This document shows, piece by piece, positions 1 through 64,000 of a DNA stretch of 64,000 bases. The DNA lies in the NCBI GenBank assembly GCA_965195345.1, contig OZ239628.1, positions 608,001 through 672,000 on the forward strand. The letters are read 5' to 3'. Within the stretch, counting starts at the first letter, position 1. Each line of letters begins with the position of its first letter. The translations under genes were made by a program, and so were the position numbers. The notes under the pieces are model-generated. The model did not search any database, was not told the DNA's origin, and saw only the letters and a program-made list of their open reading frames with translations. Source of the stretch: an uncultured Thiomicrospira sp. Lineage in GTDB: Bacteria; Pseudomonadota; Gammaproteobacteria; CAKMZV01.

Positions 1-121
1 GCGTTACGCCTCCTACCATTTTCGTGCCATAATCAATTGCTTGCTGGCAATGAAGAGTGCCTTGTTTGCCAGTAAAACCTTGGCAAATGACTTTGGTTTT
101 TTTGTTTATTAATACGCTCAT
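1..121 (-). CDS. sucD: Succinyl-CoA synthetase alpha subunit, N-terminal part (runs off window start)
   Basis: Manual translation from ATG at 121: [40 protein letters not shown], the typical SucD N-terminus; directly downstream of sucC. Confidence 0.95.
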
Positions 122-137
122 TGATTCCGAAGATTTA

Positions 138-1298
138 TTATTTAGAAAGAGAAACTATTTTCTGTGCTGCATCAGCTAAATTGCTGGCCACAGTAAGTTC
201 AAGTTCGGTGTTGTTGAGTAATTCCATGCCTTCTTTAGCCATGTTTCCTTCAAGACGCACAACGACCGGTATATTTAAATTAACTGTTTTTGCTGCTTCT
301 ATAATTCCTTCAGCAATTAAGTCACAGCGCACAATGCCTCCAAAGATATTTACTAATATGCCTTTAACCTGCTTTTCAGAAGTGATTATTTTAAAAGCTT
401 CAGTAACTCGTTTAGCGGTTGCAGTGCCTCCTACATCAAGGAAATTAGCAGGGGAGCCATCATAATATTTAATAATATCCATTGTCGCCATTGCCAATCC
501 AGCACCATTGACCAAACAACCGATGGTACCATCAAGTGCCACATAGCTTAGATCATTGTCTGCAGCGCGTAATTCACGTTCATCCTCTTGAGTGGTATCG
601 CGTAAATCAAGAAGATCTGGTTGACGGAATAACGCATTGGAGTCAATGTTTATTTTCCCATCCAGACAAATCAAGCGATTTTCAGAAGTTATAACTAAAG
701 GATTTATTTCCACCAAAGATAAGTCCTTTCCAATGAATAAGCGATACAGTCCTTTGAGTAAATTGGAAAAATCCTTAAATGCATCACCGCTTAAATCCAA
801 TGCAAAAGCCAATTGACGAGCTTGCCAAGGCATGATTCCTGTTATTGGGTTGATCATGATTTTATGGATTTTATCAGGTGTTTTTTCTGCTACTGACTCT
901 ATGTCCATACCACCTTCTGTTGATGCCATGAAGACAATACATTGAGAAGCTCGATCAATGACAACTCCGAGATATAATTCATTTTGTATGTCACTGATTT
1001 CTTCAACAAGAATTTGATTGACAGGTTGTCCTTCTTCAGTGGTTTGAAAAGTGATAAGATTAGTGTCCAGCAATTTATCCGCTACTTCACCAACTGCTTC
1101 TACGCTATCTACTAATTGTACGCCGCCCGCTTTTCCTCGACCACCTGCGTGCACCTGTGCTTTCACTACCCAACGGTAACCGCCTAGGGCTTCAGCTGCT
1201 TCAATGGCTGCTTCACGATTCTGGACTACTCTTGAACGAGGAACCGGCATTCCGAATGCAGAGAAAAGTGCCTTTGCTTGATATTCGTGTAAATTCAT
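138..1298 (-). CDS. sucC: Succinyl-CoA synthetase beta subunit
   Basis: Start re-called at MNLHEYQAK (ATG 1298, SD AGGGAG upstream); motifs [46 protein letters not shown]. Confidence 0.97.
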
Positions 1299-1329
1299 TA
1301 AATTTGGCTCCCTTGAGGCATGAATTGAT

Positions 1330-2775
1330 TTATGCAGTTGGACGTTTTTTTGAAATCGTATGTATTGCTCGCCCATCAACATCCAAAGCGGCTTCATGTA
1401 TTGCTTCAGATAAACTTGGATGGGCAAATATGGTGCGTTGTAAGTCTTCAGTAGAACTACGACACTCCATGGCAATAACGATTTGACCTATTAACTCAGA
1501 AGCATTGTAATTGACAATGTGAGCGCCGAGTATTCGATCTGTTTTTGCATCCGATATGATTTTAACAAAGCCTGCAGTATCATTGGCTGCTTTAGCTCGT
1601 CCGCTGGCAAGAAATTGAAACTTTCCAGTTTTAGTTTCAATGCCACGTTCTTGCGCTTGTTTTTCATTCTCACCAACCCAAGCAATTTCTGGATTGGTAT
1701 AAATGACCATGGGAATGCAGTTATAGTCAATATGCGGTTTTTGTCCTGCTATCCGCTCGGCAACTACTATTCCTTCTTCAGAACCTTTATGCGCTAACAT
1801 CGGACCACGAACAACGTCTCCAATGGCGTATATTCCTTCAACACTCGTTTTGCAGTTTTCATCCACTTCAACGAACCCTCGATCATTTATTTTGATACCA
1901 GTGTCATCACCCAGCAGATCACCAGTGTAAGGTTTCCTTCCAACGGCAACTAACACTTTGTCAAAGCGCTCGCTGTGTTTTTCTCCATTGTTGAGCGTGT
2001 ATTCAATATCAACACCACGATTGCGAATTTCCACGGAGTCAATTTTTAATCCCATGCGAAATTCCATTCCTTGTGCTTTGAAGGAGCGCAAGGCTGCTTT
2101 GCCCGTATCTGGGTCTGCATCGGGTAGTAAGCCTGGGCGCATTTTTATGATGGTCGTTTTTGAACCAACGCGGCTCCATGCACTGCCCATCTCTAAACCA
2201 ATAGCACCAGCACCAATCACTGCGAGGCGTTTTGGAGCAATATCCCAATCAAGGGCATCTTGCGAATCGGTTATGTATTTTCCATCAAAAGGGATGAATG
2301 GAAGAGGAGCAGGTATTGAACCAGTGGCAATAATAATGTTGTCTGCAGTTAGAGCTTGTTGTGTGCCTTCATGAGGAGTAAAAAAAACTTTTTTATTGGC
2401 TTCTAGGCGAGCTTGACCTTGAAGCCATTCCACTTTATTGGCTTTAAATAATTGAGCAATACCACCAGTCAACTCCTGTACAATTTTATCTTTTCGGGCA
2501 ATCATAGAAGACGCTTTAAAGCCAACTTTTGCAACTTCAATGCCGTGTACTGAAATGTCTTTATTGACCACTTCTAAGTGATGAGTAGACTCTAAAAGTG
2601 CTTTAGAAGGAATGCAACCAACATTTAGACAAGTACCACCGAGAGCAGGTTTACCATCTTTATTAATCCATTTGTCTATACAGACAGTTTTTAGCCCTAA
2701 TTGGGCACAACGTATAGCAGCGACGTATCCAGCTGTTCCGGCGCCAATAACAATTACTTGGTAATGATCTTTCAT
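1330..2775 (-). CDS. lpd: Dihydrolipoamide dehydrogenase (E3 of 2-oxoglutarate dehydrogenase)
   Basis: GGTCLNVGCIPSK disulfide motif, GPMLAHK, HPSLSE dyad; between sucB and sucC; SD AAGGAG. Confidence 0.95.
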   Translation of the reverse strand: MKDHYQVIVIGAGTAGYVAAIRCAQLGLKTVCIDKWINKDGKPALGGTCLNVGCIPSKALLESTHHLEVVNKDISVHGIEVAKVGFKASSMIARKDKIVQELTGGIAQLFKANKVEWLQGQARLEANKKVFFTPHEGTQQALTADNIIIATGSIPAPLPFIPFDGKYITDSQDALDWDIAPKRLAVIGAGAIGLEMGSAWSRVGSKTTIIKMRPGLLPDADPDTGKAALRSFKAQGMEFRMGLKIDSVEIRNRGVDIEYTLNNGEKHSERFDKVLVAVGRKPYTGDLLGDDTGIKINDRGFVEVDENCKTSVEGIYAIGDVVRGPMLAHKGSEEGIVVAERIAGQKPHIDYNCIPMVIYTNPEIAWVGENEKQAQERGIETKTGKFQFLASGRAKAANDTAGFVKIISDAKTDRILGAHIVNYNASELIGQIVIAMECRSSTEDLQRTIFAHPSLSEAIHEAALDVDGRAIHTISKKRPTA

Positions 2776-2784
2776 GTTATCTCC

Positions 2785-3957
2785 TTAAATGTCGAGTAGC
2801 ATACGGGCAGGATCCTCAAGGAATTCTTTGAGGGTACGTAAGAAACTTACAGCTGTTTTGCCATCAATGATACGGTGATCGTAAGACACAGCCAGATACA
2901 TTATTGGGCGAATAACAATAGCATCATTTTCAACGACAGGACGTTTTTGAATATTATGCATCCCGAGAATAGCGCTTTGAGGAGGATTAAGAATGGGAGT
3001 GGATAGCATAGATCCGAATACACCACCATTGGTAATTGAAAATGTCCCACCCGTTATTTCTTCGAGATTGAGGTTCCCACTGCGTCCGCGATTGGAGAAA
3101 TCAACAATTTTTTGCTCGATTTGTGCGATGCTCATGGATTCAGCATCACGTAATATAGGAACTACCAATCCTCGTTCGGTGGAAACGGCGACTCCTATAT
3201 CGCAGAAGCTATGATATACCAGCTCATCCCCATCAATTGAAGCATTGACATCAGGAAAACGTCGCAAGGCTTCGGATGTGGCTTTTACGAAAAGGGACAT
3301 GAAACCCAATCTTACATTGTGGCGTTTTTCAAAAGCTTCCTTGTGCTTGTTGCGTAAATCCATTATAGGTTGCATGTTGATTTCGTTAAAAGTAGTCAAC
3401 ATAGCAGTGGATTGTTTGGCATACAGTAGGCGCTCAGCAATGCGAGCACGAATACGAGTCATTGGAATGCGCTTTTCAATTCGACCGTCTTCGGCAAGCG
3501 CAATGTTGCTTTCGGAAGGTGTGGCAGATGTAGATTGTGATTTTTCTAAGTGATTGATTACATCTTCTTTAGTGATGCGGTCTCTGTGTGCAATTTCATT
3601 AGAAGCAAGATCATTTTCTGCCAATATTTTGCGCGCAGCTGGGTTTGTTTTTGGCTGCTCTTCTTGTTTTGTTTTAGAGTCATCGGTCTTTGCAGGAGCT
3701 TCCAAAGCCGATTGTTCGACAGCGCTAGCTTCAATGATGGCAATTACTTGTTCAGAAGATACGGTGTCATTTTCAGATACTTGCAACTCAACAATTGTGC
3801 CAGAATTAGGGGCAGGAACTTCAAAAACGACTTTGTCGGTTTCAATTTCGGCGATAACTTCATCAACATGGATGGTATCACCTTTTTGTTTATTCCAGGC
3901 AATGAGTGTTCCTTCACTAATTGACTCAGGAAAAGTTGGTACTTTAACTTTAAACAT
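2785..3957 (-). CDS. sucB: Dihydrolipoamide succinyltransferase (E2o)
   Basis: Lipoyl motif IETDKV, catalytic SYDHRIIDG, follows sucA. Confidence 0.97.
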
Positions 3958-6825
3958 TTATGACCTCTTAGAATGGATGGACTGTAATCGTGGACGAAAA
4001 GGTTCTTTCCAATCAACGATGCCTAGCGCGCTTTGGATGAGATATTGTTGTTGTTCTTTGTGAACGTTCGGATAACCCACTGCAGGAGAAGCGGATGAAT
4101 CTCTGCCACGATATAGCAGCTTACGGTCACTAAGAATGCGTTCTATGCGGTGGCGTATTGACCGCCAAGCGCCCTGATTTTTAGGTTCTTCTTGACACCA
4201 GACGACTTCTTTTGCGTTTGGATAGCTTTGTAGAACGTCGTTAACGGTTGCATACGGGAAAGGATACAGTTGCTCAATACGTACTATTGCTGTGTTGGAA
4301 ATGTTATGTTTTTCTGATGTTTCAAGCAATTCATAATAGATTTTTCCTGTACACAAAACAATACGCTTAACTTTCTTAGGAGTTATTTCACTGCGCTCAT
4401 CATCAATGACTGTAAGAAATTTTCCATTGGCTAACTCATCTAGGCTGTTTACAGCCCTTGGATGGCGTAGTAAACTTTTAGGAGTGAATACCACTAGAGG
4501 GCGGCGCATGCGGCGTAACATTTGTCGGCGTATCATATGAAATGTTTGTGCAGGAGTGGTAGGCACTACGACTTGAATGTTATCTTGGGCGCAAAGTTGT
4601 AAGAAACGCTCAGGGCGAGCGGATGAATGTTCGGGACCTTGACCTTCGTAGCCATGAGGGAGAAAAAGTACCAGTCCGCATAAGCGACCCCATTTAACTT
4701 CGGCAGAAGTAATGAATTGATCAATAACGACTTGGGCGCCGTTGGCAAAATCACCGAATTGAGCCTCCCAAATACACAAAATATCGGGATCAGCGGTAGA
4801 AAAACCAAATTCAAAGGCGAGTACAGCCTCTTCGGATAAAAAGGAATCAATGATTGTGCAATCGGGTTGACCTTTAGCCATGTTTTGCAAAGGCATATAC
4901 ATTTTCCCGTTATTGACGTCATGCAAGGTTGAGTGGCGGTGAAAAAAAGTACCTCTTCGACTGTCTTGCCCGCTAATTCTTATGGGCGTTCCTTCGTGTA
5001 ATAGTGACGCGTATGCTAAGTTTTCAGCAAAGCCCCAGTCAGCAGGTTTTTCATCCGCTGCCATCATTTTTCGGTCGGCGTATATTTTAGCAATCCGAGC
5101 ATGTGGTTCTATGTCAGAGGGGTACGAACACATCTTATTGGCTAAGTTTTGTAACAAAGCTTTTGGTAGAGAAGTACTTACTTCTGTTGCGTCTTGATCG
5201 ACAAATTTGGACCAATCAACAGCATATTGATTATTAATTTTTTGATTAGCCTCAATAACATTTGGTGCAATGCACTCGCCTAACTCGAGTTGATTGCGAT
5301 AATGAAGCATCATTTTGTTGGGCTGATCGCTTGAGATTATTCCCTGTTTAGTTAGATAGTCAGCGTATAGCTTACGTGTTGAGGGTAATTTTTTAATTAC
5401 TCTGTACATATTTGGTTGCGTGGCAGCTGGTTCATCGGCTTCATTGTGCCCATGGCGACGATAGCAAACGAGATCAATAACGACATCTTTTCTGAATTTT
5501 TTACGATACTCAAAAGCCAGTTGTGTAACGAAGTACACGGCTTCAGGATCATCGCCGTTTACATGAAAAATAGGGATGCTTAGCATTTTTGCGGCATCGG
5601 TGCAATAGGGTGTGGATCGAGCGTCTTTTGGATTGGAAGTGGTGAATCCAATTTGATTATTGATTACTATGTGAATAGTGCCTTGTGTGCTGTACCCTGT
5701 AATTTCAGACATGCTGAAAGTCTCCATAACAACACCTTGACCAGCAAAGGCAGCATCTCCATGGATGACGATGGGCAACACTTGGGATCCATCGGGATCA
5801 TTGCGACGTTGTTGTCGTGCACGCACGGATCCTTCAACGACGGGGCTAACAATTTCAAGGTGCGAGGGATTGAATGCAAGTGCTAAGTGTAGAGGACCGT
5901 TTGGAGTGCTCATGTCGGATGAGAACCCTTGATGGTACTTGACATCACCAGTTAATAATGTTGAGTCATATTTCCCCTCAAATTCTGAAAAAAGATCGGC
6001 TGTTTTCTTACCAAATACGTTAACTAGCACATTCAATCGACCACGATGCGCCATTCCAAGAACAGCCTCGTTTATTTCTCCACCTGCCTGTTGTACAAGT
6101 GCACTAAGGGAAACAATCAAACTTTCACCGCCTTCAAGAGAAAAGCGTTTTTGACCAGTATATTTAGTATGCAGGTATTTTTCTAACCCCTCTGCGGAAG
6201 TGAGTCGGTCCAGTATCCATTTTCGACGCTCAATACTTAGTGAAGGTTTTCCTTGAACGGCTTCAAGTTGACGTTGCACCCATTCTTTTTCAGAAGTATC
6301 CAAAATGTGCATGAATTCGGCGCCAATGTTGCCGCAATAGGTTTTTTGCAAAGCACCTATGATATCTTTCAGCATTGCCTGTTTAATGCTGAAAAACGAT
6401 GCTGTATCAAAAATACTGTCCATGTCGCTTTCTGTGAATCCATAGAGTGCAGGGTCTATTTCACGAACCTCTGGTTTTACGCGTATCTTCAAAGGGTCTA
6501 TGTTGGCATGTTCATGTCCGCGTAAACGGAAAGCCTGAATGAGTTGGATAACTGAGATTTGTTGCGATAGTGTTTTAGATGTTCTATTATCGGAGTGGGT
6601 GCCGTTAGATTTATTATCACGTGTGATTTCTAAAAAAGTTTTGCGCACCTGCGACATCAGTTTTTCTGGCGCATCGTGTTCGTAAGGCAATTGTTCAAAG
6701 TATTGTTGCCAAGCAATAGGGAGTTCGCTTGGATCTTTCTGGAAAGTTTCAAATTGGGCTTCTAGGAACTCAATGTTTGCACCCAGCAATGAGGAGTTGA
6801 CCAATGCGTTTAATTTTTCAGACAT
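3958..6825 (-). CDS. sucA: 2-oxoglutarate dehydrogenase E1
   Basis: KRFSLEGGE, GMAHRGRLNVL, GDVKYHQG, HGDAAFAGQG, WEAQFGDFANGAQ. Confidence 0.98.
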   Translation of the reverse strand: MSEKLNALVNSSLLGANIEFLEAQFETFQKDPSELPIAWQQYFEQLPYEHDAPEKLMSQVRKTFLEITRDNKSNGTHSDNRTSKTLSQQISVIQLIQAFRLRGHEHANIDPLKIRVKPEVREIDPALYGFTESDMDSIFDTASFFSIKQAMLKDIIGALQKTYCGNIGAEFMHILDTSEKEWVQRQLEAVQGKPSLSIERRKWILDRLTSAEGLEKYLHTKYTGQKRFSLEGGESLIVSLSALVQQAGGEINEAVLGMAHRGRLNVLVNVFGKKTADLFSEFEGKYDSTLLTGDVKYHQGFSSDMSTPNGPLHLALAFNPSHLEIVSPVVEGSVRARQQRRNDPDGSQVLPIVIHGDAAFAGQGVVMETFSMSEITGYSTQGTIHIVINNQIGFTTSNPKDARSTPYCTDAAKMLSIPIFHVNGDDPEAVYFVTQLAFEYRKKFRKDVVIDLVCYRRHGHNEADEPAATQPNMYRVIKKLPSTRKLYADYLTKQGIISSDQPNKMMLHYRNQLELGECIAPNVIEANQKINNQYAVDWSKFVDQDATEVSTSLPKALLQNLANKMCSYPSDIEPHARIAKIYADRKMMAADEKPADWGFAENLAYASLLHEGTPIRISGQDSRRGTFFHRHSTLHDVNNGKMYMPLQNMAKGQPDCTIIDSFLSEEAVLAFEFGFSTADPDILCIWEAQFGDFANGAQVVIDQFITSAEVKWGRLCGLVLFLPHGYEGQGPEHSSARPERFLQLCAQDNIQVVVPTTPAQTFHMIRRQMLRRMRRPLVVFTPKSLLRHPRAVNSLDELANGKFLTVIDDERSEITPKKVKRIVLCTGKIYYELLETSEKHNISNTAIVRIEQLYPFPYATVNDVLQSYPNAKEVVWCQEEPKNQGAWRSIRHRIERILSDRKLLYRGRDSSASPAVGYPNVHKEQQQYLIQSALGIVDWKEPFRPRLQSIHSKRS

Positions 6826-6849
6826 GGCTAAAATAAAACTTAGTTTCTC

Positions 6850-6908
6850 TATGTGAAATTATGGTTATATGAAGTCATTTTCATATGATTCATTACTATT
6901 TTCACATA
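6850..6908. promoter_or_regulatory. Long imperfect inverted repeat upstream of sucA
   Basis: TATGTGAAA (6850-58) pairs with TTTCACATA (6900-08); inner ATATGAA/TTCATAT arms. Confidence 0.45.
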
Positions 6909-7179
6909 TTGTCCTACAAGAATCAAGTGCACTAAGCGCTTAAATATTTATAGTTTTCTTTGATGCATAAGGTTTTATTTATTTTTCCAGAACGCATGCT
7001 TATGGTTCAAATTTTTATGGTTTTTTGATCAATTATCCCATGCGAATCCAAAAGGACTTTTTGGAGGTATTGTCTATATATCAGTTTGTATCACGTTTAG
7101 TGTTTAGACTTTTAGGATCATTAACTATTTATGGCTTTTTTGAGTTCGGGTATAGAGGATGAAGAATGTCTTTGAAAGG

Positions 7180-8052
7180 TCAGTTTTTATTTCTCCTTGG
7201 CTTTTTTATTCCACTTATTAATATCCAACAATCATCTTCTATTTGCTCGTCCCATTGAATGTTACTATAGCAGTTTTTTAAAGGAGTTACTTGATGTGCT
7301 AGGATACCACTCAATACAACTCTTCCTGTTGTGCTTAGTAAATTGGTTAGTTTTTCATGCAAGGCTTGTAAAGGTTCAAGTAAGATATTTGCAATGACAA
7401 TGTCAACGTCCTTGCTGGTGCTATTTATTTTGATTTGTGCATTGTTGAGAAGCGCATTTTCCTTGGTAATTTCTAGTGCCTGATCGTCAATATCCCAAGC
7501 ATAGACTTCAGCTCCGAGCTTTGCTGCAGTTATTCCAAGTATTCCGCTACCGCATCCATAGTCAAATACCTTTTTGTTACACAAATTGTTCTGTCCCAAC
7601 CAGTTAAGACATAATTTTGTGGTTTCATGAGACCCCGTACCAAAGGCCCGTTGAGGATCAATGATCACGTTTATTGCTGTCGGATCGGGTGGGGAAATCC
7701 ATGACGGGCAAATCCAGATTTTTTTGCTGACCTGTAAAGGTTTATGATGTTTTTTCCAACTGTTCTCCCAATTATTTTCTTCGAGCTCTCTGACGTGGTA
7801 TTCTGAAAAAAACACCTTTTTTTGCAGTATTTTATTTTTAAGACTTAATGCACTTTTTTTAGACGTGGTTAATGCTTTGATGAAAGTATTTTTCCACAAT
7901 TCGTCTTGAGGTGTATTTGGTTCACTAAACACTTCGTTTGATTCAGGTCCTTCGCTCATGGTAACGCTAAGTGCCCCATTTTCAAAAAGCATATCGCTGA
8001 CGCATTCAACATCTTTTTGTGGTACTAAGAATTGAAGTTCGAACCAAGCCAT
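7180..8052 (-). CDS. prmA: Ribosomal protein L11 methyltransferase
   Basis: Start re-called at MAWFEL (8052), just after the upstream stop; AFGTGSHETT, DYGCGSGIL, ANIL, LSGIL motifs. Confidence 0.92.
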   Translation of the reverse strand: MAWFELQFLVPQKDVECVSDMLFENGALSVTMSEGPESNEVFSEPNTPQDELWKNTFIKALTTSKKSALSLKNKILQKKVFFSEYHVRELEENNWENSWKKHHKPLQVSKKIWICPSWISPPDPTAINVIIDPQRAFGTGSHETTKLCLNWLGQNNLCNKKVFDYGCGSGILGITAAKLGAEVYAWDIDDQALEITKENALLNNAQIKINSTSKDVDIVIANILLEPLQALHEKLTNLLSTTGRVVLSGILAHQVTPLKNCYSNIQWDEQIEDDCWILISGIKKPRRNKN

Positions 8053-8053
8053 C

Positions 8054-8896
8054 TTAAGCTGATTGTCTTTTGGGCAAAAAAAGCGATCCAATGAACACTA
8101 AACCAGTTACTACCGCTATGCTTGCGGCAATGGAAGAATCCATTTGAGCGGATACATAATAACCAACTATTGCACCGAATGTAGCCAAAATAGTGCTTGC
8201 TATCAACATGCCAAAAAGAGAATTGCTGAATCGACGTGCGGTATTTGGTGTGATCGTAAGCATGGCGACAACCATTATTGCACCAACTGCATCGAATGCG
8301 GATACAGCAGAAATGGATAAAAGGGCTGTCAGTAGCGTTTGCCAGTGAAATACTTTTATGCCAGAAGCCTTCGCATGTAGAGGATCAAAACTAAGGTTTT
8401 TGAGGCGATGCCAAGAAAGCGCATATACGACAAGAGTCACAACTAATGCAAAAGAGAGCATTAGAAAAGATCGAGGTCCAAAAGATTGACCACTTATTTG
8501 AAAAATGTCTATGGGTGCAAAAGCAATTTCACCAAATAACACACAGGTTTGATCAAGATCAACATTGTCAGCGTAAGCAGCTATTAAGATGACGGAAAGG
8601 GCAAAGAATGATGTGAATACTAGTCCAATGCTATCTTGTATCTTCAAATTCAGAAAGCGTTGCAGGGCTTGCGCAGCGAACGCAGAAGCTAAGCCTGCTA
8701 CCACTGAACCTAAAAACATCAAGATTATAGAGCGCTCTCCACTGAGAAGATACGCTACTACAATCCCTAAGAGTATGCTGTGGCTAATAGCATCGCCAAG
8801 CATCGCCTGACGACGAACGACCAAGAAACAACCATTTAAAGAGCATACTATTGCAACTAATATTGCAATTAAGATCAACCAAAATTCATGTGACAT
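8054..8896 (-). CDS. Mn/Zn/Fe ABC transporter permease (ABC-3 family, MntD/TroD-like)
   Basis: Highly hydrophobic; GDAISHSILLG, LFGEI, SFDPLHAKASG, AVGAIMVVAML motifs. Confidence 0.88.
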   Translation of the reverse strand: MSHEFWLILIAILVAIVCSLNGCFLVVRRQAMLGDAISHSILLGIVVAYLLSGERSIILMFLGSVVAGLASAFAAQALQRFLNLKIQDSIGLVFTSFFALSVILIAAYADNVDLDQTCVLFGEIAFAPIDIFQISGQSFGPRSFLMLSFALVVTLVVYALSWHRLKNLSFDPLHAKASGIKVFHWQTLLTALLSISAVSAFDAVGAIMVVAMLTITPNTARRFSNSLFGMLIASTILATFGAIVGYYVSAQMDSSIAASIAVVTGLVFIGSLFLPKRQSA

Positions 8897-9009
8897 AAAG
8901 ATATTGTATCAAAATACTTGATTAAATACTCCTTACAAAGATCGTTTCAATTCTGAATATCTGTATCAGGGAGCAAGTGCTGTATGTGATGTGCTCATTA
9001 AAAGAATTT

Positions 9010-9483
9010 TTATAGTGTGCTTGGGTGCACAACGATGCCGTCTTCATCCGCTACTAACCATTCGCCTGGACGAAACTCGACATCTAAAAAATTAACGGGC
9101 GTATTTAGTTCGCCTTTATTGTTTTTTTGACTTTTCCTAGGATTGGTTGCTAGGGCAAAAATACCTATAGGCATAGAGTTTATGATTGCACTGTCACGGA
9201 TGCAGCCATTAATTATCATCCCTTCCCAACCATTATCAATGGCTAATTTGGCAATCAAATCCCCTACTAAGGCACATTGCAAAGAGCCACCACCATCAAC
9301 AACGAGAACTTTACCTTTTCCATCATTTTCTAGGGTGCTTCGGACGAAAGAGTTATCTTCAAATAGGCGAATTGTAATTATTCTTCCAGCGAATGAAGAG
9401 CGCTTGCCAAAGCGTTTCAACGCAGGTTTCACTACTTGTAGCTGGTCTCCATACTTATCGTATAAGTCAGCCGTTGCATGCAT
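9010..9483 (-). CDS. rraA: RraA family protein (RNase E regulator / HMG aldolase-like)
   Basis: TADLYD, FEDNS, VLVVDGGGS, GCIRDS, ADEDG motifs. Confidence 0.92.
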   Translation of the reverse strand: MHATADLYDKYGDQLQVVKPALKRFGKRSSFAGRIITIRLFEDNSFVRSTLENDGKGKVLVVDGGGSLQCALVGDLIAKLAIDNGWEGMIINGCIRDSAIINSMPIGIFALATNPRKSQKNNKGELNTPVNFLDVEFRPGEWLVADEDGIVVHPSTL

Positions 9484-11435
9484 TAGTTTGACTGGTTTTT
9501 TTGTTGATTTCTTAAGACTAATTCAAGATAACTTCGAAAGCTGCTAAAGGGAAGGTCGTATTTCTGTAGCGAGAAGTTACGAGTTTTTTTCAATTTTGGT
9601 GTGACAATTTTTCTAGGAATTGCTTGAACCCCCTCAGACAAAAATAGAGGGCGACCAGTATAGGTAGATCCTTGGAAACTAAAAGAGATCGCAGACAGTC
9701 TTACTCGCTTGTTCGTTACGAACGAGAATCTGGCATTGCTTATCACTGTACCTTTACGTAGAGCCGCGTAAAGATCGCGGGCATTAGCACCCTGTGGAAC
9801 CTTCACGAGAAAATCTTCTTGGAAGAATGCTTTCGAAAATCCAAGTCGCACTTGCATTAATTCTGTGTTCGGGTTGTAAGCTGCTTTACCATTTTTTTCA
9901 AGAGGGAAAATGACTGGATTTCCGAGTACGTATCTGATCGCATCTATTGCAATCTTTTGCCTTTCTATGTTTGCAACCCCTTTGGCGAGGTTTATTTTTT
10001 CTCGTAATTTCAAAATCTCACGATTACGAATGTCAATGTCACGACGGTATTTCGCTAACGTAATATCAACAGCCTGAGAGTAAGTGGCCACAGTGCGATT
10101 TATGAATGATGCATTGCTTTCAAAATGGTCTTTTTTAAATACAGAGGGCAAAGGAAGTGAAGGTTTTGGAATAAGAGGATATCCTGAGGTTTCAGAGAGC
10201 TTTTGTACATTTCGGTGCGTTAAGTTACGTATGTCTTCCCAAGGTTGATATGAGAAGCCACTAGATGCCCATATTTGTATGCTACCATTTGATCCAGAGA
10301 CGGCAGAAATCCAATCCTTACCATCAATATATGCTACGGATTCTGGACGTAACAAAATAGTGGTTAATGTTCTTTTTGGTCTGCCATCTAATGTCCAAAT
10401 TCGAATGGTCGAATCTAAACTGCTTGAAATTAACCACCGGTTGTTTCTGGAGATTTGAAGTTTGACTACATCATCGCTGTGACCGGATATGCTACCAAGA
10501 AGTGTACCATTAGTTATATTCCATCGACGAATTGTGTTATCACTGCTCCCAGAAAATAAGACTCTGCCATCATTAGAAAAGACTATTGTGTTAATTGGTG
10601 CTCGGTGACCAGACAAACTAAGTGCCAAAGTGTACAACCGCGTATTCCATACTTGAATGGTGTGTTGTTGATCTATGGCTGAAGTGCCAGCAGAGGCTAA
10701 AAATTTACCATCATTTGTGTATGCTAATGTTTTCACGTCTACTAGGTCATCAATGACAAACTCTAAGACTCCTGTGTGCGTATTCCAAATGAAGATGGTA
10801 CTGTTTCCATCCGCAACGGCAAGGCGCGCCTTTTTCGGAGCAAAGGACAGCGCCTGCACGCCATCGTTGTGTCCTTTTAGTGCATGGAGTAGAGAGCCAT
10901 TTTTGGCATCCAGCAAATGAACCGTTCCATCTGAGTATGCGACAGCTATAAGACGACCGTCATCACTGGTCTCGACAGTATGAGGACGCTGTTCACTAGC
11001 AAAGGAATTTTCCAGTGAGAGTGTATTAAGATTCCAAACACTGATTTTATTGCCAATGCTAACTAATGAGTTCCCGTCTATAGAAGGTGATAATTTTGAA
11101 AATATATTAGATCCATCGGTTAGAGTCACTAGCGGGTGGTCTAAATCACGCCAAGCATCTTTGATGCTGTTTCTTTTCCAATCAGCACTCGGTATGCCTG
11201 CGATAGAAAAAGAAGGAAGAGGAATACTGGATCGAAGCTCAATATTTTCTGGCTCATTGTCTTGTGCAATGGAGGCTTGTTGAGGCTGTTCAGAGTTACT
11301 TTCTGCTTTTTCTGCTTTTTCTTCTAATATAGATGGTGTTGTCGAACAGGCAGAAAATATCCCGACAAGAAATAGGGATAGCATGAAGCATAACAGATTT
11401 TTTAAACTATTGAAAGTAAAGTTTATTTTTTTCAT
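9483..11435 (-). CDS. WD40-repeat lipoprotein with unknown C-terminal domain
   Basis: Lipobox IFSAC; several GH...WN/WT repeats (e.g. LSGHRAPINTIVFSNDGRVLFSGSSDNTIRRWN); start probably MKKINF (11435), alternative 11468. Confidence 0.8.
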   Translation of the reverse strand: MKKINFTFNSLKNLLCFMLSLFLVGIFSACSTTPSILEEKAEKAESNSEQPQQASIAQDNEPENIELRSSIPLPSFSIAGIPSADWKRNSIKDAWRDLDHPLVTLTDGSNIFSKLSPSIDGNSLVSIGNKISVWNLNTLSLENSFASEQRPHTVETSDDGRLIAVAYSDGTVHLLDAKNGSLLHALKGHNDGVQALSFAPKKARLAVADGNSTIFIWNTHTGVLEFVIDDLVDVKTLAYTNDGKFLASAGTSAIDQQHTIQVWNTRLYTLALSLSGHRAPINTIVFSNDGRVLFSGSSDNTIRRWNITNGTLLGSISGHSDDVVKLQISRNNRWLISSSLDSTIRIWTLDGRPKRTLTTILLRPESVAYIDGKDWISAVSGSNGSIQIWASSGFSYQPWEDIRNLTHRNVQKLSETSGYPLIPKPSLPLPSVFKKDHFESNASFINRTVATYSQAVDITLAKYRRDIDIRNREILKLREKINLAKGVANIERQKIAIDAIRYVLGNPVIFPLEKNGKAAYNPNTELMQVRLGFSKAFFQEDFLVKVPQGANARDLYAALRKGTVISNARFSFVTNKRVRLSAISFSFQGSTYTGRPLFLSEGVQAIPRKIVTPKLKKTRNFSLQKYDLPFSSFRSYLELVLRNQQKNQSN

Positions 11436-11690
11436 ATCGCAAGAGCCTTCAAACAAATTTTTTCTCATTATACACTAATACTTAGCGATTGAACTTAAAG
11501 AAAAATGATAACAATAAGCTCCCTTTATGTTTAAATCAACAATAATATTTTGAGTGACAAGTACATAATGTGATATTTGATTATATAGTGATTAACAGTT
11601 AATTTTAATTTGTTCAAGAATACACATTATTAAACTAGTTTGGTTGTGTGATACTATAAAATTGCAAGTTTGGATAGCTATGGTTGTCCA

Positions 11691-11719
11691 TTGCTTGTTT
11701 TTCTGCCATTCTCTAAATT
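11691..11719 (+). promoter_or_regulatory. Putative sigma70 promoter of uup (probably leaderless)
   Basis: TTGCTT-N17-TAAATT, 6 nt before the ATG at 11726, no SD. Confidence 0.5.
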
Positions 11720-11725
11720 ACCACT

Positions 11726-13609
11726 ATGCTCATTAGTTTAAATAAAGTTAGCTATTCTATAGGCAATAAACGTTTATTTGAAGAAGTAAATCTAGTTATT
11801 GATAGAAATGAACGTATTTGCTTGATTGGTCGAAATGGTGCGGGAAAGACGACCCTTTTAAAGCTGTTACAAGGAACGATTCAACCGATCAATGGTGAAG
11901 TTATTTCTCCATCAGAGCTGCGCATCAGCCAGCTTGAACAGACTTTACCTGAAAATTGTGATATTTCGGTAGGAGATTTTATCAAGCAGGGGTTAGCTCT
12001 CTTACAGAAATTGATTGACGAATACTTTTCAATTAGCAATCAAAGCACTATCGATACTCAAGAAATGGAACGAGTTCAAGCCAAGATAGAAGCAGGTGGA
12101 GGTTGGAATGTTGATCAGCAAATACAAAGTGTATGCAGTGAGCTAGGATTGGATCATCAAAGAAAAATGAGTGAACTTTCTGGTGGATGGAGAAGGAGAG
12201 CGGCACTTGCAAAAGCATTAGTTAATTGCCCAGAATTATTGTTGCTTGATGAGCCAACCAATCATCTTGATTTAAATACAATCGAATGGTTAGAGAATAG
12301 AGTTCGACAGTTTAAGGGTACTGTGGTTTTTATTACCCATGATCGCTTTTTTCTGCAAAAAATGGCGACTCGTATTGTAGAAATAGATCGTTCGAAGTTA
12401 ATCAGTTATACAGGTGATTACGCGAGTTATTTGCGTTATAAGGAACACTTGGATGAAGTTGAAGATGAACAGCAAACGCTATTTAATAAGCGTTTGGGTC
12501 GAGAAGAGATTTGGTTGAGGAAGGGTGTTAAAGCAAGGGGTAAGCGTAACCAAGGACGTGTGCGGAATCTTGAAGAAATGCGAGATGAAAGCCAACAACG
12601 CATAAAAAGACAACCAATAGCACGATTTCGCATAGCTGAATCTTCTGAGATTTCAGGGCGTAAGGTCATTGAGGCGCATAATCTGGGGTATCGAATAGAT
12701 AGTGAAAATTGGCTTTTTAAAAATTTTGATTTGAAAATCGGACGTGGTGATCGTATTGGAGTGATAGGAAACAACGGAGTGGGCAAAAGTACTTTATTAC
12801 AACTTTTACTGGATGAACGCAAGCCAGATGAAGGTGTTGTTAAGAGAGGAACCAATCTCTTCAAGGGTTATTTCGATCAAAACCAGAGTTTATTGAATTT
12901 AGAAAAGACGGTGGCGTACAACGTCAATAACGGTAGTGATTATATTGAAAACAATAGCGCGAAAACCCACGTTGTAGGCTATCTGAAAGGATTCTTGTTT
13001 TCTTCGGAACAGGCATTAGAGAAAGCTCATTATTTATCGGGAGGAGAAAGGAATAGATTGCTATTAGCTCGATTATTTGCTCAACCAAGCAACTTGCTGA
13101 TATTGGATGAGCCTACTAATGATTTGGATATTCAAATGCTTGAGGTGCTTGAAAATGAATTGAAGCGATATAGTGGAACAATAATTGTTGTGAGTCATGA
13201 TAGACAATTTCTTGATAAAGTAGTTGATAGAGTTTTGGTTTTTGAAGAGGATTCCTCATTAACCATGCATGCAGGAGGATATTCTGATTGGGTTCTCAAA
13301 GGACGTACGCTTAAAACTCTTGATGAAGATTCTGAGCAGAAGCTTAAGAAAAGTGTGCAATCCCCGGTATCAAAAGAAAAGAAAAAGTTAGGGTACAGAG
13401 AACAGCGCGAATGGGACGCTCTTCCGAACAACATTGATGTGCTTGAAAAGAAAATTCAAAGTTTGAGCAAAGAGGTTGCCAGCGATTATTTCATTGCGTT
13501 ATCTTTTGAAGATCAAAAGCCTATTTTGGAATCATTAACTACAGCTCAAAAATCTTTAAACGATCACACAGAACGATGGCTTGAATTAGCTGAAGTCATT
13601 GGTTTGTGA
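11726..13609 (+). CDS. uup: ABC-F ATPase Uup
   Basis: Two ABC domains (GRNGAGKT, LSGGW, LDEPTNHLD; GNNGVGKS, LSGGE), linker WLRKGVKARGKRNQGRV, C-terminal coiled coil KLGYREQRE...RWLEL. Confidence 0.9.
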   Translation: MLISLNKVSYSIGNKRLFEEVNLVIDRNERICLIGRNGAGKTTLLKLLQGTIQPINGEVISPSELRISQLEQTLPENCDISVGDFIKQGLALLQKLIDEYFSISNQSTIDTQEMERVQAKIEAGGGWNVDQQIQSVCSELGLDHQRKMSELSGGWRRRAALAKALVNCPELLLLDEPTNHLDLNTIEWLENRVRQFKGTVVFITHDRFFLQKMATRIVEIDRSKLISYTGDYASYLRYKEHLDEVEDEQQTLFNKRLGREEIWLRKGVKARGKRNQGRVRNLEEMRDESQQRIKRQPIARFRIAESSEISGRKVIEAHNLGYRIDSENWLFKNFDLKIGRGDRIGVIGNNGVGKSTLLQLLLDERKPDEGVVKRGTNLFKGYFDQNQSLLNLEKTVAYNVNNGSDYIENNSAKTHVVGYLKGFLFSSEQALEKAHYLSGGERNRLLLARLFAQPSNLLILDEPTNDLDIQMLEVLENELKRYSGTIIVVSHDRQFLDKVVDRVLVFEEDSSLTMHAGGYSDWVLKGRTLKTLDEDSEQKLKKSVQSPVSKEKKKLGYREQREWDALPNNIDVLEKKIQSLSKEVASDYFIALSFEDQKPILESLTTAQKSLNDHTERWLELAEVIGL

Positions 13610-13671
13610 TAGATCACAATTTGTGTTTTTTAAATGGCATCAGTGCTGAATAACTGCTTTCCACTTTACGA

Positions 13672-14004
13672 TCAACTTTTCTTTACGTGCGCCTCTTGTA
13701 ATAATTCAGTGAGTTCTCCCTTTTCAGCCATTTCGATTACTATATCGCTACCACCAATGAGTTCTCCATCTATATAGATTTGAGGAAACGTTGGCCAATC
13801 AGCATAGCTAGGAAGGTGTTCAAATATTTCAGGATCGGCAAGGACATTGACATAAGCGAATTGTTCGCCAGAACTAACAAGTGCCTGTGCTGCTCGTGAA
13901 GAAAATCCACAAGATGGAAGTTGAGGAGATCCTTTCATATAGATAACGACAGGATTATTTTTAACTTGCTCATCAATGCGTTTTAAAGTATCTTCTGTGC
14001 TCAT
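13672..14004 (-). CDS. grxD: Monothiol glutaredoxin Grx4
   Basis: CGFS active site, WPTFPQ, GGSD; start re-called at MSTEDT (14004) with SD GGAG. Confidence 0.95.
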   Translation of the reverse strand: MSTEDTLKRIDEQVKNNPVVIYMKGSPQLPSCGFSSRAAQALVSSGEQFAYVNVLADPEIFEHLPSYADWPTFPQIYIDGELIGGSDIVIEMAEKGELTELLQEAHVKKS

Positions 14005-14041
14005 TATAAGAAACTCCAATTTTTTAGGTAAAATAGATAGA

Positions 14042-15235
14042 ATGCGAATTATAGCGGATAGAGCCATAGCGGACGTTGAATCATTCCTGTTAGGTTGTGG
14101 AAATGTTGAGCTTATGTTGGCATCACAAATAAATGCTACAGCTGTACGTGATGCCGATGTGTTATTGGTGCGTTCAAGGACAAGGGTTACTCCTACTTTG
14201 CTTCAAGGGTCAAAGGTGCGGTTTGTTGGGTCATGTGTGTCTGGAGTGGATCATGTTGATCAAGAGTGGCTTAGAAGAGCAGGAATAGTTTTTGCCCATG
14301 CACGTGGTTGTAACGCTGATTCGGTTGCTGAATATGTGGCTACAGTAATAATGCATTATGTTTTTACTAATCAGATGTCTTTTGATACTTTATCGGTTGG
14401 TGTTATTGGAGTAGGTGCTGTAGGAACACGCTTAGTTGAAGTTTTACAAACTTTAGGGATCGAAGTGCATACCTATGACCCGTTGCGAGCGGAAGCGGAA
14501 GGGAATAAACTTTTCGACAATCTTGATGCCGTGAAGCAATCAGAAATAATTAGTTTGCATGTGCCCTTTTCAATGCAAGGAAAATATCCCACTAAAAATT
14601 TTGTGGACACTGATTTTTTGAAAACAAGTAAAGTCAAGTGTTTAATAAATGCTGCTCGGGGAGAAGTTATTGATGAATTGGCGTTACGCAATTATCCGTT
14701 GGATTTTTGTGCCCTTGATTGTTGGCAGAATGAACCAGATATTAATTTACAATTGATTCAAAAGAGCAGTTTAGCGACACCGCACATAGCAGGACATTCT
14801 TGGAATGCTAAAGTGGCTGGTACGAGGATGGTAGTGCAACAGATGAAAAAGACGTTTGCATTACCTGAGCAACAGAAAGCTGATTCAGCTGTCACAAAAA
14901 AAATCTCTCTTAAATTAAACGATTTTTCAAGTTTTGAAGAGGCCGTGTGCGCATTTGCAAAGCTGTGTTACAACCCCCTATCAGACTGTTTAAAGGACAA
15001 AGGGCTAAATGTAATCACCGCATTTGAAAGGCATAGAAATAATTACCCAAAGCGATGTGAATGGATAGACTGCACTGTTCAATTGCACGGGAAAAAGGAC
15101 GTCAAATGGGCTAAGCGTTTCGAACATTGGTTGTTAGAAAATCGTGTGAAAATCAATTCTTGGAACGAGAGTAGTTCCTCATTTGTAAAACTGTCTACGC
15201 ATCGAGGAAAACTTTGGGAAAAAGGAGGTTGTTGA
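14042..15235 (+). CDS. pdxB: 4-phosphoerythronate dehydrogenase
   Basis: Start re-called at MRIIAD (14042); LLVRSRT, GVDHVD, GCNADSVAEY, GVGAVG, NAARG, TPHIAGHS. Confidence 0.9.
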   Translation: MRIIADRAIADVESFLLGCGNVELMLASQINATAVRDADVLLVRSRTRVTPTLLQGSKVRFVGSCVSGVDHVDQEWLRRAGIVFAHARGCNADSVAEYVATVIMHYVFTNQMSFDTLSVGVIGVGAVGTRLVEVLQTLGIEVHTYDPLRAEAEGNKLFDNLDAVKQSEIISLHVPFSMQGKYPTKNFVDTDFLKTSKVKCLINAARGEVIDELALRNYPLDFCALDCWQNEPDINLQLIQKSSLATPHIAGHSWNAKVAGTRMVVQQMKKTFALPEQQKADSAVTKKISLKLNDFSSFEEAVCAFAKLCYNPLSDCLKDKGLNVITAFERHRNNYPKRCEWIDCTVQLHGKKDVKWAKRFEHWLLENRVKINSWNESSSSFVKLSTHRGKLWEKGGC

Positions 15236-15399
15236 CTGCACAGGTATTTGCTTTGCAATTAAAGTGAGTAATCAAACTTTTCAATATCTATTTTTGGATT
15301 ACTTGTTTTTTATGAATGTTTAATGGAAATGGAAGCGAAAAGCATTACTGCTGTAAGCACCAGCAAACTGGGTTTTTTTTCGGTATAATGCCGCCCGCT

Positions 15400-15723
15400 A
15401 TGAATCTCTTATCGTTTCTTTTATTATTTTGTTTTTCAGCGTTCGCGTTTGCAGCTGACGATTCTTCTGTTGAATACAATTCAGGAAAATCTCATTATTT
15501 AGCTAAGTGTGCGTTTTGCCACGGCGTTAGTGGAGAAGGGGTAGGAATTTTTCCGGCGCTTCGAGGTTCTGATGCCAAAGATGTGAAAGATAAGCTTCAA
15601 CGGTATAGAAAATCAAGAAAAGTTGGTCGATACAGTGCAATGATGTATGTTCGCGCGTCTAAGTTGACTGATGAACAGATAGAAGCCCTGTCAGATTACA
15701 TTCCGACTTTGGGAAATCCATAG
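15400..15723 (+). CDS. Periplasmic monoheme cytochrome c (c553/c554-like)
   Basis: Signal peptide ending AFA-A; CAFCH heme motif; distal Met candidate in SAMM; start re-called at 15400. Confidence 0.85.
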   Translation: MNLLSFLLLFCFSAFAFAADDSSVEYNSGKSHYLAKCAFCHGVSGEGVGIFPALRGSDAKDVKDKLQRYRKSRKVGRYSAMMYVRASKLTDEQIEALSDYIPTLGNP

Positions 15724-15751
15724 TAATCTTTTTGAGGAAAATGCTGGCAGG

Positions 15752-15784
15752 TATTTAAAATAGTATTTTAAATAATAGTATTTT
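15752..15784. promoter_or_regulatory. Palindrome plus direct repeat upstream of prpB, candidate operator
   Basis: TATTTAAAATA-G-TATTTTAAATA perfect 11-1-11 inverted repeat; AATAGTATTTT at 15759 and 15774. Confidence 0.35.
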
Positions 15785-15810
15785 GAAATCTGAATAATCA
15801 AGGAGAATGT

Positions 15811-16695
15811 ATGGAAAGAATGAGTCCAGGCTTGAGGTTTCGAAAAGAAGTAACGGACAATGTGCCTTTGCAAATTGTCGGTGTGATTAACGCATATAGC
15901 GCACTTCTTGCGGAGAAATCAGATCATAAGGCTTTTTATCTATCGGGTGCAGGCGTTGCAAATGCTTCTTTTGGTTTGCCTGACTTAGGAATTACCTCTC
16001 TTGAAAATGTCCTTGAAGATGCCAAACGAATTACTGGAGCGACCGCTAAACCATTGTTAGTCGATATCGATACGGGATGGGGAGGCGCTTTCAACATAGC
16101 ACGTACCGTAAAAGAAATGGAACGCATAGGCGTAGCTGCTGTTCACATTGAAGATCAAGTTGTACAAAAACGTTGCGGTCATCGCCCAAATAAAGCCATT
16201 GTAAGTAAATCGGAAATGGTTGATAGAATAAAAGCGGCAGTTGATGCACGTGTTGACGACGATTTTGTTATTTTTGCGCGCACTGATGCACTTGCTGTTG
16301 AAGGGATGGAAGCTGCTACAGAAAGAGCGTTGGCTTATGTCGATGCAGGTGCAGATATGATTTTCCCTGAGGCTATGACTTCTCTTGAGCAGTATGCTGA
16401 ATTTGCAGAAGTTGTTAAAGTTCCATTTTTAGCAAACATCACTGAATTTGGTATGTCACCAATGTTTACAACAACCGAATTGGCGGGTGCTGGAGTCAAT
16501 ATGGTTCTTTATCCTCTTTCGGCTTTTAGAGCGATGAGTTTAGCAGCACTGAATGTTTATCAAACGCTGCGTGAAGAGGGAACTCAAAAAAATTGTCTTG
16601 AAAAAATGCAAAATCGAAATGATTTATACGAAGTATTGAACTATTACGCTTATGAAAATAAGCTTGATAAATTATTTAATGGAGAAAAGGAATGA
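15811..16695 (+). CDS. prpB: 2-methylisocitrate lyase
   Basis: KRCGHRPNK catalytic motif, DIDTG, IEDQ, ANITEFG; SD AAGGAG. Confidence 0.96.
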
Positions 16696-17807
16696 CTGAA
16701 AATACTGCAGGCTTAAGAGGAATAAATGCCGGCGAAACAGCCGTATGTACATGTGGAAAAGAAGGCGTTGGGTTAACATATAGAGGTTACGATATTAAAG
16801 ATCTTGCCGCTAATGTTAGTTTTGAAGAAGTTGCATTCTTACTATTAAATGGTGAATTACCTACCCAAAGCGAACTGAACGAGTACAAAAAAAATCTAGT
16901 CTCTAATTACAGTGTTCCTGTTGCGGTTAAGACTGTTTTAGAACAAATACCTGCCAATGCTCATCCAATGGATGTGATGCGCACGGCAGCTTCAGCTCTT
17001 GGTACGGTTGAACCAGAGAATAGTCCTTCTCAACAGATGGATGTGGCAAATCGATTGCTTGGGTTTTTCCCTTCTGCTTTGTTGTATTGGTATCATTTTG
17101 CGCATAGTGGCAAACGGATTGAAACGGAAACAGCAAATCCTTCTTTAGGAGCACATTTTTTAACGTTGTTGCACGGCAAAGAACCGAGTCAATTAGAAGC
17201 TGAAGCCATGGATGTATCTTTAACGTTATATGCTGAACATGAATTCAATGCTTCTACGTTTACAACTCGTGTAATTACGGCAACGCTTTCGGACTTTTAT
17301 TCTGCGATTTGTGGCGGTATTGGGGCGTTGAGAGGTAACTTACATGGTGGAGCTAATGAGGCTGCAATGGAATTAATAGAGCAATATACTTCACCAGAAA
17401 AGGCTAAAGAGGGCATTTTAGAAAAACTTTCTCGAAAAGATAAAATTATGGGGTTTGGGCACGCTGTTTATAAAATTTCTGATCCTCGAAATGAAGTTAT
17501 CAAAGATTGGTCGGAGAAGCTCAGCCATAACCATCAAGATGAGTATTTATTCGCTGTTTCAGAAGCAGTAGAAAAGGCTATGTGGGATGAGAAAAAACTT
17601 TTCCCAAATTTGGATTTCTTTTCAGCGTCTGCCTATCATTTTTTAGGAATTCCTACTGAACTTTTCACACCGATATTTGTTATGAGTCGAACGGCTGGAT
17701 GGTCGGCGCACATCATAGAACAGCGAGCGAATAATCGCCTTATTCGTCCAAATGCAGAATATGTTGGAAAAGCATTGCGTGCAGTGTCTCCAATTACATC
17801 AAGATAA
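16692..17807 (+). CDS. prpC: 2-methylcitrate synthase
   Basis: [31 protein letters not shown]; ATGA overlap with prpB. Confidence 0.95.
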
Positions 17808-17846
17808 CAGAATAGTATTCCCATAATCAATAAGGAACATTTAATA

Positions 17847-19298
17847 ATGAGTAAGCAAGTTTTTTCCGCCAAACGACCTGATTTTGATCCACTGCTAAAA
17901 AGGATTACGGACTATGTAACTTCATTTGACGTTAGTCAGTCAAAATTAGCAATGGAAACGGCACGGTATTGTTTAATGGATTCCATCGGTACTGCTTTTA
18001 TGGCTTTGAAATACCCAGCATGTACCAAAATGCTGGGTCCAGTTGTACCTGGTGCGCAAATGACGGATGGTGCAAAGGTTCCAGGAACTTCGTACCGTCT
18101 TGACCCTGTGCAGGCAGCGTTTAATTTCGGTGCTATGATTCGTTGGCTTGATTTCAATGATACATGGTTGGCTGCTGAATGGGGACATCCTTCAGACAAT
18201 CTTGGCGGTATATTGATGGTGGCCGATTATGTGAGCAGACGCAATCTCAATAACGGGAAAAGTCCGTTGACAATGAAGGATGTGCTTGAGGGAATGATTA
18301 AGGCGCATGAAATTCAAGGTGTTCTCGCATTGCAAAATAGTTTCAATCGCGTAGGTTTAGATCACGTTATGCTCGTGAGGATAGCAACTGCTCCAGTGGT
18401 TTCAAAAATGCTAGGCAACACGGATGAACAAACACTTAATGTTGTATCGCATACTTGGATTGACGGGTCTTCTTTGCGAACGTATCGTCACGCTCCCAAT
18501 ACTGGTTCACGTAAAAGTTGGGCGGCAGGAGATGCTACTGCTAGAGCGGTGCGTTTAGCGCTCATCGGAGGCACTGGCGAGATGGGATATCCTGCTGCAT
18601 TGAGCGTGCCTGTTTGGGGATTTCAAGATGTCTTATTTAAGGGTAAGGAATTGCAGATGGAGCGCGATTTTTCTACGTACGTGATGGAAAATGTTTTATT
18701 TAAGATTTCTTTCCCTGCAGAATTTCATGCCCAAACCGCCGTTGAAGCAGGCGTTAAACTACATCCATCCGTTGTTGGGCGGATAGATGATGTTGATCGC
18801 ATAGTGATTGAGACTCAAGAGTCAGGTCAACGAATTATTAACAAAACAGGAAAGCTAGATAATCCTGCCGATCGAGATCACTGCATTCAATACATGGTGG
18901 CGATTTCTTTGATTAAAGGCGATTTGACAGCTGAAGATTATGAAGATGTGGTTGCTAATGATGTTCGGGTGGATGCGCTGCGTGATAAGATGGAAGTGAA
19001 AGAGGTTCAGAAATACACCAAAGATTACATGGATCCGAGCAAGCGTTATATAGGTAATGCGGTACAAGTCTTCTTTAAAGATGGTACAAGCACTGAACGC
19101 GTTGAGATTAATTACCCAATTGGGCATCGTTTACGTCGAGAAGAAGGAATTCCTGTTCTTTGTGATAAGTTCACCAGAAATCTTGCTGGTCATCTAAGTG
19201 CTTACCGATGCTCTAAAATTGAGGAAATTTGTGCGGACCAGAATGTGTTGGAGTCCATGGCAGTAAATGAATTTGTTGATCTTTTGCATATGGGTTGA
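17847..19298 (+). CDS. prpD: 2-methylcitrate dehydratase
   Basis: [42 protein letters not shown]. Confidence 0.96.
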
Positions 19299-19425
19299 AT
19301 TCAAGTTAAACTCAAGGATATACTTTATAATAATACAGTTTTTTGGGCCGTGCGATACTGAAGATGTTTGATAAGATTCCAAATAATACTATGTATAAAA
19401 TTTTTAGATATGGATAATATAAAAT

Positions 19426-20067
19426 ATGGACTTTACAACAGCACGCAATAATATGATCCAACAACAAGTGAGAACTTGGAATGTTTTAGATGAAAAAGTC
19501 TTGCAAGTGCTGAGTTCTGTTCCCAGAGAAAATTTTGTTCCCAAAGAATACAAGAAAATCGCGTTAAGTGATGTTTCAATCCCTTTACCCAGTGGTGGGA
19601 AAATGTTTACTCCTAAGGAGGAAGGACGGCTTATTCAGGCACTCAAGCTGGAATCAAAAGATAACGTTTTACAGTTTGGTGTAGGTAGTGGTTACTTGAC
19701 GGCACTAATAGCTAGTTTGGTTCAGTCTGTTACGGTGTGTGATATTGATGCAGTTGCTTTAAATAGCGCAAAAATGTGCCTTGAGGGTTTTAATAATATT
19801 AGTTTTACTGAAGGGTGTGCATTTGAAATGCAGTCTGATAAGCCTTGGGATGCCATAGTGGTCACCGCTTCAGTGGAGAAATGTCCAACTAAATGGTTGG
19901 AGTGGTTGGCTGATGAAGGGCGTCTTTTTGTTATTGAAGGAGATACTCCAGCAATGCAAGCGGTTGTGATTAAGAAGCATCATGGCTCTTATATTCGGAG
20001 AAATTTATTTGAAACCACCACCCAACGAATGAAAAACGCTCCTGAAGAAATAAACTTCAAGTTATGA
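19426..20067 (+). CDS. pcm: Protein-L-isoaspartate O-methyltransferase family
   Basis: ARNNMIQQQVRTW, VPRENFVP, GVGSGY SAM-binding motif, LFET C-terminus. Confidence 0.85.
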   Translation: MDFTTARNNMIQQQVRTWNVLDEKVLQVLSSVPRENFVPKEYKKIALSDVSIPLPSGGKMFTPKEEGRLIQALKLESKDNVLQFGVGSGYLTALIASLVQSVTVCDIDAVALNSAKMCLEGFNNISFTEGCAFEMQSDKPWDAIVVTASVEKCPTKWLEWLADEGRLFVIEGDTPAMQAVVIKKHHGSYIRRNLFETTTQRMKNAPEEINFKL

Positions 20068-20155
20068 TGTTTTTTTTGATAGAATACTTGATTAGTTAGC
20101 GAAGAAAAAGAAATTATTTATAGAATATTTACGAATTAAAAATTGAGGAATTAAG

Positions 20156-20767
20156 ATGAAATTTAAGTTGTTTTTGCTGATGATAGTGGCGATGTTACTT
20201 TCTGCGTGTTCTGATAATGTACGTGAGTCAAAGGCTGAAGAGGTTGAGATTACCGATAGCAGCTCTACTACAATTGAAGAAGAGGTGGAAGAAGAGGTGG
20301 ATGAAGGGGAAGTTAAACCTTTGAAAAACTTTTCCGATCTCGTTAAGCAATTGAAGTTGAAGAATTTTTCTGATTTGGAGGAGGAATTAAATGCTGGCTC
20401 AGACGAAGAAGGAGTTTCTTCTTACGAATTGATGAGTTCAATCATTGCTGGAAACTTTTCTTTTGACTCCTCGTTTTTAGATGAATTGGCTCAAGAAACT
20501 TTAGATAAGCATATTGAATTTATGAAAGCAAATCCAGAAGCTGAAGCTGAAGTACAGGGGCATTGTGATGAAAGAGGCAGCACCTCCTATAATATTGCTT
20601 TAGGAGAGCGTCGAGCAAAGGCAGCGTATCAATACATGATCTTGTCAGGCATTTCAACCGATCGTCTGTCTACAGTAAGTTTTGGTTCATTACGCCCAAT
20701 TGCATCTTGCCATAATGAGAGTTGTTGGTCGAAAAATAGACGTGTACAAATGCGATATTACAAATAG
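20156..20767 (+). CDS. pal: Pal/OmpA-C family peptidoglycan-associated lipoprotein with long acidic linker
   Basis: Lipobox LSAC; GHCDERGS, YNIALGERRA, SFG...P, KNRR. Confidence 0.8.
   Translation: MKFKLFLLMIVAMLLSACSDNVRESKAEEVEITDSSSTTIEEEVEEEVDEGEVKPLKNFSDLVKQLKLKNFSDLEEELNAGSDEEGVSSYELMSSIIAGNFSFDSSFLDELAQETLDKHIEFMKANPEAEAEVQGHCDERGSTSYNIALGERRAKAAYQYMILSGISTDRLSTVSFGSLRPIASCHNESCWSKNRRVQMRYYK
20276..20377 (+). repeat. Short tandem duplications within the pal linker
   Basis: GAAGAAGAGGTG x2 (20276-20299); LKNFSDL encoded twice (20321-41, 20357-77) with synonymous differences. Confidence 0.7.
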
Positions 20768-20782
20768 TAAGCGGATTTAGTG

Positions 20783-20812
20783 AAAAAGCCCGCTTTAGCG
20801 GGCTTTTTTTTT
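20783..20812 (+). terminator. Intrinsic terminator after pal (bidirectional type)
   Basis: AAAAAGCCCGC-TTTA-GCGGGCTTTTTTTTT. Confidence 0.92.
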
Positions 20813-20839
20813 CGAATATTTTAAATAATTAAGGAAGGA

Positions 20840-21727
20840 ATGATGACAGACATAGTGGGATTTATTGGTTTAGGCATTATGGGGATGCCAATGGCAAGCA
20901 ATCTATTACAGAATGGTTATCAAGTAATTGGGTATGCTCGAAATAGAGAAGCGATTAATTCTTTCATAGAATTGGGCGGTGAAGTATTAAAAACACCTGA
21001 AGAAGTCGGCAAGAATTGTAATATTTTAATCACTATTGTTTCGGATACTCCTGATGTTCAAGAAGTTCTCTTTGAAAAAAATGGTGCTTTTCATGGACTC
21101 AGTTCAGGTGATTTAGTTATTGATATGAGCACAATTAGTCCGCATGCTAGTAAGCAGTTTGCGGAGAAATTAGAAAGAAAAGGTATTGGTATGCTAGATG
21201 CACCCGTTTCTGGAGGAGAAGTTGGAGCAATTGCTGGATCATTATCAATTATGATCGGAGGAGATGATAAGGATGTTGCACGAGCGATGCCTTTGTTTAA
21301 TTGTATGGGAAAAACTATTACACATATAGGTGAGAAAGGAGCGGGGCAGGTGGCAAAAGCTTGTAATCAATTGCTCATAGCACAGATTATCAATGGCGTT
21401 TCGGAAGCGTTGCTTTTCGCACATATGAGTGGTGTCAATATTGAATCAGTTAGGAAAGCGCTTTCAGGTGGGATGGCGGGGTGCAAGGTGCTCGATGTGC
21501 ATGCATTGAGGATGATAGAAGACAACTATTCGCCAGGTTTCAAGAGCAAACTTCATCTTAAAGATATGAACATTGTGGACTCTGAAATCAAACGGCTTGG
21601 TTTACAGTTTGAAGGTGCTTCTCTTGGTCTTCAAAGATTGGTTGATATTGTAGAGCATGGAAATGGCGAACTGGATTCATCCATTATGTATAGCCTACTA
21701 AAAAAAAGAAATAAGCCTATAGATTAA
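20840..21727 (+). CDS. Beta-hydroxyacid dehydrogenase (2-hydroxy-3-oxopropionate reductase-like)
   Basis: GFIGLGIMG, DMSTI, LDAPVSGG, GAGQVAKACNQ, PGFK..LHLKD. Confidence 0.85.
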   Translation: MMTDIVGFIGLGIMGMPMASNLLQNGYQVIGYARNREAINSFIELGGEVLKTPEEVGKNCNILITIVSDTPDVQEVLFEKNGAFHGLSSGDLVIDMSTISPHASKQFAEKLERKGIGMLDAPVSGGEVGAIAGSLSIMIGGDDKDVARAMPLFNCMGKTITHIGEKGAGQVAKACNQLLIAQIINGVSEALLFAHMSGVNIESVRKALSGGMAGCKVLDVHALRMIEDNYSPGFKSKLHLKDMNIVDSEIKRLGLQFEGASLGLQRLVDIVEHGNGELDSSIMYSLLKKRNKPID

Positions 21728-23496
21728 GCCTTTGATAATGTTTTTTTCTGACTAAGTTCTTGATAACGTTTCCTCTGATCTGCATCGAGTGCTTGAAAAC
21801 CTTTTTCTAAGGTTATTGCGTGTAAACGTTGCCATTCTTCAGTATTGATTTTTTTCTGCATAAGGGCAATTGATCCTTGCGCTTCAAGTGAAGCCTCTTC
21901 CAGAGACTTTAATGGGTATTTTTCCTTCATTAGTAGGCAAAGAGAATTGTAGTAGGCAGTATCTCGCCAGTATTCAATTAGATTGCCAGCTTTAATTTCT
22001 GGATTTTCATGAATCTTATCTACCATTTCTTTGATGAAAGAAATCCCTTTGGTTTGCTCTAATTTAGTCCAATCAACGGATAGGTCATTTGCAATTTTGG
22101 GGAAATTCAATAAGTGCAGGACTATGTCCTGGGCTAGCGTTCTTTGAGAATTGAGTTTGTATGCGCTTTTATTGTTTTTTATGTTCTCTACGTGATTTTT
22201 TTTTGACTTATTTTGAAGATGATTATTTATTTCAGTAATGGGTAAATCCAGATGTTCAGCAAGGGTTTTTACAAGTGAGGTTCTAAAAGAACTGGTTGTA
22301 TCTAATACTTCAATTATGGGTTTTGCAATGGAAAAAATTTGAGGAATATCGTCAGGGTCTTTAGGATTAGTAGAACGATTAAGCACGCTTATGAGGTATT
22401 TACTAAGACTAAGAGACTGTTCGCTAATCAGCTGTTCGAATCCATCAGTGCCTAATTGGCGTACCAAAGAATCTGGGTCACTATCGGTTGGTAGAATAAG
22501 GAACTCAAGGCGGTTCTTATCCTTTAGATGAGACAGTAGGTTTTGCAAACTGCGATCTGCTGCTTTAATTCCTGCTTGATCGCCATCGAAAGCAAGAATA
22601 ACCTTATCAGTAATGCGAAATAATTGCTGAAGATGCTCTTTGCTTAAAGCGGTTCCCATTGACGCTACGCATTGATGAATGCCGTGCTGAGATAGGGCGA
22701 GCACGTCCATGTATCCTTCAGTTACTAAAATATAGCTGGGATTCCGAGCTTTTTGCAATAGATGGTATAAGCCATACAATTCTTTCCCTTTTTGAAACCA
22801 AGGGGATTCGGGAGAATTTAGATATTTGGGATTATCCTTACGGTCAATAACACGTCCTGCGAATCCAATAATTTTTCCTCGACGATTATGTATTGGAAAC
22901 ATTAGTCTGTTTCTAAAACGGTCGTAGGTATTGTTATCACTATTTATGAGGAGCCCACTGGAAATCAGTATTTTGTATTTCTCGGGATTATTATTTGCCG
23001 TTAGAGTTAAGGAACGCCATTCATTTGGGGCATACCCAATTTGAAAAAAATCGATAGTTTCATCATCTAGTCCTCTTAAAGCAGCGTATTCAAGTGCATC
23101 ATCACAGAGGTTGAGTTGTTTACGATAGAATTGTAAGCACTCTTCAAAAACACTGTAAGAAGCAAGGCTGGTATCAGGTTGATGAGATTGATTGGTTTGG
23201 TTTTTTGGTACTGCTACACCAATTTCTTCTGCTAGAGTTTCAACGGCATCAATGAAGCCTGAATTGTTGTACTTCATCAAAAAACTCAAGGCATTGCCAT
23301 TTTCACCACACCCAAAACAATGAAAAAATTGCTTCGGCTCACTAACGCTAAAGGAGGGTGTTTTTTCGTTATGAAAAGGGCAGCACGCAGTGTAATTATT
23401 GCCACGCTTATTCAGTGTTACTCGTTTGTTAATTAAGGAAACTATGTCTGTTCTTGTTAACAGCTCATCAATGAAACTACGAGGGATAGCAGACAT
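21724..23496 (-). CDS. dnaG: DNA primase
   Basis: CPFH...CFGC zinc finger, DRFRNRLMFPI, KYLNSPES, EGYMDV, DGDQAG TOPRIM motifs. Confidence 0.97.
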   Translation of the reverse strand: MSAIPRSFIDELLTRTDIVSLINKRVTLNKRGNNYTACCPFHNEKTPSFSVSEPKQFFHCFGCGENGNALSFLMKYNNSGFIDAVETLAEEIGVAVPKNQTNQSHQPDTSLASYSVFEECLQFYRKQLNLCDDALEYAALRGLDDETIDFFQIGYAPNEWRSLTLTANNNPEKYKILISSGLLINSDNNTYDRFRNRLMFPIHNRRGKIIGFAGRVIDRKDNPKYLNSPESPWFQKGKELYGLYHLLQKARNPSYILVTEGYMDVLALSQHGIHQCVASMGTALSKEHLQQLFRITDKVILAFDGDQAGIKAADRSLQNLLSHLKDKNRLEFLILPTDSDPDSLVRQLGTDGFEQLISEQSLSLSKYLISVLNRSTNPKDPDDIPQIFSIAKPIIEVLDTTSSFRTSLVKTLAEHLDLPITEINNHLQNKSKKNHVENIKNNKSAYKLNSQRTLAQDIVLHLLNFPKIANDLSVDWTKLEQTKGISFIKEMVDKIHENPEIKAGNLIEYWRDTAYYNSLCLLMKEKYPLKSLEEASLEAQGSIALMQKKINTEEWQRLHAITLEKGFQALDADQRKRYQELSQKKTLSKA

Positions 23497-23499
23497 TAA

Positions 23500-25731
23500 T
23501 TAAAGAGGTTTGATCTGGGTTTTCCGGTGAAACAATTGAACGACTGTTTCAGTGAGCAGAGGAATTTGTATGTATTCTCCTTTTTGCCAAAGTGGCACCA
23601 TGCTTAGATAGGATTCATTTTGCAACCAACCATCCTGTCCACCGAGTAATAGAAAATAATTGGAATCTACATCATTTAACTCACTTACAAATCGAGATTG
23701 TGAGCCGTAAAAAGATTCGTGTACATCATTTTCAAATTTATGATTACTCTTCAATATTGTATTGCGTGAGCCGCCAGTAGGGATGTTGGCAAATTTAAAC
23801 TGATTGCCAATCAGTGGTATCATTCCTGCAGGATGTTGCAACACAATTCGGTGAATATCGCCCCATGTATAACTAGGGTCAAGCCAAGATTTTGCAAACG
23901 AGACGATTAGTCGCAAAGTTTTTGCTTTTTTTGCCTTGCTTTGAGAGTCAATGTGCTGCAGCCATTTTTCTTTTACTAATCCATAACTGACGTAGATGTC
24001 TGTGATGTCAATTGGGATTTCTCCCACATCGAAGGATATTACCTCTCTAAAGCCATAAAGCATTGCTTCATAAGCAGGGGCTCCTTTTGAATTCAACGAA
24101 TAGTTTCCATCCCAATTTTTTAAGCGTTCTAATAACCACGTGTCAATATTATTTTTTTCAAGTCGCATAACGATTTCATCTCGAAAAAGATGATCTTCTT
24201 TGGAATACACATCAAGCTGCATGGCAGATAAATCTGAAATATTTACTTTCCCATGTTTTTTTATAAGAGAGGTTGCCCGATTAAAGCGTTGAGGATCAGC
24301 AAAATGCCATCCTATTGGCCAATCGGTAGATACAGTTGGTTTATTATTAGCAGATATTATATATCCGTCGGCTGGATTTTCAATATAAGGCAAATCACTG
24401 CTGTTGAAAAATGTCTTCCAATTATTTCGAGCTTCTTGCTCTGATATAAGCAGATTTGTAGGTTTACCATTTGAGCGTTTAGGTAGATGTGTGGCAAAGA
24501 CTTGACCAATGTTACCTTGATTATCTGCATAAAGGAAATTCTGTGGAGGTAAGGACCAACTTTCTAAAGCCTTTCTAAATTGAATAGGATTCTGTGATCG
24601 CATCATTTTGAGTCCTGCCGTCAACTCGTCTGAGACATGATGTCCCATCCATTTAATAGAAATTTGCGTTGTGGTTTCAAATAATGGGCTAATGATCGGT
24701 CCGTATTCGCTATCTTGTGCATCAAATATTTTTTCTCCAAAGAAACTTCCTCCTAATTTGTACCCTCTATCTTTCAAAATGGTTTGTGAAGATATTGCTA
24801 CTAAATCGCTAGTAGCTGCTCTCATATGTGTCCCGCTCCAAGCCAAGTGCGTATTGCGCCCAAACGCAAAAATTGGGAAACCGGGAAAAGAAGCACCAAC
24901 AGTATGATAAGAAGGCGACTTCAAACCTCCGAGCACCCAAAAATTAGGTAGGCTGAAGCCAAGGTGAGGATCGGCTGCCATTAAAGCTGACCCGTTTTTA
25001 CTGCGTTTAGGAGCAATAGCCCAGGCGTTACTTCCTGACTTTGTCGGTTGAAACAAGATAGCTGCTGCTGCTTTCAAGCGTTGTGTCGCTTCGCTGACAT
25101 CTTCTTCATTTTGGTGTAACTCTTGCCAAATCTCTTGCCAAGAGGGTTTATTATAAATTTCAAGGAGTTGGAATTGACTCAACCAGTTAATATCAATGCC
25201 GCTTAATCGAGCCATGGTTATGCTGTCTATTGGTGACCATTGTTCATTTTCAATGTCAAAAAAAGCGAAGTCAAAAGGAAGAGGATGACTATTTTTGTAA
25301 TCGTTAATTCCTTGCACATATCTGTCTAACCATTGCTTTGAATCTGGTGGTAGGTGAGCGTAAATATCAGCTGATTTGCGACCCAAATCAAGTAGTTTTG
25401 TATAAGTGTCTACCTGATCGCCAAATTCAAAAACAAGTTCCTTAGCTCTACTTAAGGCTATACGTCGAATTGTTTCCATCTGACCAAGTCGCAAATGAGC
25501 GTGAACAGCACCGAGGGTATACGCTGCATCATCATCATTTTCAGCGACTATATAAGGAATGTTATGTTCATTCCAGTAAACAGTAACAGGGCTTTGTACA
25601 TTTCCTTTCCAATTATCAAACACTTGCAATCGCTCATCGCTTTTTTGAGGCTCTGGTAGCTCCTTGAGTAAAGAGCATGCACTGAGGCTCCAAAATAGAA
25701 AAAGAAAGGGCAATATTTTTTCAAAGTTCAT
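23500..25731 (-). CDS. Penicillin acylase / AHL acylase family Ntn-hydrolase lipoprotein
   Basis: Lipobox LSAC; G-SNAW nucleophile site, DPHL, NFLYAD, SANNK. Confidence 0.85.
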   Translation of the reverse strand: MNFEKILPFLFLFWSLSACSLLKELPEPQKSDERLQVFDNWKGNVQSPVTVYWNEHNIPYIVAENDDDAAYTLGAVHAHLRLGQMETIRRIALSRAKELVFEFGDQVDTYTKLLDLGRKSADIYAHLPPDSKQWLDRYVQGINDYKNSHPLPFDFAFFDIENEQWSPIDSITMARLSGIDINWLSQFQLLEIYNKPSWQEIWQELHQNEEDVSEATQRLKAAAAILFQPTKSGSNAWAIAPKRSKNGSALMAADPHLGFSLPNFWVLGGLKSPSYHTVGASFPGFPIFAFGRNTHLAWSGTHMRAATSDLVAISSQTILKDRGYKLGGSFFGEKIFDAQDSEYGPIISPLFETTTQISIKWMGHHVSDELTAGLKMMRSQNPIQFRKALESWSLPPQNFLYADNQGNIGQVFATHLPKRSNGKPTNLLISEQEARNNWKTFFNSSDLPYIENPADGYIISANNKPTVSTDWPIGWHFADPQRFNRATSLIKKHGKVNISDLSAMQLDVYSKEDHLFRDEIVMRLEKNNIDTWLLERLKNWDGNYSLNSKGAPAYEAMLYGFREVISFDVGEIPIDITDIYVSYGLVKEKWLQHIDSQSKAKKAKTLRLIVSFAKSWLDPSYTWGDIHRIVLQHPAGMIPLIGNQFKFANIPTGGSRNTILKSNHKFENDVHESFYGSQSRFVSELNDVDSNYFLLLGGQDGWLQNESYLSMVPLWQKGEYIQIPLLTETVVQLFHRKTQIKPL

Positions 25732-26717
25732 GATGTGAGGTAAGGTATAAGTTGTTCAATAGATAACCAAGAGTCTCCTTTAATTGTACCTTTGCATTGC
25801 CGATCTATTTTCTGAAGATGTAAAATGATTCTTTTCCATTTTTCAGGTGATCTATTGCGTGCGATACTTATTAATTCTTTTTCTCGAGCAGGCCACATAG
25901 GGATACCCTTAAACGCATTTTTAAGCGGTAAATGCAATATAAGACAATCTGATATTTTCCGAATTAGCTGCACCTCACGGCATAAAATACTACTGATGAG
26001 TATTGGCTCTATGCCTTCAAGACGAAGTGAACGGCAGATTCTTAATGCTTTATTCGGATTTCCTTTGAATAATTGGTTGCTGAGACCAAAAATGTTAAAT
26101 CGAGATTGATCTTGAGTGTTTTGATGCACTATTTCTTCCGTAATAACGTCATCTTCACAAAGCGATAAGAAATCAATTTCTTGTTGCAACGCGAGCAAAT
26201 TGCCTTCGCATAGATAAACCAATAGACGTACGGCACTGTTATCAAATTTCATTTTTTTTTCTTGAAAACGCTTGCTAACCCATTCAAGTTGAACTTGATG
26301 CGATGGTTCAGGGTGCTGAACATGACATCCTACACTTTCTAAATCTGCAACCCATGCGGTTTTTTTTGCCCACGAAGAGGTTGTTGAAGATGCGCTGAAT
26401 ATTAGAACTGTCGTTGTCGAGGCTTTTTTAATCAGTGATTTTATTTTTTTACTTCCCTCTCTACCTACTTTTCCTCCAGGCATCACTATTTTTAATAGTT
26501 TGTTATTGGTGAACAATGAATTGTTTGTCATTGCTTCTTCAACATCCTGCCAATTAAATTGGGCGGATAACATGAAATGATGTTTTTCGTATGTAGGGTA
26601 CAGTTTACCTATATTAGTGATGCTTTCTTCGATGAGCAGAGGCTCCATGCCACTGAGTAACCAGACAGAATTATTCTTTTTCAAATGGGAAGAAAGATTA
26701 TTCCAGTAGATTTTCAT
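25728..26717 (-). CDS. holA: DNA polymerase III delta subunit
   Basis: LSGMEPLLIEE, SLF, EGNLLALQQEI, LRLEGIEP, IDRQCKG; follows an lptE-like gene. Confidence 0.85.
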   Translation of the reverse strand: MKIYWNNLSSHLKKNNSVWLLSGMEPLLIEESITNIGKLYPTYEKHHFMLSAQFNWQDVEEAMTNNSLFTNNKLLKIVMPGGKVGREGSKKIKSLIKKASTTTVLIFSASSTTSSWAKKTAWVADLESVGCHVQHPEPSHQVQLEWVSKRFQEKKMKFDNSAVRLLVYLCEGNLLALQQEIDFLSLCEDDVITEEIVHQNTQDQSRFNIFGLSNQLFKGNPNKALRICRSLRLEGIEPILISSILCREVQLIRKISDCLILHLPLKNAFKGIPMWPAREKELISIARNRSPEKWKRIILHLQKIDRQCKGTIKGDSWLSIEQLIPYLTS

Positions 26718-27211
26718 TCCGCAACGCTGTTTTTTGAAATACTATTAAAATTTGATTTTTGTAGCCAGATAATTAACTGATTTGATAGTTCGCGATCCAT
26801 CTCTTCATTTAAACGATCAAGGAATAGATTGCTGTCAGAGTCTTCGGGGTATTGTCTGGAAGCAAACAATCTAAGTGTTCCATATTGAACGCCGTCTGCA
26901 TCAAGTACTGAAGCCATTGCGATTGTTTCATGCAGATAACGAAATGCAACTCCAGCAAGGTCTAAACCAATGATTCGGCGACGGCGTTGCGGGGTTTCGA
27001 TTGTGATTATACGTTGCAGAGATGTTTCGTTCTGTTGGTTCGTGTTAATCCACTGCTTGAGTGCATCACCTATGCGATCTCCACCCTCAACACTCCAGTG
27101 AAATCGGCTGAGGTTATTGTTTTTTTCAGGCAAGTTGAAACTGCAACTTACGATTGAACTGGTAATTAAAACCAGTAAGATCAGTTTTGAATTAAGTAGA
27201 AGATGAATCAT
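26714..27211 (-). CDS. lptE: LptE-like lipoprotein (divergent)
   Basis: Lipobox IVSC followed by SFNL; C-terminal EEMDRELSNQLI pattern; canonical position upstream of holA. Confidence 0.6.
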   Translation of the reverse strand: MIHLLLNSKLILLVLITSSIVSCSFNLPEKNNNLSRFHWSVEGGDRIGDALKQWINTNQQNETSLQRIITIETPQRRRRIIGLDLAGVAFRYLHETIAMASVLDADGVQYGTLRLFASRQYPEDSDSNLFLDRLNEEMDRELSNQLIIWLQKSNFNSISKNSVAE

Positions 27212-27249
27212 TATGTAAACAATGATTGTACCACTGGTGTTTATTCGAT

Positions 27250-28707
27250 TTAAATATTAGAAAGTTCTAATTCAGTCATTTCAAGAACAGTTTTTACATC
27301 ACTGAATGCGATTTTTTCAGTACCGTAAATCTGGTATTCTTCGTGCCCCTTTCCTGCTATTAGAATTATGTCTTCTTTTTTAGCGTGTTTGATGGCGAAA
27401 GCAATCGCTTCGAATCGATCAGCTATTTCTTTAGCGGAAGGTACAGATGATAGTATGTCTTTTCGAATTTTTGTTGGATTTTCTGTTCTTGGGTTATCGT
27501 CGGTAATGATGACGTGATCGGAATATTTTTGTGCAGTTGCTCCCATCAGAGATCTTTTGGTTGAATCCCTGTCTCCACCGCATCCAAATACACACCAGAT
27601 TTTCCCGTTTAAGTGTTCACGAATAGTACTCAAAGCTGCCCTAAGAGCGTCGTCAGTGTGTGCGTAGTCAACGATAACATCTGCTGTGTTATCGCTGCGC
27701 AACCATTGCATTCGTCCAGGAATGGTTTTAAGGTGAAGGATTGTTTGTAAACATTGATCAAAACTTAACCCCATTTTCATAGAGCTGGTGATTGCTGCCA
27801 ATATGTTGTTTACCTGAAAAACGCCCATTAAAGACGTTTCTACAGGGTAGTTTGAGTCGCCATGCAGTATATTAAATCGTATGCCATGACTATGTGGTTC
27901 GATGTTATTTGCCTGCATTGTTGCGTTTGAATTGCAACCATATGTGGAAACATTGCTTAGTTCCTTTGCCCATAATTCGCCCATACCATCGTCAATATTT
28001 ATAACAGAATTTTTTGTTTTGTAGTTAGTGAAGAACTTTTTTTTAACTTGACGATATTGCTCTAAATTACCATGATAGTCCAAGTGATCAGAAGTGATGT
28101 TAGTGAGCGTTGAAACATCAAAATCAACACCTGCTATGCGCCGCTGCTCAATGCCATGCGAGGATACTTCCATTACGACGGCATCAGTCTTTTCAGCGAT
28201 AAATTCTTGCAGTTGTGTATGTAAACTTAGATTGTCAAGCGTGGTGAGTTGGCAAGGTTTGAGAGTGAATTTATTTTTTGTTACTGTACCGTTACCAAGC
28301 GTCCCAAGTAGACCAACTTTGTTATATTTTGCAAGTAGGATTTGAGCTGCAATCCATGCAGTGCTTGTTTTTCCGTTAGTGCCAGTAATTCCTAAAACAT
28401 GGAAGGGTAATTCTTTTGTGCTGAAAAAACGTTGATACAATTCTGGCAAGAAAGATTCGTCGCTGACTAGTTCTGGTATTTTTACAGAGATAATCTGGTT
28501 GTCTGGAGAGGTAATGTCACTTATTACAGCAACTGCACCGTTGGCTAAGGCATTGTAATAATACTGCATTCCATGATTACCATTTGATAGCGGCAATGCA
28601 ATGTAACACCAGTTTTTTTTTATTTCCCGGGAATCGTTGGCAATCCCTTGAATGTTAACGGGTTGATTTGTGATTACTTTATCAAGCCAGTCATTTAAGT
28701 TTGGCAT
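27250..28707 (-). CDS. murE: UDP-MurNAc-tripeptide synthetase (mDAP-adding)
   Basis: GITGTNGKTS, MEVSSH, DHLDYH, DYAH, GCGGDRD, DNPR (mDAP), AGKGHE. Confidence 0.96.
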   Translation of the reverse strand: MPNLNDWLDKVITNQPVNIQGIANDSREIKKNWCYIALPLSNGNHGMQYYYNALANGAVAVISDITSPDNQIISVKIPELVSDESFLPELYQRFFSTKELPFHVLGITGTNGKTSTAWIAAQILLAKYNKVGLLGTLGNGTVTKNKFTLKPCQLTTLDNLSLHTQLQEFIAEKTDAVVMEVSSHGIEQRRIAGVDFDVSTLTNITSDHLDYHGNLEQYRQVKKKFFTNYKTKNSVINIDDGMGELWAKELSNVSTYGCNSNATMQANNIEPHSHGIRFNILHGDSNYPVETSLMGVFQVNNILAAITSSMKMGLSFDQCLQTILHLKTIPGRMQWLRSDNTADVIVDYAHTDDALRAALSTIREHLNGKIWCVFGCGGDRDSTKRSLMGATAQKYSDHVIITDDNPRTENPTKIRKDILSSVPSAKEIADRFEAIAFAIKHAKKEDIILIAGKGHEEYQIYGTEKIAFSDVKTVLEMTELELSNI

Positions 28708-30514
28708 GAAGTACGTATTCCTCTTTTTCTACATATGGATGGATTCCAAGTATACGAACTAGCTGGGGAATAGTTTTACCAAAAATGGGTGCCGCTGAAT
28801 CACCACCGTAATAAAGCTCTTCTTCTTTGGAATGTTCAATGGTTATTAGCATTACAAGCTGGGGATCTTCTGCTGGTATCATACCTGCAAAAAAAGCTCT
28901 ATAAAAGAACTGTCCATCTTTTTTAAATCTTACTGTTCCTGTTTTCCCTGCCACTGTGAAACCGTTTACTCTTGCTAAGGGTGCGGTTCCATCTGATTTA
29001 GTAACCTCTGTCATCGCATTTCGTAGTTTTATTATATTTTCAGCTTTTGCTACGTTCTTACGGCTTGTATCAGGAATTGCATGTTCCCATATGTGTGGTG
29101 AAGGAATATCTCCATCGTTTGCAATTGCTAAATATAAGCGAGCTAAATCAAGCAAATCAAGCACGAACCCATATCCGTAAGTGCGTGTAATGAATTCAGC
29201 ATTTTTCCAAGAGTCGTAATGTTCAAGCGATGAAACGTCTGGCTCGGCAAAAGAGTGGATGGGGTTTGTTTTACCCCAGCCAAGTATTTTATGCATTTGC
29301 CATATATTTTCTTTCCCAGCAAGTATTCCAAGTTTCATGGCGCCAATATTACTTGATTTTTTCAATACTTCAGCTGGATTTAGAACGCCATAATGTCGAG
29401 GGTCTGTTACAGCATAACCACTTACGGTGGCTCGTTTATTTGCATTGATTGTTGTCGCCATAGAAATGACATTTGATTCAAGTCCTGCGAGAATAGTAGC
29501 TGGTTTTACGGTCGATCCGGGTTCAACTTTGTCGGCAAGAGCGTGATTGGTAAGATTTAATGCATTCCAAGTAGTAACGTCATTAGGATTGAAAGAGGGG
29601 ACTGAAGCCATTGCATAAACGGCTCCTGTTTTTGCATCGAGAAGAACGGCTGCAGCTGTTTTAGCTCTGTGTTTAATTAAAGCTTCCTCCAATCCTTTTT
29701 GGATGACAAATTGCGCACTCTGATTAATGGTTAGGCGAATATTTTTGCCGTTTATAGCAGCATTTGTGATTTGCCAGTCTATGATTTTTTTGTTATCAAA
29801 GGTACGCTCACCCGTCCAAATAAATTTTGAACTTCCATCTTTTGCAGCTAAGTGTTCACTAAACCACAGTTCACTCCCACCGAGCGCTTTGCCTCTTTTA
29901 TTCATAATACCAACGATATGCGTACCGGTATTAGAATTAGGATAAACACGTTTTTTATTGGATTCTATGTTAAAGCTGTAGATTCGATATTTCCTCATCA
30001 ATTGCTTTAATTTGCTGGAATTTTCAGGCGTTAATGAGTGTTCTATAGATAAATATTTACTCGTGGGCTTTTTCCTGGCATGCTCTTGCAAGTCTTTTTT
30101 AGCATTTAATAACGTGCTGGCTTGTTCCAAAAATTTCTTTCCATTATTTTCTATTTCAATTTTTTTGCTTTTTGAGTTCGCTTTTTCTTTAAGTCTATTG
30201 AGTGTAGCATTAAAAGTATTCGCATCGAAACCAACACTATAAGTGATGGCATTTCCAGCCAATAACACGTTATCTTTTGAATATATGTTGCCTCGCCATC
30301 CTTGGTGACTGCGTGAACGAGCAACAACTGAATCTCTGCGTTTACTCCAAGATTCGTCTTCCGTGTTTATTGTTAATTTAAGCCCTTGAAAACCAAGGAG
30401 TAAAACGCTAATTAGTATAAGGGGCCAAAATAGCAACAAACGCCATTTTGGGAAAATAAACGGTTCTGATTTATCAGAATGTATCGGGTCAATTTTCCCT
30501 TGATTTCTGATCAT
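28691..30514 (-). CDS. ftsI: Class B penicillin-binding protein PBP3
   Basis: N-terminal TM, RGNIY, EPGSTVK (SxxK), SSN (SxN), KTGT; between ftsL and murE. Confidence 0.9.
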   Translation of the reverse strand: MIRNQGKIDPIHSDKSEPFIFPKWRLLLFWPLILISVLLLGFQGLKLTINTEDESWSKRRDSVVARSRSHQGWRGNIYSKDNVLLAGNAITYSVGFDANTFNATLNRLKEKANSKSKKIEIENNGKKFLEQASTLLNAKKDLQEHARKKPTSKYLSIEHSLTPENSSKLKQLMRKYRIYSFNIESNKKRVYPNSNTGTHIVGIMNKRGKALGGSELWFSEHLAAKDGSSKFIWTGERTFDNKKIIDWQITNAAINGKNIRLTINQSAQFVIQKGLEEALIKHRAKTAAAVLLDAKTGAVYAMASVPSFNPNDVTTWNALNLTNHALADKVEPGSTVKPATILAGLESNVISMATTINANKRATVSGYAVTDPRHYGVLNPAEVLKKSSNIGAMKLGILAGKENIWQMHKILGWGKTNPIHSFAEPDVSSLEHYDSWKNAEFITRTYGYGFVLDLLDLARLYLAIANDGDIPSPHIWEHAIPDTSRKNVAKAENIIKLRNAMTEVTKSDGTAPLARVNGFTVAGKTGTVRFKKDGQFFYRAFFAGMIPAEDPQLVMLITIEHSKEEELYYGGDSAAPIFGKTIPQLVRILGIHPYVEKEEYVLHAKLK

Positions 30515-30797
30515 GAGGAATTGAGAATATTTTTTGTTTTTTTATGTCGGGTGTAACAATCATTTCATTTTTTTTTGCCCATTTATCAACTTTCGATAAC
30601 GCTGATAAAAAACCAAATTCAAGCTGATATTGTCTAACTTGCTCTGAAAGTTTACTTTCTTGGCTGAGTAATTTATGATGTGTATTTGTTTTATTACGGT
30701 ACTCATTAGCTACAAATACAATAGCAAACATTTGAATAGCAACTAAGCATAAAAGTCCCAACCAGAAAAACCAATTACGCTCTGTTGATTTGTTCAC
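30489..30797 (-). CDS. ftsL: Cell division protein FtsL
   Basis: Short cytoplasmic N-terminus, one TM, coiled coil with LE...L...KVD..A...M..P; directly upstream of ftsI. Confidence 0.75.
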   Translation of the reverse strand: MNKSTERNWFFWLGLLCLVAIQMFAIVFVANEYRNKTNTHHKLLSQESKLSEQVRQYQLEFGFLSALSKVDKWAKKNEMIVTPDIKKQKIFSIPHDQKSREN

Positions 30798-30806
30798 TGC
30801 CTTTTA

Positions 30807-32399
30807 TCAATCTTGTTGCGCGCGTTTCAATGAAGAATCAAAGATTGAGTTTGAGTTTACCCAATTTTCCTTTCGTTTCTCTTTTCTCTCTTTTTCAACT
30901 CTGTCGAGCACTATCGAATTATTTGTGCTTTCGTTCATATTTTCACTGTTTGCAGATCCTATGCGTTCTTCTACGGATTGAACGATGGATTGGTCATGAC
31001 TAATGCCAGTCGCAATAACTGTTATTTGAAGCTTATCTCCCAGATTTTCATCGGGCATCAAACAAATTTTCACTAATCCACCCTGAACATAATTACTCAA
31101 AATACTATTAACTTTTGCAATTTCTTTTTTACCAAATCGTCCGCGCAAATTAATCAACATGCTTTTAGCGACATCAAACTTTTGTATATCAATCAAAGGA
31201 TTGTTTAAAGCATCCATTACGGCTTGCTCAACCCTTTCTTCTCCTCGCCCTCCAGATTCGCCAATTCCTATAATTGCGCGTCCACGATGTTTGCAGACCG
31301 CTTTGAGGTCATTAAAATCAGCATTGAACATTCCGTGATTAGCCAATACTTCGTATACGCCTGATATGGAGTTTACCAACACTTGATGAGCGCTGCTCAT
31401 TTGCGTATGAAAATCATCAGCATCAATATGCTCAAGGTTATCGTTGGGGATGACGATAAGTGCATCACTGTATTTTTGTAATTCATCAAGTCCGTGATTA
31501 GCTCGTTCAGTTTTACCTTCAAATTCATAAGGCATGTATACAACACTGAATACGAGAATATCAAGATCGTTTGCAAGTTTTGCTACAACGGGTGATGATC
31601 CTGTTCCAGTACCTCCTCCCATGGAGGTTGAAAGAAATACCATGTTGGAATCTTTGAGAAATTCGCTGATTTGTTCTTTCTGTTCTTCAGCGTACCTTCG
31701 CCCTAACTCAGGGTCTCCACCAGCACCGAGACCATTAGGACCTAATTTAATATGTTTTGTAGCTTGAGTACGTTCAAGTGTCTGACCGTCTGTGTTTACG
31801 GCAATTGTTTCAAGATAATCAACGCCTGACTCATGAAGGAAATTTAAAGCATTACAACCACCACCACCAATCCCAATCGCTTTTATGATTGTATTCATAC
31901 TGTTATAAGGAGAAATTATTTTTGTCTCTCCTGCTTCGCTATCACGATTGATATTAGTTATCGAAGAACTAAATGAAGGTGCTTTATATTCTGGGTTCAT
32001 AATAAACTCCATGTTATTATTGTTAGTGACCTCTGCAAGAGGATGGTTTTGATTGGAATCGTTTTCGAAAATGACATCTTTACTTACATCAAGAAAATCC
32101 GTCCAAATAGGTGGATCTATTTCAATGGAAATAGCACTATTATCTGAAACGTTTAAATCTTGATATTCGTGATGATTGAGCCACAGCATTTCTTCTGAGA
32201 TCAACTCAAAAGGGGATGAGGAAACTGGAGCTAATGGTTTCTCTGATTTAAAACTAGACATATCATATGCTTTGTATACTTCTGCCGTATCTGGCAATAA
32301 ATATATTTCATCTTCAAATTGAGATGCAGACGGATTATTCATCATTGACATCAAAGAATCTGGGAATGATAGGTCATTAGCTGGTGTTTTATCGTACAT
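30807..32399 (-). CDS. ftsZ: Divergent FtsZ-family GTPase with long acidic N-terminal extension
   Basis: IGIGGGGCNA, NTD, GLGAGGDP, MGGGTGTG tubulin signature, IPND, NADFND (T7 loop), ITVIATG. Confidence 0.9.
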   Translation of the reverse strand: MYDKTPANDLSFPDSLMSMMNNPSASQFEDEIYLLPDTAEVYKAYDMSSFKSEKPLAPVSSSPFELISEEMLWLNHHEYQDLNVSDNSAISIEIDPPIWTDFLDVSKDVIFENDSNQNHPLAEVTNNNNMEFIMNPEYKAPSFSSSITNINRDSEAGETKIISPYNSMNTIIKAIGIGGGGCNALNFLHESGVDYLETIAVNTDGQTLERTQATKHIKLGPNGLGAGGDPELGRRYAEEQKEQISEFLKDSNMVFLSTSMGGGTGTGSSPVVAKLANDLDILVFSVVYMPYEFEGKTERANHGLDELQKYSDALIVIPNDNLEHIDADDFHTQMSSAHQVLVNSISGVYEVLANHGMFNADFNDLKAVCKHRGRAIIGIGESGGRGEERVEQAVMDALNNPLIDIQKFDVAKSMLINLRGRFGKKEIAKVNSILSNYVQGGLVKICLMPDENLGDKLQITVIATGISHDQSIVQSVEERIGSANSENMNESTNNSIVLDRVEKERKEKRKENWVNSNSIFDSSLKRAQQD

Positions 32400-33321
32400 G
32401 GCTGGTTTTTGATTGTTTTTCGAAAATGGTTAATTGAGCACTTCGAGCACGTGGGTTAATTAGTAGTTCTTCTTTGCTTGGAGTAACTTTTGTTATTTTT
32501 TTCATAACGATTGGCATATCGGGAACAGGAAGTCCACGAGGTATGTCAAAGCGGTTGTTAATCACTTTATGAAAATTTTTCACTATCTTATGTTCAAGTG
32601 AATGAAACGAAATGATAGCTAACCGGCCATTGTCTTGTAAAATCTCGTAAGCTTGTTTCAACACAGAATTCAAGGTGTTGATCTCATCGTTCACAGCAAT
32701 CCGTAATGCTAAGAATGAACGAGTGGCGGGGTGCTTTTTACGTTCTCTACGTACACAGGTGCTGATCAGATCAGCTAGTTCAAGTGTTGTTTCGAGACCA
32801 TTTTTATCTAATGAGTTTTTAATATGCGAAGCGATTTTTCTGGAATGCCTTTCGCCAGCATAATTCCAGAGTGCATCAGCTATTTGTTCCTCGGTATGTT
32901 CAATTAACCATTGACGTGCACTTATGCCAGCCTGAGGGTTCATGCGCATATCTAAAGGACCATCTTTTTGAAAAGAAAAACCACGCTGAGGATCATCCAG
33001 TTGAGGGGAAGACACCCCAGCGTCTAAAAGAACACCGCTAACGGTGCTGGCTACACGGTGGCTTTTTGCCACTTCTTCTAATTGTTCAAAGTTGCATTGA
33101 TGAAAGTGAAATCGTTCATCAGACAGAGATTGCTTTTTTGCGGTTTTTGCCGCTTCAGGATCTTGATCAAGTGCAATCAATTTTCCCTTACTATTGAGCA
33201 TTTTTAATATTGCCTTGGAGTGTCCGCCTCGACCATAAGTTACGTCTATATAACACCCGTCTGGCTTAATGTCTAAGTGTGTAATGACTTCAGATACCAT
33301 GATGGGACAATGCTCGCTCAT
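32389..33321 (-). CDS. rsmH: 16S rRNA m4C1402 methyltransferase
   Basis: TYGRGGHS, DAGVSSPQLD, RGFSF, PLDMRM, HPATRSF, ISFHSLE, NPRARSA. Confidence 0.97.
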   Translation of the reverse strand: MSEHCPIMVSEVITHLDIKPDGCYIDVTYGRGGHSKAILKMLNSKGKLIALDQDPEAAKTAKKQSLSDERFHFHQCNFEQLEEVAKSHRVASTVSGVLLDAGVSSPQLDDPQRGFSFQKDGPLDMRMNPQAGISARQWLIEHTEEQIADALWNYAGERHSRKIASHIKNSLDKNGLETTLELADLISTCVRRERKKHPATRSFLALRIAVNDEINTLNSVLKQAYEILQDNGRLAIISFHSLEHKIVKNFHKVINNRFDIPRGLPVPDMPIVMKKITKVTPSKEELLINPRARSAQLTIFEKQSKTSHVR

Positions 33322-33768
33322 TCATAACTTCAAGTTTGATAATACTTCAGGCAGGACAATATTCGCATCCAATGGCGCCAGTTCATCAGTTCCTGGGGCA
33401 CATAACTCGAAGCTATTTCCCATGCTTTTCATTTCCAATTCATTTGTAATATCTGCGTATTGAAGCAGAGGCGAAGGAACATGAATACGACCCGTGGCAT
33501 CAATTTTTGTTTCAGTGGCATAGCCTATGGTTCGACGCTTTATTTTGCGGACGATAGGATCGCCACTGGGAAGATCAATGAGCCCAGGTAATATTTCTTT
33601 TTGCCAATATGTAAAGGGGTACAAGAGCAATATTCTTTCAAAAATGTCTGCCGTTATCAACAATTTGGATCCTGACTCTTCTATCAAAATTTCTCGATAA
33701 CGGATAGGTACAGAAAAACGCCCTTTATTGTCGAGTTTTATTGAGGTTGGTCCGGGAAAATAATTCAT
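33322..33768 (-). CDS. mraZ: Transcriptional regulator MraZ
   Basis: Two DxxGR motifs (DNKGR, DATGR); first gene upstream of rsmH. Confidence 0.92.
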   Translation of the reverse strand: MNYFPGPTSIKLDNKGRFSVPIRYREILIEESGSKLLITADIFERILLLYPFTYWQKEILPGLIDLPSGDPIVRKIKRRTIGYATETKIDATGRIHVPSPLLQYADITNELEMKSMGNSFELCAPGTDELAPLDANIVLPEVLSNLKL

Positions 33769-33777
33769 TGCACATTG

Positions 33778-33810
33778 ATTTTACCACAAATTCCCACAAA
33801 TCAATACAAA
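33778..33810 (-). promoter_or_regulatory. MraZ-binding repeats overlapping the extended -10 of the dcw promoter
   Basis: Minus strand TTTGTATTGA TTTGTGGGAA TTTGTGGTAA AAT: 10-bp periodic GTGG-type boxes; TGG-TAAAAT 9 nt before ATG. Confidence 0.7.
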
Positions 33811-34050
33811 ATTGATATTTTATGGATATGGATATGTATTTACAGTGTAAAAAATAAAATTTAAATTCTATTTTTTTGTATAACCTATTGAATTTTATTT
33901 ATATTATTGAGTTTATATCAAGGTGGTAAATTGTGGAATTATCTTTTGAAAAAGCAAATTAATATTTATTGTTAGGTTGTGGCTTTTGTAGGTTAAAAAC
34001 CAGCTACAATCTCGACGCTTGTTTAATTTTTTCAAAAACTTTTTTAATAT

Positions 34051-34641
34051 ATGACTTGGAATAACACCACTTTTTTATTAAGCACACCGACGTTGGATAA
34101 TGTTTGTGCCGATGAAGGAAGTGAAATTGCTTTTGCTGGACGCTCTAATGCTGGCAAGTCCAGTTTGCTCAATGCCTTGTGTAATCGAAAGGTATTAGCG
34201 TTAACATCTAGGACGCCTGGTCGTACAAGGCACTTGGTGTTTTTTGAATGCGATTTAAAGAAACAACATCGATTTGTTGATTTACCAGGGTATGGATTTG
34301 CTAAGGCTTCAAAAAATGAGAGAAAGTTATGGGGAAAACTAATTGGGGATTATTTTGATCAACGAAAATCGCTTCGTGGGATTGTGTTAATTTCTGATGT
34401 TCGCCAACCTTTGAAAGAAACTGATTTTTTGTTGCTTTCTTATATGGAGAAATTACATCTCCCAGTACATATATATTTTTCCAAGTTGGATAAGATAAGT
34501 AAAAATGAGTTATTTAAGCAGAAAAAGCTTATTGAAGAGAGATTGCAAGGTCAGCCTATGTGTACCTTTTCATTTGGTTCTTCGGTTAAGCGATTAGGGT
34601 TGGAGGATGTTACTGCTTGGATAAACTTGTATTTGCGGTAA
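34051..34641 (+). CDS. yihA: Ribosome biogenesis GTP-binding protein YihA/YsxC
   Basis: GRSNAGKSS, TPGRT, DLPGYG, SKLDK. Confidence 0.95.
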   Translation: MTWNNTTFLLSTPTLDNVCADEGSEIAFAGRSNAGKSSLLNALCNRKVLALTSRTPGRTRHLVFFECDLKKQHRFVDLPGYGFAKASKNERKLWGKLIGDYFDQRKSLRGIVLISDVRQPLKETDFLLLSYMEKLHLPVHIYFSKLDKISKNELFKQKKLIEERLQGQPMCTFSFGSSVKRLGLEDVTAWINLYLR

Positions 34642-34650
34642 TTTTTGGGA

Positions 34651-35505
34651 ATGAATAAGTTATTGTTGTTGGGTTATATTGACCTATTACGTCTGAATAA
34701 GCCAGTTGGTATTTATCTGCTGTTATGGCCAACGGCATGGGCATTGCTCGTTGCGGCACAAGGTAGTGCTGATTGGACTATTAATATTATCTTTATTATC
34801 GGTGTCGTTGTGATGCGTTCTGCGGGTTGTGTAATTAATGATTATGCAGACAGGCATATTGATCACAAAGTAAATCGAACTAAAACACGCCCCCTTGTTG
34901 ATGGAAGATTAACAGAAGGTCATGCTCTGATTGCTTTTTTCATTTTGACCTTACTGGCTCTATTGTTAGTGTTGCAGTTAAACTTAAATACAATTTTGCT
35001 TGCATTTGGTGGACTACTGTTGACTCTGATCTATCCTTTTACTAAACGTTGGTTTTGGTATCCACAATTCTTTCTTGGTTTGGCTTTTAGTTGGGCTATT
35101 CCTATGGCATTTATGGCGTACCAACAAGAATTGCCATGGGCGTGTTGGGCGTTGTACTTTTTGAATTTACTGTGGGTGGTAGCCTACGATACTATATATG
35201 CTTTAGGCGATTTAGAAGAAGACATTGTTGCGGGTATTAAATCGACAGCCCGATTATTTGGCACCTTTGCGCATTATGCTGTCATAACGTTGTTGGTTTT
35301 TTTTCTACTAGGGTTTGCTGTATTTGCATGGCAGCAAAACGTCAATTCTTTATTTATCCCTTTTTGGATTTTCGCTTGGGTTTTGTTTGCACACCAAATA
35401 AGGCTTATGTTGTGTCGAACGCCTGAGAAATATTTACAAGCGTTTAAGGACAGTCATTGGATGGGTCTAAGCCTTTTAATAGGCTTGTTGGTTTCAACAC
35501 AGTAA
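34651..35505 (+). CDS. ubiA: 4-hydroxybenzoate polyprenyltransferase
   Basis: RLNKPVGIYLLLWP, NDYADRHID, RTKTRPL, YDTIYA...D.EED, GIKSTA. Confidence 0.95.
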   Translation: MNKLLLLGYIDLLRLNKPVGIYLLLWPTAWALLVAAQGSADWTINIIFIIGVVVMRSAGCVINDYADRHIDHKVNRTKTRPLVDGRLTEGHALIAFFILTLLALLLVLQLNLNTILLAFGGLLLTLIYPFTKRWFWYPQFFLGLAFSWAIPMAFMAYQQELPWACWALYFLNLLWVVAYDTIYALGDLEEDIVAGIKSTARLFGTFAHYAVITLLVFFLLGFAVFAWQQNVNSLFIPFWIFAWVLFAHQIRLMLCRTPEKYLQAFKDSHWMGLSLLIGLLVSTQ

Positions 35506-35581
35506 GCCCTTAATATAGCAAGAGTGCTATTCATGCTATGATGCACGTAATCTTATAAGAGTGTGCTAAGCAAACGTGGAC

Positions 35582-36205
35582 CTATTTTGGTTGTTTAAGT
35601 AGCCAATCCACTAATCGAAATAATTGAGCGTTTCCACCAGCTTGATTAACTGAAGTCAAGTATTTCCCATTTACCAAAATATTTGGGACGCCAGATATTT
35701 GAGATTGTGTACTTAATTTTCTTGCTTTTTCAACGAGATTGCTGACAGTGAATCCTTTGTATATGTCTTCGAATTTTTTTTGGGAAATGCCAGCTGTTGC
35801 AAATAATCTAATTAAATCTTCTGATGATTTCAATCCCTTGCCTTTATGGATTTCGTTAAATATTTTATCGTGAAGCTGCTGCTCTACATTTAAGGTTTTG
35901 GCAGTATAGTAAAGTCTTGCAGACCAATCCCAACGCTTATTTGCGAAAGTAGCCGGTATAGGGTAGAAAGCAACGTTAGAAGGTTTTTTTCTTAACCAAA
36001 TTTTTATGTAAGGCTCGAGCTTGAAACAGTGAGGACAGCCATAATAAAAGAACTCAACAACTTCTGGACTTTTGCCATCACCTACATAGAGTGGTTTGTC
36101 AAGAATTTCAAAGTGTTCATATTCTTCCCAAGGTTCGGCTATAGCAATATTAAATATTGTGAGAGCGGTACTAAGAATAATGAGTTTTAAAACATTTTGT
36201 AACAT
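35582..36205 (-). CDS. dsbA: Thiol:disulfide oxidoreductase DsbA
   Basis: Signal peptide, EFFYYGCPHC, cis-Pro GVP, VNGKY. Confidence 0.92.
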   Translation of the reverse strand: MLQNVLKLIILSTALTIFNIAIAEPWEEYEHFEILDKPLYVGDGKSPEVVEFFYYGCPHCFKLEPYIKIWLRKKPSNVAFYPIPATFANKRWDWSARLYYTAKTLNVEQQLHDKIFNEIHKGKGLKSSEDLIRLFATAGISQKKFEDIYKGFTVSNLVEKARKLSTQSQISGVPNILVNGKYLTSVNQAGGNAQLFRLVDWLLKQPK

Positions 36206-37363
36206 CTAAAGTTCTCCGTAAGAATGTAATCCTGATAAAAACATATTTACTCCTATAAAAGCAAATAAAGTAACGAATAATCCAACAATAGCCCACCAAG
36301 CCATAAGCGCTCCACGCATGCCCTTGCTAAGGTGCAAATGAAGCCATGCGGCATAATTTAACCACACAATCAGTGCCCAGGTTTCTTTAGGGTCCCAAGA
36401 CCAATACCCTCCCCACGCTTCGGCTGCCCACATTGCGCCCAATACCGTAGCGATGGTAAAAAATGCAAATCCTAAAGCAATCGACTTATACATTAAATCA
36501 TGCATAAGATGTAACGATGGTAAGCGCTGCAACCACTGAGACTGCGGGTTATTTCTTTCCATGCGATCTACGATTAACCAAGCAACAGCAACCATAGCCG
36601 AAATAGCAAAGCAACCATAGCCAATGAAATTCGCAGGGACGTGAATTTTCATCCAATAAGAGTTTAGAGCAGGGACTAAAGGTTGAATGATATGTGCTTC
36701 ACGCTCAAAAGTGTACCATAGCAAGAATGCAACGGCAGATGCAATAATTAGAGAAACAAAAAAACCTAAACGGTAGGTGTTATATTTACGCTGGTAGTGT
36801 AGATATATAAGAGCCGTAATCAAACAGAAAAGAATAAATACTTCATATAAACTGCTTACTGGGATATGACCGATTTGCACATCAATCAAATAGGATTCGT
36901 GCCAACGTACCAGTAAACCATTCATCCCCATAGCGGTTGCACACCAAAGCATTGCAGTTGCTGTTTGGTCGGCAAATCGAGAATCCTTTAATAACCCAAT
37001 TAGGTATGTGAAGCAACCGATAACATACAAAACACTCATCCACATTACTGAAGACTGGCTAGCTAGAAAGTATTTTAGAAAAAACGATTCAGTTGCAAGA
37101 TCCAACTTTCCGTCATATAAATTAATACTAATAAGGGCTATAGCACCAACGGATATTACAAAATTCCGCAATGATTTTTCTTTATGGCCAATATATCCAA
37201 TAATTAAGGTAGTTCCTATGAATATGCCTACTTCATAGGTGTCCATTTGATTGTAATATTGCATTAATCCCAAAAAAAATGCGATAGACAGGATGCTAAA
37301 CCATAGTAGGCTTTGCCACATTTCTAAAAAATTGGGAAATTTAGTGAGAATTTTATTGTTCAT
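36206..37363 (-). CDS. ccsA: System II cytochrome c biogenesis protein CcsA/ResC (called CcsB in beta-proteobacteria)
   Basis: WWD motif WGGYWSWDPKETW, HIPVSSLYE, WMKIHV, GLHSY. Confidence 0.93.
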   Translation of the reverse strand: MNNKILTKFPNFLEMWQSLLWFSILSIAFFLGLMQYYNQMDTYEVGIFIGTTLIIGYIGHKEKSLRNFVISVGAIALISINLYDGKLDLATESFFLKYFLASQSSVMWMSVLYVIGCFTYLIGLLKDSRFADQTATAMLWCATAMGMNGLLVRWHESYLIDVQIGHIPVSSLYEVFILFCLITALIYLHYQRKYNTYRLGFFVSLIIASAVAFLLWYTFEREAHIIQPLVPALNSYWMKIHVPANFIGYGCFAISAMVAVAWLIVDRMERNNPQSQWLQRLPSLHLMHDLMYKSIALGFAFFTIATVLGAMWAAEAWGGYWSWDPKETWALIVWLNYAAWLHLHLSKGMRGALMAWWAIVGLFVTLFAFIGVNMFLSGLHSYGEL

Positions 37364-39273
37364 TTTTTGTTTTTAAACCAAGTGCGTATAATATCAAATT
37401 CTTGCTGTTTTTCCAAGCGATTTTTTATGCCTTCTATAGCAAATATTGAATAATCAGGCTTTAATATCATCCAAAAACGAGCGCGGCGGACATAAAATAA
37501 AATGAAAACCCCTAAAATTAGCATGATGCATCCAATGTATACGATGGGTTTTCCAGGAGCTCTCGTCATTTGTAACCCTGAGGATTGAATCTGTTTAAAG
37601 GACTTAAGTTGTAGAAAAACAGGATCAGGGTAATAAGATAGTACTGAAATTGCAAAAATAGCATCGTCAAAAAATAAAGAGTCTTCTTCGCTTAACTCGA
37701 GGGCGAATATATTTTCATGCTCTTGTAATGTTTGAATAAAAATGCTACTAAGAGATAGTTTTAATAAGTCTAATACGGTAGTTTCTATTTGTTGGCGCCT
37801 CGTTTGATCTGGGAGTGCGTCGAGATAACTTTGGATGCCTGTAAATCCGCTGCGGGCAAAAACCTGCACTAAATTCATTACAAACTGTTGTTGTTTCCTT
37901 AATTCGGGGTCAGTGACGCTTTCGTCAATGAAATGTGTTCTCAAATAGTTGTCGTTTCGAAGTCGGTGCAAAAAATGCATAAACCGATTCGGAGAGTACT
38001 TTTTGTCTGCTGGGATGTATAAGTATTGAAAAGGATCACTTAGCTGTTGTCGTACACCGCTAAGGAAAAACCGTCGCCCTTCGCGCTCAATGGGTAGCAT
38101 GAAGTTTTCATACTCTCTTGCTTGTCCGTCCGGACTTCTCAACTTAAAGCGAAAACTTGGTCCATTGTTATGCGTTTTATTTCCATCGATACCCCCTTGG
38201 ATATTCAATAATCGAAAATCATCCATTTCTAAAGTTAATCGGGTGCCGTCGAGTGGTTCCTCTTCATGCACAGCTATTTTTAAGGAACCTGTGGCTTCAG
38301 TAACTAAGCTCCAAATTTTAAGATCTATCAATGAACCCCCATCGCCAAAGCTGGATTGATATATTGCAATGCCATCAACAATTAATGGTTCGTTTACTCC
38401 GATAGTTGCTGTCGAACGTAGTTGCTTTTTAAGGTCATACACTTCCAATTTGCTTTTAAAAGCTTTGGGTTGACCTGTTGGATAGTATTCAACATTAAAG
38501 TCTTTGACTTTAATATGAAAGGGCAATTTTTGGACAAAATAGCCATCTTTCCAAGGCAGGAAAAGTACGTTAGCAGAACGCCCTTCTGGAATATCAACGC
38601 TACCTCGAAATGCCATGTTGTCACTATTAATCCAAGCAGAGTCAGCAATTTCATCGAGTGGTAGATTGCGAGTCTCGGCGACTAATTGACCAGTTAATGC
38701 TTTCCATTTTGTAGGGATAGCACTATCGTATATAGCTCCAAGGCAAATAACTACAACACCCAAATGAGTAAGAAAGTAACCAATGCGGTTGTAGCGTCCT
38801 TTGACGGCGCTCAAATATTGGATGTTGTCGCCTTGCTTTAGGCGTGTTTTGTAGCCGCTCTTCGTTAGCTTTTTAGTATAGAAATCAACGCTTTGTTGCA
38901 TTCCAAAACTTTCATTGTGCCAGCGCATCGTGCGCAATTGATCAATTGATCGGTTTTGATTGGAAATACGCATTTCACGAAGAAATGTAAAACTATTGCG
39001 TTTGATGCACAGTGTTGTGGATAAAATCAAAAAGGCAAGAACGGTAAAAAACCACCATGCACTGTACACATCGTAAAGACCCAATAGTTTGTAAACTTCA
39101 AACCAAAAGGGACCAAACTTTAATGAATAGTCTGACCATGGTTCATTCTGTTTAATGAAAGTACCAATAGTTGACGCCACTGCAAGCATTACTAGCAATG
39201 TTATAGCTAAATCCATGGAACCTATAAAGGCGGATAAGCGTTGTTTCATTGAATGGAAGGAAATGTGATTCAT
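37360..39273 (-). CDS. resB: System II cytochrome c biogenesis protein ResB/Ccs1
   Basis: SMDLAITLL...ASTIGT, VYSAWWF, conserved TM His (LTHLG), VNEPL, YQSSF, SGLQMTRAPG. Confidence 0.92.
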   Translation of the reverse strand: MNHISFHSMKQRLSAFIGSMDLAITLLVMLAVASTIGTFIKQNEPWSDYSLKFGPFWFEVYKLLGLYDVYSAWWFFTVLAFLILSTTLCIKRNSFTFLREMRISNQNRSIDQLRTMRWHNESFGMQQSVDFYTKKLTKSGYKTRLKQGDNIQYLSAVKGRYNRIGYFLTHLGVVVICLGAIYDSAIPTKWKALTGQLVAETRNLPLDEIADSAWINSDNMAFRGSVDIPEGRSANVLFLPWKDGYFVQKLPFHIKVKDFNVEYYPTGQPKAFKSKLEVYDLKKQLRSTATIGVNEPLIVDGIAIYQSSFGDGGSLIDLKIWSLVTEATGSLKIAVHEEEPLDGTRLTLEMDDFRLLNIQGGIDGNKTHNNGPSFRFKLRSPDGQAREYENFMLPIEREGRRFFLSGVRQQLSDPFQYLYIPADKKYSPNRFMHFLHRLRNDNYLRTHFIDESVTDPELRKQQQFVMNLVQVFARSGFTGIQSYLDALPDQTRRQQIETTVLDLLKLSLSSIFIQTLQEHENIFALELSEEDSLFFDDAIFAISVLSYYPDPVFLQLKSFKQIQSSGLQMTRAPGKPIVYIGCIMLILGVFILFYVRRARFWMILKPDYSIFAIEGIKNRLEKQQEFDIIRTWFKNKK

Positions 39274-39340
39274 ATGCTTTTTAATACATTATCAAGTGTT
39301 TAGGTCGTTCACTAAGTCATTTCGAATTAGCTCATTTACG

Positions 39341-39395
39341 AAGCAGTGAGGATTTTTTTGCAAATAGTGTGCAATAAAAATCACATGCTCTGCTT
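39341..39395. other. Long imperfect hairpin between the MauG-like gene and resB
   Basis: AAGCA..GAG GATTTTT TTGCA pairs with TGCAA AAAAATC ..CTC TGCTT. Confidence 0.45.
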
Positions 39396-39438
39396 GGGGA
39401 AACAAATGGTTTTTATTTGTCAATTTAGTGGGAATTAG

Positions 39439-40872
39439 TCATTCGTAGCGCTGATCTGTCAGTGTATTTAAGAATGCAACCAGTGCATCTATTTGAGTAT
39501 CCGTTAAATTTCTCATGCCTAATCGCGTGTTGTCTACTGAAGCGGGAAATTCTGGGTTACCCCAAGGCTGTCCTGTTTCTGGATTATTTGGAATTCGATT
39601 GCGAGCAGCAGTGCCAGCATTCACATAAAATTGTATTACTGTACGCAAGCTTACAAACACACCGTTGTGCATGAACGGAGCAGTCACAGCTACATTTCGT
39701 AATGAAGGTGTTTTGAATCGTCCATCCAGATTCACATTGTTTAAAGTAGCGCCAACGCCTCTATCGGAAATGGCAGCAGGGTTAGCATTAGTTAGGGTGC
39801 TGTTGGTGGGTAAGCCAATATTGCGGTAGTTAAAGTTGGAGAAAGCTTGTTGTGGCGTGTTGGCATTGCTTTGCTCTGCAATATGACAACGTCTACAGCT
39901 GGTGGCATTTCCAAAAAATAAATTTCTTCCTTCTATCTCTTGCGCTGTAAGGGTTGCAGCTCCAGTTAAAGAGCGATCAAACTTAGAATCAAATGTGGAA
40001 AATTGCGTACTTTGACGCTCAAAATCCGCTATGACGGATGTTACTGCATTTAATGCTGTTAGTGTGCTGTCTAGGACAGTACTACCAAAATGTTCCCTAA
40101 GGTTGTTTACATAAATACTGTTTTCGTTGATTCGCGCAACAATCTCTTGCACATTAGGTAATTGCAATTCCACACTATTTGTAAAAGGCCCTGCTGCTTG
40201 GGCTTCTAAAGTGGCTGAACGACCATCCCAAAATTGTCCACCTTGAGGGTTATTGCCATTATTACTGAAAGCTGGAATTAGGTTTGCGTAATTTATGGAT
40301 GGACTGTTTCGTGTGCCTAAAGCTACACCATCTTGACCTATTGACACGGCTTTACCGATCACAGAATCGGTTCGAGTGTCAGAAAAAGCATGGTTTGCAT
40401 CGTGACAAGTAGCGCATGACTGCGTGCGATCGCGTGAGAAATTCACATCATTGAAAATCATTTCTCCTAAAACTGCACGAGATAGGATTAGGCTTGAGGA
40501 GGAGTTAACCGTAACATTGATAGTGTCAGTGCTGGTTATATTTCCATCGCTAACAACGAGCTGTATGTTGTAAGAACCAGATATATTTGGAGTAAACGAG
40601 GTATTTAGTGAAGTTGCATTATTCAGATTTACTACGCTTCCAGTAGGAGTGGAAATGAATGCCCAAGAATAAGTAAGTGTATCGCCATCAGGATCAGTGC
40701 TTAATGAGGCTGACAAAGTGATGGTTGCGCCCACGGTGGAACTTTGATCAAGACCTGCATTTGCAACAGGGGATTGGTTGCCGGTAGAAGTATTAGGCTG
40801 TTCGTTGCCTGTGTTGTTACCACAACCTGTTAAAAATATACAAATAAGTGTTGCTAAACTAAAATGACGCAT
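39439..40872 (-). CDS. Diheme cytochrome c peroxidase/MauG-family lipoprotein with N-terminal PKD/Ig-like domain
   Basis: Lipobox LTGC; PVANAG.DQ...SDPDGD.LTYSW-type Ig domain; CATCH and CRRCH; QFWDGR; FKTPSLRNV, PFMHNG; NPETGQPWG...LTDQRYE. Confidence 0.88.
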   Translation of the reverse strand: MRHFSLATLICIFLTGCGNNTGNEQPNTSTGNQSPVANAGLDQSSTVGATITLSASLSTDPDGDTLTYSWAFISTPTGSVVNLNNATSLNTSFTPNISGSYNIQLVVSDGNITSTDTINVTVNSSSSLILSRAVLGEMIFNDVNFSRDRTQSCATCHDANHAFSDTRTDSVIGKAVSIGQDGVALGTRNSPSINYANLIPAFSNNGNNPQGGQFWDGRSATLEAQAAGPFTNSVELQLPNVQEIVARINENSIYVNNLREHFGSTVLDSTLTALNAVTSVIADFERQSTQFSTFDSKFDRSLTGAATLTAQEIEGRNLFFGNATSCRRCHIAEQSNANTPQQAFSNFNYRNIGLPTNSTLTNANPAAISDRGVGATLNNVNLDGRFKTPSLRNVAVTAPFMHNGVFVSLRTVIQFYVNAGTAARNRIPNNPETGQPWGNPEFPASVDNTRLGMRNLTDTQIDALVAFLNTLTDQRYE

Positions 40873-41069
40873 CCTATGTATTTTACCCGATTAATTTTTG
40901 CCAAATCATTTACCAAGGCAATAAAATGAATAATCCAGTTGTAACTGCTGAGTGTATAGTCTTATTCTCATAGGCATGTTTTGCTTATGAAAAGATCAGG
41001 TACTATGCATAATGAAGGGTGTCACAAGATTAAAGTTAGCAAAACTACCGTTGACTTTATGTAATTTAC

Positions 41070-41098
41070 TTGACATTTCAAGGTTTTTGGGTTATCTT
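41070..41098 (+). promoter_or_regulatory. Sigma70 promoter of hfq
   Basis: TTGACA-N17-TATCTT, about 80 nt upstream of the hfq ATG. Confidence 0.7.
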
Positions 41099-41181
41099 CT
41101 ATAGGTTTAGGTTCGGCATGATTAGAGTACGTTGCATGCTGTTTAACAAAAATAAATTAAAAATAAGAAAAAATGTAGCCT

Positions 41182-41412
41182 ATGTCTAAAAATAATCTAC
41201 AAGATGAGTTTTTGAATGCTTTGCGGGTGGAAAAAATACTGGTGTCTGTTTATTTGGTAAATGGTATAAAATTGCAAGGGAGAGTGGCTCGTTTTGACGC
41301 TTTTGTTATTTCCCTTGAAAACAATATTGTGCAACTCATCTATAAGCACGCTATTTCATCAATTGTGCCTTCTCGAAACCCATCAATCTCAACGCCAAAA
41401 GCATCTTCGTAA
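41182..41412 (+). CDS. hfq: RNA chaperone Hfq
   Basis: [27 protein letters not shown]. Confidence 0.97.
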
Positions 41413-41444
41413 AAAAAGAACTGAACGATTACCTATTTAATTAA

Positions 41445-42752
41445 GTGAGTAATAATGAAATTTTCGGGCGCATCACAGCACCCGAGGAATTTGAAAAGGC
41501 TGTTATTGTTCATGTTGAATTTTCAAACAAACTCCAAGACGCCTCGCTTGAAGAACTCCAAGAATTAAGCTACAGCGCAGGTGCGCGTAGTGTTCATGTG
41601 GCGAAGTTTAACAATACGGCCATAGAAGCTAAATACTTTGTTGGTAGTGGCCAATTAGAGCAAATTAATCAAGCAGCTAAAAGTGCAGAGGCAGACGTTG
41701 TAATATTCAATCATAATCTATCGCCCTCTCAAGAAAGAAATATAAGTAAACAACTCAATCGTAAGGTGATTGATCGAGTAAGGTTAATTCTCGATATATT
41801 TGCTTTAAGAGCAAGAACATATGAAGGGAAGTTGCAGGTTGAATTGGCACAGCTCAAGCATATGTCTACTCGATTGACTGGAGGGTGGACGCATTTAGAA
41901 AGACAAAAAGGTGGGATAGGCTTGCGCGGGCCAGGGGAAACACAACTTGAAAGTGACCGGCGTATAATTCAACAAAGGATGAAGTCGATTCGTCAACGCC
42001 TGCTCAAAGTACGTAAGCAGCGGAGTCTTGGACGCAACGCAAGAACGCGAAATGACTTGCCGACAATAGTAATGGTAGGGTATACGAACGCAGGGAAATC
42101 TACGTTGTTTAATCAATTGACATCTGCTGGAGTTTATCAAGCAGATCAGCTCTTTGCAACGCTTGATACCACGTTAAGACGCATACAAATTGCGGGCATT
42201 GGAGCATGTGTTTTGGCTGATACAGTTGGATTTATTCGTCACCTGCCACACGAATTAGTAGATGCATTCAGAGCGACACTTGAGGAAGTAACCGAAGCGG
42301 ATCTTTTGCTGCATGTTATCGATTCAAGCGATGAGCAATACGATGAAAAAATGAGCGCGGTTAATGTGCTTTTAGAAAGTATAGATGCTGATAAAATACC
42401 TGTTGTTGAAGTTTTTAACAAAAGTGATTTAATACAAAGTCGACCCGAAAGTAATCAAAAATGTGATATATACCAACAAGTATATGTTTCAGCATTGGAG
42501 TCTTCGGGTATGAATGAGTTGTTAAAATGTATAGGGAATGTACTGAGGGGAGAACGATGCAGGGTTCTAATTGATTTGCATGGAGATTATGGCAAATTGC
42601 GTTCACAACTGTACTCTTTTGGAGAAGTGATCTCGGAATCATGCTTAGACGACGGTGCGGTGCAGATGGAAATGCGCATTAGTCATCAAGAAAAAAACCG
42701 ATTAAAGCAGTTTTCACCCGCAGTGATGACGTTTAAAGAGATGGAAAATTAA
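41445..42752 (+). CDS. hflX: Ribosome rescue GTPase HflX
   Basis: GPGETQLE, GYTNAGKST, LFATLD, DTVGF, NKSD; follows hfq. Confidence 0.96.
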   Translation: MSNNEIFGRITAPEEFEKAVIVHVEFSNKLQDASLEELQELSYSAGARSVHVAKFNNTAIEAKYFVGSGQLEQINQAAKSAEADVVIFNHNLSPSQERNISKQLNRKVIDRVRLILDIFALRARTYEGKLQVELAQLKHMSTRLTGGWTHLERQKGGIGLRGPGETQLESDRRIIQQRMKSIRQRLLKVRKQRSLGRNARTRNDLPTIVMVGYTNAGKSTLFNQLTSAGVYQADQLFATLDTTLRRIQIAGIGACVLADTVGFIRHLPHELVDAFRATLEEVTEADLLLHVIDSSDEQYDEKMSAVNVLLESIDADKIPVVEVFNKSDLIQSRPESNQKCDIYQQVYVSALESSGMNELLKCIGNVLRGERCRVLIDLHGDYGKLRSQLYSFGEVISESCLDDGAVQMEMRISHQEKNRLKQFSPAVMTFKEMEN

Positions 42753-42776
42753 GATTAATTCGTACAAGGATCTATC

Positions 42777-45437
42777 ATGAATGAATTTATAGATAAAGAC
42801 CCTCTGGGCACGAAAGAATGGCAAGAAGCATTTGAAGCAGTTCTTGAGTTTGAAGGGACAGAAAAAGGACACCACTTATTGCAGAAGTTGATTGATCAGG
42901 CTCGAATGAAAGGGCTTGATCTGCCATACAGTGCCACCACAGATTATTTAAATACTATTCCTGTGTCACAGCAGGCTTATGCACCCTCAGGGATGGATAT
43001 TGAACGTAAGCTTCGTTCAATCGTTCGTTGGAATGCAGTCGCTATGGTGGTGAAAACGAATCGAAAATATTCGGAATTAGGTGGGCATCTTGCCAGTTAC
43101 TCTTCCAGCGCTACACTCTATGAAGTGGGCTTCAACCATTTCTACAAAGGACACGATCGAAAGAATTCCGATGGCGGTGATATGGTCTTTTTTCAAGGGC
43201 ACTCGTCTCCAGGGATATACTCTAGAGCGTATCTTGAAAGTCGTCTGAGTGAAGAAGATATCACTAATTTTCGCCAAGAAGTAGATGGCAAAGGTGTGTC
43301 GTCGTATCCTCATCCATGGTTGATGCCCGGATTTTGGGAATTTCCTACAGTTTCGATGGGACTTGGTCCAATCATGGCTATCTATCAAGCTCGATTTATG
43401 AAATACATGGAGGATAGAGGTTTAATAAGAGAAGAACAGCGCAACGTTTGGGCATACCTTGGTGATGGAGAAATGGATGAACCCGAGTCTTTGGGTGCTA
43501 TTCAATTAGCGTCAAGAGAAAGCCTTGGAAATTTGATTTTTGTTATCAACTGTAACTTACAACGTTTGGACGGTCCTGTCCGTGGTAACGGGAAAATAAT
43601 TCAAGAACTTGAAGGCAATTTTCGCGGTGCAGGATGGAATGTTATAAAAGTTATCTGGGGTTCAGATTGGGATGCTTTACTTGAGCGCGATAAAAGTGGC
43701 ATGTTGGTGAAACGCATGATGGAAGTGGTTGATGGAGATTATCAAACTTATAAAGCAAAAGGAGGGGCTTACATACGGGAACATTTTTTCGGCAAGTACC
43801 CTGAAACTTTGGACTTAGTTAAGGATTTATCAGACGATGATATATATCGTTTAAACAGAGGAGGGCATGATCCTCGCAAAATATATGCAGCCTACAAACG
43901 CGCCGTAGAAACAACGGATCAGCCAACTGTTATTCTGGCTAAAACTATTAAAGGGTACGGGATGAAGGGATCGGCTGAGGGCGCAAATACTGCGCATCAG
44001 ACTAAGAAACTTGATGAAGGTGCTTTGCGAATATTCCGAGATCGCTTCAGTATTCCTATATCCAATGAAATGCTCAACGAACTACCATTCTATAAGCCAT
44101 CAGAAAACTCTGAAGAAATGAAGTATCTGCATGAGCGGCGCAAAGAGCTTGGTGGCGTCTTACCCAATCGCAGGATACTTAAAGAAAAAATAGATATGCC
44201 TGCTTTTTCTGTATTCAAGTCGCTCTGTGAAGATACGGGCGAGCGTGAAATGTCTACTACCATGGTCTTTGTTCGATTTTTATCCATCGCTTTGCGTGAT
44301 AAAAATATAAAGGATCGTCTCGTTCCTATTGTGCCAGATGAAGCGCGTACTTTTGGTATGGAAGGATTATTTAGACAGCTTGGAATCTATGCTCCAGAGG
44401 GTCAAAAGTATACCCCTGAAGATTCTGACCAAATGATGTGGTACAAAGAAGCGGCAAATGGACAAATATTGGAAGAGGGAATTAATGAAGCAGGGGCAAT
44501 GTGTTCATGGATTGCCGCAGCCACCTCGTATGTAAATCATGCCAAAGTTATGATTCCTTTCTACATTTACTACTCAATGTTCGGGTATCAGCGAGTGGGC
44601 GATTTAGTTTGGGCTGCTGGAGATATGCAGGCTAAAGGTTTCTTAATGGGAGGTACGGCTGGAAGGACAACGCTCGCAGGCGAAGGTTTACAGCATCAAG
44701 ATGGACATCACATGCTAATGTTTGGCAATGTGCCAAACTGTAGGAGTTATGATCCTACGTTCTCCTATGAATTAGTTGTTATTATGCAAGATGGGTTGGA
44801 GCGGATGTATACGCGGCATGAAAATTGCTTTTATTACTTAGCTGTAATGAATGAAAACTATTCACATCCTGCTATGCCTAAAGATTGTGCCGAAGGGATT
44901 ATTAAAGGAATGTATTCATTCAAAAAAGGAGCAAAAAGTGCAAAGCGCGTTCAACTTATAGGGTCGGGTACTATATTTCGTGAAGCAATTGCTGCTGCAG
45001 AACTGTTGAAAAAGGATTTTGCTGTTGAATCAGATTTGTGGAGCGCACCAAGTTTTAATGAACTTCGTAAAGATGGATACGAATGTGAGCGTATTAATCG
45101 TTTGCACCCTGATAAGAAGCCTTTGGTGCCTTATGTGACGCAATGTTTTTCTGGTAGTGAAGGACCGGTTATTGCTGCAACGGATTACGTTCGTCAATAT
45201 GCTGACCAAATTCGCTCATGGATTCCAAACTCCTATACCGTATTGGGCACAGATGGCTACGGACGCTCAGATACGAGGAAAAAACTACGTCATTTCTTTG
45301 AAGTTGATCGCTATTGGATTGTGGTTGCGGCTCTAAAGGCATTGATGGATGAAGGCAGAGTGGATGCTAAAGTAGTGAAGAGCGCGATTAAAAAGTACAA
45401 AATTGATAGTGATAAGCCTAACCCATTGAACGTTTGA
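42777..45437 (+). CDS. aceE: Pyruvate dehydrogenase E1 (homodimeric type)
   Basis: SSYPHP, TVSMGLGP, GDGEMDEPES, NCNLQRLDGPV, EGLQHQDG. Confidence 0.98.
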   Translation: MNEFIDKDPLGTKEWQEAFEAVLEFEGTEKGHHLLQKLIDQARMKGLDLPYSATTDYLNTIPVSQQAYAPSGMDIERKLRSIVRWNAVAMVVKTNRKYSELGGHLASYSSSATLYEVGFNHFYKGHDRKNSDGGDMVFFQGHSSPGIYSRAYLESRLSEEDITNFRQEVDGKGVSSYPHPWLMPGFWEFPTVSMGLGPIMAIYQARFMKYMEDRGLIREEQRNVWAYLGDGEMDEPESLGAIQLASRESLGNLIFVINCNLQRLDGPVRGNGKIIQELEGNFRGAGWNVIKVIWGSDWDALLERDKSGMLVKRMMEVVDGDYQTYKAKGGAYIREHFFGKYPETLDLVKDLSDDDIYRLNRGGHDPRKIYAAYKRAVETTDQPTVILAKTIKGYGMKGSAEGANTAHQTKKLDEGALRIFRDRFSIPISNEMLNELPFYKPSENSEEMKYLHERRKELGGVLPNRRILKEKIDMPAFSVFKSLCEDTGEREMSTTMVFVRFLSIALRDKNIKDRLVPIVPDEARTFGMEGLFRQLGIYAPEGQKYTPEDSDQMMWYKEAANGQILEEGINEAGAMCSWIAAATSYVNHAKVMIPFYIYYSMFGYQRVGDLVWAAGDMQAKGFLMGGTAGRTTLAGEGLQHQDGHHMLMFGNVPNCRSYDPTFSYELVVIMQDGLERMYTRHENCFYYLAVMNENYSHPAMPKDCAEGIIKGMYSFKKGAKSAKRVQLIGSGTIFREAIAAAELLKKDFAVESDLWSAPSFNELRKDGYECERINRLHPDKKPLVPYVTQCFSGSEGPVIAATDYVRQYADQIRSWIPNSYTVLGTDGYGRSDTRKKLRHFFEVDRYWIVVAALKALMDEGRVDAKVVKSAIKKYKIDSDKPNPLNV

Positions 45438-45447
45438 GGACAAAGTA

Positions 45448-46785
45448 ATGGCAATTCAAGAAATTAAAATTCCAGATATAGGTGACTTCAATGATGTGGA
45501 AATTATTGAAGTTTTAATTCAAGTAGGGGATTCAGTCAATAAAGACGATTCTTTAATAACATTAGAGAGCGATAAAGCCAGCATGGAAATTCCATCGCCT
45601 GTTAGCGGTGTTATCAAGGAAATGACCGTTAAGCTTGGAGATCGTGTTTCTAAAGGCACATTGATAGCACAGATTGAAGCGAGTGAAGAGAGTGCTGCTG
45701 CTTCCTCTAAAGAAAGCGTGCCTGAAATGTCTGCGGAAGGAGAAGACCCAAAAGCGGATGTTGCTAAGGAAGCGCCTCAGTTGCAGAGTGCAGAGCAAAA
45801 TAATTCAGCGCCTTTATTAACAACAACCAATGCGGTTGAAGTTGAAACGGGTACGCATTCAAATGCAGTTGTCCCTGACAATAGACCGGCGACTTCAGCC
45901 CTATATCACGCCAGTCCTAAAGTTCGTCGTCTTGCTTCATCATTAGGCGTGGATTTGGCCAATCCCAAAGGAACTGGTCCGAACGGACGCATCAAAGAAC
46001 AAGATGTGCGCGATTATGTGAAATCTGCTTTGAGTGGGCAGAGTCAATCAGGGATGGGCATTCCGACTATTCCTGAAATAGATTTTTCCCAATTTGGAGA
46101 AATTGAGGAAGTACAACTATCGCGTATTAAAAAACTATCAGGGAAACACTTAAAATCTTGCTGGCTAAACGTACCACACGTAACCCAATGCGTTGATGCT
46201 GATATTACTGATTTAGAAGCATTTAGACAAACAATGAAAGTAACAGCCGAAAAAGCTGGTGTGCGTTTGACACCTTTAGCTATTATTATTAAGGCAGTCG
46301 CGGCGGCATTAAAAGAAAATCCTATTCTCAATGCCTCTCTCAAAGGGGACAATCTTATTATGAAAAAATACTTTCATATAGGTATTGCGGTGGATACGCC
46401 TAATGGATTGGTTGTGCCAGTTATCCGAAATGTAGACAGCAAAGGAGTGCTTGAGTTAGCTGGTGAAATGGCTGATGTTAGCGTAAGAGCCCGTGATGGG
46501 AAACTTACTCCTACTGATTTGAGCGGAGCAGGGTTTTCTGTTTCCAGTTTAGGAGGTATTGGAGGAAGTTACTTTACGCCTATTGTCAATGCCCCTGAAG
46601 TTGGTATTCTTGGAGTAGGTCGTTCTTCAATGCAGCCCGTTTGGGATGGTGCCTCTTTTCAACCACGACTTATGTTGCCATTGTCTATTTCCTATGACCA
46701 TCGCGTGGTTGACGGTGCACAAGGAGCACGATTTGCCGTATCGATGAGCAAGTATTTGAGCGATATACGCACTCTCGTTTTATAA
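45448..46785 (+). CDS. aceF: Dihydrolipoamide acetyltransferase (E2p), single lipoyl domain
   Basis: LESDKASME lipoyl motif, GTGPNGRI binding domain, SYDHRVVDG. Confidence 0.96.
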   Translation: MAIQEIKIPDIGDFNDVEIIEVLIQVGDSVNKDDSLITLESDKASMEIPSPVSGVIKEMTVKLGDRVSKGTLIAQIEASEESAAASSKESVPEMSAEGEDPKADVAKEAPQLQSAEQNNSAPLLTTTNAVEVETGTHSNAVVPDNRPATSALYHASPKVRRLASSLGVDLANPKGTGPNGRIKEQDVRDYVKSALSGQSQSGMGIPTIPEIDFSQFGEIEEVQLSRIKKLSGKHLKSCWLNVPHVTQCVDADITDLEAFRQTMKVTAEKAGVRLTPLAIIIKAVAAALKENPILNASLKGDNLIMKKYFHIGIAVDTPNGLVVPVIRNVDSKGVLELAGEMADVSVRARDGKLTPTDLSGAGFSVSSLGGIGGSYFTPIVNAPEVGILGVGRSSMQPVWDGASFQPRLMLPLSISYDHRVVDGAQGARFAVSMSKYLSDIRTLVL

Positions 46786-46818
46786 GCATTAGAAATTGAA
46801 ATCAATTGAGGTGAATTA

Positions 46819-48582
46819 GTGAGCATTGATAAGATATATATTCCAGATATCGGTGACTTTAGCGAAGTTGAAATTATTGAAGTTTTGATCGCTGAAGGAG
46901 ACAAAGTTGAAGAAGGACAGTCACTTATCACATTAGAAAGTGATAAAGCCAGTATGGAAATCCCGACACCAAAGGAAGGGGTTGTTAAAAGTTTAAAGGT
47001 AAAACTTGGTGATAAAGTGTCGAAAGATAGTTTGATTTTGGAATTAGAAACTGCCGATGTTGAAAGTAAAGGGGGTGAGGGTGCGGATTTAAAAGATTCT
47101 TCTACTGCTAAACAAGAAACTAATCAGACAGCTGAAGTCGATACTGAAAGTAATTTAGAACGTGCGGATAAATCCGATAATGTTTACGATGTTGCTGTAT
47201 TGGGAAGCGGACCTGGTGGTTATACGGCTGCTTTTCGTGCGGCGGATCTTGGATTAAAAGTTGCTTTGATTGAGCGTTTTCCTATCATTGGTGGAGTGTG
47301 CTTGAATGTCGGCTGTATACCTTCTAAAGCGTTGTTACATATGGCACAAGTGGTGTGTGAAGCCAAAGAAATGTCTGAGAATGGTGTTGACTTTGGAAAA
47401 CCAAAGTTGAGTTTTGATCAAATGCGAGGCTTTAAAAATAAAGTAATCAATAAACTTACCGGTGGTTTACAAGCGCTTGCAAAGCAACGTAAAGTTGATG
47501 TTATCGAGGGTTATGGCAAGTTCATAGATGCTCATACCATTGTTGTTGAGGGAGAGAAAAATAAAGAAATTCATTTTAAAAATGCAATTGTGGCAGCTGG
47601 TTCACGAGTACAAAAAATGGACGTTTATCCGTGGCAGGATGAACGCATTATGGATTCCACAGATGCGCTTGAGTTAGAGAAATTCCCCAAAAAACTATTA
47701 GTTGTTGGAGCAGGCATTATTGGTTTAGAGATGGCAACAGTTTATGAGTCGTTTGGCAGTGAAGTAACAGTGACAGTGCGCTCTCAAAATATATTCAGTG
47801 GAGCTGCTGATAAAGACATTGTTAACCCTTTACTCAAACGCATGAAAAAGCGCATTGATCTTCAGTTTGGCACAGTGGTAAAAGCAGTTGATGCCACAGG
47901 TAAGCGTCTTAAAGTGACGCTAGAAGATGACAAAGGTGAGCGCAGCGAAACATTTGATAAGATATTAGTGGCGACTGGACGTATAGCAAATGGGTTGGTT
48001 ATTGATTCAGAAAAGGCTGGAGTGGTAGTTAATGAGAATGGTGTTATTCCAGTTGATCATCAAATGAGGACTAATGTTGCTCATATTTTTGCTATAGGCG
48101 ATATTGTTCCTGGTCCTATGTTAGCGCATAAAGCAACTCACGAAGGGAAAGTAGCTGCTGAAGTTATAGCTGGTCTTAAATCTGGATTCAATGCAATGAC
48201 TATACCGTCAGTAGCATATACTAATCCTGAAGTAGCTTGGATGGGTAAGACAGAAACAGAATGCAAAAAAGAAGGAATTGAATACACCAAGGGTGCGTTT
48301 CCTTGGGCTGCCAGTGGGCGCAGTTTGAGTATTAATAATACAGATGGATTGACGAAGCTACTGTTCGATAAAAAAACAGGTCGTCTGCTTGGAGCAGGCA
48401 TAGTTGGCCCTAATGCGGGAGAGCTAATTGCTGAGGCGGTGGTGTCGATGGAAATGGGTGCAACTGCAGAGGATATTGGGCTTAGCATTCATCCACATCC
48501 CACACTTTCTGAAACGCTTTGCTTTGCTGCTGAAATGGCTGAAGGGACTATTACAGATTTGATGCCTCCTAGAAAACGTTGA
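46819..48582 (+). CDS. lpdA: Dihydrolipoamide dehydrogenase (E3 of PDH) with N-terminal lipoyl domain
   Basis: N-terminal LESDKASME lipoyl domain, GSGPGGY, CLNVGC, HPHPTLSE. Confidence 0.96.
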   Translation: MSIDKIYIPDIGDFSEVEIIEVLIAEGDKVEEGQSLITLESDKASMEIPTPKEGVVKSLKVKLGDKVSKDSLILELETADVESKGGEGADLKDSSTAKQETNQTAEVDTESNLERADKSDNVYDVAVLGSGPGGYTAAFRAADLGLKVALIERFPIIGGVCLNVGCIPSKALLHMAQVVCEAKEMSENGVDFGKPKLSFDQMRGFKNKVINKLTGGLQALAKQRKVDVIEGYGKFIDAHTIVVEGEKNKEIHFKNAIVAAGSRVQKMDVYPWQDERIMDSTDALELEKFPKKLLVVGAGIIGLEMATVYESFGSEVTVTVRSQNIFSGAADKDIVNPLLKRMKKRIDLQFGTVVKAVDATGKRLKVTLEDDKGERSETFDKILVATGRIANGLVIDSEKAGVVVNENGVIPVDHQMRTNVAHIFAIGDIVPGPMLAHKATHEGKVAAEVIAGLKSGFNAMTIPSVAYTNPEVAWMGKTETECKKEGIEYTKGAFPWAASGRSLSINNTDGLTKLLFDKKTGRLLGAGIVGPNAGELIAEAVVSMEMGATAEDIGLSIHPHPTLSETLCFAAEMAEGTITDLMPPRKR

Positions 48583-48606
48583 TTTAATATGAAAAGATGA
48601 GGACTG

Positions 48607-48647
48607 TATTGACTATTTGGTTGTTTTTTTAATAGTCGGTGTTTTTT
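48607..48647 (+). terminator. Probable intrinsic terminator of the aceEF-lpdA unit
   Basis: GACTATT...AATAGTC stem extended by G-U pairs, followed by a T6 run. Confidence 0.5.
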
Positions 48648-48784
48648 AGTTTAATACTTCACATTTAGTATCAATAAGGGGAATGTCTTTGCTTCGCATT
48701 ACAAGCATATTAGTAATACCTATATATGAGTGTTGAGGTAGCAACAGTAACCTCATTACCAATCATTCGAAATGAGATAGATAG

Positions 48785-51700
48785 ATGTCAACGTCATTTG
48801 ATCCCATCCACACACCGTTAATAGCAAGAGGTTTTAATCTAGTTGAAGCCAGCGCAGGCAGTGGTAAAACTTTCTCTATTGCGTTTATTGCAATGCGTTT
48901 GATCGTTGAAAAAGCAGTTCCTTTAGAAAAAATTCTAATAACTACGTTTACACGATTGGCGGCGGCAGAAATGACAGAGCGTATTTTTAGTATGCTGAAA
49001 AAAGCCGATGCATTGTATTTAAAGGCAACACCCCCTGAAGGAGATGATCTTGTTGAACAGTGGGTGGCAAATCACTGGAATGATGAATTTCGTTTTCGGA
49101 TTACAAGTGGTCTTACTCAATTTAACAAGTTGGCAATTCAAACAAATGACAGCTTGTTTCAAAAATTAACAAATCAACAAGCACTTGAGTTGAACGCCCC
49201 AATCGAAGCGGGTGAACAGATTGATGAAAGGACAATATTTTATCGACAGCTACGTACTTTTTGGTTAGAAGCATTATCGGATTGTTCAAAGACATTAAAA
49301 CCACGATTTTTAAACCGTTTTCCATTACCTGAAAATCTGAATAGGTTTGTTAAGGTTGAGCATCTACGAGGCGTAAAAATTCCATCAGTGGCTCTAAAAA
49401 AGGAATTAACAAAATTTACAGACGCTATTGATGCAGTTGAAAGCTTAGCACAGACTAAGATGGCACAGTTTATTAATATTTTTGATGATGCTTTAAAAGA
49501 TGGTTGTATTAAAAAGCCTTCTATAGGTGGTGTGCATTGGTCTTTGGGGCTTTTAAAAGAATCACCTGTTGATGCAATACTAAGTTTAGAAAACGATTTG
49601 GAAAATTATTTTATGAGTAAAGTTCCTGTCAAATGCAAAGATGGAATTTGCAGTAAGCTACAAACGTTTGAGCCATTATTTTATGCTTGCAATAAGTTAG
49701 TTGCCCAAGAGGGGAAATATTTTCAAGCATTTTTATATCATGCACAAACGTTAGTCAACCAAAGGACATTGGCAGAAATTGAAGCGCATTCCGGTTGGAG
49801 TTATGACGGTATTTTGTACCAATTAGAAGCGAGTGTTTTAAAGGGGTCCGTGCACGGGACTTTCGATGCAGTATTGGTTGATGAATTTCAAGATACCAAT
49901 CATGCGCAGTGGAACGTATTGTGTTCTTTGCTTTCTGATACAGGATTTGGATATTTAATTGGCGATCCCAAACAAGCAATCTATCGTTTTCGAAAAGCCG
50001 ATTTAAATACGTATTTTAGTGCTGCTCAAGTGTGCAAGAATCAATATACGCTTGATTTTAACTGGCGTTCAACGCCTATTTTAGTGAATGCAGTTAATTG
50101 TCTGTTTAATAGAGAAAATGTTTTTCTTGAAGAAAAAATGTATTTTTCACCAGCACAGACCGCATTAGCAGAAGCTGATAACAGCGTCGCTCAATTCGTC
50201 ACACTGGATAGTGCAGACGAAACAGATACAGCTCAAGCTTGTGTGAATAAGATACATGATGTTATCAAAGATGGATTTTCCCCCAATCAGATTATGGTAT
50301 TAGTGAATACTAATGCACAGGCGGAAATGATTGAACACTTATTGTTAGATGATGGTGTGCCGGCAACCATTAGAAAGATGAGTAAGGACACGAATTTTTT
50401 GGTTAATTGTGTCAAATATTTCGTAGAAGCATTGAAAAAACCTCAAGATGAGGCATTACAAAAACGGTATTTGCTGGCATTTTTAAATTTAGATATAAAT
50501 ACAGCGTTGAATCACCCAAATATTTCTGAGACATTACAATCGCTTAGAGATAAGTGGTTTTATATTGGTCCGCTTGGGATTTTAAAACACATCGTCCTAA
50601 ATAGCAAAATACGGAGTAATTGGCAGGAAGTCGGTCAAAAATCTGCTTTTTCTGGTTTGCTACTTGTGATGGAAAAGCTGCAGGAATTCTGGTCGGAATA
50701 TCCTTCCTTTAAGTATGTCGATGCCATTGTTGAGGAATGGGAATATGCTATTGAGAAAGAAAGCATAGTATTAACCGAATTGCCGAATGCTGTTCGGATA
50801 CTAACCACATTTACGTCTAAAGGCTTGGAGTCTGAAGTTGTGCTTTGTCCGTTCATTCTTACAAAAGAGAGCATATACAAGAACGATCACTTGAATTTGT
50901 TGAAAGAAGGGGGATTTCAATTAGTTTATGGGAGTGATTATGAAGATTGTCAAATTCAAAAAGAAGCCCACTTTGAAGCAGAACTTCGGCGGTTCTTGTA
51001 CGTGGCGCTTACGCGTGCCTCGAAACAACTTTTTGTATTCACAAACAAAAAGTTGTGCGTACTAAGAAGAATGTTGTACTCCCCTGTTAAATCAAATAAG
51101 CCAGCAGAACAAAAAAAAGAATTATTCACTAAACTTCAATTAGATGCAGAGCAGCTTGGTTGGACGGTATCCGAAGGGGATTACCTTAGCAAAAAGTCTA
51201 AACAGGAAGATGAAAATCAGGAAGTCAGAGTCGATACACTATCGAGAAGAAGAGCTTTGATTGGTATAAGCAGTTTCTCAAGGCTTTTAAAACAGAAAAG
51301 TGTCATTGAAATGGTGGAAGATCGCTTGGGTGAAGTAGAGGAATCTCATACAGATTATACTGAAATAAAACTCACCCCAGGTGCGGCTAGCGGAGAAGCG
51401 GTGCATCAATGTTTGCAAAAATTATTAGAAAATAAATCCCTGCAGAAAGAAGTTTCACAAACCCAATCCCTTCATCCATTTTGGGCGGATCAACTGAAAG
51501 CACAAGGGTTATCGGATGAGGCGAGCGAAGAATTATACGTGTGCGTGATGGCAGCATTGAATAATAAAATTGAACCTCTTGGAAACAAAACATTGGGACA
51601 CTTCGAAACATCGGCTATTCAATGTGAAATGAAATTTAATATGCATTTAAAGCACAGCCTTGAAGTGGCAATGTTGAATGACTTGCTAAAAAAGCATGCG

Positions 51701-52090
51701 CATTTGAAAAAACAATGGATGCTTAGTGAAATGCCTAAACAGGTAATCCCTTCAGGTATGTTCACAGGGTTTATCGATCTAACGCTGTGCAATGATGAAC
51801 GTTATTGGATTATTGACTATAAGAGTAACTACTTAGAAAATTACTCACCTGCTAATATTCAGCAAGCGATGGAAAAGCATGGTTACGGTTGGCAAGCAAG
51901 TTTTTATATGCTCGCTCTGCATCGATATTTATCGAGGTTGCTACCCAACTACTCATTGTATGATCAGTTGGGTGGTGCACTTTATTTGTTTGTACGAGGC
52001 ATGGTAGATCCAAGTAGTACGCAAAATGGGATTTGTCAATTAGGACCATCGCTTGAATGGATTGAAATTCTTGATGAGATCATAGAGTAA
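48785..52090 (+). CDS. recB: RecB-like helicase-nuclease
   Basis: EASAGSGKT, VDEFQDT, IGDPKQAIYRFR, YVALTRA; C-terminal GFIDL...IIDYKSN nuclease; GGALYLFVRG. Confidence 0.85.
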   Translation: MSTSFDPIHTPLIARGFNLVEASAGSGKTFSIAFIAMRLIVEKAVPLEKILITTFTRLAAAEMTERIFSMLKKADALYLKATPPEGDDLVEQWVANHWNDEFRFRITSGLTQFNKLAIQTNDSLFQKLTNQQALELNAPIEAGEQIDERTIFYRQLRTFWLEALSDCSKTLKPRFLNRFPLPENLNRFVKVEHLRGVKIPSVALKKELTKFTDAIDAVESLAQTKMAQFINIFDDALKDGCIKKPSIGGVHWSLGLLKESPVDAILSLENDLENYFMSKVPVKCKDGICSKLQTFEPLFYACNKLVAQEGKYFQAFLYHAQTLVNQRTLAEIEAHSGWSYDGILYQLEASVLKGSVHGTFDAVLVDEFQDTNHAQWNVLCSLLSDTGFGYLIGDPKQAIYRFRKADLNTYFSAAQVCKNQYTLDFNWRSTPILVNAVNCLFNRENVFLEEKMYFSPAQTALAEADNSVAQFVTLDSADETDTAQACVNKIHDVIKDGFSPNQIMVLVNTNAQAEMIEHLLLDDGVPATIRKMSKDTNFLVNCVKYFVEALKKPQDEALQKRYLLAFLNLDINTALNHPNISETLQSLRDKWFYIGPLGILKHIVLNSKIRSNWQEVGQKSAFSGLLLVMEKLQEFWSEYPSFKYVDAIVEEWEYAIEKESIVLTELPNAVRILTTFTSKGLESEVVLCPFILTKESIYKNDHLNLLKEGGFQLVYGSDYEDCQIQKEAHFEAELRRFLYVALTRASKQLFVFTNKKLCVLRRMLYSPVKSNKPAEQKKELFTKLQLDAEQLGWTVSEGDYLSKKSKQEDENQEVRVDTLSRRRALIGISSFSRLLKQKSVIEMVEDRLGEVEESHTDYTEIKLTPGAASGEAVHQCLQKLLENKSLQKEVSQTQSLHPFWADQLKAQGLSDEASEELYVCVMAALNNKIEPLGNKTLGHFETSAIQCEMKFNMHLKHSLEVAMLNDLLKKHAHLKKQWMLSEMPKQVIPSGMFTGFIDLTLCNDERYWIIDYKSNYLENYSPANIQQAMEKHGYGWQASFYMLALHRYLSRLLPNYSLYDQLGGALYLFVRGMVDPSSTQNGICQLGPSLEWIEILDEIIE

Positions 52091-53901
52091 TGCTTTTTGA
52101 AATTATTGATAAATCGATAGAAACTCAACAAATTCCTAAATTGGCGGGTGTCTACCAATTTTTAGATGAAAATAAAAAAACGCTTTACGTCGGAAAAGCT
52201 CGGCAACTACGCAATCGAGTACAGTCCTATTTTAGGACGCAATCTCAACCCATCAAAACATTAGCACTGATGCGTGCCGCACGCTCAATACAGATCACAG
52301 TGACGCATAATGAAGATGAAGCGCTTATTCTCGAAAATAATTTGATAAAAGAGCATCACCCACGATACAACATTTTATTTCGTGATGATAAATCGTATCC
52401 GTACATTTTTTTATCAAGTCATCCTTTTCCAAAACTGGGTTTTTATCGAGGATCACAAAAGGAAAAAGGTGAGTATTTTGGACCTTTCCCAAACACTGGC
52501 GCAGTGCATAAAAGTTTGCGTTTGATTCAAAAAATATTCCCGATTAGACAGTGCGAAGATAGTGTTTTTTCTAACCGTACTCGTGCATGTTTACAGTATC
52601 AAATAAAAAGGTGCAGTGGTCCTTGCGTTGGTCATATTAGTGCAGAAGAATATAATCAGGATGTGATGCATACCAGTGCATTTTTTCGAGGTGAAGAGCA
52701 AAATATAACCACTCACCTTCAAGAGCAGATGCGCCAAGCCAGCGAAATGCTTGAGTTTGAAAAAGCAGCGAGACTACGTGATCAAATTATCACTTTACGC
52801 CAGGTGCAGGACACGCAATCCGTTGAAGGAGCAAACACAAAAGTAAACCTCGATGTGGTGGTATTGGTGCAACAATCAGCACTGAGCATGGTGTACCTAT
52901 CTTTTGTTAGACATGGAAAGTATTTAGGAGGGAAGCACATCGTTGCAAAGCATAGTGAGTTCTCGAATGAGTCAGAAATTCTTGCTCAATTTCTAATGCA
53001 ACATTACAACGATAAGCCAGCACCTCAAGAAATAATTACCTCGCATCTAGTAAAAAATAAAAACGCAATAGAATCAGTGCTAAGTAGGCAAGGATCAACA
53101 CGCATAAAATCGCAAGTGCGCTCTGATAGAGCTCGATGGTTAAAACTTGCGCAAGACAATGCTGAACTTTCGATGAAACAAATGCTTCAAGAACAACAAG
53201 GGAGTGATGATAGATTAGACAAATTAACGTCAATCTTAAAAATGCCAGAGCGACCAAAACGCATTGAGTGTTTTGATGTTAGTCATACTCAAGGTGATTT
53301 CACACGTGCTTCTTGTGTTGTTTTTGAAAACGCTCGTCCACATACTGCAGATTACCGTCAATTTAAAATTGAAGGTCTGCAAAAAGGAGATGATTACGCT
53401 GCCATGAAGCAGGTTTTAGAACGACGTTATGCGCGTCTGTTGAAAGAAGATGCTGTTATGCCTGATTTAATCGTGATCGATGGTGGTAAAGGACAAGTAA
53501 ATATTGCAAAAAGCGTTATGGAAGAATTTGGATTACAAAACATATTATTATTGGGTATTTCCAAAGGAAAAGCCAGAAAATCGGGGGATGAAAAGTTTGT
53601 ACTTGCGTGGTCTAATGAAGAATTAGACATTGAACCGTTCTCACCAGCCTTTCATTTATTGCAACACATCCGCGACGAAGCACATCGTTTTGCTATTACT
53701 GGGCATCGTAAAAAGAGGCAGCAAGCAATGAAGGACTCTAAGCTGGAGCAAATTCCAGGAGTTGGTGCAAAAACAAGACAGAAAATTGTTGCCCACTTTG
53801 GAGGTGTAAAGGCGGTTGAGAATTCATCAGTCAGTGAATTAAAGAAAGTATCAGGAATCAGCAAAAATATCGCACAAAAGATTTATGACTTCTTTCATTA
53901 A
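52090..53901 (+). CDS. uvrC: Excinuclease ABC subunit C
   Basis: GVY..YVGKA GIY-YIG, RDDKSYPY, FEKAARLRD, IECFDVSH, IDGGKGQ, RDEAHRFA, HhH. Confidence 0.97.
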   Translation: MLFEIIDKSIETQQIPKLAGVYQFLDENKKTLYVGKARQLRNRVQSYFRTQSQPIKTLALMRAARSIQITVTHNEDEALILENNLIKEHHPRYNILFRDDKSYPYIFLSSHPFPKLGFYRGSQKEKGEYFGPFPNTGAVHKSLRLIQKIFPIRQCEDSVFSNRTRACLQYQIKRCSGPCVGHISAEEYNQDVMHTSAFFRGEEQNITTHLQEQMRQASEMLEFEKAARLRDQIITLRQVQDTQSVEGANTKVNLDVVVLVQQSALSMVYLSFVRHGKYLGGKHIVAKHSEFSNESEILAQFLMQHYNDKPAPQEIITSHLVKNKNAIESVLSRQGSTRIKSQVRSDRARWLKLAQDNAELSMKQMLQEQQGSDDRLDKLTSILKMPERPKRIECFDVSHTQGDFTRASCVVFENARPHTADYRQFKIEGLQKGDDYAAMKQVLERRYARLLKEDAVMPDLIVIDGGKGQVNIAKSVMEEFGLQNILLLGISKGKARKSGDEKFVLAWSNEELDIEPFSPAFHLLQHIRDEAHRFAITGHRKKRQQAMKDSKLEQIPGVGAKTRQKIVAHFGGVKAVENSSVSELKKVSGISKNIAQKIYDFFH

Positions 53902-53940
53902 AATTCATTGGCGTTTTAATGACGCGCAAGCAAGTTCAAA

Positions 53941-54159
53941 TTATTCTTTATCTTCTGAAGTTTCGCTAGGATTGTCAAGACGCTTTCTCAATGCCTTTTC
54001 AACTTCATCAAGGCGATCCTTACAGGTAGCATAAGCCTTCGTGGCTTGTTCAACCATAGGGATTAACTCATCCACATCCACCATCTCATCACTTTGCAAT
54101 TTATTGGCAATGTTCTCAAGTATCTGATAGTTTTCTTTATAGGATTGCTTTTCACTCAT
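53941..54159 (-). CDS. xseB: Exodeoxyribonuclease VII small subunit
   Basis: 72 aa helical protein with Y..LE.I...LQ...VDVDEL...VEQA......CK.RL pattern. Confidence 0.75.
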   Translation of the reverse strand: MSEKQSYKENYQILENIANKLQSDEMVDVDELIPMVEQATKAYATCKDRLDEVEKALRKRLDNPSETSEDKE

Positions 54160-54579
54160 GTGGCAATATTATATGCGACTCCTTCCGACTTATAAATAAT
54201 TCGAGTCAACTTAATTAAGATATTACAAGCAAGTTGTATTGAAAGTTCTGAAGGGCTGTATCGTTTGGCTTGATGAGTGCAGAGGTTATTTTTCGGTCAA
54301 AACAAGAATGTCTTGTTTAAAATGTATCGTGCTTGCTGATTGTTGCTAAAAACGGAGTTGTTGATTGTTGTATTGGGTAAAATATAGATGTATAAAATTT
54401 CATTTTTCAATTATTTTTTAGTGTTTAAGAAACAAGATACTAGTTGTTAATTAGAATTCATTAGATGATGATTTTATAAGGTTACTTATTTAACTGAAAT
54501 TGCCTCACACTACAACCTTACGCTTGTAATTTTGTTTGATAATGTCTCATGTCGAGAGGATAACGCAATTTACTAATCA

Positions 54580-55881
54580 ATGTCGATGGAAAAATCAATG
54601 AATATAGATATGAACAATAAAAGCCATTCAATATGTGTTTTGGGGTTGGGTTATGTGGGACTGCCATTGGCTGTTAGCTTTGCTGAAGCAGGTTATACGG
54701 TCTATGGACTTGATGTAAATGAAAAAAGGCTTGCTGAATTAAAGAATAACATTGATAGAACAGAAGAAATAACTTCGGTAAGACTTGAAAAAGTTAGTCA
54801 AAAAATACACTATGTTGGCGCAATTAAGGCGGGTGCATGCAGAATATATATAGTGACTGTTCCAACTCCAGTAGATATCAATAACGAACCCAATCTACAA
54901 CCTCTAGAAAAAGCATCCAAGATGATTGGAGAAACTTTAAGGCGAGGAGATTTGGTTATTTATGAGTCCACAGTATACCCAGGTGTCACTGAAGACTTTT
55001 GTGTGCCAATATTAGAGAAAGAATCAAATTTGACTTTTAATGAAGATTTTTTTATTGGTTATTCGCCAGAAAGAATGAACCCCGGAGACAAGGAACGCTC
55101 GCTTGAGAAAATTACAAAGGTAACGTCAGGATCAACGCCTGAAACGGCTCAAATAGTTGATGATTTGTACCGAAAAATTATCAAAGCGGGTACTGTGAAA
55201 GCTTCGAGCATCAAAGTAGCAGAAACGGCTAAAGTAATTGAAAACACGCAACGGGATGTCAATATCGCGTTGATGAATGAATTGGCAATGATATGCCATC
55301 AAATGAACGTCGATGTAAGTGAAGTCATTGACGCAGCCGCAAGTAAGTGGAATTTCATGAAGTTTACGCCTGGTCTGGTAGGTGGGCATTGTATCGGTGT
55401 GGATCCTTACTATTTAACTTTCAAAGCTCAAAATCTTGGCTATCAACCTAACCTTATCTTAGCGGCACGCCAAATTAATAGCCGCATGGGGAAATACATA
55501 GCTGAGAAAACCATTCAAGAAATGATAAAAGCAGGACATGCTATAAAGGGGAGTAAATGCTTGATTATGGGTTTGACATTTAAAGAAAATTGTCCTGACT
55601 TACGTAATTCTCGGGTATTTGACATAATCCAAACGATGCAGGAATATGGCGTGGATGTGGTCGCATATGACCCTTGGGTTGATTTTACCGAAGAGCAGTT
55701 GAATCTAAACTACACACAAGATCCTCTTCAAGAGAAACAAAAATATCATAGCGTCATCGTTGCAGTTGGGCATGATGTTTTCAAAGGTTACTCCGATAAG
55801 GATTATGAAAAAATCAGTTTACAAAATCCAATAGTAATAGATGTAAAAAATATCGTTGCCAATCCGACATGGCGACTTTAG
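54580..55881 (+). CDS. UDP-N-acetylhexosamine 6-dehydrogenase (TviB/WbpO-like)
   Basis: GLGYVGLP, YESTVYPG, YSPER, GLVGGHCIGVDPYY, FKENCPDLRNS; true start may be 54598 or 54610. Confidence 0.9.
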   Translation: MSMEKSMNIDMNNKSHSICVLGLGYVGLPLAVSFAEAGYTVYGLDVNEKRLAELKNNIDRTEEITSVRLEKVSQKIHYVGAIKAGACRIYIVTVPTPVDINNEPNLQPLEKASKMIGETLRRGDLVIYESTVYPGVTEDFCVPILEKESNLTFNEDFFIGYSPERMNPGDKERSLEKITKVTSGSTPETAQIVDDLYRKIIKAGTVKASSIKVAETAKVIENTQRDVNIALMNELAMICHQMNVDVSEVIDAAASKWNFMKFTPGLVGGHCIGVDPYYLTFKAQNLGYQPNLILAARQINSRMGKYIAEKTIQEMIKAGHAIKGSKCLIMGLTFKENCPDLRNSRVFDIIQTMQEYGVDVVAYDPWVDFTEEQLNLNYTQDPLQEKQKYHSVIVAVGHDVFKGYSDKDYEKISLQNPIVIDVKNIVANPTWRL

Positions 55882-56066
55882 TCTATGCGTTTCTCTAACG
55901 CAAGTGTGCTGAAAAAAATATGCTATTTAAGAACTATAGGGCTTGCCGTTAAGTTGGTTTAAATGGATTTGACGGTATCAACTTTAGACTAAAGATATTA
56001 TAAATTCTTTTTTTCTATCATTATCTTCATAAATTAGGCTTTATCATAGAGTATTCTTTTATGAAG

Positions 56067-57137
56067 TTAGTGCTTGTTCCACGTGTCAAGATACTGTTTG
56101 GCTACTTTAATGTGACCATGAACATTTTCTGCAAATAAACGGCTTTGGTATCCCATTTCTTGAATTTCTGATCTTTTTTCAAGTAACTTTTCGACTTCTT
56201 TTACTATACTTGCTGCATTGGGTTGAAGATTAATCACTGGAGAAGAGTTGATTTTAAGACTTTGAAAAGCCTCTGGTTCCGCACCTCCCATAACAATTTT
56301 TCCCATTGCGAGAGCATATACCCCGTTCATACCCGTTGAGTAACCATACATTTGATCGACCACCACATTGGTTTTTTTCATAATTTCAAGGTATTCTTTT
56401 AACGGTAATTGCCCGTCAGTAATGAGTTCTAAATCGTTAGGATATTTTTTCTTAAGAGCCGCAAAGGCTTCTTCAACATGGCGCGTTCCTTTAGATCCAT
56501 AGCGATTCAGACCGTGAAAGATGGTTATTTTTTTTCCACATATATTATCGGTATATTCAATTTTTTCAATATTAATGGGAAAAGGAATTGTCTCTAATCT
56601 TTTAGGACAATTGAGGTAGCTTACTTCATACTCATATACAGTAGGAATGATACCGTTAGACTTTTCAAGCAATCTCTTATTAAATGAAAATGCAGCAGGG
56701 CTGTTCATGTAATAGTAAGGGGATTTATTGTCGTATTTTAAAAAATCTTCAATGTGACAGTACCGCACCATTTTTCTTCCATATTTCCAGTAATAAGCGT
56801 CGTCACCCGCTCCTAAAAGGAAAAATTTATTATTATTTTTAATGATGTTGTCATAGAAAAGACGATTCAAGGAAAAATAATGTCCGTAAATAACAAAAGG
56901 ATTAATCAATTGAACGACATCAAAATTCTTCAATTTTGGAAGTGACAAAAAAGGTTTTAATTTTCTATCTAACACCCCCAAAAAAGAAGGGAAGGATGAG
57001 CCGAAACTAATATCTGTTGTAATCTTTTTATAGCCATCTGAAGTGCCTGCTATAACTGCATAATGACCTAAAGATTGCAGCCCTTCTTTTAAATTTTTAT
57101 GAAGGGCGCTAAACTCGCCCAATAATAAAATCTTCAT
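56067..57137 (-). CDS. Glycosyltransferase (GT-B fold)
   Basis: MKILLLGE N-terminus; KGT, DQ..Y..G.N..ALAMGK C-terminal GT-B pattern; last gene of the polysaccharide cluster. Confidence 0.75.
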   Translation of the reverse strand: MKILLLGEFSALHKNLKEGLQSLGHYAVIAGTSDGYKKITTDISFGSSFPSFLGVLDRKLKPFLSLPKLKNFDVVQLINPFVIYGHYFSLNRLFYDNIIKNNNKFFLLGAGDDAYYWKYGRKMVRYCHIEDFLKYDNKSPYYYMNSPAAFSFNKRLLEKSNGIIPTVYEYEVSYLNCPKRLETIPFPINIEKIEYTDNICGKKITIFHGLNRYGSKGTRHVEEAFAALKKKYPNDLELITDGQLPLKEYLEIMKKTNVVVDQMYGYSTGMNGVYALAMGKIVMGGAEPEAFQSLKINSSPVINLQPNAASIVKEVEKLLEKRSEIQEMGYQSRLFAENVHGHIKVAKQYLDTWNKH

Positions 57138-57180
57138 ATAACGATTGCTGATATAAGTTTTAAGCTACAGCAAAAAATCA

Positions 57181-58425
57181 TTAAATCCAATGCTTTCGAG
57201 TTACGAAGATCATTGTAATTAAGTACATGAAATAGTTTAATGCAAAAGCATAAGTTATTCCAATTAGTCCATGGCTGTTTATGAAAATAAATCCAAGCAT
57301 AACGAAATTAATGCTAAAAATTATTTCTGTAACAATGAATACTTTTGCCATTGCCTTTGCTATCATCAAATAAGACAATAAAAACGCAGAAATTTTTATA
57401 ACGTCACCTATGAGCTGCCATAAAAAAAGTTCTTTAATTGGTAGAAATTCTTCTGTGAATAAAAGTATTATAATGTAATCTTTCAGCATATAAATCATAA
57501 TCGATAGAATGGCTACTAAGGGCAGTAAAATCTGGTAGCCTTTCAACAGCTCTTGTCGCAATTCTGCTTTATTTGTTATCTCAGATAGCCTTGGCAAGTA
57601 ATAAATACTGATCGTAGAAACTATAACCAACAGATACATTGAAGAGATATGCCAGATGGCTTGCCAATATCCTGCTTGATTCCAATCCAAAGAACCGCCA
57701 ATATGGTTGCGTAATAAAAGCTGAGAGATAGGGGCTGCAATCGCTGAAACTAGAGCCATTAAGGCAAATTTTGCTAGCTTCTTAGCCTCAGGTGAGTCAA
57801 ACCTCTTGCGAAAATTCGATAACGTTATGATTGGATGTTTTCTAAGCATCCATAAGACTATCAAGAAAATAATTGATTGGTTGGTTGCTAATGCAAGTAA
57901 AGCGCCGTCCAAGCCGAACCAAACAATTAATGAAGTAGTGAATATTAGTCCATAGGCACTTTGAACGATGCTAATTTTGACCCAGGTTTTGACTTCTTTT
58001 AAACCATTGATTATTGCAAGTAAAAAACTGTTTATCGCAAATAAGACAACCGTGAATCCGAATACTACAAATATGTATTGATACTCTTCATTTTTCAAAA
58101 AACGAATGGAGGCTTCATTTGAAAAAGTAACTACCACTATCCCAACAAAAAAAGAAGCACTTAAAATAATTTTGCTGGCGGTGCTAAAAAGTAATGGAAT
58201 ATGGTCGCTTTCTTTACCATATTCAGCCGTGTATTTCGTCACCCCGCTGTTAATTGCACCTTGAGCCATCGTCATAACTAATTCCATGAAATTTTGAAAT
58301 TGGCCGATAAGCGCAAGACCTGAGGGTCCGATATAAATTGAAATTGCCTTATTAATAGCCAAGCCAGTCACCATTTTGATCGCTGTTGCAATAAAGCTTA
58401 AAAAAGATGTTTTAACGAGTGTCAC
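57181..58425 (-). CDS. wzx: O-antigen translocase / flippase
   Basis: Multi-TM; GPSGLALIGQFQNF, GVTKYTAE, YYLPRLS, WQLIGD motifs of WzxE-like flippases. Confidence 0.88.
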   Translation of the reverse strand: MTLVKTSFLSFIATAIKMVTGLAINKAISIYIGPSGLALIGQFQNFMELVMTMAQGAINSGVTKYTAEYGKESDHIPLLFSTASKIILSASFFVGIVVVTFSNEASIRFLKNEEYQYIFVVFGFTVVLFAINSFLLAIINGLKEVKTWVKISIVQSAYGLIFTTSLIVWFGLDGALLALATNQSIIFLIVLWMLRKHPIITLSNFRKRFDSPEAKKLAKFALMALVSAIAAPISQLLLRNHIGGSLDWNQAGYWQAIWHISSMYLLVIVSTISIYYLPRLSEITNKAELRQELLKGYQILLPLVAILSIMIYMLKDYIIILLFTEEFLPIKELFLWQLIGDVIKISAFLLSYLMIAKAMAKVFIVTEIIFSINFVMLGFIFINSHGLIGITYAFALNYFMYLITMIFVTRKHWI

Positions 58426-59544
58426 TTAAAATTCGTTGATGACTGTAATAACCTTTGATATCTCTTGGTCATTCATTACAGGGCTAATTGGTAAGCTTAG
58501 TATTTCTCTATGGATTTTTTCGGTTAAGGGGTAGCAAGTTGCATCAAGTAATGTCTCGTAGGCTTTTTGCTGATGCGGTGCTATAGGATAATGGATGAGT
58601 GTTTGAATGCCTTGGGATTCTAAATATAATTGCAATTTTTCGCGCTCTTTAACTCGAATAGGATACACGTGAAAAACGTGGTGTGAAAGATTTTCAATTT
58701 CTGATGTCGAAGCTTTAATAGGGACGATTATTTTAGGATTACTAATACCCTTTGTATATGCAATTGCAATTTTTTGGCGACGTTCTATTTCACCATTGAG
58801 GTACTTTAGCTTTACGCGTAAAAAAGCAGCTTGCATTTCATCTAACCGACTATTAGTTCCTTGATAAATATTTTCATATTTTTTGTGGCTGCCATAATTC
58901 CCTAATGCACGAATTATTTGTGCCAATTCGCTGTGATTGGTGGTTACTGCCCCAGCATCTCCAAGTGCACCTAAATTTTTACTGGGGAAGAAACTAAACC
59001 CCGATGCATCTCCCCAGTTTCCTGCTTTACATCCATCTATATTCGCGCCATGGGCTTGCGCAGAGTCCTCAATTACTAAAAGGTTATGCTCTTTTGCAAT
59101 CGCTATAATACGAGGCATATCTGCGAGTTGTCCGTATAAATGAACGGCTAAAATGGCTTTTGTTTTAGAAGTGATTGCTTTTTCTAATAAAGTTGATGAT
59201 AGGTTATAAGTTTGCTCGTCTGGTTCAACTAAAATTGGTTTTAGTCGGTTTTCGGTAATCGCCAAGATACTTGCAATATAGGTGTTTGCAGGAACAATGA
59301 CTTCATCTTCTTCTTTAAGCACACCCAGTTCCTTATATGCTCGAAGAATTAAAGTGAGTGCATCCAGTCCATTAGCTACACCAACACAATGTTGCGTTTC
59401 ACAAAAAGAGGCAAATTCTCTTTCAAATAATGCCAATTGCTGTCCTCGAATATACCAACCTGAGTCAATTACAGAAAGAGCCGCTTGTGCCAACTCGCTG
59501 CGGTACTGAGAATTAAGTGCTTTTAAATCTAAGTATGAAATCAT
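58426..59544 (-). CDS. DegT/DnrJ/EryC1/StrS aminotransferase (FdtB-like)
   Basis: [30 protein letters not shown] (PLP Lys), NSRLDE. Confidence 0.9.
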
Positions 59545-60488
59545 TGTATTTTTATTTCATAAAAATCATGAACGTATGCTCGAGCACCAAAACCTTCTTT
59601 CTGACTAATTAAACCAGTATTTAAGTAACGTCCTTCTTGCTCGTTTGAAATGCCAAAATCAAAATAGTCTTTTTCTTTATACTCTTTTTTCAGAAGATGA
59701 TCAAATAATAAATCTAATGCACCTAAATCACGTCCTTCAAGGCTACTAGCTATATATTGCGCATGTGCAACCTCATCGGTTTCATAGATAACAATACCCG
59801 CAAGTACTTTTCCACCATCTTGTGAGTGTGTAGTAAAACATTTTATGTTTTTTGGGAATTTTGATTTTAGAGTTTCTATTTCACAAAGACTGTGTACAGG
59901 TTTTATGCCATGTTGCTCCTGTAAAACGTCTATTAATAAAGTCCAAAAGCTTGTCAAATCATCACTTTGTTGGACGATTATTTTTTCTTTTAATGCTTTT
60001 TGAATTTTTCTTTTTCGTAGTTTTTTATACGTCAGAGGAACTGTTTGCTTAATCGTAGTGCTGACATCTCTCCTGAATAATACAGCATTTAATAGAAACA
60101 GAGCATACAAATCTTCTTGAGCAGGATAGCGTGTGTAAAAATCAGGCAATCTCTTATAGACAAATTTTTTAATGCCACCCTTTCTTAAGAATTCAATAAG
60201 GTTAAGAAAAATTTGATGTACTAAGTCCGTTGTCGTTTCATTTGAAACAACTAATCCACCAAAAGTTAATCCTTGGTGGCTATGCACCACATTGTCAGTT
60301 ATATTTGCAGGCAAAATGGCAATTAATGTGTTTTTTTGGTCATAGAACATTAACGAAAAGTCTTCAAATCGGTCACTATGGTATTCGATATAATCACGAT
60401 TGAACATAAAGTGACCGTTTCTTGCCTCCTGTACAAAAAAATTCCAGTCTTGAAAATTAATTTTTGAATATTTATGTATATTTATCAT
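59541..60488 (-). CDS. GNAT / FemAB-like acyltransferase
   Basis: [44 protein letters not shown] pattern. Confidence 0.7.
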
Positions 60489-60492
60489 ATTG

Positions 60493-61410
60493 TCAAACTA
60501 ATTCCGCATATCCGAAACCTGTTTCACCATTATTATTCCCGTTATAAAACATAAATGTTTTACCATTAACCTCAATAATGGACGGGTAGCAAATCATTTC
60601 TGAATCCCAGCCAGTTTCTGATACATCAAATGGCTCTGAAAAATCTCTATCCCACGAATAGCCATCATCAGAAACTGCATAATTAATTCGATACATTTTG
60701 TCTTTATATCTGGTAGAAAAATACATGTGGTATTTTCCGTTCCTTTTAAAAACCCATGGTCTGGCCACAGCAAACTCGCCCATATCTTCTCTTGGTTCAA
60801 GGCAACAGATATTATTTTTCATATCCCAAGATAAACCATCTGTGGATTCCGCATAACCAATATGATAATCCATGAAATACTTGCCTTCAACTTTTATCCA
60901 TTTGGTCGAATACCAGTGCCACATTTTATAAACGCCATTCTCAAAAATAACACAGGGAGCTCCTTGAGAAACAGCCCGTCCTTTGATTCTTGGCAAAATT
61001 GGAGCATCACCGTATCTTTGAAATTCCCCTAAATCTTTGCTAATGGCCAGTCCTGCAAACAACATATAAGGTGTTCGAAATGTTCTCTGAAATCCTACTG
61101 TGTAGAGATAATAAGAGTTTTTCATTTTAACTATGCAAGAAGGGACAACTCCACAGTCATCAAAAAGGCCTGCTTTTCCAATATCCAGAACAAACTTGTC
61201 ATATTCAGACCTAATATGTTTTGGATTATTAGCATCCACATCAATGTATGAGATTCTTCCAAAATTATCATTATCAGTGGTGCCAAAAAAAATTCGGATT
61301 ATCTGTTGTTGCTCAATAAAAATAGGTGTAGGTAAAATTGCATATTTTTGATTCCAAAACTTAGTCTTCGAAGGGGCATATATAAGTCCTTTTTTCTTCC
61401 ATTTCATCAT
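60493..61410 (-). CDS. Beta-propeller glycoside-hydrolase-like protein of unknown function
   Basis: Repeated blades (YKMWHW, YAESTDGLSW, YAVSDDGYSW, WDSEMICYP, MFYNGN). Confidence 0.65.
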   Translation of the reverse strand: MMKWKKKGLIYAPSKTKFWNQKYAILPTPIFIEQQQIIRIFFGTTDNDNFGRISYIDVDANNPKHIRSEYDKFVLDIGKAGLFDDCGVVPSCIVKMKNSYYLYTVGFQRTFRTPYMLFAGLAISKDLGEFQRYGDAPILPRIKGRAVSQGAPCVIFENGVYKMWHWYSTKWIKVEGKYFMDYHIGYAESTDGLSWDMKNNICCLEPREDMGEFAVARPWVFKRNGKYHMYFSTRYKDKMYRINYAVSDDGYSWDRDFSEPFDVSETGWDSEMICYPSIIEVNGKTFMFYNGNNNGETGFGYAELV

Positions 61411-62084
61411 TTTTTAATCCTGAATAATTTATGGGTGTCAACTCTTGATAAGTCGGTCTGTTTTTCTTGGAAAAAGCTTTTTTCTTCAGTATTTTTTTGA
61501 ATCAAAGCGTGTGCGCCTATAAAATTATCTTGGGCAATTTGGACTTGATCTTCTACTGTGCAATTTACGCCCAAAAAACATGATTTTCCTATGACACAAA
61601 AGCCTGAGATCACGCAATGGGAAGAAATGAAGCAGTGATCTTCAATGATACTGCGGTGACCTACATGGTTGCCGCTCCAGAGCACTACGTTATTCCTGAT
61701 TTTAACAAAAGGTTGTATAGTATTGTCTTCAAGAATAAAGCAGTTTTCCCCTATTTCAACATTATTCCATATGAATGCTCGTGAGCTGATGTATGTTGCA
61801 AACGAATACCCGCTTTCCTTCAGCTGAAGATAAAGATGAGTTCTGTTGCGATTCAACTTGCCTGAGCTTATCGCAACAAATAAGATAAAATCTTTGGGAG
61901 GAAAATGCTTTTCTATTTCTTCAATTGGGACCACAGGAAGAGTAAGTAAAGAGTCCTCAATTATGTGGGAACGATTAACTGTGAAAGCAACGACCTCATA
62001 GTTGGAATCATGCGTAAAGTACTCATAGGCCAACAACGCGGTTTCTCCAGTGCCTACAATGATGAGTTTTTTATTTTTTCCCAT
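61407..62084 (-). CDS. Hexapeptide-repeat acetyltransferase (NeuD/PglD-like)
   Basis: N-terminal Rossmann-like LIIVGTG; IGENCFI, GNHVGH left-handed beta-helix repeats. Confidence 0.85.
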   Translation of the reverse strand: MGKNKKLIIVGTGETALLAYEYFTHDSNYEVVAFTVNRSHIIEDSLLTLPVVPIEEIEKHFPPKDFILFVAISSGKLNRNRTHLYLQLKESGYSFATYISSRAFIWNNVEIGENCFILEDNTIQPFVKIRNNVVLWSGNHVGHRSIIEDHCFISSHCVISGFCVIGKSCFLGVNCTVEDQVQIAQDNFIGAHALIQKNTEEKSFFQEKQTDLSRVDTHKLFRIKK

Positions 62085-62489
62085 TTAAACAATTCCTTTT
62101 ATTTTTAAAAAATCTCGATAATTACGAACATAATCAGACTCATCATAATATTCGCTTGCCAAAGTAAGTAGAATACAGTTTTTTGATAAATCATGCATTT
62201 CATGCCATATTAAATCTTCAATCAATAAACCAGTGGCAGGGTCATTTAAAACAATTTCTTCTCTATGTGTGGCATCATCCAACACAATTCGACAGCTCCC
62301 TGAAATACAAATAATGACTTGTTTTGTTTTCTTGTGGGCATGAAATCCTCTTGGTAGATCAGGAGTTGTATTATAAATATAATAGATTCTTTTGATTTCA
62401 AAGGGAATGTTTTTTGAACTTTCTAATGCAATTAGAGACCCTCTGTCATCTCCTCTGTTATCAAAATAATATTTTTTCACTATGCTCAT
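62085..62489 (-). CDS. fdtA: dTDP-4-keto-6-deoxyglucose 3,4-ketoisomerase (FdtA/QdtA cupin)
   Basis: [34 protein letters not shown]. Confidence 0.88.
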
Positions 62490-63358
62490 AAATTTTCTTT
62501 GATTAGGCTTTCTAAATACTTCCCATAACTACTTTTTGTTAAAGTGCTCGCTGTCTGTAGGACTTGCTTGTCCGTTATCCAGCCATTACGCCACGCAATT
62601 TCTTCTAAACAGGCTATTTTATAGCCTTGACGTTTTTCAATAGTTTCAACAAACATAGATGCTTCCAGCAAGGATTCATGAGTGCCAGTGTCTAGCCAAG
62701 CAAATCCTCGACCTAATATTTCTACATCCATGTTTCCTTTTGCCAAATACGCCTGATTAATGGAGGTAATCTCCAACTCTCCTCTGCTTGAGGGCTCCAC
62801 TTGCTTTGCTAAACGAATAACTTCATTACCATAGAAATAGAGGCCTGTTATTGCAAAGTGCGATTTTGGAGAAGAAGGTTTCTCTTCAATCGAGAGGGCT
62901 TTTTTATTTTTATCAAATTCCACAATACCAAAATGCTTAGGTTCTTTAACTTGATAAGCAAATACGGTTGCTCTACTTGGCTTATTAGCTGCATTCTGCA
63001 ATTTATCCGTGAACCCTTGTCCCCAGAAAACATTATCACCAAGTATCAAACACACACTATCTTGACCAATAAATTCTTCACCTATTATGAATGCTTGTGC
63101 TAGTCCATCGGGGCTTGGTTGTATGGCGTAGGATAGTTGAACACCAAACTCCGAACCGTTTCCCAGCACACTCTTAAAACTTTCCTGAGCTTCTGGTGTG
63201 GTGATAATTAGAATGTCACGAATACCTGCCAGCATCAGTACGGACAGAGGATAATATATCATGGGTTTGTCGTAAATGGGAACGAGTTGCTTAGATACTC
63301 CTTTGGTTATCGGATAGAGCCTTGAACCCGTCCCTCCTGCTAAAACGATGCCTTTCAT
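62486..63358 (-). CDS. rmlA: Glucose-1-phosphate thymidylyltransferase
   Basis: [39 protein letters not shown]. Confidence 0.97.
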
Positions 63359-63360
63359 TT

Positions 63361-64000
63361 TTAAGATGTCCTTCTTTTCTGTAACTGATTACGGATTGAA
63401 ACTTGGTTACACCAATTGATGTTATCAAGATACCAGAGTATGGTTTTTTCGATGCCTGACTCAAATGTCTCTTGTGGTTGCCAACCCAATTCATTTTTAA
63501 TCTTATTAGCATCTATAGCATAGCGCATGTCGTGTCCTGGACGATCCTTAACAAAAGTTATCTTTTGCATGTAAGAACCTTCTTTTGAGGGTTTTAGGGT
63601 ATCCAGTTTAGCACAAATAGTTTCAACGACTTCTATGTTTCGTTTTTCATTATGCCCGCCGATATTATAATCCTCTCCAATTTTTCCACGATCCAATACT
63701 AACTTCAACGCATTTGCGTGGTCTTCAACATACAGCCAATCACGAATTTGATTTCCTTTTCCATATACAGGAAGACATTCACCTTTGAGAGCATTTAGTA
63801 TGGTCAATGGAATAAGTTTTTCTGGGAATTGATACGGGCCATAATTATTAGAGCAATTTGTTATTATTATTGGCAGCCCATACGTACGATGCCATGCACG
63901 AACTAAGTGATCAGAGCTGGCTTTAGATGCAGAATATGGAGAACTGGGAGCATAGGGAGATTGTTCAGTAAATAGAGGAAGAAGTTTTCCTTTTTTTTGT
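63361..64000 (-). CDS. rmlB: dTDP-glucose 4,6-dehydratase, C-terminal part (starts beyond window)
   Basis: [16 protein letters not shown] (YxxxK), [33 protein letters not shown]. Confidence 0.95.

Follow-up and report, generated by a model that had tools for sequence, protein, structure and literature searches.

A divergent FtsZ-family gene between rsmH and ftsL in a truncated dcw cluster

In the analyzed stretch of DNA (the 64-kb window, about 3% of a contig of 1,920,693 bp), an ftsZ-family gene comes third in a compact block of six genes preceded by repeats of the MraZ type. Its product, P0001, is a full-length protein with the FtsZ fold, whose GTP-binding signature and catalytic T7 loop are intact. 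We see an even chance that P0001 represents the native FtsZ of the lineage, passed on vertically, whose gene was relocated to the position between rsmH and ftsL before the protein was strongly remodelled.

Organization of the locus

The open reading frames of the minus strand, whose names were verified with Pfam and NCBIfam profiles, are arranged in the order mraZ-rsmH-ftsZ-ftsL-ftsI-murE, followed by a lipoprotein gene and holA (Table 1). ORF coordinates and profile names thus bear out the gene order given by a sequence-only reading of this DNA. From mraZ to murE, successive genes overlap or are at most 9 nt apart. The ATG of ftsZ lies within the 3' end of rsmH, resulting in an overlap of 11 nt (32389-32399), and 9 nt (30798-30806) separate the ftsZ stop from the ftsL start, both as read before. 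Since no Shine-Dalgarno sequence is recognisable ahead of the ATG at 32399 and further in-frame Met codons occur at residues 17, 19 and 20, the exact start of ftsZ, and hence the overlap, is not certain. The cluster had also been described as truncated after murE, lacking ftsA, ftsQ, ftsW, murF and mraY. This was confirmed by a Pfam scan of the 36 further window ORFs of at least 100 aa, in which murF, mraY, murD, ftsW, murG, murC, ddl, ftsQ, ftsA and a second tubulin-family gene were not found. Downstream of murE, the 165-aa ORF with a lipoprotein signal is followed by holA, a penicillin amidase gene and dnaG. The lipoprotein matched no Pfam or NCBIfam family; judged solely by its position directly before holA, which we take to be the place of lptE in other Proteobacteria, the gene is probably lptE.

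Table 1. Features of the locus and their positions in the window
Feature	Position	Strand	Basis
MraZ-type repeats, three direct 10-bp repeats TTTGTATTGA, TTTGTGGGAA, TTTGTGGTAA	33781..33810	-	candidate MraZ operator, from sequence
mraZ, 148 aa, divergent	33322..33768	-	PF02381 1.8e-13, two stretches; TIGR00242 79.3 bits, below cut-off 98.35
rsmH, 310 aa	32389..33321	-	TIGR00006 320.7 bits; cut-off 154.3
FtsZ-family gene (P0001), 530 aa	30807..32399	-	PF00091 4.1e-37 and PF12327 6.4e-11
N-terminal extension, residues 1-165, disordered, coding	31905..32399	-	pLDDT about 30 (residues 1-164)
Conserved linear motif 1, residues 32-47, IYLLPDTAEVYKAYDM	32259..32306	-	aligns with P0370 LVLLDDDAPVFKAYDM
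Conserved motif 2 PFELISEE, residues 63-70	32190..32213	-	P0002 PFELIIEE, P0370 PFELVNNE
Tubulin signature GGGTGTG, residues 261-267	31599..31619	-	invariant columns, 56-sequence alignment; regex check
T7 loop NADFND, residues 359-364, catalytic Asp kept	31308..31325	-	N359, D361, F362, D364 invariant columns
Eroded C-terminal peptide NSIFDSSLKRAQQD	30810..30851	-	aligns with T. cannonii YLDIPAFLRRQAD and P0002 MYQQPTLMRKQLD
ftsL, 102 aa, GTG start	30489..30797	-	PF04999 6.3e-10; TIGR02209 30.4 bits, below cut-off 42.45
ftsI, 607 aa, divergent	28691..30514	-	PF00905 transpeptidase 5.8e-52
murE, 485 aa, last dcw gene of the cluster	27250..28707	-	NF001126 471.7 bits; cut-off 373
Lipoprotein gene, 165 aa, where the dcw cluster stops	26714..27211	-	signal peptide, lipobox IVSC
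holA (DNA polymerase III delta)	25728..26717	-	TIGR01128 212.1 bits

The upstream repeats, spaced at 10 bp, end 12 nt 5' of the mraZ ATG. MraZ binds repeats of this kind; repeats that match them in type and spacing precede mraZ both in E. coli (AGTGGGAAAT, TGTGGGGCAA, AGTGGGAATA) and, in the form of four GTGG boxes, in Thiomicrorhabdus cannonii. The proposal that ftsZ is under direct MraZ control is consistent with these repeats and with the tight gene packing, which are support at the level of sequence. Promoter-like (23 found, 27.1 expected) and terminator-like sites (6 found, 6.4 expected) occur at chance in the region.

The position of ftsZ is unusual. Among 78 gammaproteobacterial comparison loci, defined by the presence of both rsmH and ftsI, only those of T. 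cannonii HH3 (L012) and of the near-identical MAG DE12.002 (L005) have ftsZ between rsmH and ftsL. For the 78 loci the median of the estimated distance from rsmH to ftsI is 227 nt, and only two of them exceed 700 nt (1901 and 1948 nt); the window has 1874 nt. By this measure the gene order departs widely from the usual one, as had been supposed, yet it is not unique to the window genome, being shared by the two Thiomicrorhabdus-type loci. No publication on an ftsZ gene placed between rsmH and ftsL was found. Like the window, both loci contain mraZ-rsmH-ftsZ-ftsL-ftsI-murE with MraZ-type repeats upstream. Unlike in the window, gaps of 140 nt and 95 nt flank ftsZ without any overlap, and murE is followed by murF-mraY-murD-ftsW. 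The FtsZ of T. cannonii (P0125, 415 aa) is canonical (TIGR00065 391.8 bits; cut-off 295.2; C-terminus YLDIPAFLRRQAD) and only 37% identical to P0001. The best 120 relatives of P0125 show 73-98% identity to it, and the named ones among them are all annotated as 'cell division protein FtsZ' of Thiomicrorhabdus or Hydrogenovibrio. An AU test with RsmH, FtsI and MurE did not reject a clade of the window and the two loci (p 0.90), and the tree constrained in this way was 55 log-likelihood units better than a quick free tree. However, as free searches under both models joined the window to the Akkermansia outgroup, not to Thiomicrorhabdus (with long-branch warnings), a shared origin of the slot counts as not rejected rather than as demonstrated.

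The FtsZ-family protein, its relatives and its neighbours

The AlphaFold2 model of the P0001 core has a pLDDT above 90, and the best PDB matches in Foldseek are FtsZ chains (TM 0.89-0.93, rmsd 1.6-1.7 Å), bacterial and archaeal FtsZ structures being matched about equally at about 170-200 bits. With canonical FtsZ (TIGR00065; E. coli b0095) the protein shares the two-domain fold, GGGTGTG, the T7 loop and a linker that leads to a short C-terminal peptide with Asp as its last residue. What separates it from canonical FtsZ is a disordered N-terminal extension of 165 aa, an eroded C-terminal peptide and a TIGR00065 score of 273.4 bits, which is under the NCBI equivalog cut-off of 295.2. P0001 is 38.7% identical to E. 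coli FtsZ, compared to 58.6% for T. cannonii FtsZ. In 31 alignment columns with at least 85% agreement among 54 other FtsZs (the 53 remaining rows of the 56-sequence alignment and E. coli FtsZ), P0001 or its relative P0002 deviates, and two otherwise 100% conserved Gly positions carry the same replacement in both proteins. In the FtsZ tree these two share a very long stem that falls outside the clade of E. coli and Thiomicrospiraceae; their grouping with gammaproteobacterial FtsZ was not rejected by the AU test (p 0.20). The sequence-only reading mentioned neither this extreme divergence nor the long N-terminal extension nor the occurrence of the slot in other genomes.

Against Pfam, the extension gave no match with an E-value of 5 or less. 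Its codon-usage score is 0.26 in frame, compared to -0.16 to -1.30 in the five alternative frames, neighbouring genes scoring 0.18-0.32. Variants within clusters differ by substitutions without indels, those of P0002 by up to 22 substitutions with neither indel nor stop. Motif 1 is unaltered in the variant P0121, which stems from a second assembly (317-kb contig) and has an identical 530-aa architecture. Judged by its sequence, motif 2 is probably a relic of an ancestral MFEL N-terminus; the canonical FtsZs P0477, P0490 and P0421 have FEL[IV] at residues 2-4, and E. coli FtsZ starts with MFEP. Just ahead of the core, P0001 has a Met (residue 168), where P0002 has Leu. At the other end, the linker and the C-terminal peptide ending in R/K-x-Q-x-D align with the gamma-type peptide (DYLDIPAFLRKQAD in E. 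coli), the binding site of FtsA and ZipA in other Gammaproteobacteria; a Pro of this peptide that is conserved to 100% elsewhere is replaced by Ser in P0001.

Among 1.84 billion representatives, the subfamily amounts to three 50%-identity clusters, that of P0001 included, all of them from genomes whose contigs measure 1.56-2.1 Mb. P0002 (496 aa) as well as P0370 and its cluster mate P0515 (505 aa; the latter on a 1.56-Mb contig) resemble P0001 in the N-terminal extension with PFEL[IV], in substitutions of the core (S[VI]VYMP, for example) and in the short linker with a C-terminal peptide ending in Asp; P0370 also has [FY]KAYDM in its extension. They differ from P0001 in that P0002 lacks motif 1 as annotated and is only 64% identical in the core, whereas in P0370 the GTP-binding loops are eroded, with GVDKMG, DSQ, GLSCARDA and LGRGVGSG in place of the conserved ones. 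AceE of the window genome and of the 2.1-Mb relative encoding P0002 is 79% identical, compared to 64% for the FtsZ core. Within clusters, core substitutions are scarce (none of six differences in P0121, three of 35 in P0123), which points to purifying selection on the FtsZ core.

Neighbouring proteins are divergent as well. Median identities to 71 other gammaproteobacterial loci are lower for the window than for T. cannonii in RsmH (47.8% vs 56.0%), FtsI (31.6% vs 45.4%) and MurE (38.9% vs 42.6%), and the TIGR00242 score of MraZ is 79.3 bits, compared to 152.6 in T. cannonii. The divergence of FtsZ is greater than that of FtsI, MurE and RsmH. By contrast, the window AceE has an ordinary branch of 0.21. 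Since FtsI retains its SxxK, SxN and KTG motifs (STVK at 334, SSN at 387, KTG at 524) and MurE its DNPR motif (residue 404), wall synthesis is probably active in this lineage.

Possible origins of the gene

If P0001 is the relocated primary FtsZ, its gene would have left the distal end of the dcw cluster for the slot between rsmH and ftsL. There, MraZ would control its transcription, which would start at the mraZ promoter and also cover the septal synthase genes. E. coli ftsZ is likewise located in the dcw cluster downstream of mraZ-rsmH, but follows ftsA. The protein would still polymerise head to tail and organise septal wall synthesis, while FtsZ, FtsI, FtsL and MraZ of the lineage would have diverged together and fast. 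The new disordered tail with its two conserved short motifs would provide a partner or tethering contact and thereby compensate for the eroded C-terminal peptide. The other dcw genes would sit elsewhere in the genome. Of the two possibilities raised by the sequence-only reading, a relocated primary ftsZ or a second specialised FtsZ, we lean towards the former because the same slot holds a canonical FtsZ in Thiomicrorhabdus and because the whole FtsZ architecture is kept, including relics of the N-terminus and of the C-terminal peptide. Moreover, contigs of merely 1.56-2.1 Mb make two ftsZ copies somewhat less likely. Counted against relocation are the about equal matches to bacterial and archaeal structures, the free trees without a Thiomicrorhabdus join, the lack of a Shine-Dalgarno sequence at the ATG and the chance level of promoter- and terminator-like sites. 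Other observations that weigh against it, namely the score under the equivalog cut-off, the very long stem, the 31 departures from near-invariant columns, the eroded GTP-binding loops of P0370 and the divergence of FtsZ beyond FtsI, MurE and RsmH, would suit a second, specialised paralogue, as would the tiny size of the subfamily. Eroded GTP-binding loops are more usual in accessory paralogues than in a sole FtsZ. A canonical ftsZ elsewhere, probably with ftsQ and ftsA, would then build the Z ring, and P0001, co-expressed with ftsL-ftsI, would modulate or localise septal wall synthesis or form another cytoskeletal structure via its N-terminal motifs. We regard this as unlikely, though worth serious consideration, in view of the canonical occupant of the slot in Thiomicrorhabdus, the small contigs and the unusual divergence of the adjoining FtsI, FtsL and MraZ, which are presumably single-copy. 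That the window has no second tubulin-family gene is a weak point, as it covers so little of the contig. Duplications of FtsZ with accessory roles are known in Hyphomicrobiales, and like P0001, FtsZ1/FtsZ3 of Agrobacterium and the Bradyrhizobium duplicates have divergent GTPase domains that may tune division (PMC13732431). These are described, however, as truncated GTPase duplications beside an essential full-length FtsZ, whereas P0001 is full length, retains linker and C-terminal peptide and has added sequence.

A sole FtsZ in the course of being lost, i.e. a still-expressed remnant under weak or altered selection after a shift to largely FtsZ-independent division, appears more doubtful still. 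The subfamily forms a graded series from intact loops in P0001 and P0002 to eroded ones in P0370, and FtsZ cores are less conserved than AceE between the window genome and its 2.1-Mb relative. By analogy, such a loss might be envisaged from the FtsZ-less division reported for 'Ca. Thioglobus autotrophicus', which is free-living, and for further SUP05 genomes (PMC6509183), and from Ruthia and Vesicomyosocius, which are listed as FtsZ-less (PMC4164004). On the other hand, all GTP-binding and catalytic motifs of P0001 are intact, the core is nearly free of substitutions within clusters and the N-terminal motifs are conserved throughout the subfamily. An artefact, either a chimeric join that placed ftsZ here or an ftsZ of canonical length to which upstream sequence was wrongly added, is highly improbable. 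The ATG without a Shine-Dalgarno sequence and the Met at residue 168 would fit the latter, but P0002 has no Met there, codon usage marks the extension as coding in no frame but its own, its motifs recur in P0370 and P0002, and the many substitutions in P0002 variants introduced no indel or stop. Both junctions are bridged by continuous coding sequence, the second assembly shows the identical architecture, and two Thiomicrorhabdus-type assemblies have the same gene order.

The reduced dcw clusters of mollicutes (mraZ, mraW, ftsA, ftsZ) resemble the window in that a divergent FtsZ is encoded near mraZ-rsmH (bioRxiv 10.1101/2025.09.01.673419). In mollicutes this closeness results from wall-gene loss in wall-less bacteria that kept ftsA, whereas in the window ftsA is not adjacent and ftsZ is followed by ftsL, ftsI and murE.

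The ftsZ gene within the dcw operon

The ORF list and the family matches confirmed the gene order mraZ-rsmH-ftsZ-ftsL-ftsI-murE in the cluster of genes for division and the cell wall (dcw) as it had been proposed by the sequence-only reading, including the overlap of ftsZ with rsmH and the short gap to ftsL. According to the ORF coordinates, ftsL and ftsI overlap by 26 nt, ftsI and murE by 17 nt. A 38-nt gap separates murE from an ORF with a lipoprotein signal, which is followed by holA, a penicillin amidase gene and dnaG. The lipoprotein (165 aa) revealed no family match in Pfam (E up to 5) or NCBIfam; on account of its position it is probably LptE, too divergent for recognition by either database. 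The proposed absence of other dcw genes after murE was borne out by Pfam within the 64 kb, since no further dcw or division gene was detected there, 36 additional ORFs of at least 100 aa included. The missing mur and fts genes presumably sit elsewhere in the genome. Few features of bacteria are as stable in their genomes as FtsZ and the position of its gene at the far end of this cluster. In the reference E. coli K-12, the block ftsQ-ftsA-ftsZ closes the cluster as in textbooks, while ftsZ of the window lies between rsmH and ftsL. This arrangement is real and not an artefact. The start codon is provisional, as the ATG at 32399 is not preceded by a Shine-Dalgarno sequence and in-frame methionines follow at residues 17, 19 and 20.

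Coordinates of the dcw genes, of the ftsZ genes in the same slot of other loci and of further features of the window
Feature	Position	Strand	Remarks
mraZ, rsmH, FtsZ-family gene, ftsL, ftsI, murE	33768-27250	minus	ORF list; names from Pfam and NCBIfam
FtsZ-family ORF (P0001, 530 aa)	32399-30807	minus	11-nt overlap with rsmH end; stop 9 nt before ftsL GTG start
Three 10-bp repeats TTTGTATTGA / TTTGTGGGAA / TTTGTGGTAA	33810-33781		directly upstream of mraZ; candidate MraZ operator
165-aa lipoprotein ORF	26714-27211	minus	directly before holA; lipobox IVSC
Canonical ftsZ of Thiomicrorhabdus cannonii HH3 (locus L012)	10913-12393		between rsmH and ftsL; intergenic gaps 140 and 95 nt
Canonical ftsZ of MAG DE12.002 (locus L005)	2377-3810		between rsmH and ftsL
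2-oxoglutarate dehydrogenase complex	2785-6825		complete
WD40 beta-propeller protein (661 aa)	9483-11468	minus	
Methylcitrate-cycle set	15811-19298	plus	PEP-mutase/isocitrate-lyase family, citrate synthase family, PrpD
dsbA, ccsB, resB	35582-39273	minus	system II cytochrome c biogenesis (ccsB, resB)
PKD-domain di-haem cytochrome c peroxidase	39439-40872		after dsbA-ccsB-resB
Pyruvate dehydrogenase complex	42777-48582		complete
Sugar-nucleotide/O-antigen-type cluster	56000-64000	minus	RmlA-like, FdtA, hexapeptide transferase, DegT aminotransferase, flippase

The two marks of an mra operon, mraZ as the first gene and GTGG-type direct repeats ahead of it, were both found. Repeats of this type with 10-bp spacing also precede mraZ in E. 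coli and T. cannonii, and for E. coli they were reportedly described as the MraZ operator by Eraso and colleagues in 2014. Since the genes from mraZ through murE are joined by overlaps or by gaps of at most 9 nt, it is natural to infer that all of them, including ftsZ, are co-transcribed from the mraZ promoter. Scans of the region for consensus promoters and terminators did not exceed chance level, so that no internal ftsZ promoter can be named. Thus, of the suggestion that ftsZ came under direct MraZ control, the repeats and the tight gene packing stand, while binding and repression by MraZ are putative.

Properties of the window FtsZ and its relatives

The window protein is an FtsZ by every structural test, though a very divergent one. 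It contains the domains PF00091 (128.8 bits, cut-off 33) and PF12327 (42.9 bits, cut-off 27). Its nucleotide-binding loops GGGTGTG (residues 261-267), GIGGGG (176-181) and NTD (202-204) fall on columns that are invariant or nearly so; across an alignment of 56 sequences, the column set of GGGTGTG is invariant, as are the columns of N359, D361 and D364 in the T7 synergy loop NADFND (359-364), an N-x-D-x-x-D element for GTP hydrolysis within the polymer. In the AlphaFold2 model, most residues of the core (165-470) have pLDDT values exceeding 90, and the top 50 matches listed by Foldseek against the PDB were all FtsZ (TM 0.89-0.93, rmsd 1.6-1.7 Å). By sequence, the protein scored about 170-200 bits with FtsZ proteins of the PDB, bacterial and Methanocaldococcus alike, whereas CetZ (43.6 bits) and TubZ (21.7 bits) were far below. 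GTP-dependent head-to-tail polymerisation and formation of a mid-cell ring are putative functions of this protein. Co-folding of two cores (165-470) with GTP and Mg yielded a score of 0.00 (mark 0.42), which is evidence neither way. The divergence is apparent from the NCBI equivalog model TIGR00065, whose cut-off of 295.2 bits was missed with 273.4 bits, and from an identity to E. coli FtsZ of 38.7%, compared to 58.6% for T. cannonii FtsZ. P0001 or its closest relative P0002 deviates at 31 columns at which at least 85% of 54 other FtsZs (the 53 remaining rows of the 56-sequence alignment plus E. coli FtsZ) agree. At two glycine positions, elsewhere 100% conserved, both proteins carry the identical replacement.

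P0002 (496 aa, 64% core identity) was the one close relative detected among 5.8 billion clusters, all other matches being near 40% identical and originating from many phyla. When 1.84 billion representatives were searched with a profile of P0001 and P0002, 19,918 of them matched with E values of up to 0.001. The first three matches past the queries (P0367, P0368 and P0369, 744-840 aa) were rejected as members of the subfamily. They are tandem double-FtsZ fusions, each composed of two complete FtsZ units with a Pro- or Gln-rich linker in between, and their scores are inflated because each contains two domains. P0370 (505 aa), next in the search with 275.9 bits, is a true relative, as judged by two shared N-terminal motifs and by core substitutions common to the subfamily. 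Its loops are eroded, with GVDKMG in place of GxGGxG, DSQ for NTD, GLSCARDA for GLGAGGDP and LGRGVGSG for MGGGTGTG; the aspartates of T7 are kept. P0370 is therefore probably a pseudo-GTPase FtsZ. Altogether, the subfamily comprises three 50%-identity clusters among the 1.84 billion representatives, all on contigs of 1.56-2.1 Mb (P0001, 1,920,693 bp; cluster of P0002, 2.06-2.11 Mb; P0515, a cluster mate of P0370, 1,560,137 bp).

The N-terminal extension of the window protein (residues 1-165) matched no Pfam family (E up to 5) and gave no usable match in the ESM Atlas. For residues 1-164, AlphaFold2 predicted disorder at a pLDDT of about 30; the only helix, of low confidence, spans residues 65-75. 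That the extension is a non-coding upstream stretch was rejected on codon usage, shared motifs and indel-free variation. Two findings argue for a coding sequence. Read in frame, its codon usage scores 0.26, at the level of the genes around it (0.18-0.32), against -0.16 to -1.30 in the five remaining frames. Variants inside the 90% clusters show substitutions but no indels, and hardly any of the substitutions lie outside the extension or the C-terminal linker. All six differences between P0001 and its variant P0121 from another assembly are located inside the extension, and the 35 differences between P0002 and its variant P0123 are distributed over the extension (22), the core (3) and the linker (10). 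P0001, P0002 and P0370 have the motif PFEL[IV] in common, which matches FEL[IV] at residues 2-4 of the canonical FtsZ proteins P0477, P0490 and P0421. The simplest reading is that PFEL[IV] marks the ancestral N-terminus, which would now be internal. Upstream of the motif, P0001 and P0370 have about 60 new residues and P0002 has just 14; between the motif and the GTPase domain, some 60-110 residues have been inserted. The extension has a second motif, [IL][YV]LLxDxAxV[YF]KAYDM, which P0001 and P0370 share. A literature search on divergent FtsZ proteins with an N-terminal extension returned nothing relevant.

At the other end, the conserved C-terminal peptide of FtsZ (type D-I-P-x-F-L-R) binds FtsA and ZipA. 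The terminal peptide of the window protein, FDS-SLKRAQQD, can be aligned with it but is eroded: the otherwise 100% conserved proline is replaced by serine and the hydrophobic pair is altered. Truncated accessory FtsZ paralogues consist of the GTPase domain alone; P0001 differs from them in that the linker (residues about 470-516) and the C-terminal peptide are present.

Occurrence of the slot and divergence of the adjoining division proteins

Searching 185,579 species genomes with RsmH yielded 80 loci of 40-50% identity, nearly all from Gammaproteobacteria; this set, with a best identity of 50%, contains neither the window's own genome nor its 2.1-Mb relative. In 78 of the 80 loci, both rsmH and ftsI were found by tblastn with the window proteins. 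The median of the estimated rsmH-ftsI spacing in these 78 is 227 nt, the room needed for ftsL. Only in L005 (1901 nt) and L012 (1948 nt) did it exceed 700 nt, compared to 1874 nt in the window, and only these two comparison loci contained an FtsZ match. The order rsmH-ftsZ-ftsL, which the sequence-only reading had singled out as unusual, is thus rare (two of 78 loci, effectively one genus), yet it is not confined to the window. L005 and L012 share the order mraZ-rsmH-ftsZ-ftsL-ftsI-murE-murF-mraY-murD-ftsW. A literature search for the rsmH-ftsZ-ftsL order, also in Thiomicrorhabdus, found no record of it; Megrian and colleagues, who surveyed the evolution of dcw clusters in 2022, may have recorded such rearrangements.

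With 391.8 bits, the FtsZ of T. cannonii (P0125, 415 aa), to which the FtsZ of L005 is nearly identical in the alignment, exceeds the TIGR00065 cut-off of 295.2; its C-terminus reads YLDIPAFLRRQAD, that of the E. coli protein DYLDIPAFLRKQAD. The best 120 relatives of P0125 share 73-98% identity with it; each named one among them is annotated as cell division protein FtsZ of Thiomicrorhabdus, of Hydrogenovibrio or of an unclassified MAG or metagenome. P0125 is an ordinary FtsZ without an accessory look.

It is possible that the slot of the window and that of Thiomicrorhabdus share ancestry. In free trees of RsmH, FtsI and MurE, the window joined the Akkermansia outgroup with branches of great length (1.5 and 2.76), a doubtful placement. 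A clade of the window, L005 and L012 was not rejected by the AU test (p 0.90), and the constrained tree surpassed the quick free tree by 55 log-likelihood units; because both branches are long, this outcome may partly reflect long-branch attraction. In the FtsZ tree, P0001 and P0002 share a very long stem and fall outside the clade of E. coli and Thiomicrospiraceae, a position that is unreliable, and their union with this clade was not rejected either (AU test, p 0.20). The nearest named relatives of the window AceE belong to Thiomicrospira and to Thiodiazotropha/Sedimenticola (65-66% each); other relatives are 79% and 70% identical. As the AceE tree has three major groups only and no outgroup, it is silent on the sister group of the window clade.

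The adjoining division proteins have also diverged. Compared to 71 other gammaproteobacterial loci, the median identities of RsmH, FtsI and MurE are 47.8%, 31.6% and 38.9% for the window versus 56.0%, 45.4% and 42.6% for T. cannonii. The family-model scores of MraZ (79 versus 153 bits) and FtsL (30 versus 65 bits) are lower, too. By contrast, the window AceE is 66% identical to that of Thiomicrospira and lies on an ordinary branch of 0.21. Judging from this comparison, the acceleration is concentrated in division proteins and strongest in FtsZ. The catalytic motifs of FtsI (SxxK, SxN, KTG) and MurE (DNPR) are kept, hence peptidoglycan synthesis is probably active.

Possible roles of the window FtsZ and other features

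The data favour the view that P0001 is the lineage's own FtsZ, relocated and heavily remodelled, because a canonical FtsZ holds the same slot in Thiomicrorhabdus, the full FtsZ architecture has been retained, the adjacent division proteins have diverged alongside and the genomes, to judge from contigs of 1.56-2.1 Mb, look small. A serious rival, likewise raised by the sequence-only reading, is that P0001 represents a second, specialised copy. Its extreme divergence, its score below the family threshold and the eroded GTP loops of P0370 would suit such a copy, and the weightiest point is that the 64 kb under view leave the other 97% of the 1,920,693-bp contig outside. Hyphomicrobiales are known to have accessory paralogues of FtsZ (PMC13732431), and dcw clusters reduced to mraZ, mraW, ftsA and ftsZ occur in mollicutes (bioRxiv 10.1101/2025.09.01.673419); as described in the excerpts of these sources, neither matches the case of the window. 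The graded series of GTP loops inside the subfamily and published Gammaproteobacteria devoid of FtsZ suggest, as a third reading, an FtsZ in the course of loss. A lack of FtsZ is reported for 'Ca. Thioglobus autotrophicus' and further genomes of SUP05 (PMC6509183), any kinship of the window lineage with SUP05 being hypothetical, and a published table counts Ruthia and Vesicomyosocius among the taxa without FtsZ (PMC4164004).

Returning to the relocated FtsZ, a joint reading, which we consider rather unlikely, would make P0001 the sole FtsZ of a small-genome gammaproteobacterial lineage with a divisome under rebuilding; the subfamily would then stand, among living bacteria, midway from division by canonical FtsZ to the division without FtsZ reported for the SUP05 clade and its clam symbionts. 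In such a course, ftsZ would have been transferred to the operon head, immediately after mraZ-rsmH, the FtsA/ZipA-binding tail would have given way to a newly acquired, disordered one at the N-terminus that carries two conserved motifs for docking, and the sister lineage represented by P0370 would already be without GTP binding. In sum, the window contains an FtsZ of an N-terminally tailed subfamily, encoded promoter-proximally in a truncated dcw operon. The analysis adds a naturally occurring shift of ftsZ to the operon end next to the promoter, recurring in Thiomicrorhabdus, a very rare FtsZ subfamily whose members bear a disordered, motif-containing N-terminal tail and range from intact to eroded GTP motifs, and adjoining division proteins that diverged together with FtsZ. 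The interest would rise sharply if P0001 were the sole FtsZ of these genomes, as it would then offer a direct route to the re-tethering of the Z-ring, its rewiring to MraZ control or its dismantling, a question otherwise approached only via lineages already without FtsZ. As a second copy, it would represent an accessory FtsZ of a new kind, one of full length with its gene beside ftsL-ftsI.

Rfam revealed no match at gathering score in the whole 64 kb, tRNAs included. The best Pfam matches of the WD40 beta-propeller protein are WD40 families of the eukaryotic type. The gene dsbA adjoins ccsB and resB, and the gene of the PKD-domain peroxidase follows this group. The methylcitrate-cycle set, together with both complete dehydrogenase complexes, suggests a heterotrophic metabolism of the organism. 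The O-antigen-type cluster has a G+C content of 0.34-0.375, below that of most of the window (0.37-0.44).

What the first reader, a model, noticed from the sequence alone, without database searches (positions are those of the whole stretch)
47695..47820. Pyruvate dehydrogenase E3 carries an NADP(H)-type fingerprint: candidate natural NADP-linked PDH
Seen: GAGIIGLE...GSEVTVTVRSQNIFSGAADKDIV. E. coli E3 as I recall it: GGGIIGLE...GSQIDVVEMFDQVIPAADKDIV. So Gly to Ala in the fingerprint, Glu to Val (47776-78), Met to Arg (47779-81), loss of the following Asp and a 1-residue insertion, inside otherwise well-conserved flanks. Established: V-R at this strand end is the 2'-phosphate-binding signature of NADPH-using glutathione and thioredoxin reductases, and Glu-to-Val plus Met-to-Arg changes were among those used to engineer NADP-specific E. 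coli E3. Multi-base changes argue against sequencing error. The gene is in the aceEF operon and carries a lipoyl domain, so it is very likely the PDH E3. With the OGDH E3 change, this suggests central metabolism rewired to make NADPH at both 2-oxoacid dehydrogenase steps; I do not know of a described bacterial example, and it has metabolic-engineering value.
Basis: partly seen in the sequence, partly recalled or inferred. Interest (0 to 1): 0.85.

Follow-up and report, generated by a model that had tools for sequence, protein, structure and literature searches.

The report
Pyruvate dehydrogenase E3 with NADP-type pocket
The last enzyme of this bacterium's pyruvate dehydrogenase complex has lost the residue that normally restricts it to NAD and gained NADP-type residues, so the complex may make NADPH, which is untested and would be unusual.

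Summary
The aceE-aceF-linked lipoyl-E3 (46819-48582) reads GAGIIGLE...TVTVRSQNIFSGAAD. Aligned to E. coli Lpd, this gives E205->V320, M206->R321, F207->S322 and D208->Q323, a one-residue insertion, and P212->G328.

The change is derived and conserved. Seven of the 120 closest 90% clusters carry it, and they form one clade (SH-aLRT 100) nested among 113 Glu-bearing sequences. All seven solved E3s whose alignments I saw keep Glu.

Published work supports the reading:
- E205G/A alone makes E. coli Lpd use NADP+.
- E205V+M206R plus three further changes gives about 100-fold NADP preference.

The OGDH-linked E3 in the window has also lost Glu, in a different way (K-M-R).

An unrelated relative, G013, has N-R-G in its only E3. 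It is also the only one of 17 family members with no Icd ortholog.

Two points count against a full switch. The second GR-type Arg is missing. The genome keeps NADP-Icd, PntAB and a malic enzyme, although zwf and gnd were not found.

Verdict: a credible natural NADP-accepting E3 (confidence about 0.6). Cofactor preference is unmeasured, and the proposed metabolic rewiring is unproven.

The parts
42777..45437 (+). aceE, homodimeric-type pyruvate dehydrogenase E1 (886 aa)
   Evidence: TIGR00759 aceE, 1452 bits against a cut-off of 860
45448..46785 (+). aceF, E2 acetyltransferase with a single lipoyl domain (445 aa)
   Evidence: TIGR01348 at 536 bits, just under its 552 cut-off; NF008814 at 511 bits
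46819..48582 (+). lpd, lipoyl-domain-fused dihydrolipoyl dehydrogenase E3 (587 aa, GTG start, 33 nt after aceF)
   Evidence: TIGR01350 at 486 bits against a cut-off of 408.8. Best solved relative is 5u25, a lipoyl-E3, E 1e-166; E. coli Lpd 4jdr E 4e-160
46942..46959 (+). lipoyl-lysine motif DKASME (K43) of the N-terminal lipoyl domain
   Evidence: Translation; aligned to the lipoyl domain of 5u25; coordinates
47203..47220 (+). FAD-binding GSGPGG fingerprint (residues 129-134)
47299..47316 (+). redox-active disulfide CLNVGC (C161, C166)
   Evidence: Identical to E. coli Lpd in the alignment; coordinates
47707..47730 (+). NAD(P)-domain fingerprint GAGIIGLE (residues 297-304)
47767..47811 (+). 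remodelled end of strand beta-2 and following loop, TVTVRSQNIFSGAAD (317-331). It holds V320 (Glu position), R321, S322, Q323, a one-residue insertion near S327, and G328 (Pro position)
   Evidence: Alignment to 4jdr. Alignment to the genome's own glutathione reductase puts V320-R321 on its I-R. Conserved in 7 of 120 clusters
48496..48513 (+). C-terminal catalytic His-Glu motif HPTLSE (H560, E565)
1330..2775 (-). second E3 (481 aa) in the sucA-sucB-lpd-sucC cluster. Its pocket TTIIKMRPGLLPDAD (2113-2157) has Lys at the Glu position (K211-M212-R213, 2137-2145)
   Evidence: TIGR01350 at 518 bits. Neighbours are sucB, sucA and sucC. Motif

Best explanation
The gene is the E3 (dihydrolipoyl dehydrogenase) of the pyruvate dehydrogenase complex. 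It is of the lipoyl-domain-fused type and all its catalytic parts are intact.

In its NAD(P) domain, the pocket that reads the 2' position of the adenosine ribose has been rebuilt:
- The Glu that hydrogen-bonds the 2'/3'-hydroxyls of NAD and repels a 2'-phosphate is now Val.
- The next residues are Arg-Ser instead of Met-Phe.
- The second acidic residue (Asp) is now Gln.
- The following loop has lost its Pro and is one residue longer and rich in Gly/Ser.

Inferred consequence: the enzyme accepts NADP+ at least as well as NAD+ (kcat/Km for NADP+ equal to or above that for NAD+). The complex would then deliver part or most of its reducing equivalents as NADPH.

Shown: the substitutions, their positional equivalence to E. 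coli E205/M206/F207/D208/P212, their conservation, and their rarity. Inferred: the change of cofactor preference and its size.
For: 1. Positional homology. HMMER to E. coli Lpd 4jdr gives E->V320, M->R321, F->S322, D->Q323, an insertion, and P->G328.

2. Published effect of these positions.
- Wild-type E. coli Lpd has no detectable NADP+ activity.
- E205G or E205A alone gives kcat/Km of 6.5-7.8 per s per mM for NADP+ and lowers the NAD+ value from 830 to 5-13, a ratio of 0.6-1.9. This supports growth of an NADPH auxotroph.
- The E205V five-fold mutant prefers NADP+ about 100-fold (PMC8406311, passages).
- The five changes are E205V, M206R, F207K, D208H and P212R. The reverse GR design swaps V197E, R198M, K199F, H200D and R204P (PMC5817062, table passage). 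So V-R here equals both the engineered Lpd and native GR.

3. The genome's own glutathione reductase aligns I-R on V320-R321.

4. The change is derived, conserved and rare.
- 7 of the 120 closest clusters carry x-R-[S/G] plus the insertion; 113 carry Glu.
- With the motif columns removed, the 5 derived-motif rows in the tree (4 different sequences; P0012 differs from P0008 by 0.005 changes per column) form a clade with SH-aLRT 100, nested among canonical sequences. Two changes of state are needed on the tree.
- Of 150 representatives at 50% identity, 143 were read. 136 are acidic at this column, 1 more carries Glu one residue later, 2 look frameshifted, and 4 are non-acidic.
- 7 of 7 solved E3 alignments that were shown have Glu.

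5. Convergence. The 39%-identical OGDH-linked E3 of the same genome lost the Glu differently (K-M-R). Its two genus mates have K-A-R, and the OGDH-type E3 of G003 has His.

6. An independent case. G013, from another family, has N-R-G in its only E3, while the other 14 family members that gave a match have Glu. G013 is 99% complete and is the only one of 17 without an Icd ortholog. That family shows pntA in 0 of 17 and zwf in 1 of 17.

7. zwf is absent from this 99.7%-complete genome and no gnd scores above cut-off.
Against: - Only 2 of the 5 GR-type or engineered residues are present. There is no second Arg at the P212/R204 position (Gly/Ser here) and no basic residue at +2/+3 (Ser, Gln). Preference could be weak or dual.
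- Fingerprint position 6 stays Gly (Lpd-like), not Ala as in GR.
- The genome already has NADP-Icd (764 bits), PntAB and a 746-aa malic-enzyme ORF, so no NADPH shortage is evident.
- Complex I (nuoF) is present and needs NADH.
- Lack of zwf does not track the motif. 37 of 61 relatives lack it; of the 30 relatives' E3 loci I read, 25 are canonical. G004, which has the R-R-G motif, has zwf.
- G013 has no pntA or sthA match, so an NADP-only E3 there would leave NADPH without a known route to respiration.
- A high cellular NADPH/NADP+ ratio would disfavour the E3 step (general knowledge).
- No enzyme assay exists.
- No cofactor predictor or ligand model could be run here.
Confidence: 0.6

Rival explanations
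1. A relaxed enzyme that still prefers NAD+. Loss of the Glu lets some NADP+ in, but NAD+ remains the main physiological acceptor. Arg-Ser and the longer loop compensate for NAD+ binding lost with the Glu.
For: The second GR-type Arg is missing and positions +2/+3 are not basic. Single E205 mutants of E. coli Lpd are roughly unselective, with a ratio of 0.6-1.9. The genome keeps complex I and other NADPH sources.
Against: E205G/A costs E. coli Lpd 65- to 150-fold in kcat/Km for NAD+. An Arg beside a hydrophobic residue at the strand end is what NADPH-using GR has. Four divergent sequences keep Arg at this place.
Confidence: 0.2
2. The enzyme is still NAD-specific. The substitutions are neutral or structural drift in a fast-evolving small-genome lineage, and discrimination is achieved elsewhere in the pocket.
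For: The stem branch of the clade is long (0.26-0.33 changes per column). No biochemical data exist. Four other non-acidic clusters pass the lipoamide_DH cut-off, and none of them is characterised as far as I could see.
Against: The segment is conserved across 65-75% identical proteins, insertion included. The Glu is otherwise nearly invariant: 113 of 120, 111 of 120, and 136 acidic plus one shifted Glu among 143. Two paralogs in one genome lost it independently. In E. coli its loss alone opens the enzyme to NADP+.
Confidence: 0.15
3. The remodelled pocket mainly lowers product inhibition by NADH, keeping PDH and OGDH active at a high NADH/NAD+ ratio. NADPH production is not its purpose.
For: From general knowledge, recalled and not from any call: E3 is the site of NADH inhibition of these complexes, and Lpd variants with lower NADH sensitivity are known. 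Both E3 paralogs are changed.
Against: The NADH-insensitive variants I recall map elsewhere, not to the 2' pocket. Gaining Arg-Ser is not needed for weaker NADH binding. In G013 the change coincides with loss of Icd, which points to NADPH supply.
Confidence: 0.05

Closest known systems
Engineered NADP-dependent E. coli Lpd / PDH complex (Bocanegra, Scrutton and Perham 1993; known to me only through PMC5817062 and PMC8406311)
   Same: Same enzyme family and the same positions. E->V and M->R are identical. The Asp is neutralised and the Pro is removed.
   Different: This one is natural and lineage-conserved. It has Ser rather than Lys at F207, Gln rather than His at D208, and Gly plus a one-residue insertion rather than Arg at P212. 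So one of the two phosphate-binding arginines is missing.
Laboratory-evolved E. coli Lpd E205G / E205A (PMC8406311, passages read)
   Same: Loss of the same Glu. Those variants supply NADPH in vivo through PDH and OGDH.
   Different: They are single changes with poor, unselective kinetics. The enzyme here adds Arg-Ser and a rebuilt loop and has been kept by natural selection.
Glutathione reductase NADPH site (E. coli GR V197/R198/K199/H200/R204; the genome's own GR)
   Same: A hydrophobic residue followed by Arg at the end of strand beta-2 of the same fold.
   Different: GR has a further basic residue and a second Arg seven residues on. It has Ala at fingerprint position 6 and acts on glutathione, not lipoamide.
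Lipoyl-domain-fused E3 of Neisseria (solved 5u25; 1ojt/1bhy 'P64K')
   Same: Same architecture (N-terminal lipoyl domain plus E3) and the best full-length solved match, E 1e-166.
   Different: 5u25 carries the canonical VVEM. The motif of 1ojt/1bhy was not displayed.
Pyruvate:NADP+ oxidoreductase of Euglena and some anaerobic protists (search listings only)
   Same: The net reaction, pyruvate to acetyl-CoA with NADPH.
   Different: An unrelated enzyme with no E1/E2/E3 complex (that it is a PFOR fused to a flavoprotein is recalled, not from a call).

Membership tests
Dihydrolipoyl dehydrogenase (E3, TIGR01350) | Whole-protein score above the curated cut-off | tested here: met
   486 bits against 408.8
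Dihydrolipoyl dehydrogenase (E3, TIGR01350) | FAD fingerprint, redox-active CxxxxC and C-terminal His...Glu dyad | tested here: met
   GSGPGG 129-134, CLNVGC 161-166, HPTLSE 560-565
Dihydrolipoyl dehydrogenase (E3, TIGR01350) | Acidic residue at the end of beta-2 of the NAD domain (NAD specificity) | tested here: not met
   V320 aligns with E. coli E205. Glu is present in 113 of the 120 closest clusters
PDH complex E3 (aceEF-linked) | Encoded directly after aceE and aceF | tested here: met
   aceE 42777-45437, aceF 45448-46785, lpd 46819-48582. Same order in G003, G004 and G013
PDH complex E3 (aceEF-linked) | Dihydrolipoamide:NAD(P)+ activity within the complex | not testable with these tools
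   Needs an enzyme assay
Lipoyl-domain-fused E3 (P64K type) | N-terminal lipoyl domain with a DKA lysine | tested here: met
   Residues 5-81 align to the lipoyl domain of 5u25; DKASME at 42-47
GR-type NADPH 2'-phosphate site | Hydrophobic residue in place of the Glu, followed by Arg (GR V197, R198) | tested here: met
   V320-R321
GR-type NADPH 2'-phosphate site | Basic residues at +2/+3 (GR K199, H200) | tested here: not met
   S322, Q323
GR-type NADPH 2'-phosphate site | Second Arg about 7 residues after the strand end (GR R204; engineered Lpd P212R) | tested here: not met
   S327/G328 here; no Arg between 322 and 331
GR-type NADPH 2'-phosphate site | Ala at fingerprint positions 2 and 6 (GR A179, A183) | tested here: inconclusive
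   Position 2 is Ala, but so it is in Glu-bearing OGDH-type E3s. Position 6 is Gly
GR-type NADPH 2'-phosphate site | Measured preference for NADP(H) | not testable with these tools
   No assay; no ligand-aware model was available

The most novel reading that the evidence does not exclude
A small family of roughly 2-Mb gammaproteobacteria runs PDH, isocitrate dehydrogenase and OGDH all on NADP+. NADPH would then be the main catabolic reductant. PntAB would work in reverse, passing electrons to NADH for complex I and exporting protons as it does so. More generally, loss of the E3 Glu would be a recurrent natural route to NADPH supply. It would arise independently in PDH-type E3s (this clade; G013 after losing Icd) and in OGDH-type E3s (the K-x-R forms, 7 of 120 clusters).
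Probability: 0.15. Interest if true: 0.85.

Novelty: new variant of a known kind. Interest (0 to 1): 0.66.

Why it matters
PDH and OGDH complexes are generally taken to produce NADH. The only NADP-linked versions that my searches found were engineered or laboratory-evolved E. coli enzymes.

A natural, selection-polished NADP-accepting E3 would have three consequences:
- It would show that central carbon oxidation can feed the NADPH pool directly in wild bacteria.
- It would change flux and redox models for these organisms.
- It would give metabolic engineers a ready-made part. It may be kinetically better than single-site mutants for making NADPH from pyruvate or 2-oxoglutarate.

The claim can be tested directly with one cloned gene and a spectrophotometer.

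Tried and rejected
- A word search restricted to residues 309-352 found only the query itself (7 candidates). It gave no wider census of the motif.
- A 32-residue piece (window 47743-47838) against solved structures found nothing at E<=10.
- The search for related loci on genome contigs returned 72 loci. None came from the query's own family, so it did not help to name or populate the clade.
- I considered zwf loss as the driver and rejected it. zwf is not found in 37 of 61 relatives, and 25 of the 30 relatives' E3 loci I read are canonical. G004, which has the derived motif, has zwf.
- pntA presence is only loosely associated. It is present in G000, G001, G002 and G004, absent in G003 and G013, and present in 31 of 61 overall.
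- sthA scored above cut-off in 8 of 61 relatives and in none of family f1.
- The second tree is invalid, because unaligned equal-length rows were taken as aligned. Its '3 changes' and its unfinished AU test are discarded. One search repeats it correctly.
- I did not run structure prediction, fold search or complex prediction. Without a ligand-aware readout they could not discriminate NAD from NADP.
Data Set S1 of PMC8406311 might hold further Lpd variants.
- I did not determine the organism's name.
Full report
**What is there.** The window (G000:C1:608001-672000; a 1.92-Mb single-contig genome, 99.7% complete, 39.8% G+C) carries hflX, aceE, aceF and lpd in that order, followed by a recB-like gene.
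- aceE (42777-45437) scores 1452 bits on TIGR00759.
- aceF (45448-46785) has one lipoyl domain.
- The 587-aa ORF at 46819-48582 scores 486 bits on the lipoamide_DH equivalog, against a cut-off of 408.8.
- Its best solved relatives are the lipoyl-domain-fused E3 5u25 (E 1e-166) and E. coli Lpd 4jdr (E 4e-160).
- The lipoyl-lysine motif, FAD fingerprint, redox disulfide CLNVGC and the C-terminal HPTLSE are all intact.

**The observation.** It is correct to the base. In the HMMER alignment to E. coli Lpd, 'vtvtvrsqnifsgaadkdiv' lies on 'idvvemfdqvi-paadkdiv'. In the numbering used by the papers:
- E205->V320, M206->R321, F207->S322, D208->Q323
- Q209->N324, V210->I325, I211->F326
- one inserted residue (about S327)
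- P212->G328

MAFFT puts the gap one or two columns later, so the exact site of the insertion is ambiguous. The Gly->Ala in GxGxxG is real but uninformative. Ordinary Glu-bearing OGDH-type E3s also read GAG, and the two same-genus relatives with the derived pocket read GGG.

**How rare it is, and whether it is maintained.**
- Closest 90%-identity clusters: 113 of 120 have Glu at this column. Seven do not: the query's own cluster, P0008-P0012 and P0014. All seven carry x-R-[S/G] plus the insertion, and an aromatic residue where canonical E3s have Ile/Leu-Pro (AVRSQEMFSAGVD, AIRSDRLFGGEAD, ARRGTQLFGGEVD).
- Representatives of 50%-identity clusters: of 150, 143 were recognised by my pattern.
  - 132 are Glu and 4 are Asp.
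  - One has the Glu shifted by one residue.
  - Two look frameshifted.
  - Four are truly non-acidic (A; Y-R-G...R; H-R-S; G-R-S). All four pass the lipoamide_DH cut-off.
  - Seven were not recognised and are not counted.
- Whole genomes of relatives, read at 30 loci:
  - The two other species of the genus and one further genus of the family (G004) have the derived pocket.
  - The third genus (G003) has VVEL.
  - One unrelated family member (G013) has LNRG without the insertion.
  - The other 24 relatives have Glu. With the window's own locus (derived) this makes 30.
- All seven solved E3 sequences whose alignments I saw keep Glu: 5u25, 4jdr, 9h2i, 1ebd, 2eq6, 1dxl and 6i4p.
- Tree of 41 E3 cores with the 15 motif columns removed (quick IQ-TREE, SH-aLRT only):
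  - The five derived-motif rows (four different sequences; P0012 differs from P0008 by 0.005 changes per column) form one clade (100), nested among canonical sequences.
  - G013 sits inside its own family's canonical clade (99).
  - The state changes twice (one search gives the same picture with all columns).

So the pocket is a derived state kept under selection for a long time, and it has arisen at least twice.

**What the substitutions should do.**
- I read passages of PMC8406311.
  - Wild-type E. coli Lpd shows no NADP+ activity.
  - E205G or E205A alone gives kcat/Km of 7.8 or 6.5 per s per mM with NADP+, and drops NAD+ from 830 to 12.8 or 5.4.
  - These variants let an NADPH auxotroph grow.
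  - The earlier five-fold mutant containing E205V preferred NADP+ about 100-fold.
- A table in PMC5817062 lists those five changes as E205V, M206R, F207K, D208H and P212R. It lists the reverse design of E. coli glutathione reductase as A179G, A183G, V197E, R198M, K199F, H200D and R204P.
- The natural enzyme therefore reproduces exactly the first two changes, which are also GR's V197-R198. It neutralises the second acid and removes the Pro.
- It has Ser and Gln where GR has Lys and His, and no second Arg.
- BLASTP against the genome's own glutathione reductase (542.7 bits against a cut-off of 480) puts V320-R321 on that protein's I-R.

That Glu reads the ribose hydroxyls and repels a 2'-phosphate is established knowledge of Rossmann folds. 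That Arg-Ser and the Gly/Ser loop hold the phosphate here is my inference.

**Supporting context.**
- The second E3 of the genome (1330-2775, minus strand) sits in a sucA-sucB-lpd-sucC cluster. It is only 39% identical, and it lost the Glu in another way (TTIIKMRPG).
- Its genus mates read YKARKG. The sucB-linked E3 of G003 reads FHPSATFLRN.
- Among the 120 closest clusters of this paralog, 111 have Glu, 7 have K-x-R (3 from this genus and 4 from others), one has N and one has G.
- Two paralogs losing a near-invariant residue in one genome is hard to ascribe to drift.
- A second, independent hint comes from family f10.
  - Of 17 genomes, 15 gave an E3 match. Only G013 has the non-Glu form (N-R-G).
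  - Two others read VVER, that is Glu kept with Arg added.
  - G013 (99% complete, 60 contigs, 1102 withheld bases) is the only one without an ortholog of the window genome's NADP-Icd. The other 16 have one at 59-71% identity, one of them cut by a contig end.
  - pntA was found in 0 of 17 and zwf in 1 of 17.
  - No monomeric IDH or sthA was found in G013.

This is a single coincidence in a draft genome, but it is what an NADPH-producing E3 would predict.

**Context that does not help the 'rewired metabolism' reading.**
- The window's genome lacks zwf (no candidates at all) and has no gnd above cut-off (best 53.9 bits).
- It keeps an NADP-type Icd (764 bits against a cut-off of 490) and pntA/pntB (803 and 669 bits).
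- It has a 746-aa malic-enzyme ORF (Pfam hit only; cofactor type not tested) and nuoF. nqrF did not score over cut-off.
- No SthA was found in the family.
- zwf is missing in 37 of 61 relatives, and 25 of the 30 relatives' E3 loci I read are canonical. G004, with the derived pocket, has zwf, has no sucA match, and has an NADP-malic-enzyme gene right after its E3.
- So the pocket change is not explained by an obvious shortage of NADPH in this genome.
- If PDH, Icd and OGDH all made NADPH, PntAB would have to run in reverse to feed complex I. That is possible but speculative.

**Literature.** The phrase 'NADP-dependent pyruvate dehydrogenase' occurs in 11 papers (10 listed). In the four I opened or searched it is the title of the 1993 engineering paper. 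For the rest I saw only the listing. Six phrasings of 'NADP-dependent dihydrolipoamide/lipoamide/dihydrolipoyl dehydrogenase' gave 0 papers. Six further phrasings gave 3 papers, which by title concern the unrelated pyruvate:NADP+ oxidoreductase or metatranscriptomics (listing only). The library lacks most subscription journals. I recall, without a call, older reports of NADP-dependent lipoamide dehydrogenase activities in amino-acid-fermenting anaerobes. As I recall, those were small thioredoxin-reductase-like proteins, not PDH E3s.

**Verdict.** This is a credible natural candidate for an NADP-accepting PDH E3, and with its paralog an NADP-accepting OGDH E3. I put 0.6 on NADP+ being used at least as well as NAD+, 0.2 on a relaxed enzyme that still prefers NAD+, 0.15 on retained NAD specificity, and 0.05 on a mainly regulatory role. 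It is a new variant of a known kind. The family, fold and chemistry are ordinary, but the cofactor pocket is not.

Noticed in passing
window 1330-2775 (-), pocket at 2113-2157: The OGDH-linked E3 also lacks the NAD-determining Glu. It reads TTIIKMRPG, with Lys at the Glu position and Arg two residues on. The K-x-R form recurs in 7 of the 120 closest clusters, 4 of them outside this genus (P0302, P0350, P0373, P0388).
   Followed up: partly
G000:C1:236094-237977 (L006 1293-3176), outside the window: Directly after the glutathione reductase gene lies a tandem array of 8 copies of a 234-bp unit (94% matches). The unit repeats the gene's 3' end, and the copies carry stop codons.
   Followed up: partly
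L119 (G003:C21:27063-31484), E3 ORF at 1498-2925: In the sister genus whose PDH-type E3 is canonical, the sucB-linked E3 reads VTLFHPSATFLRNAD. His stands at the Glu position and there is an Arg near the GR R204 position.
   Followed up: partly
L125 (G013:C19:7551-12020); family f10, loci L126-L140: G013's only E3 reads TVLNRGNQLMPG and follows aceF. G013 is the only one of 17 family genomes with no Icd ortholog. Two relatives (L135, L136) read VVER, with Glu kept and Arg added, which may be intermediates.
   Followed up: partly
L120 (G004:C3:16879-21258), ORF 2-1405 (-): In G004 (R-R-G pocket) an NADP-dependent malic enzyme gene lies immediately downstream of the E3. G004 gave no sucA match and has zwf.
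   Followed up: no
G000:C1:398751-399899 (+), outside the window: A second NuoF-like ORF (508 aa, 389 bits, below cut-off) lies about 2.5 kb from pntAB. Its function was not examined.
   Followed up: no
window 45448-46785 (+): The E2 has a single lipoyl domain (445 aa) and scores just under the TIGR01348 cut-off (536 against 552). The E3 carries its own lipoyl domain.
   Followed up: no
window 41445-42752 (+) and 42777: hflX ends 24 nt before aceE on the same strand, so it may be co-transcribed with the PDH genes.
   Followed up: no
window 39439-40872 (-): An MbnH/MauG-like di-heme enzyme (162 bits, below cut-off). It has an N-terminal lipoprotein-like signal and a Ser/Thr-rich extension of about 130 residues.
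   Followed up: no
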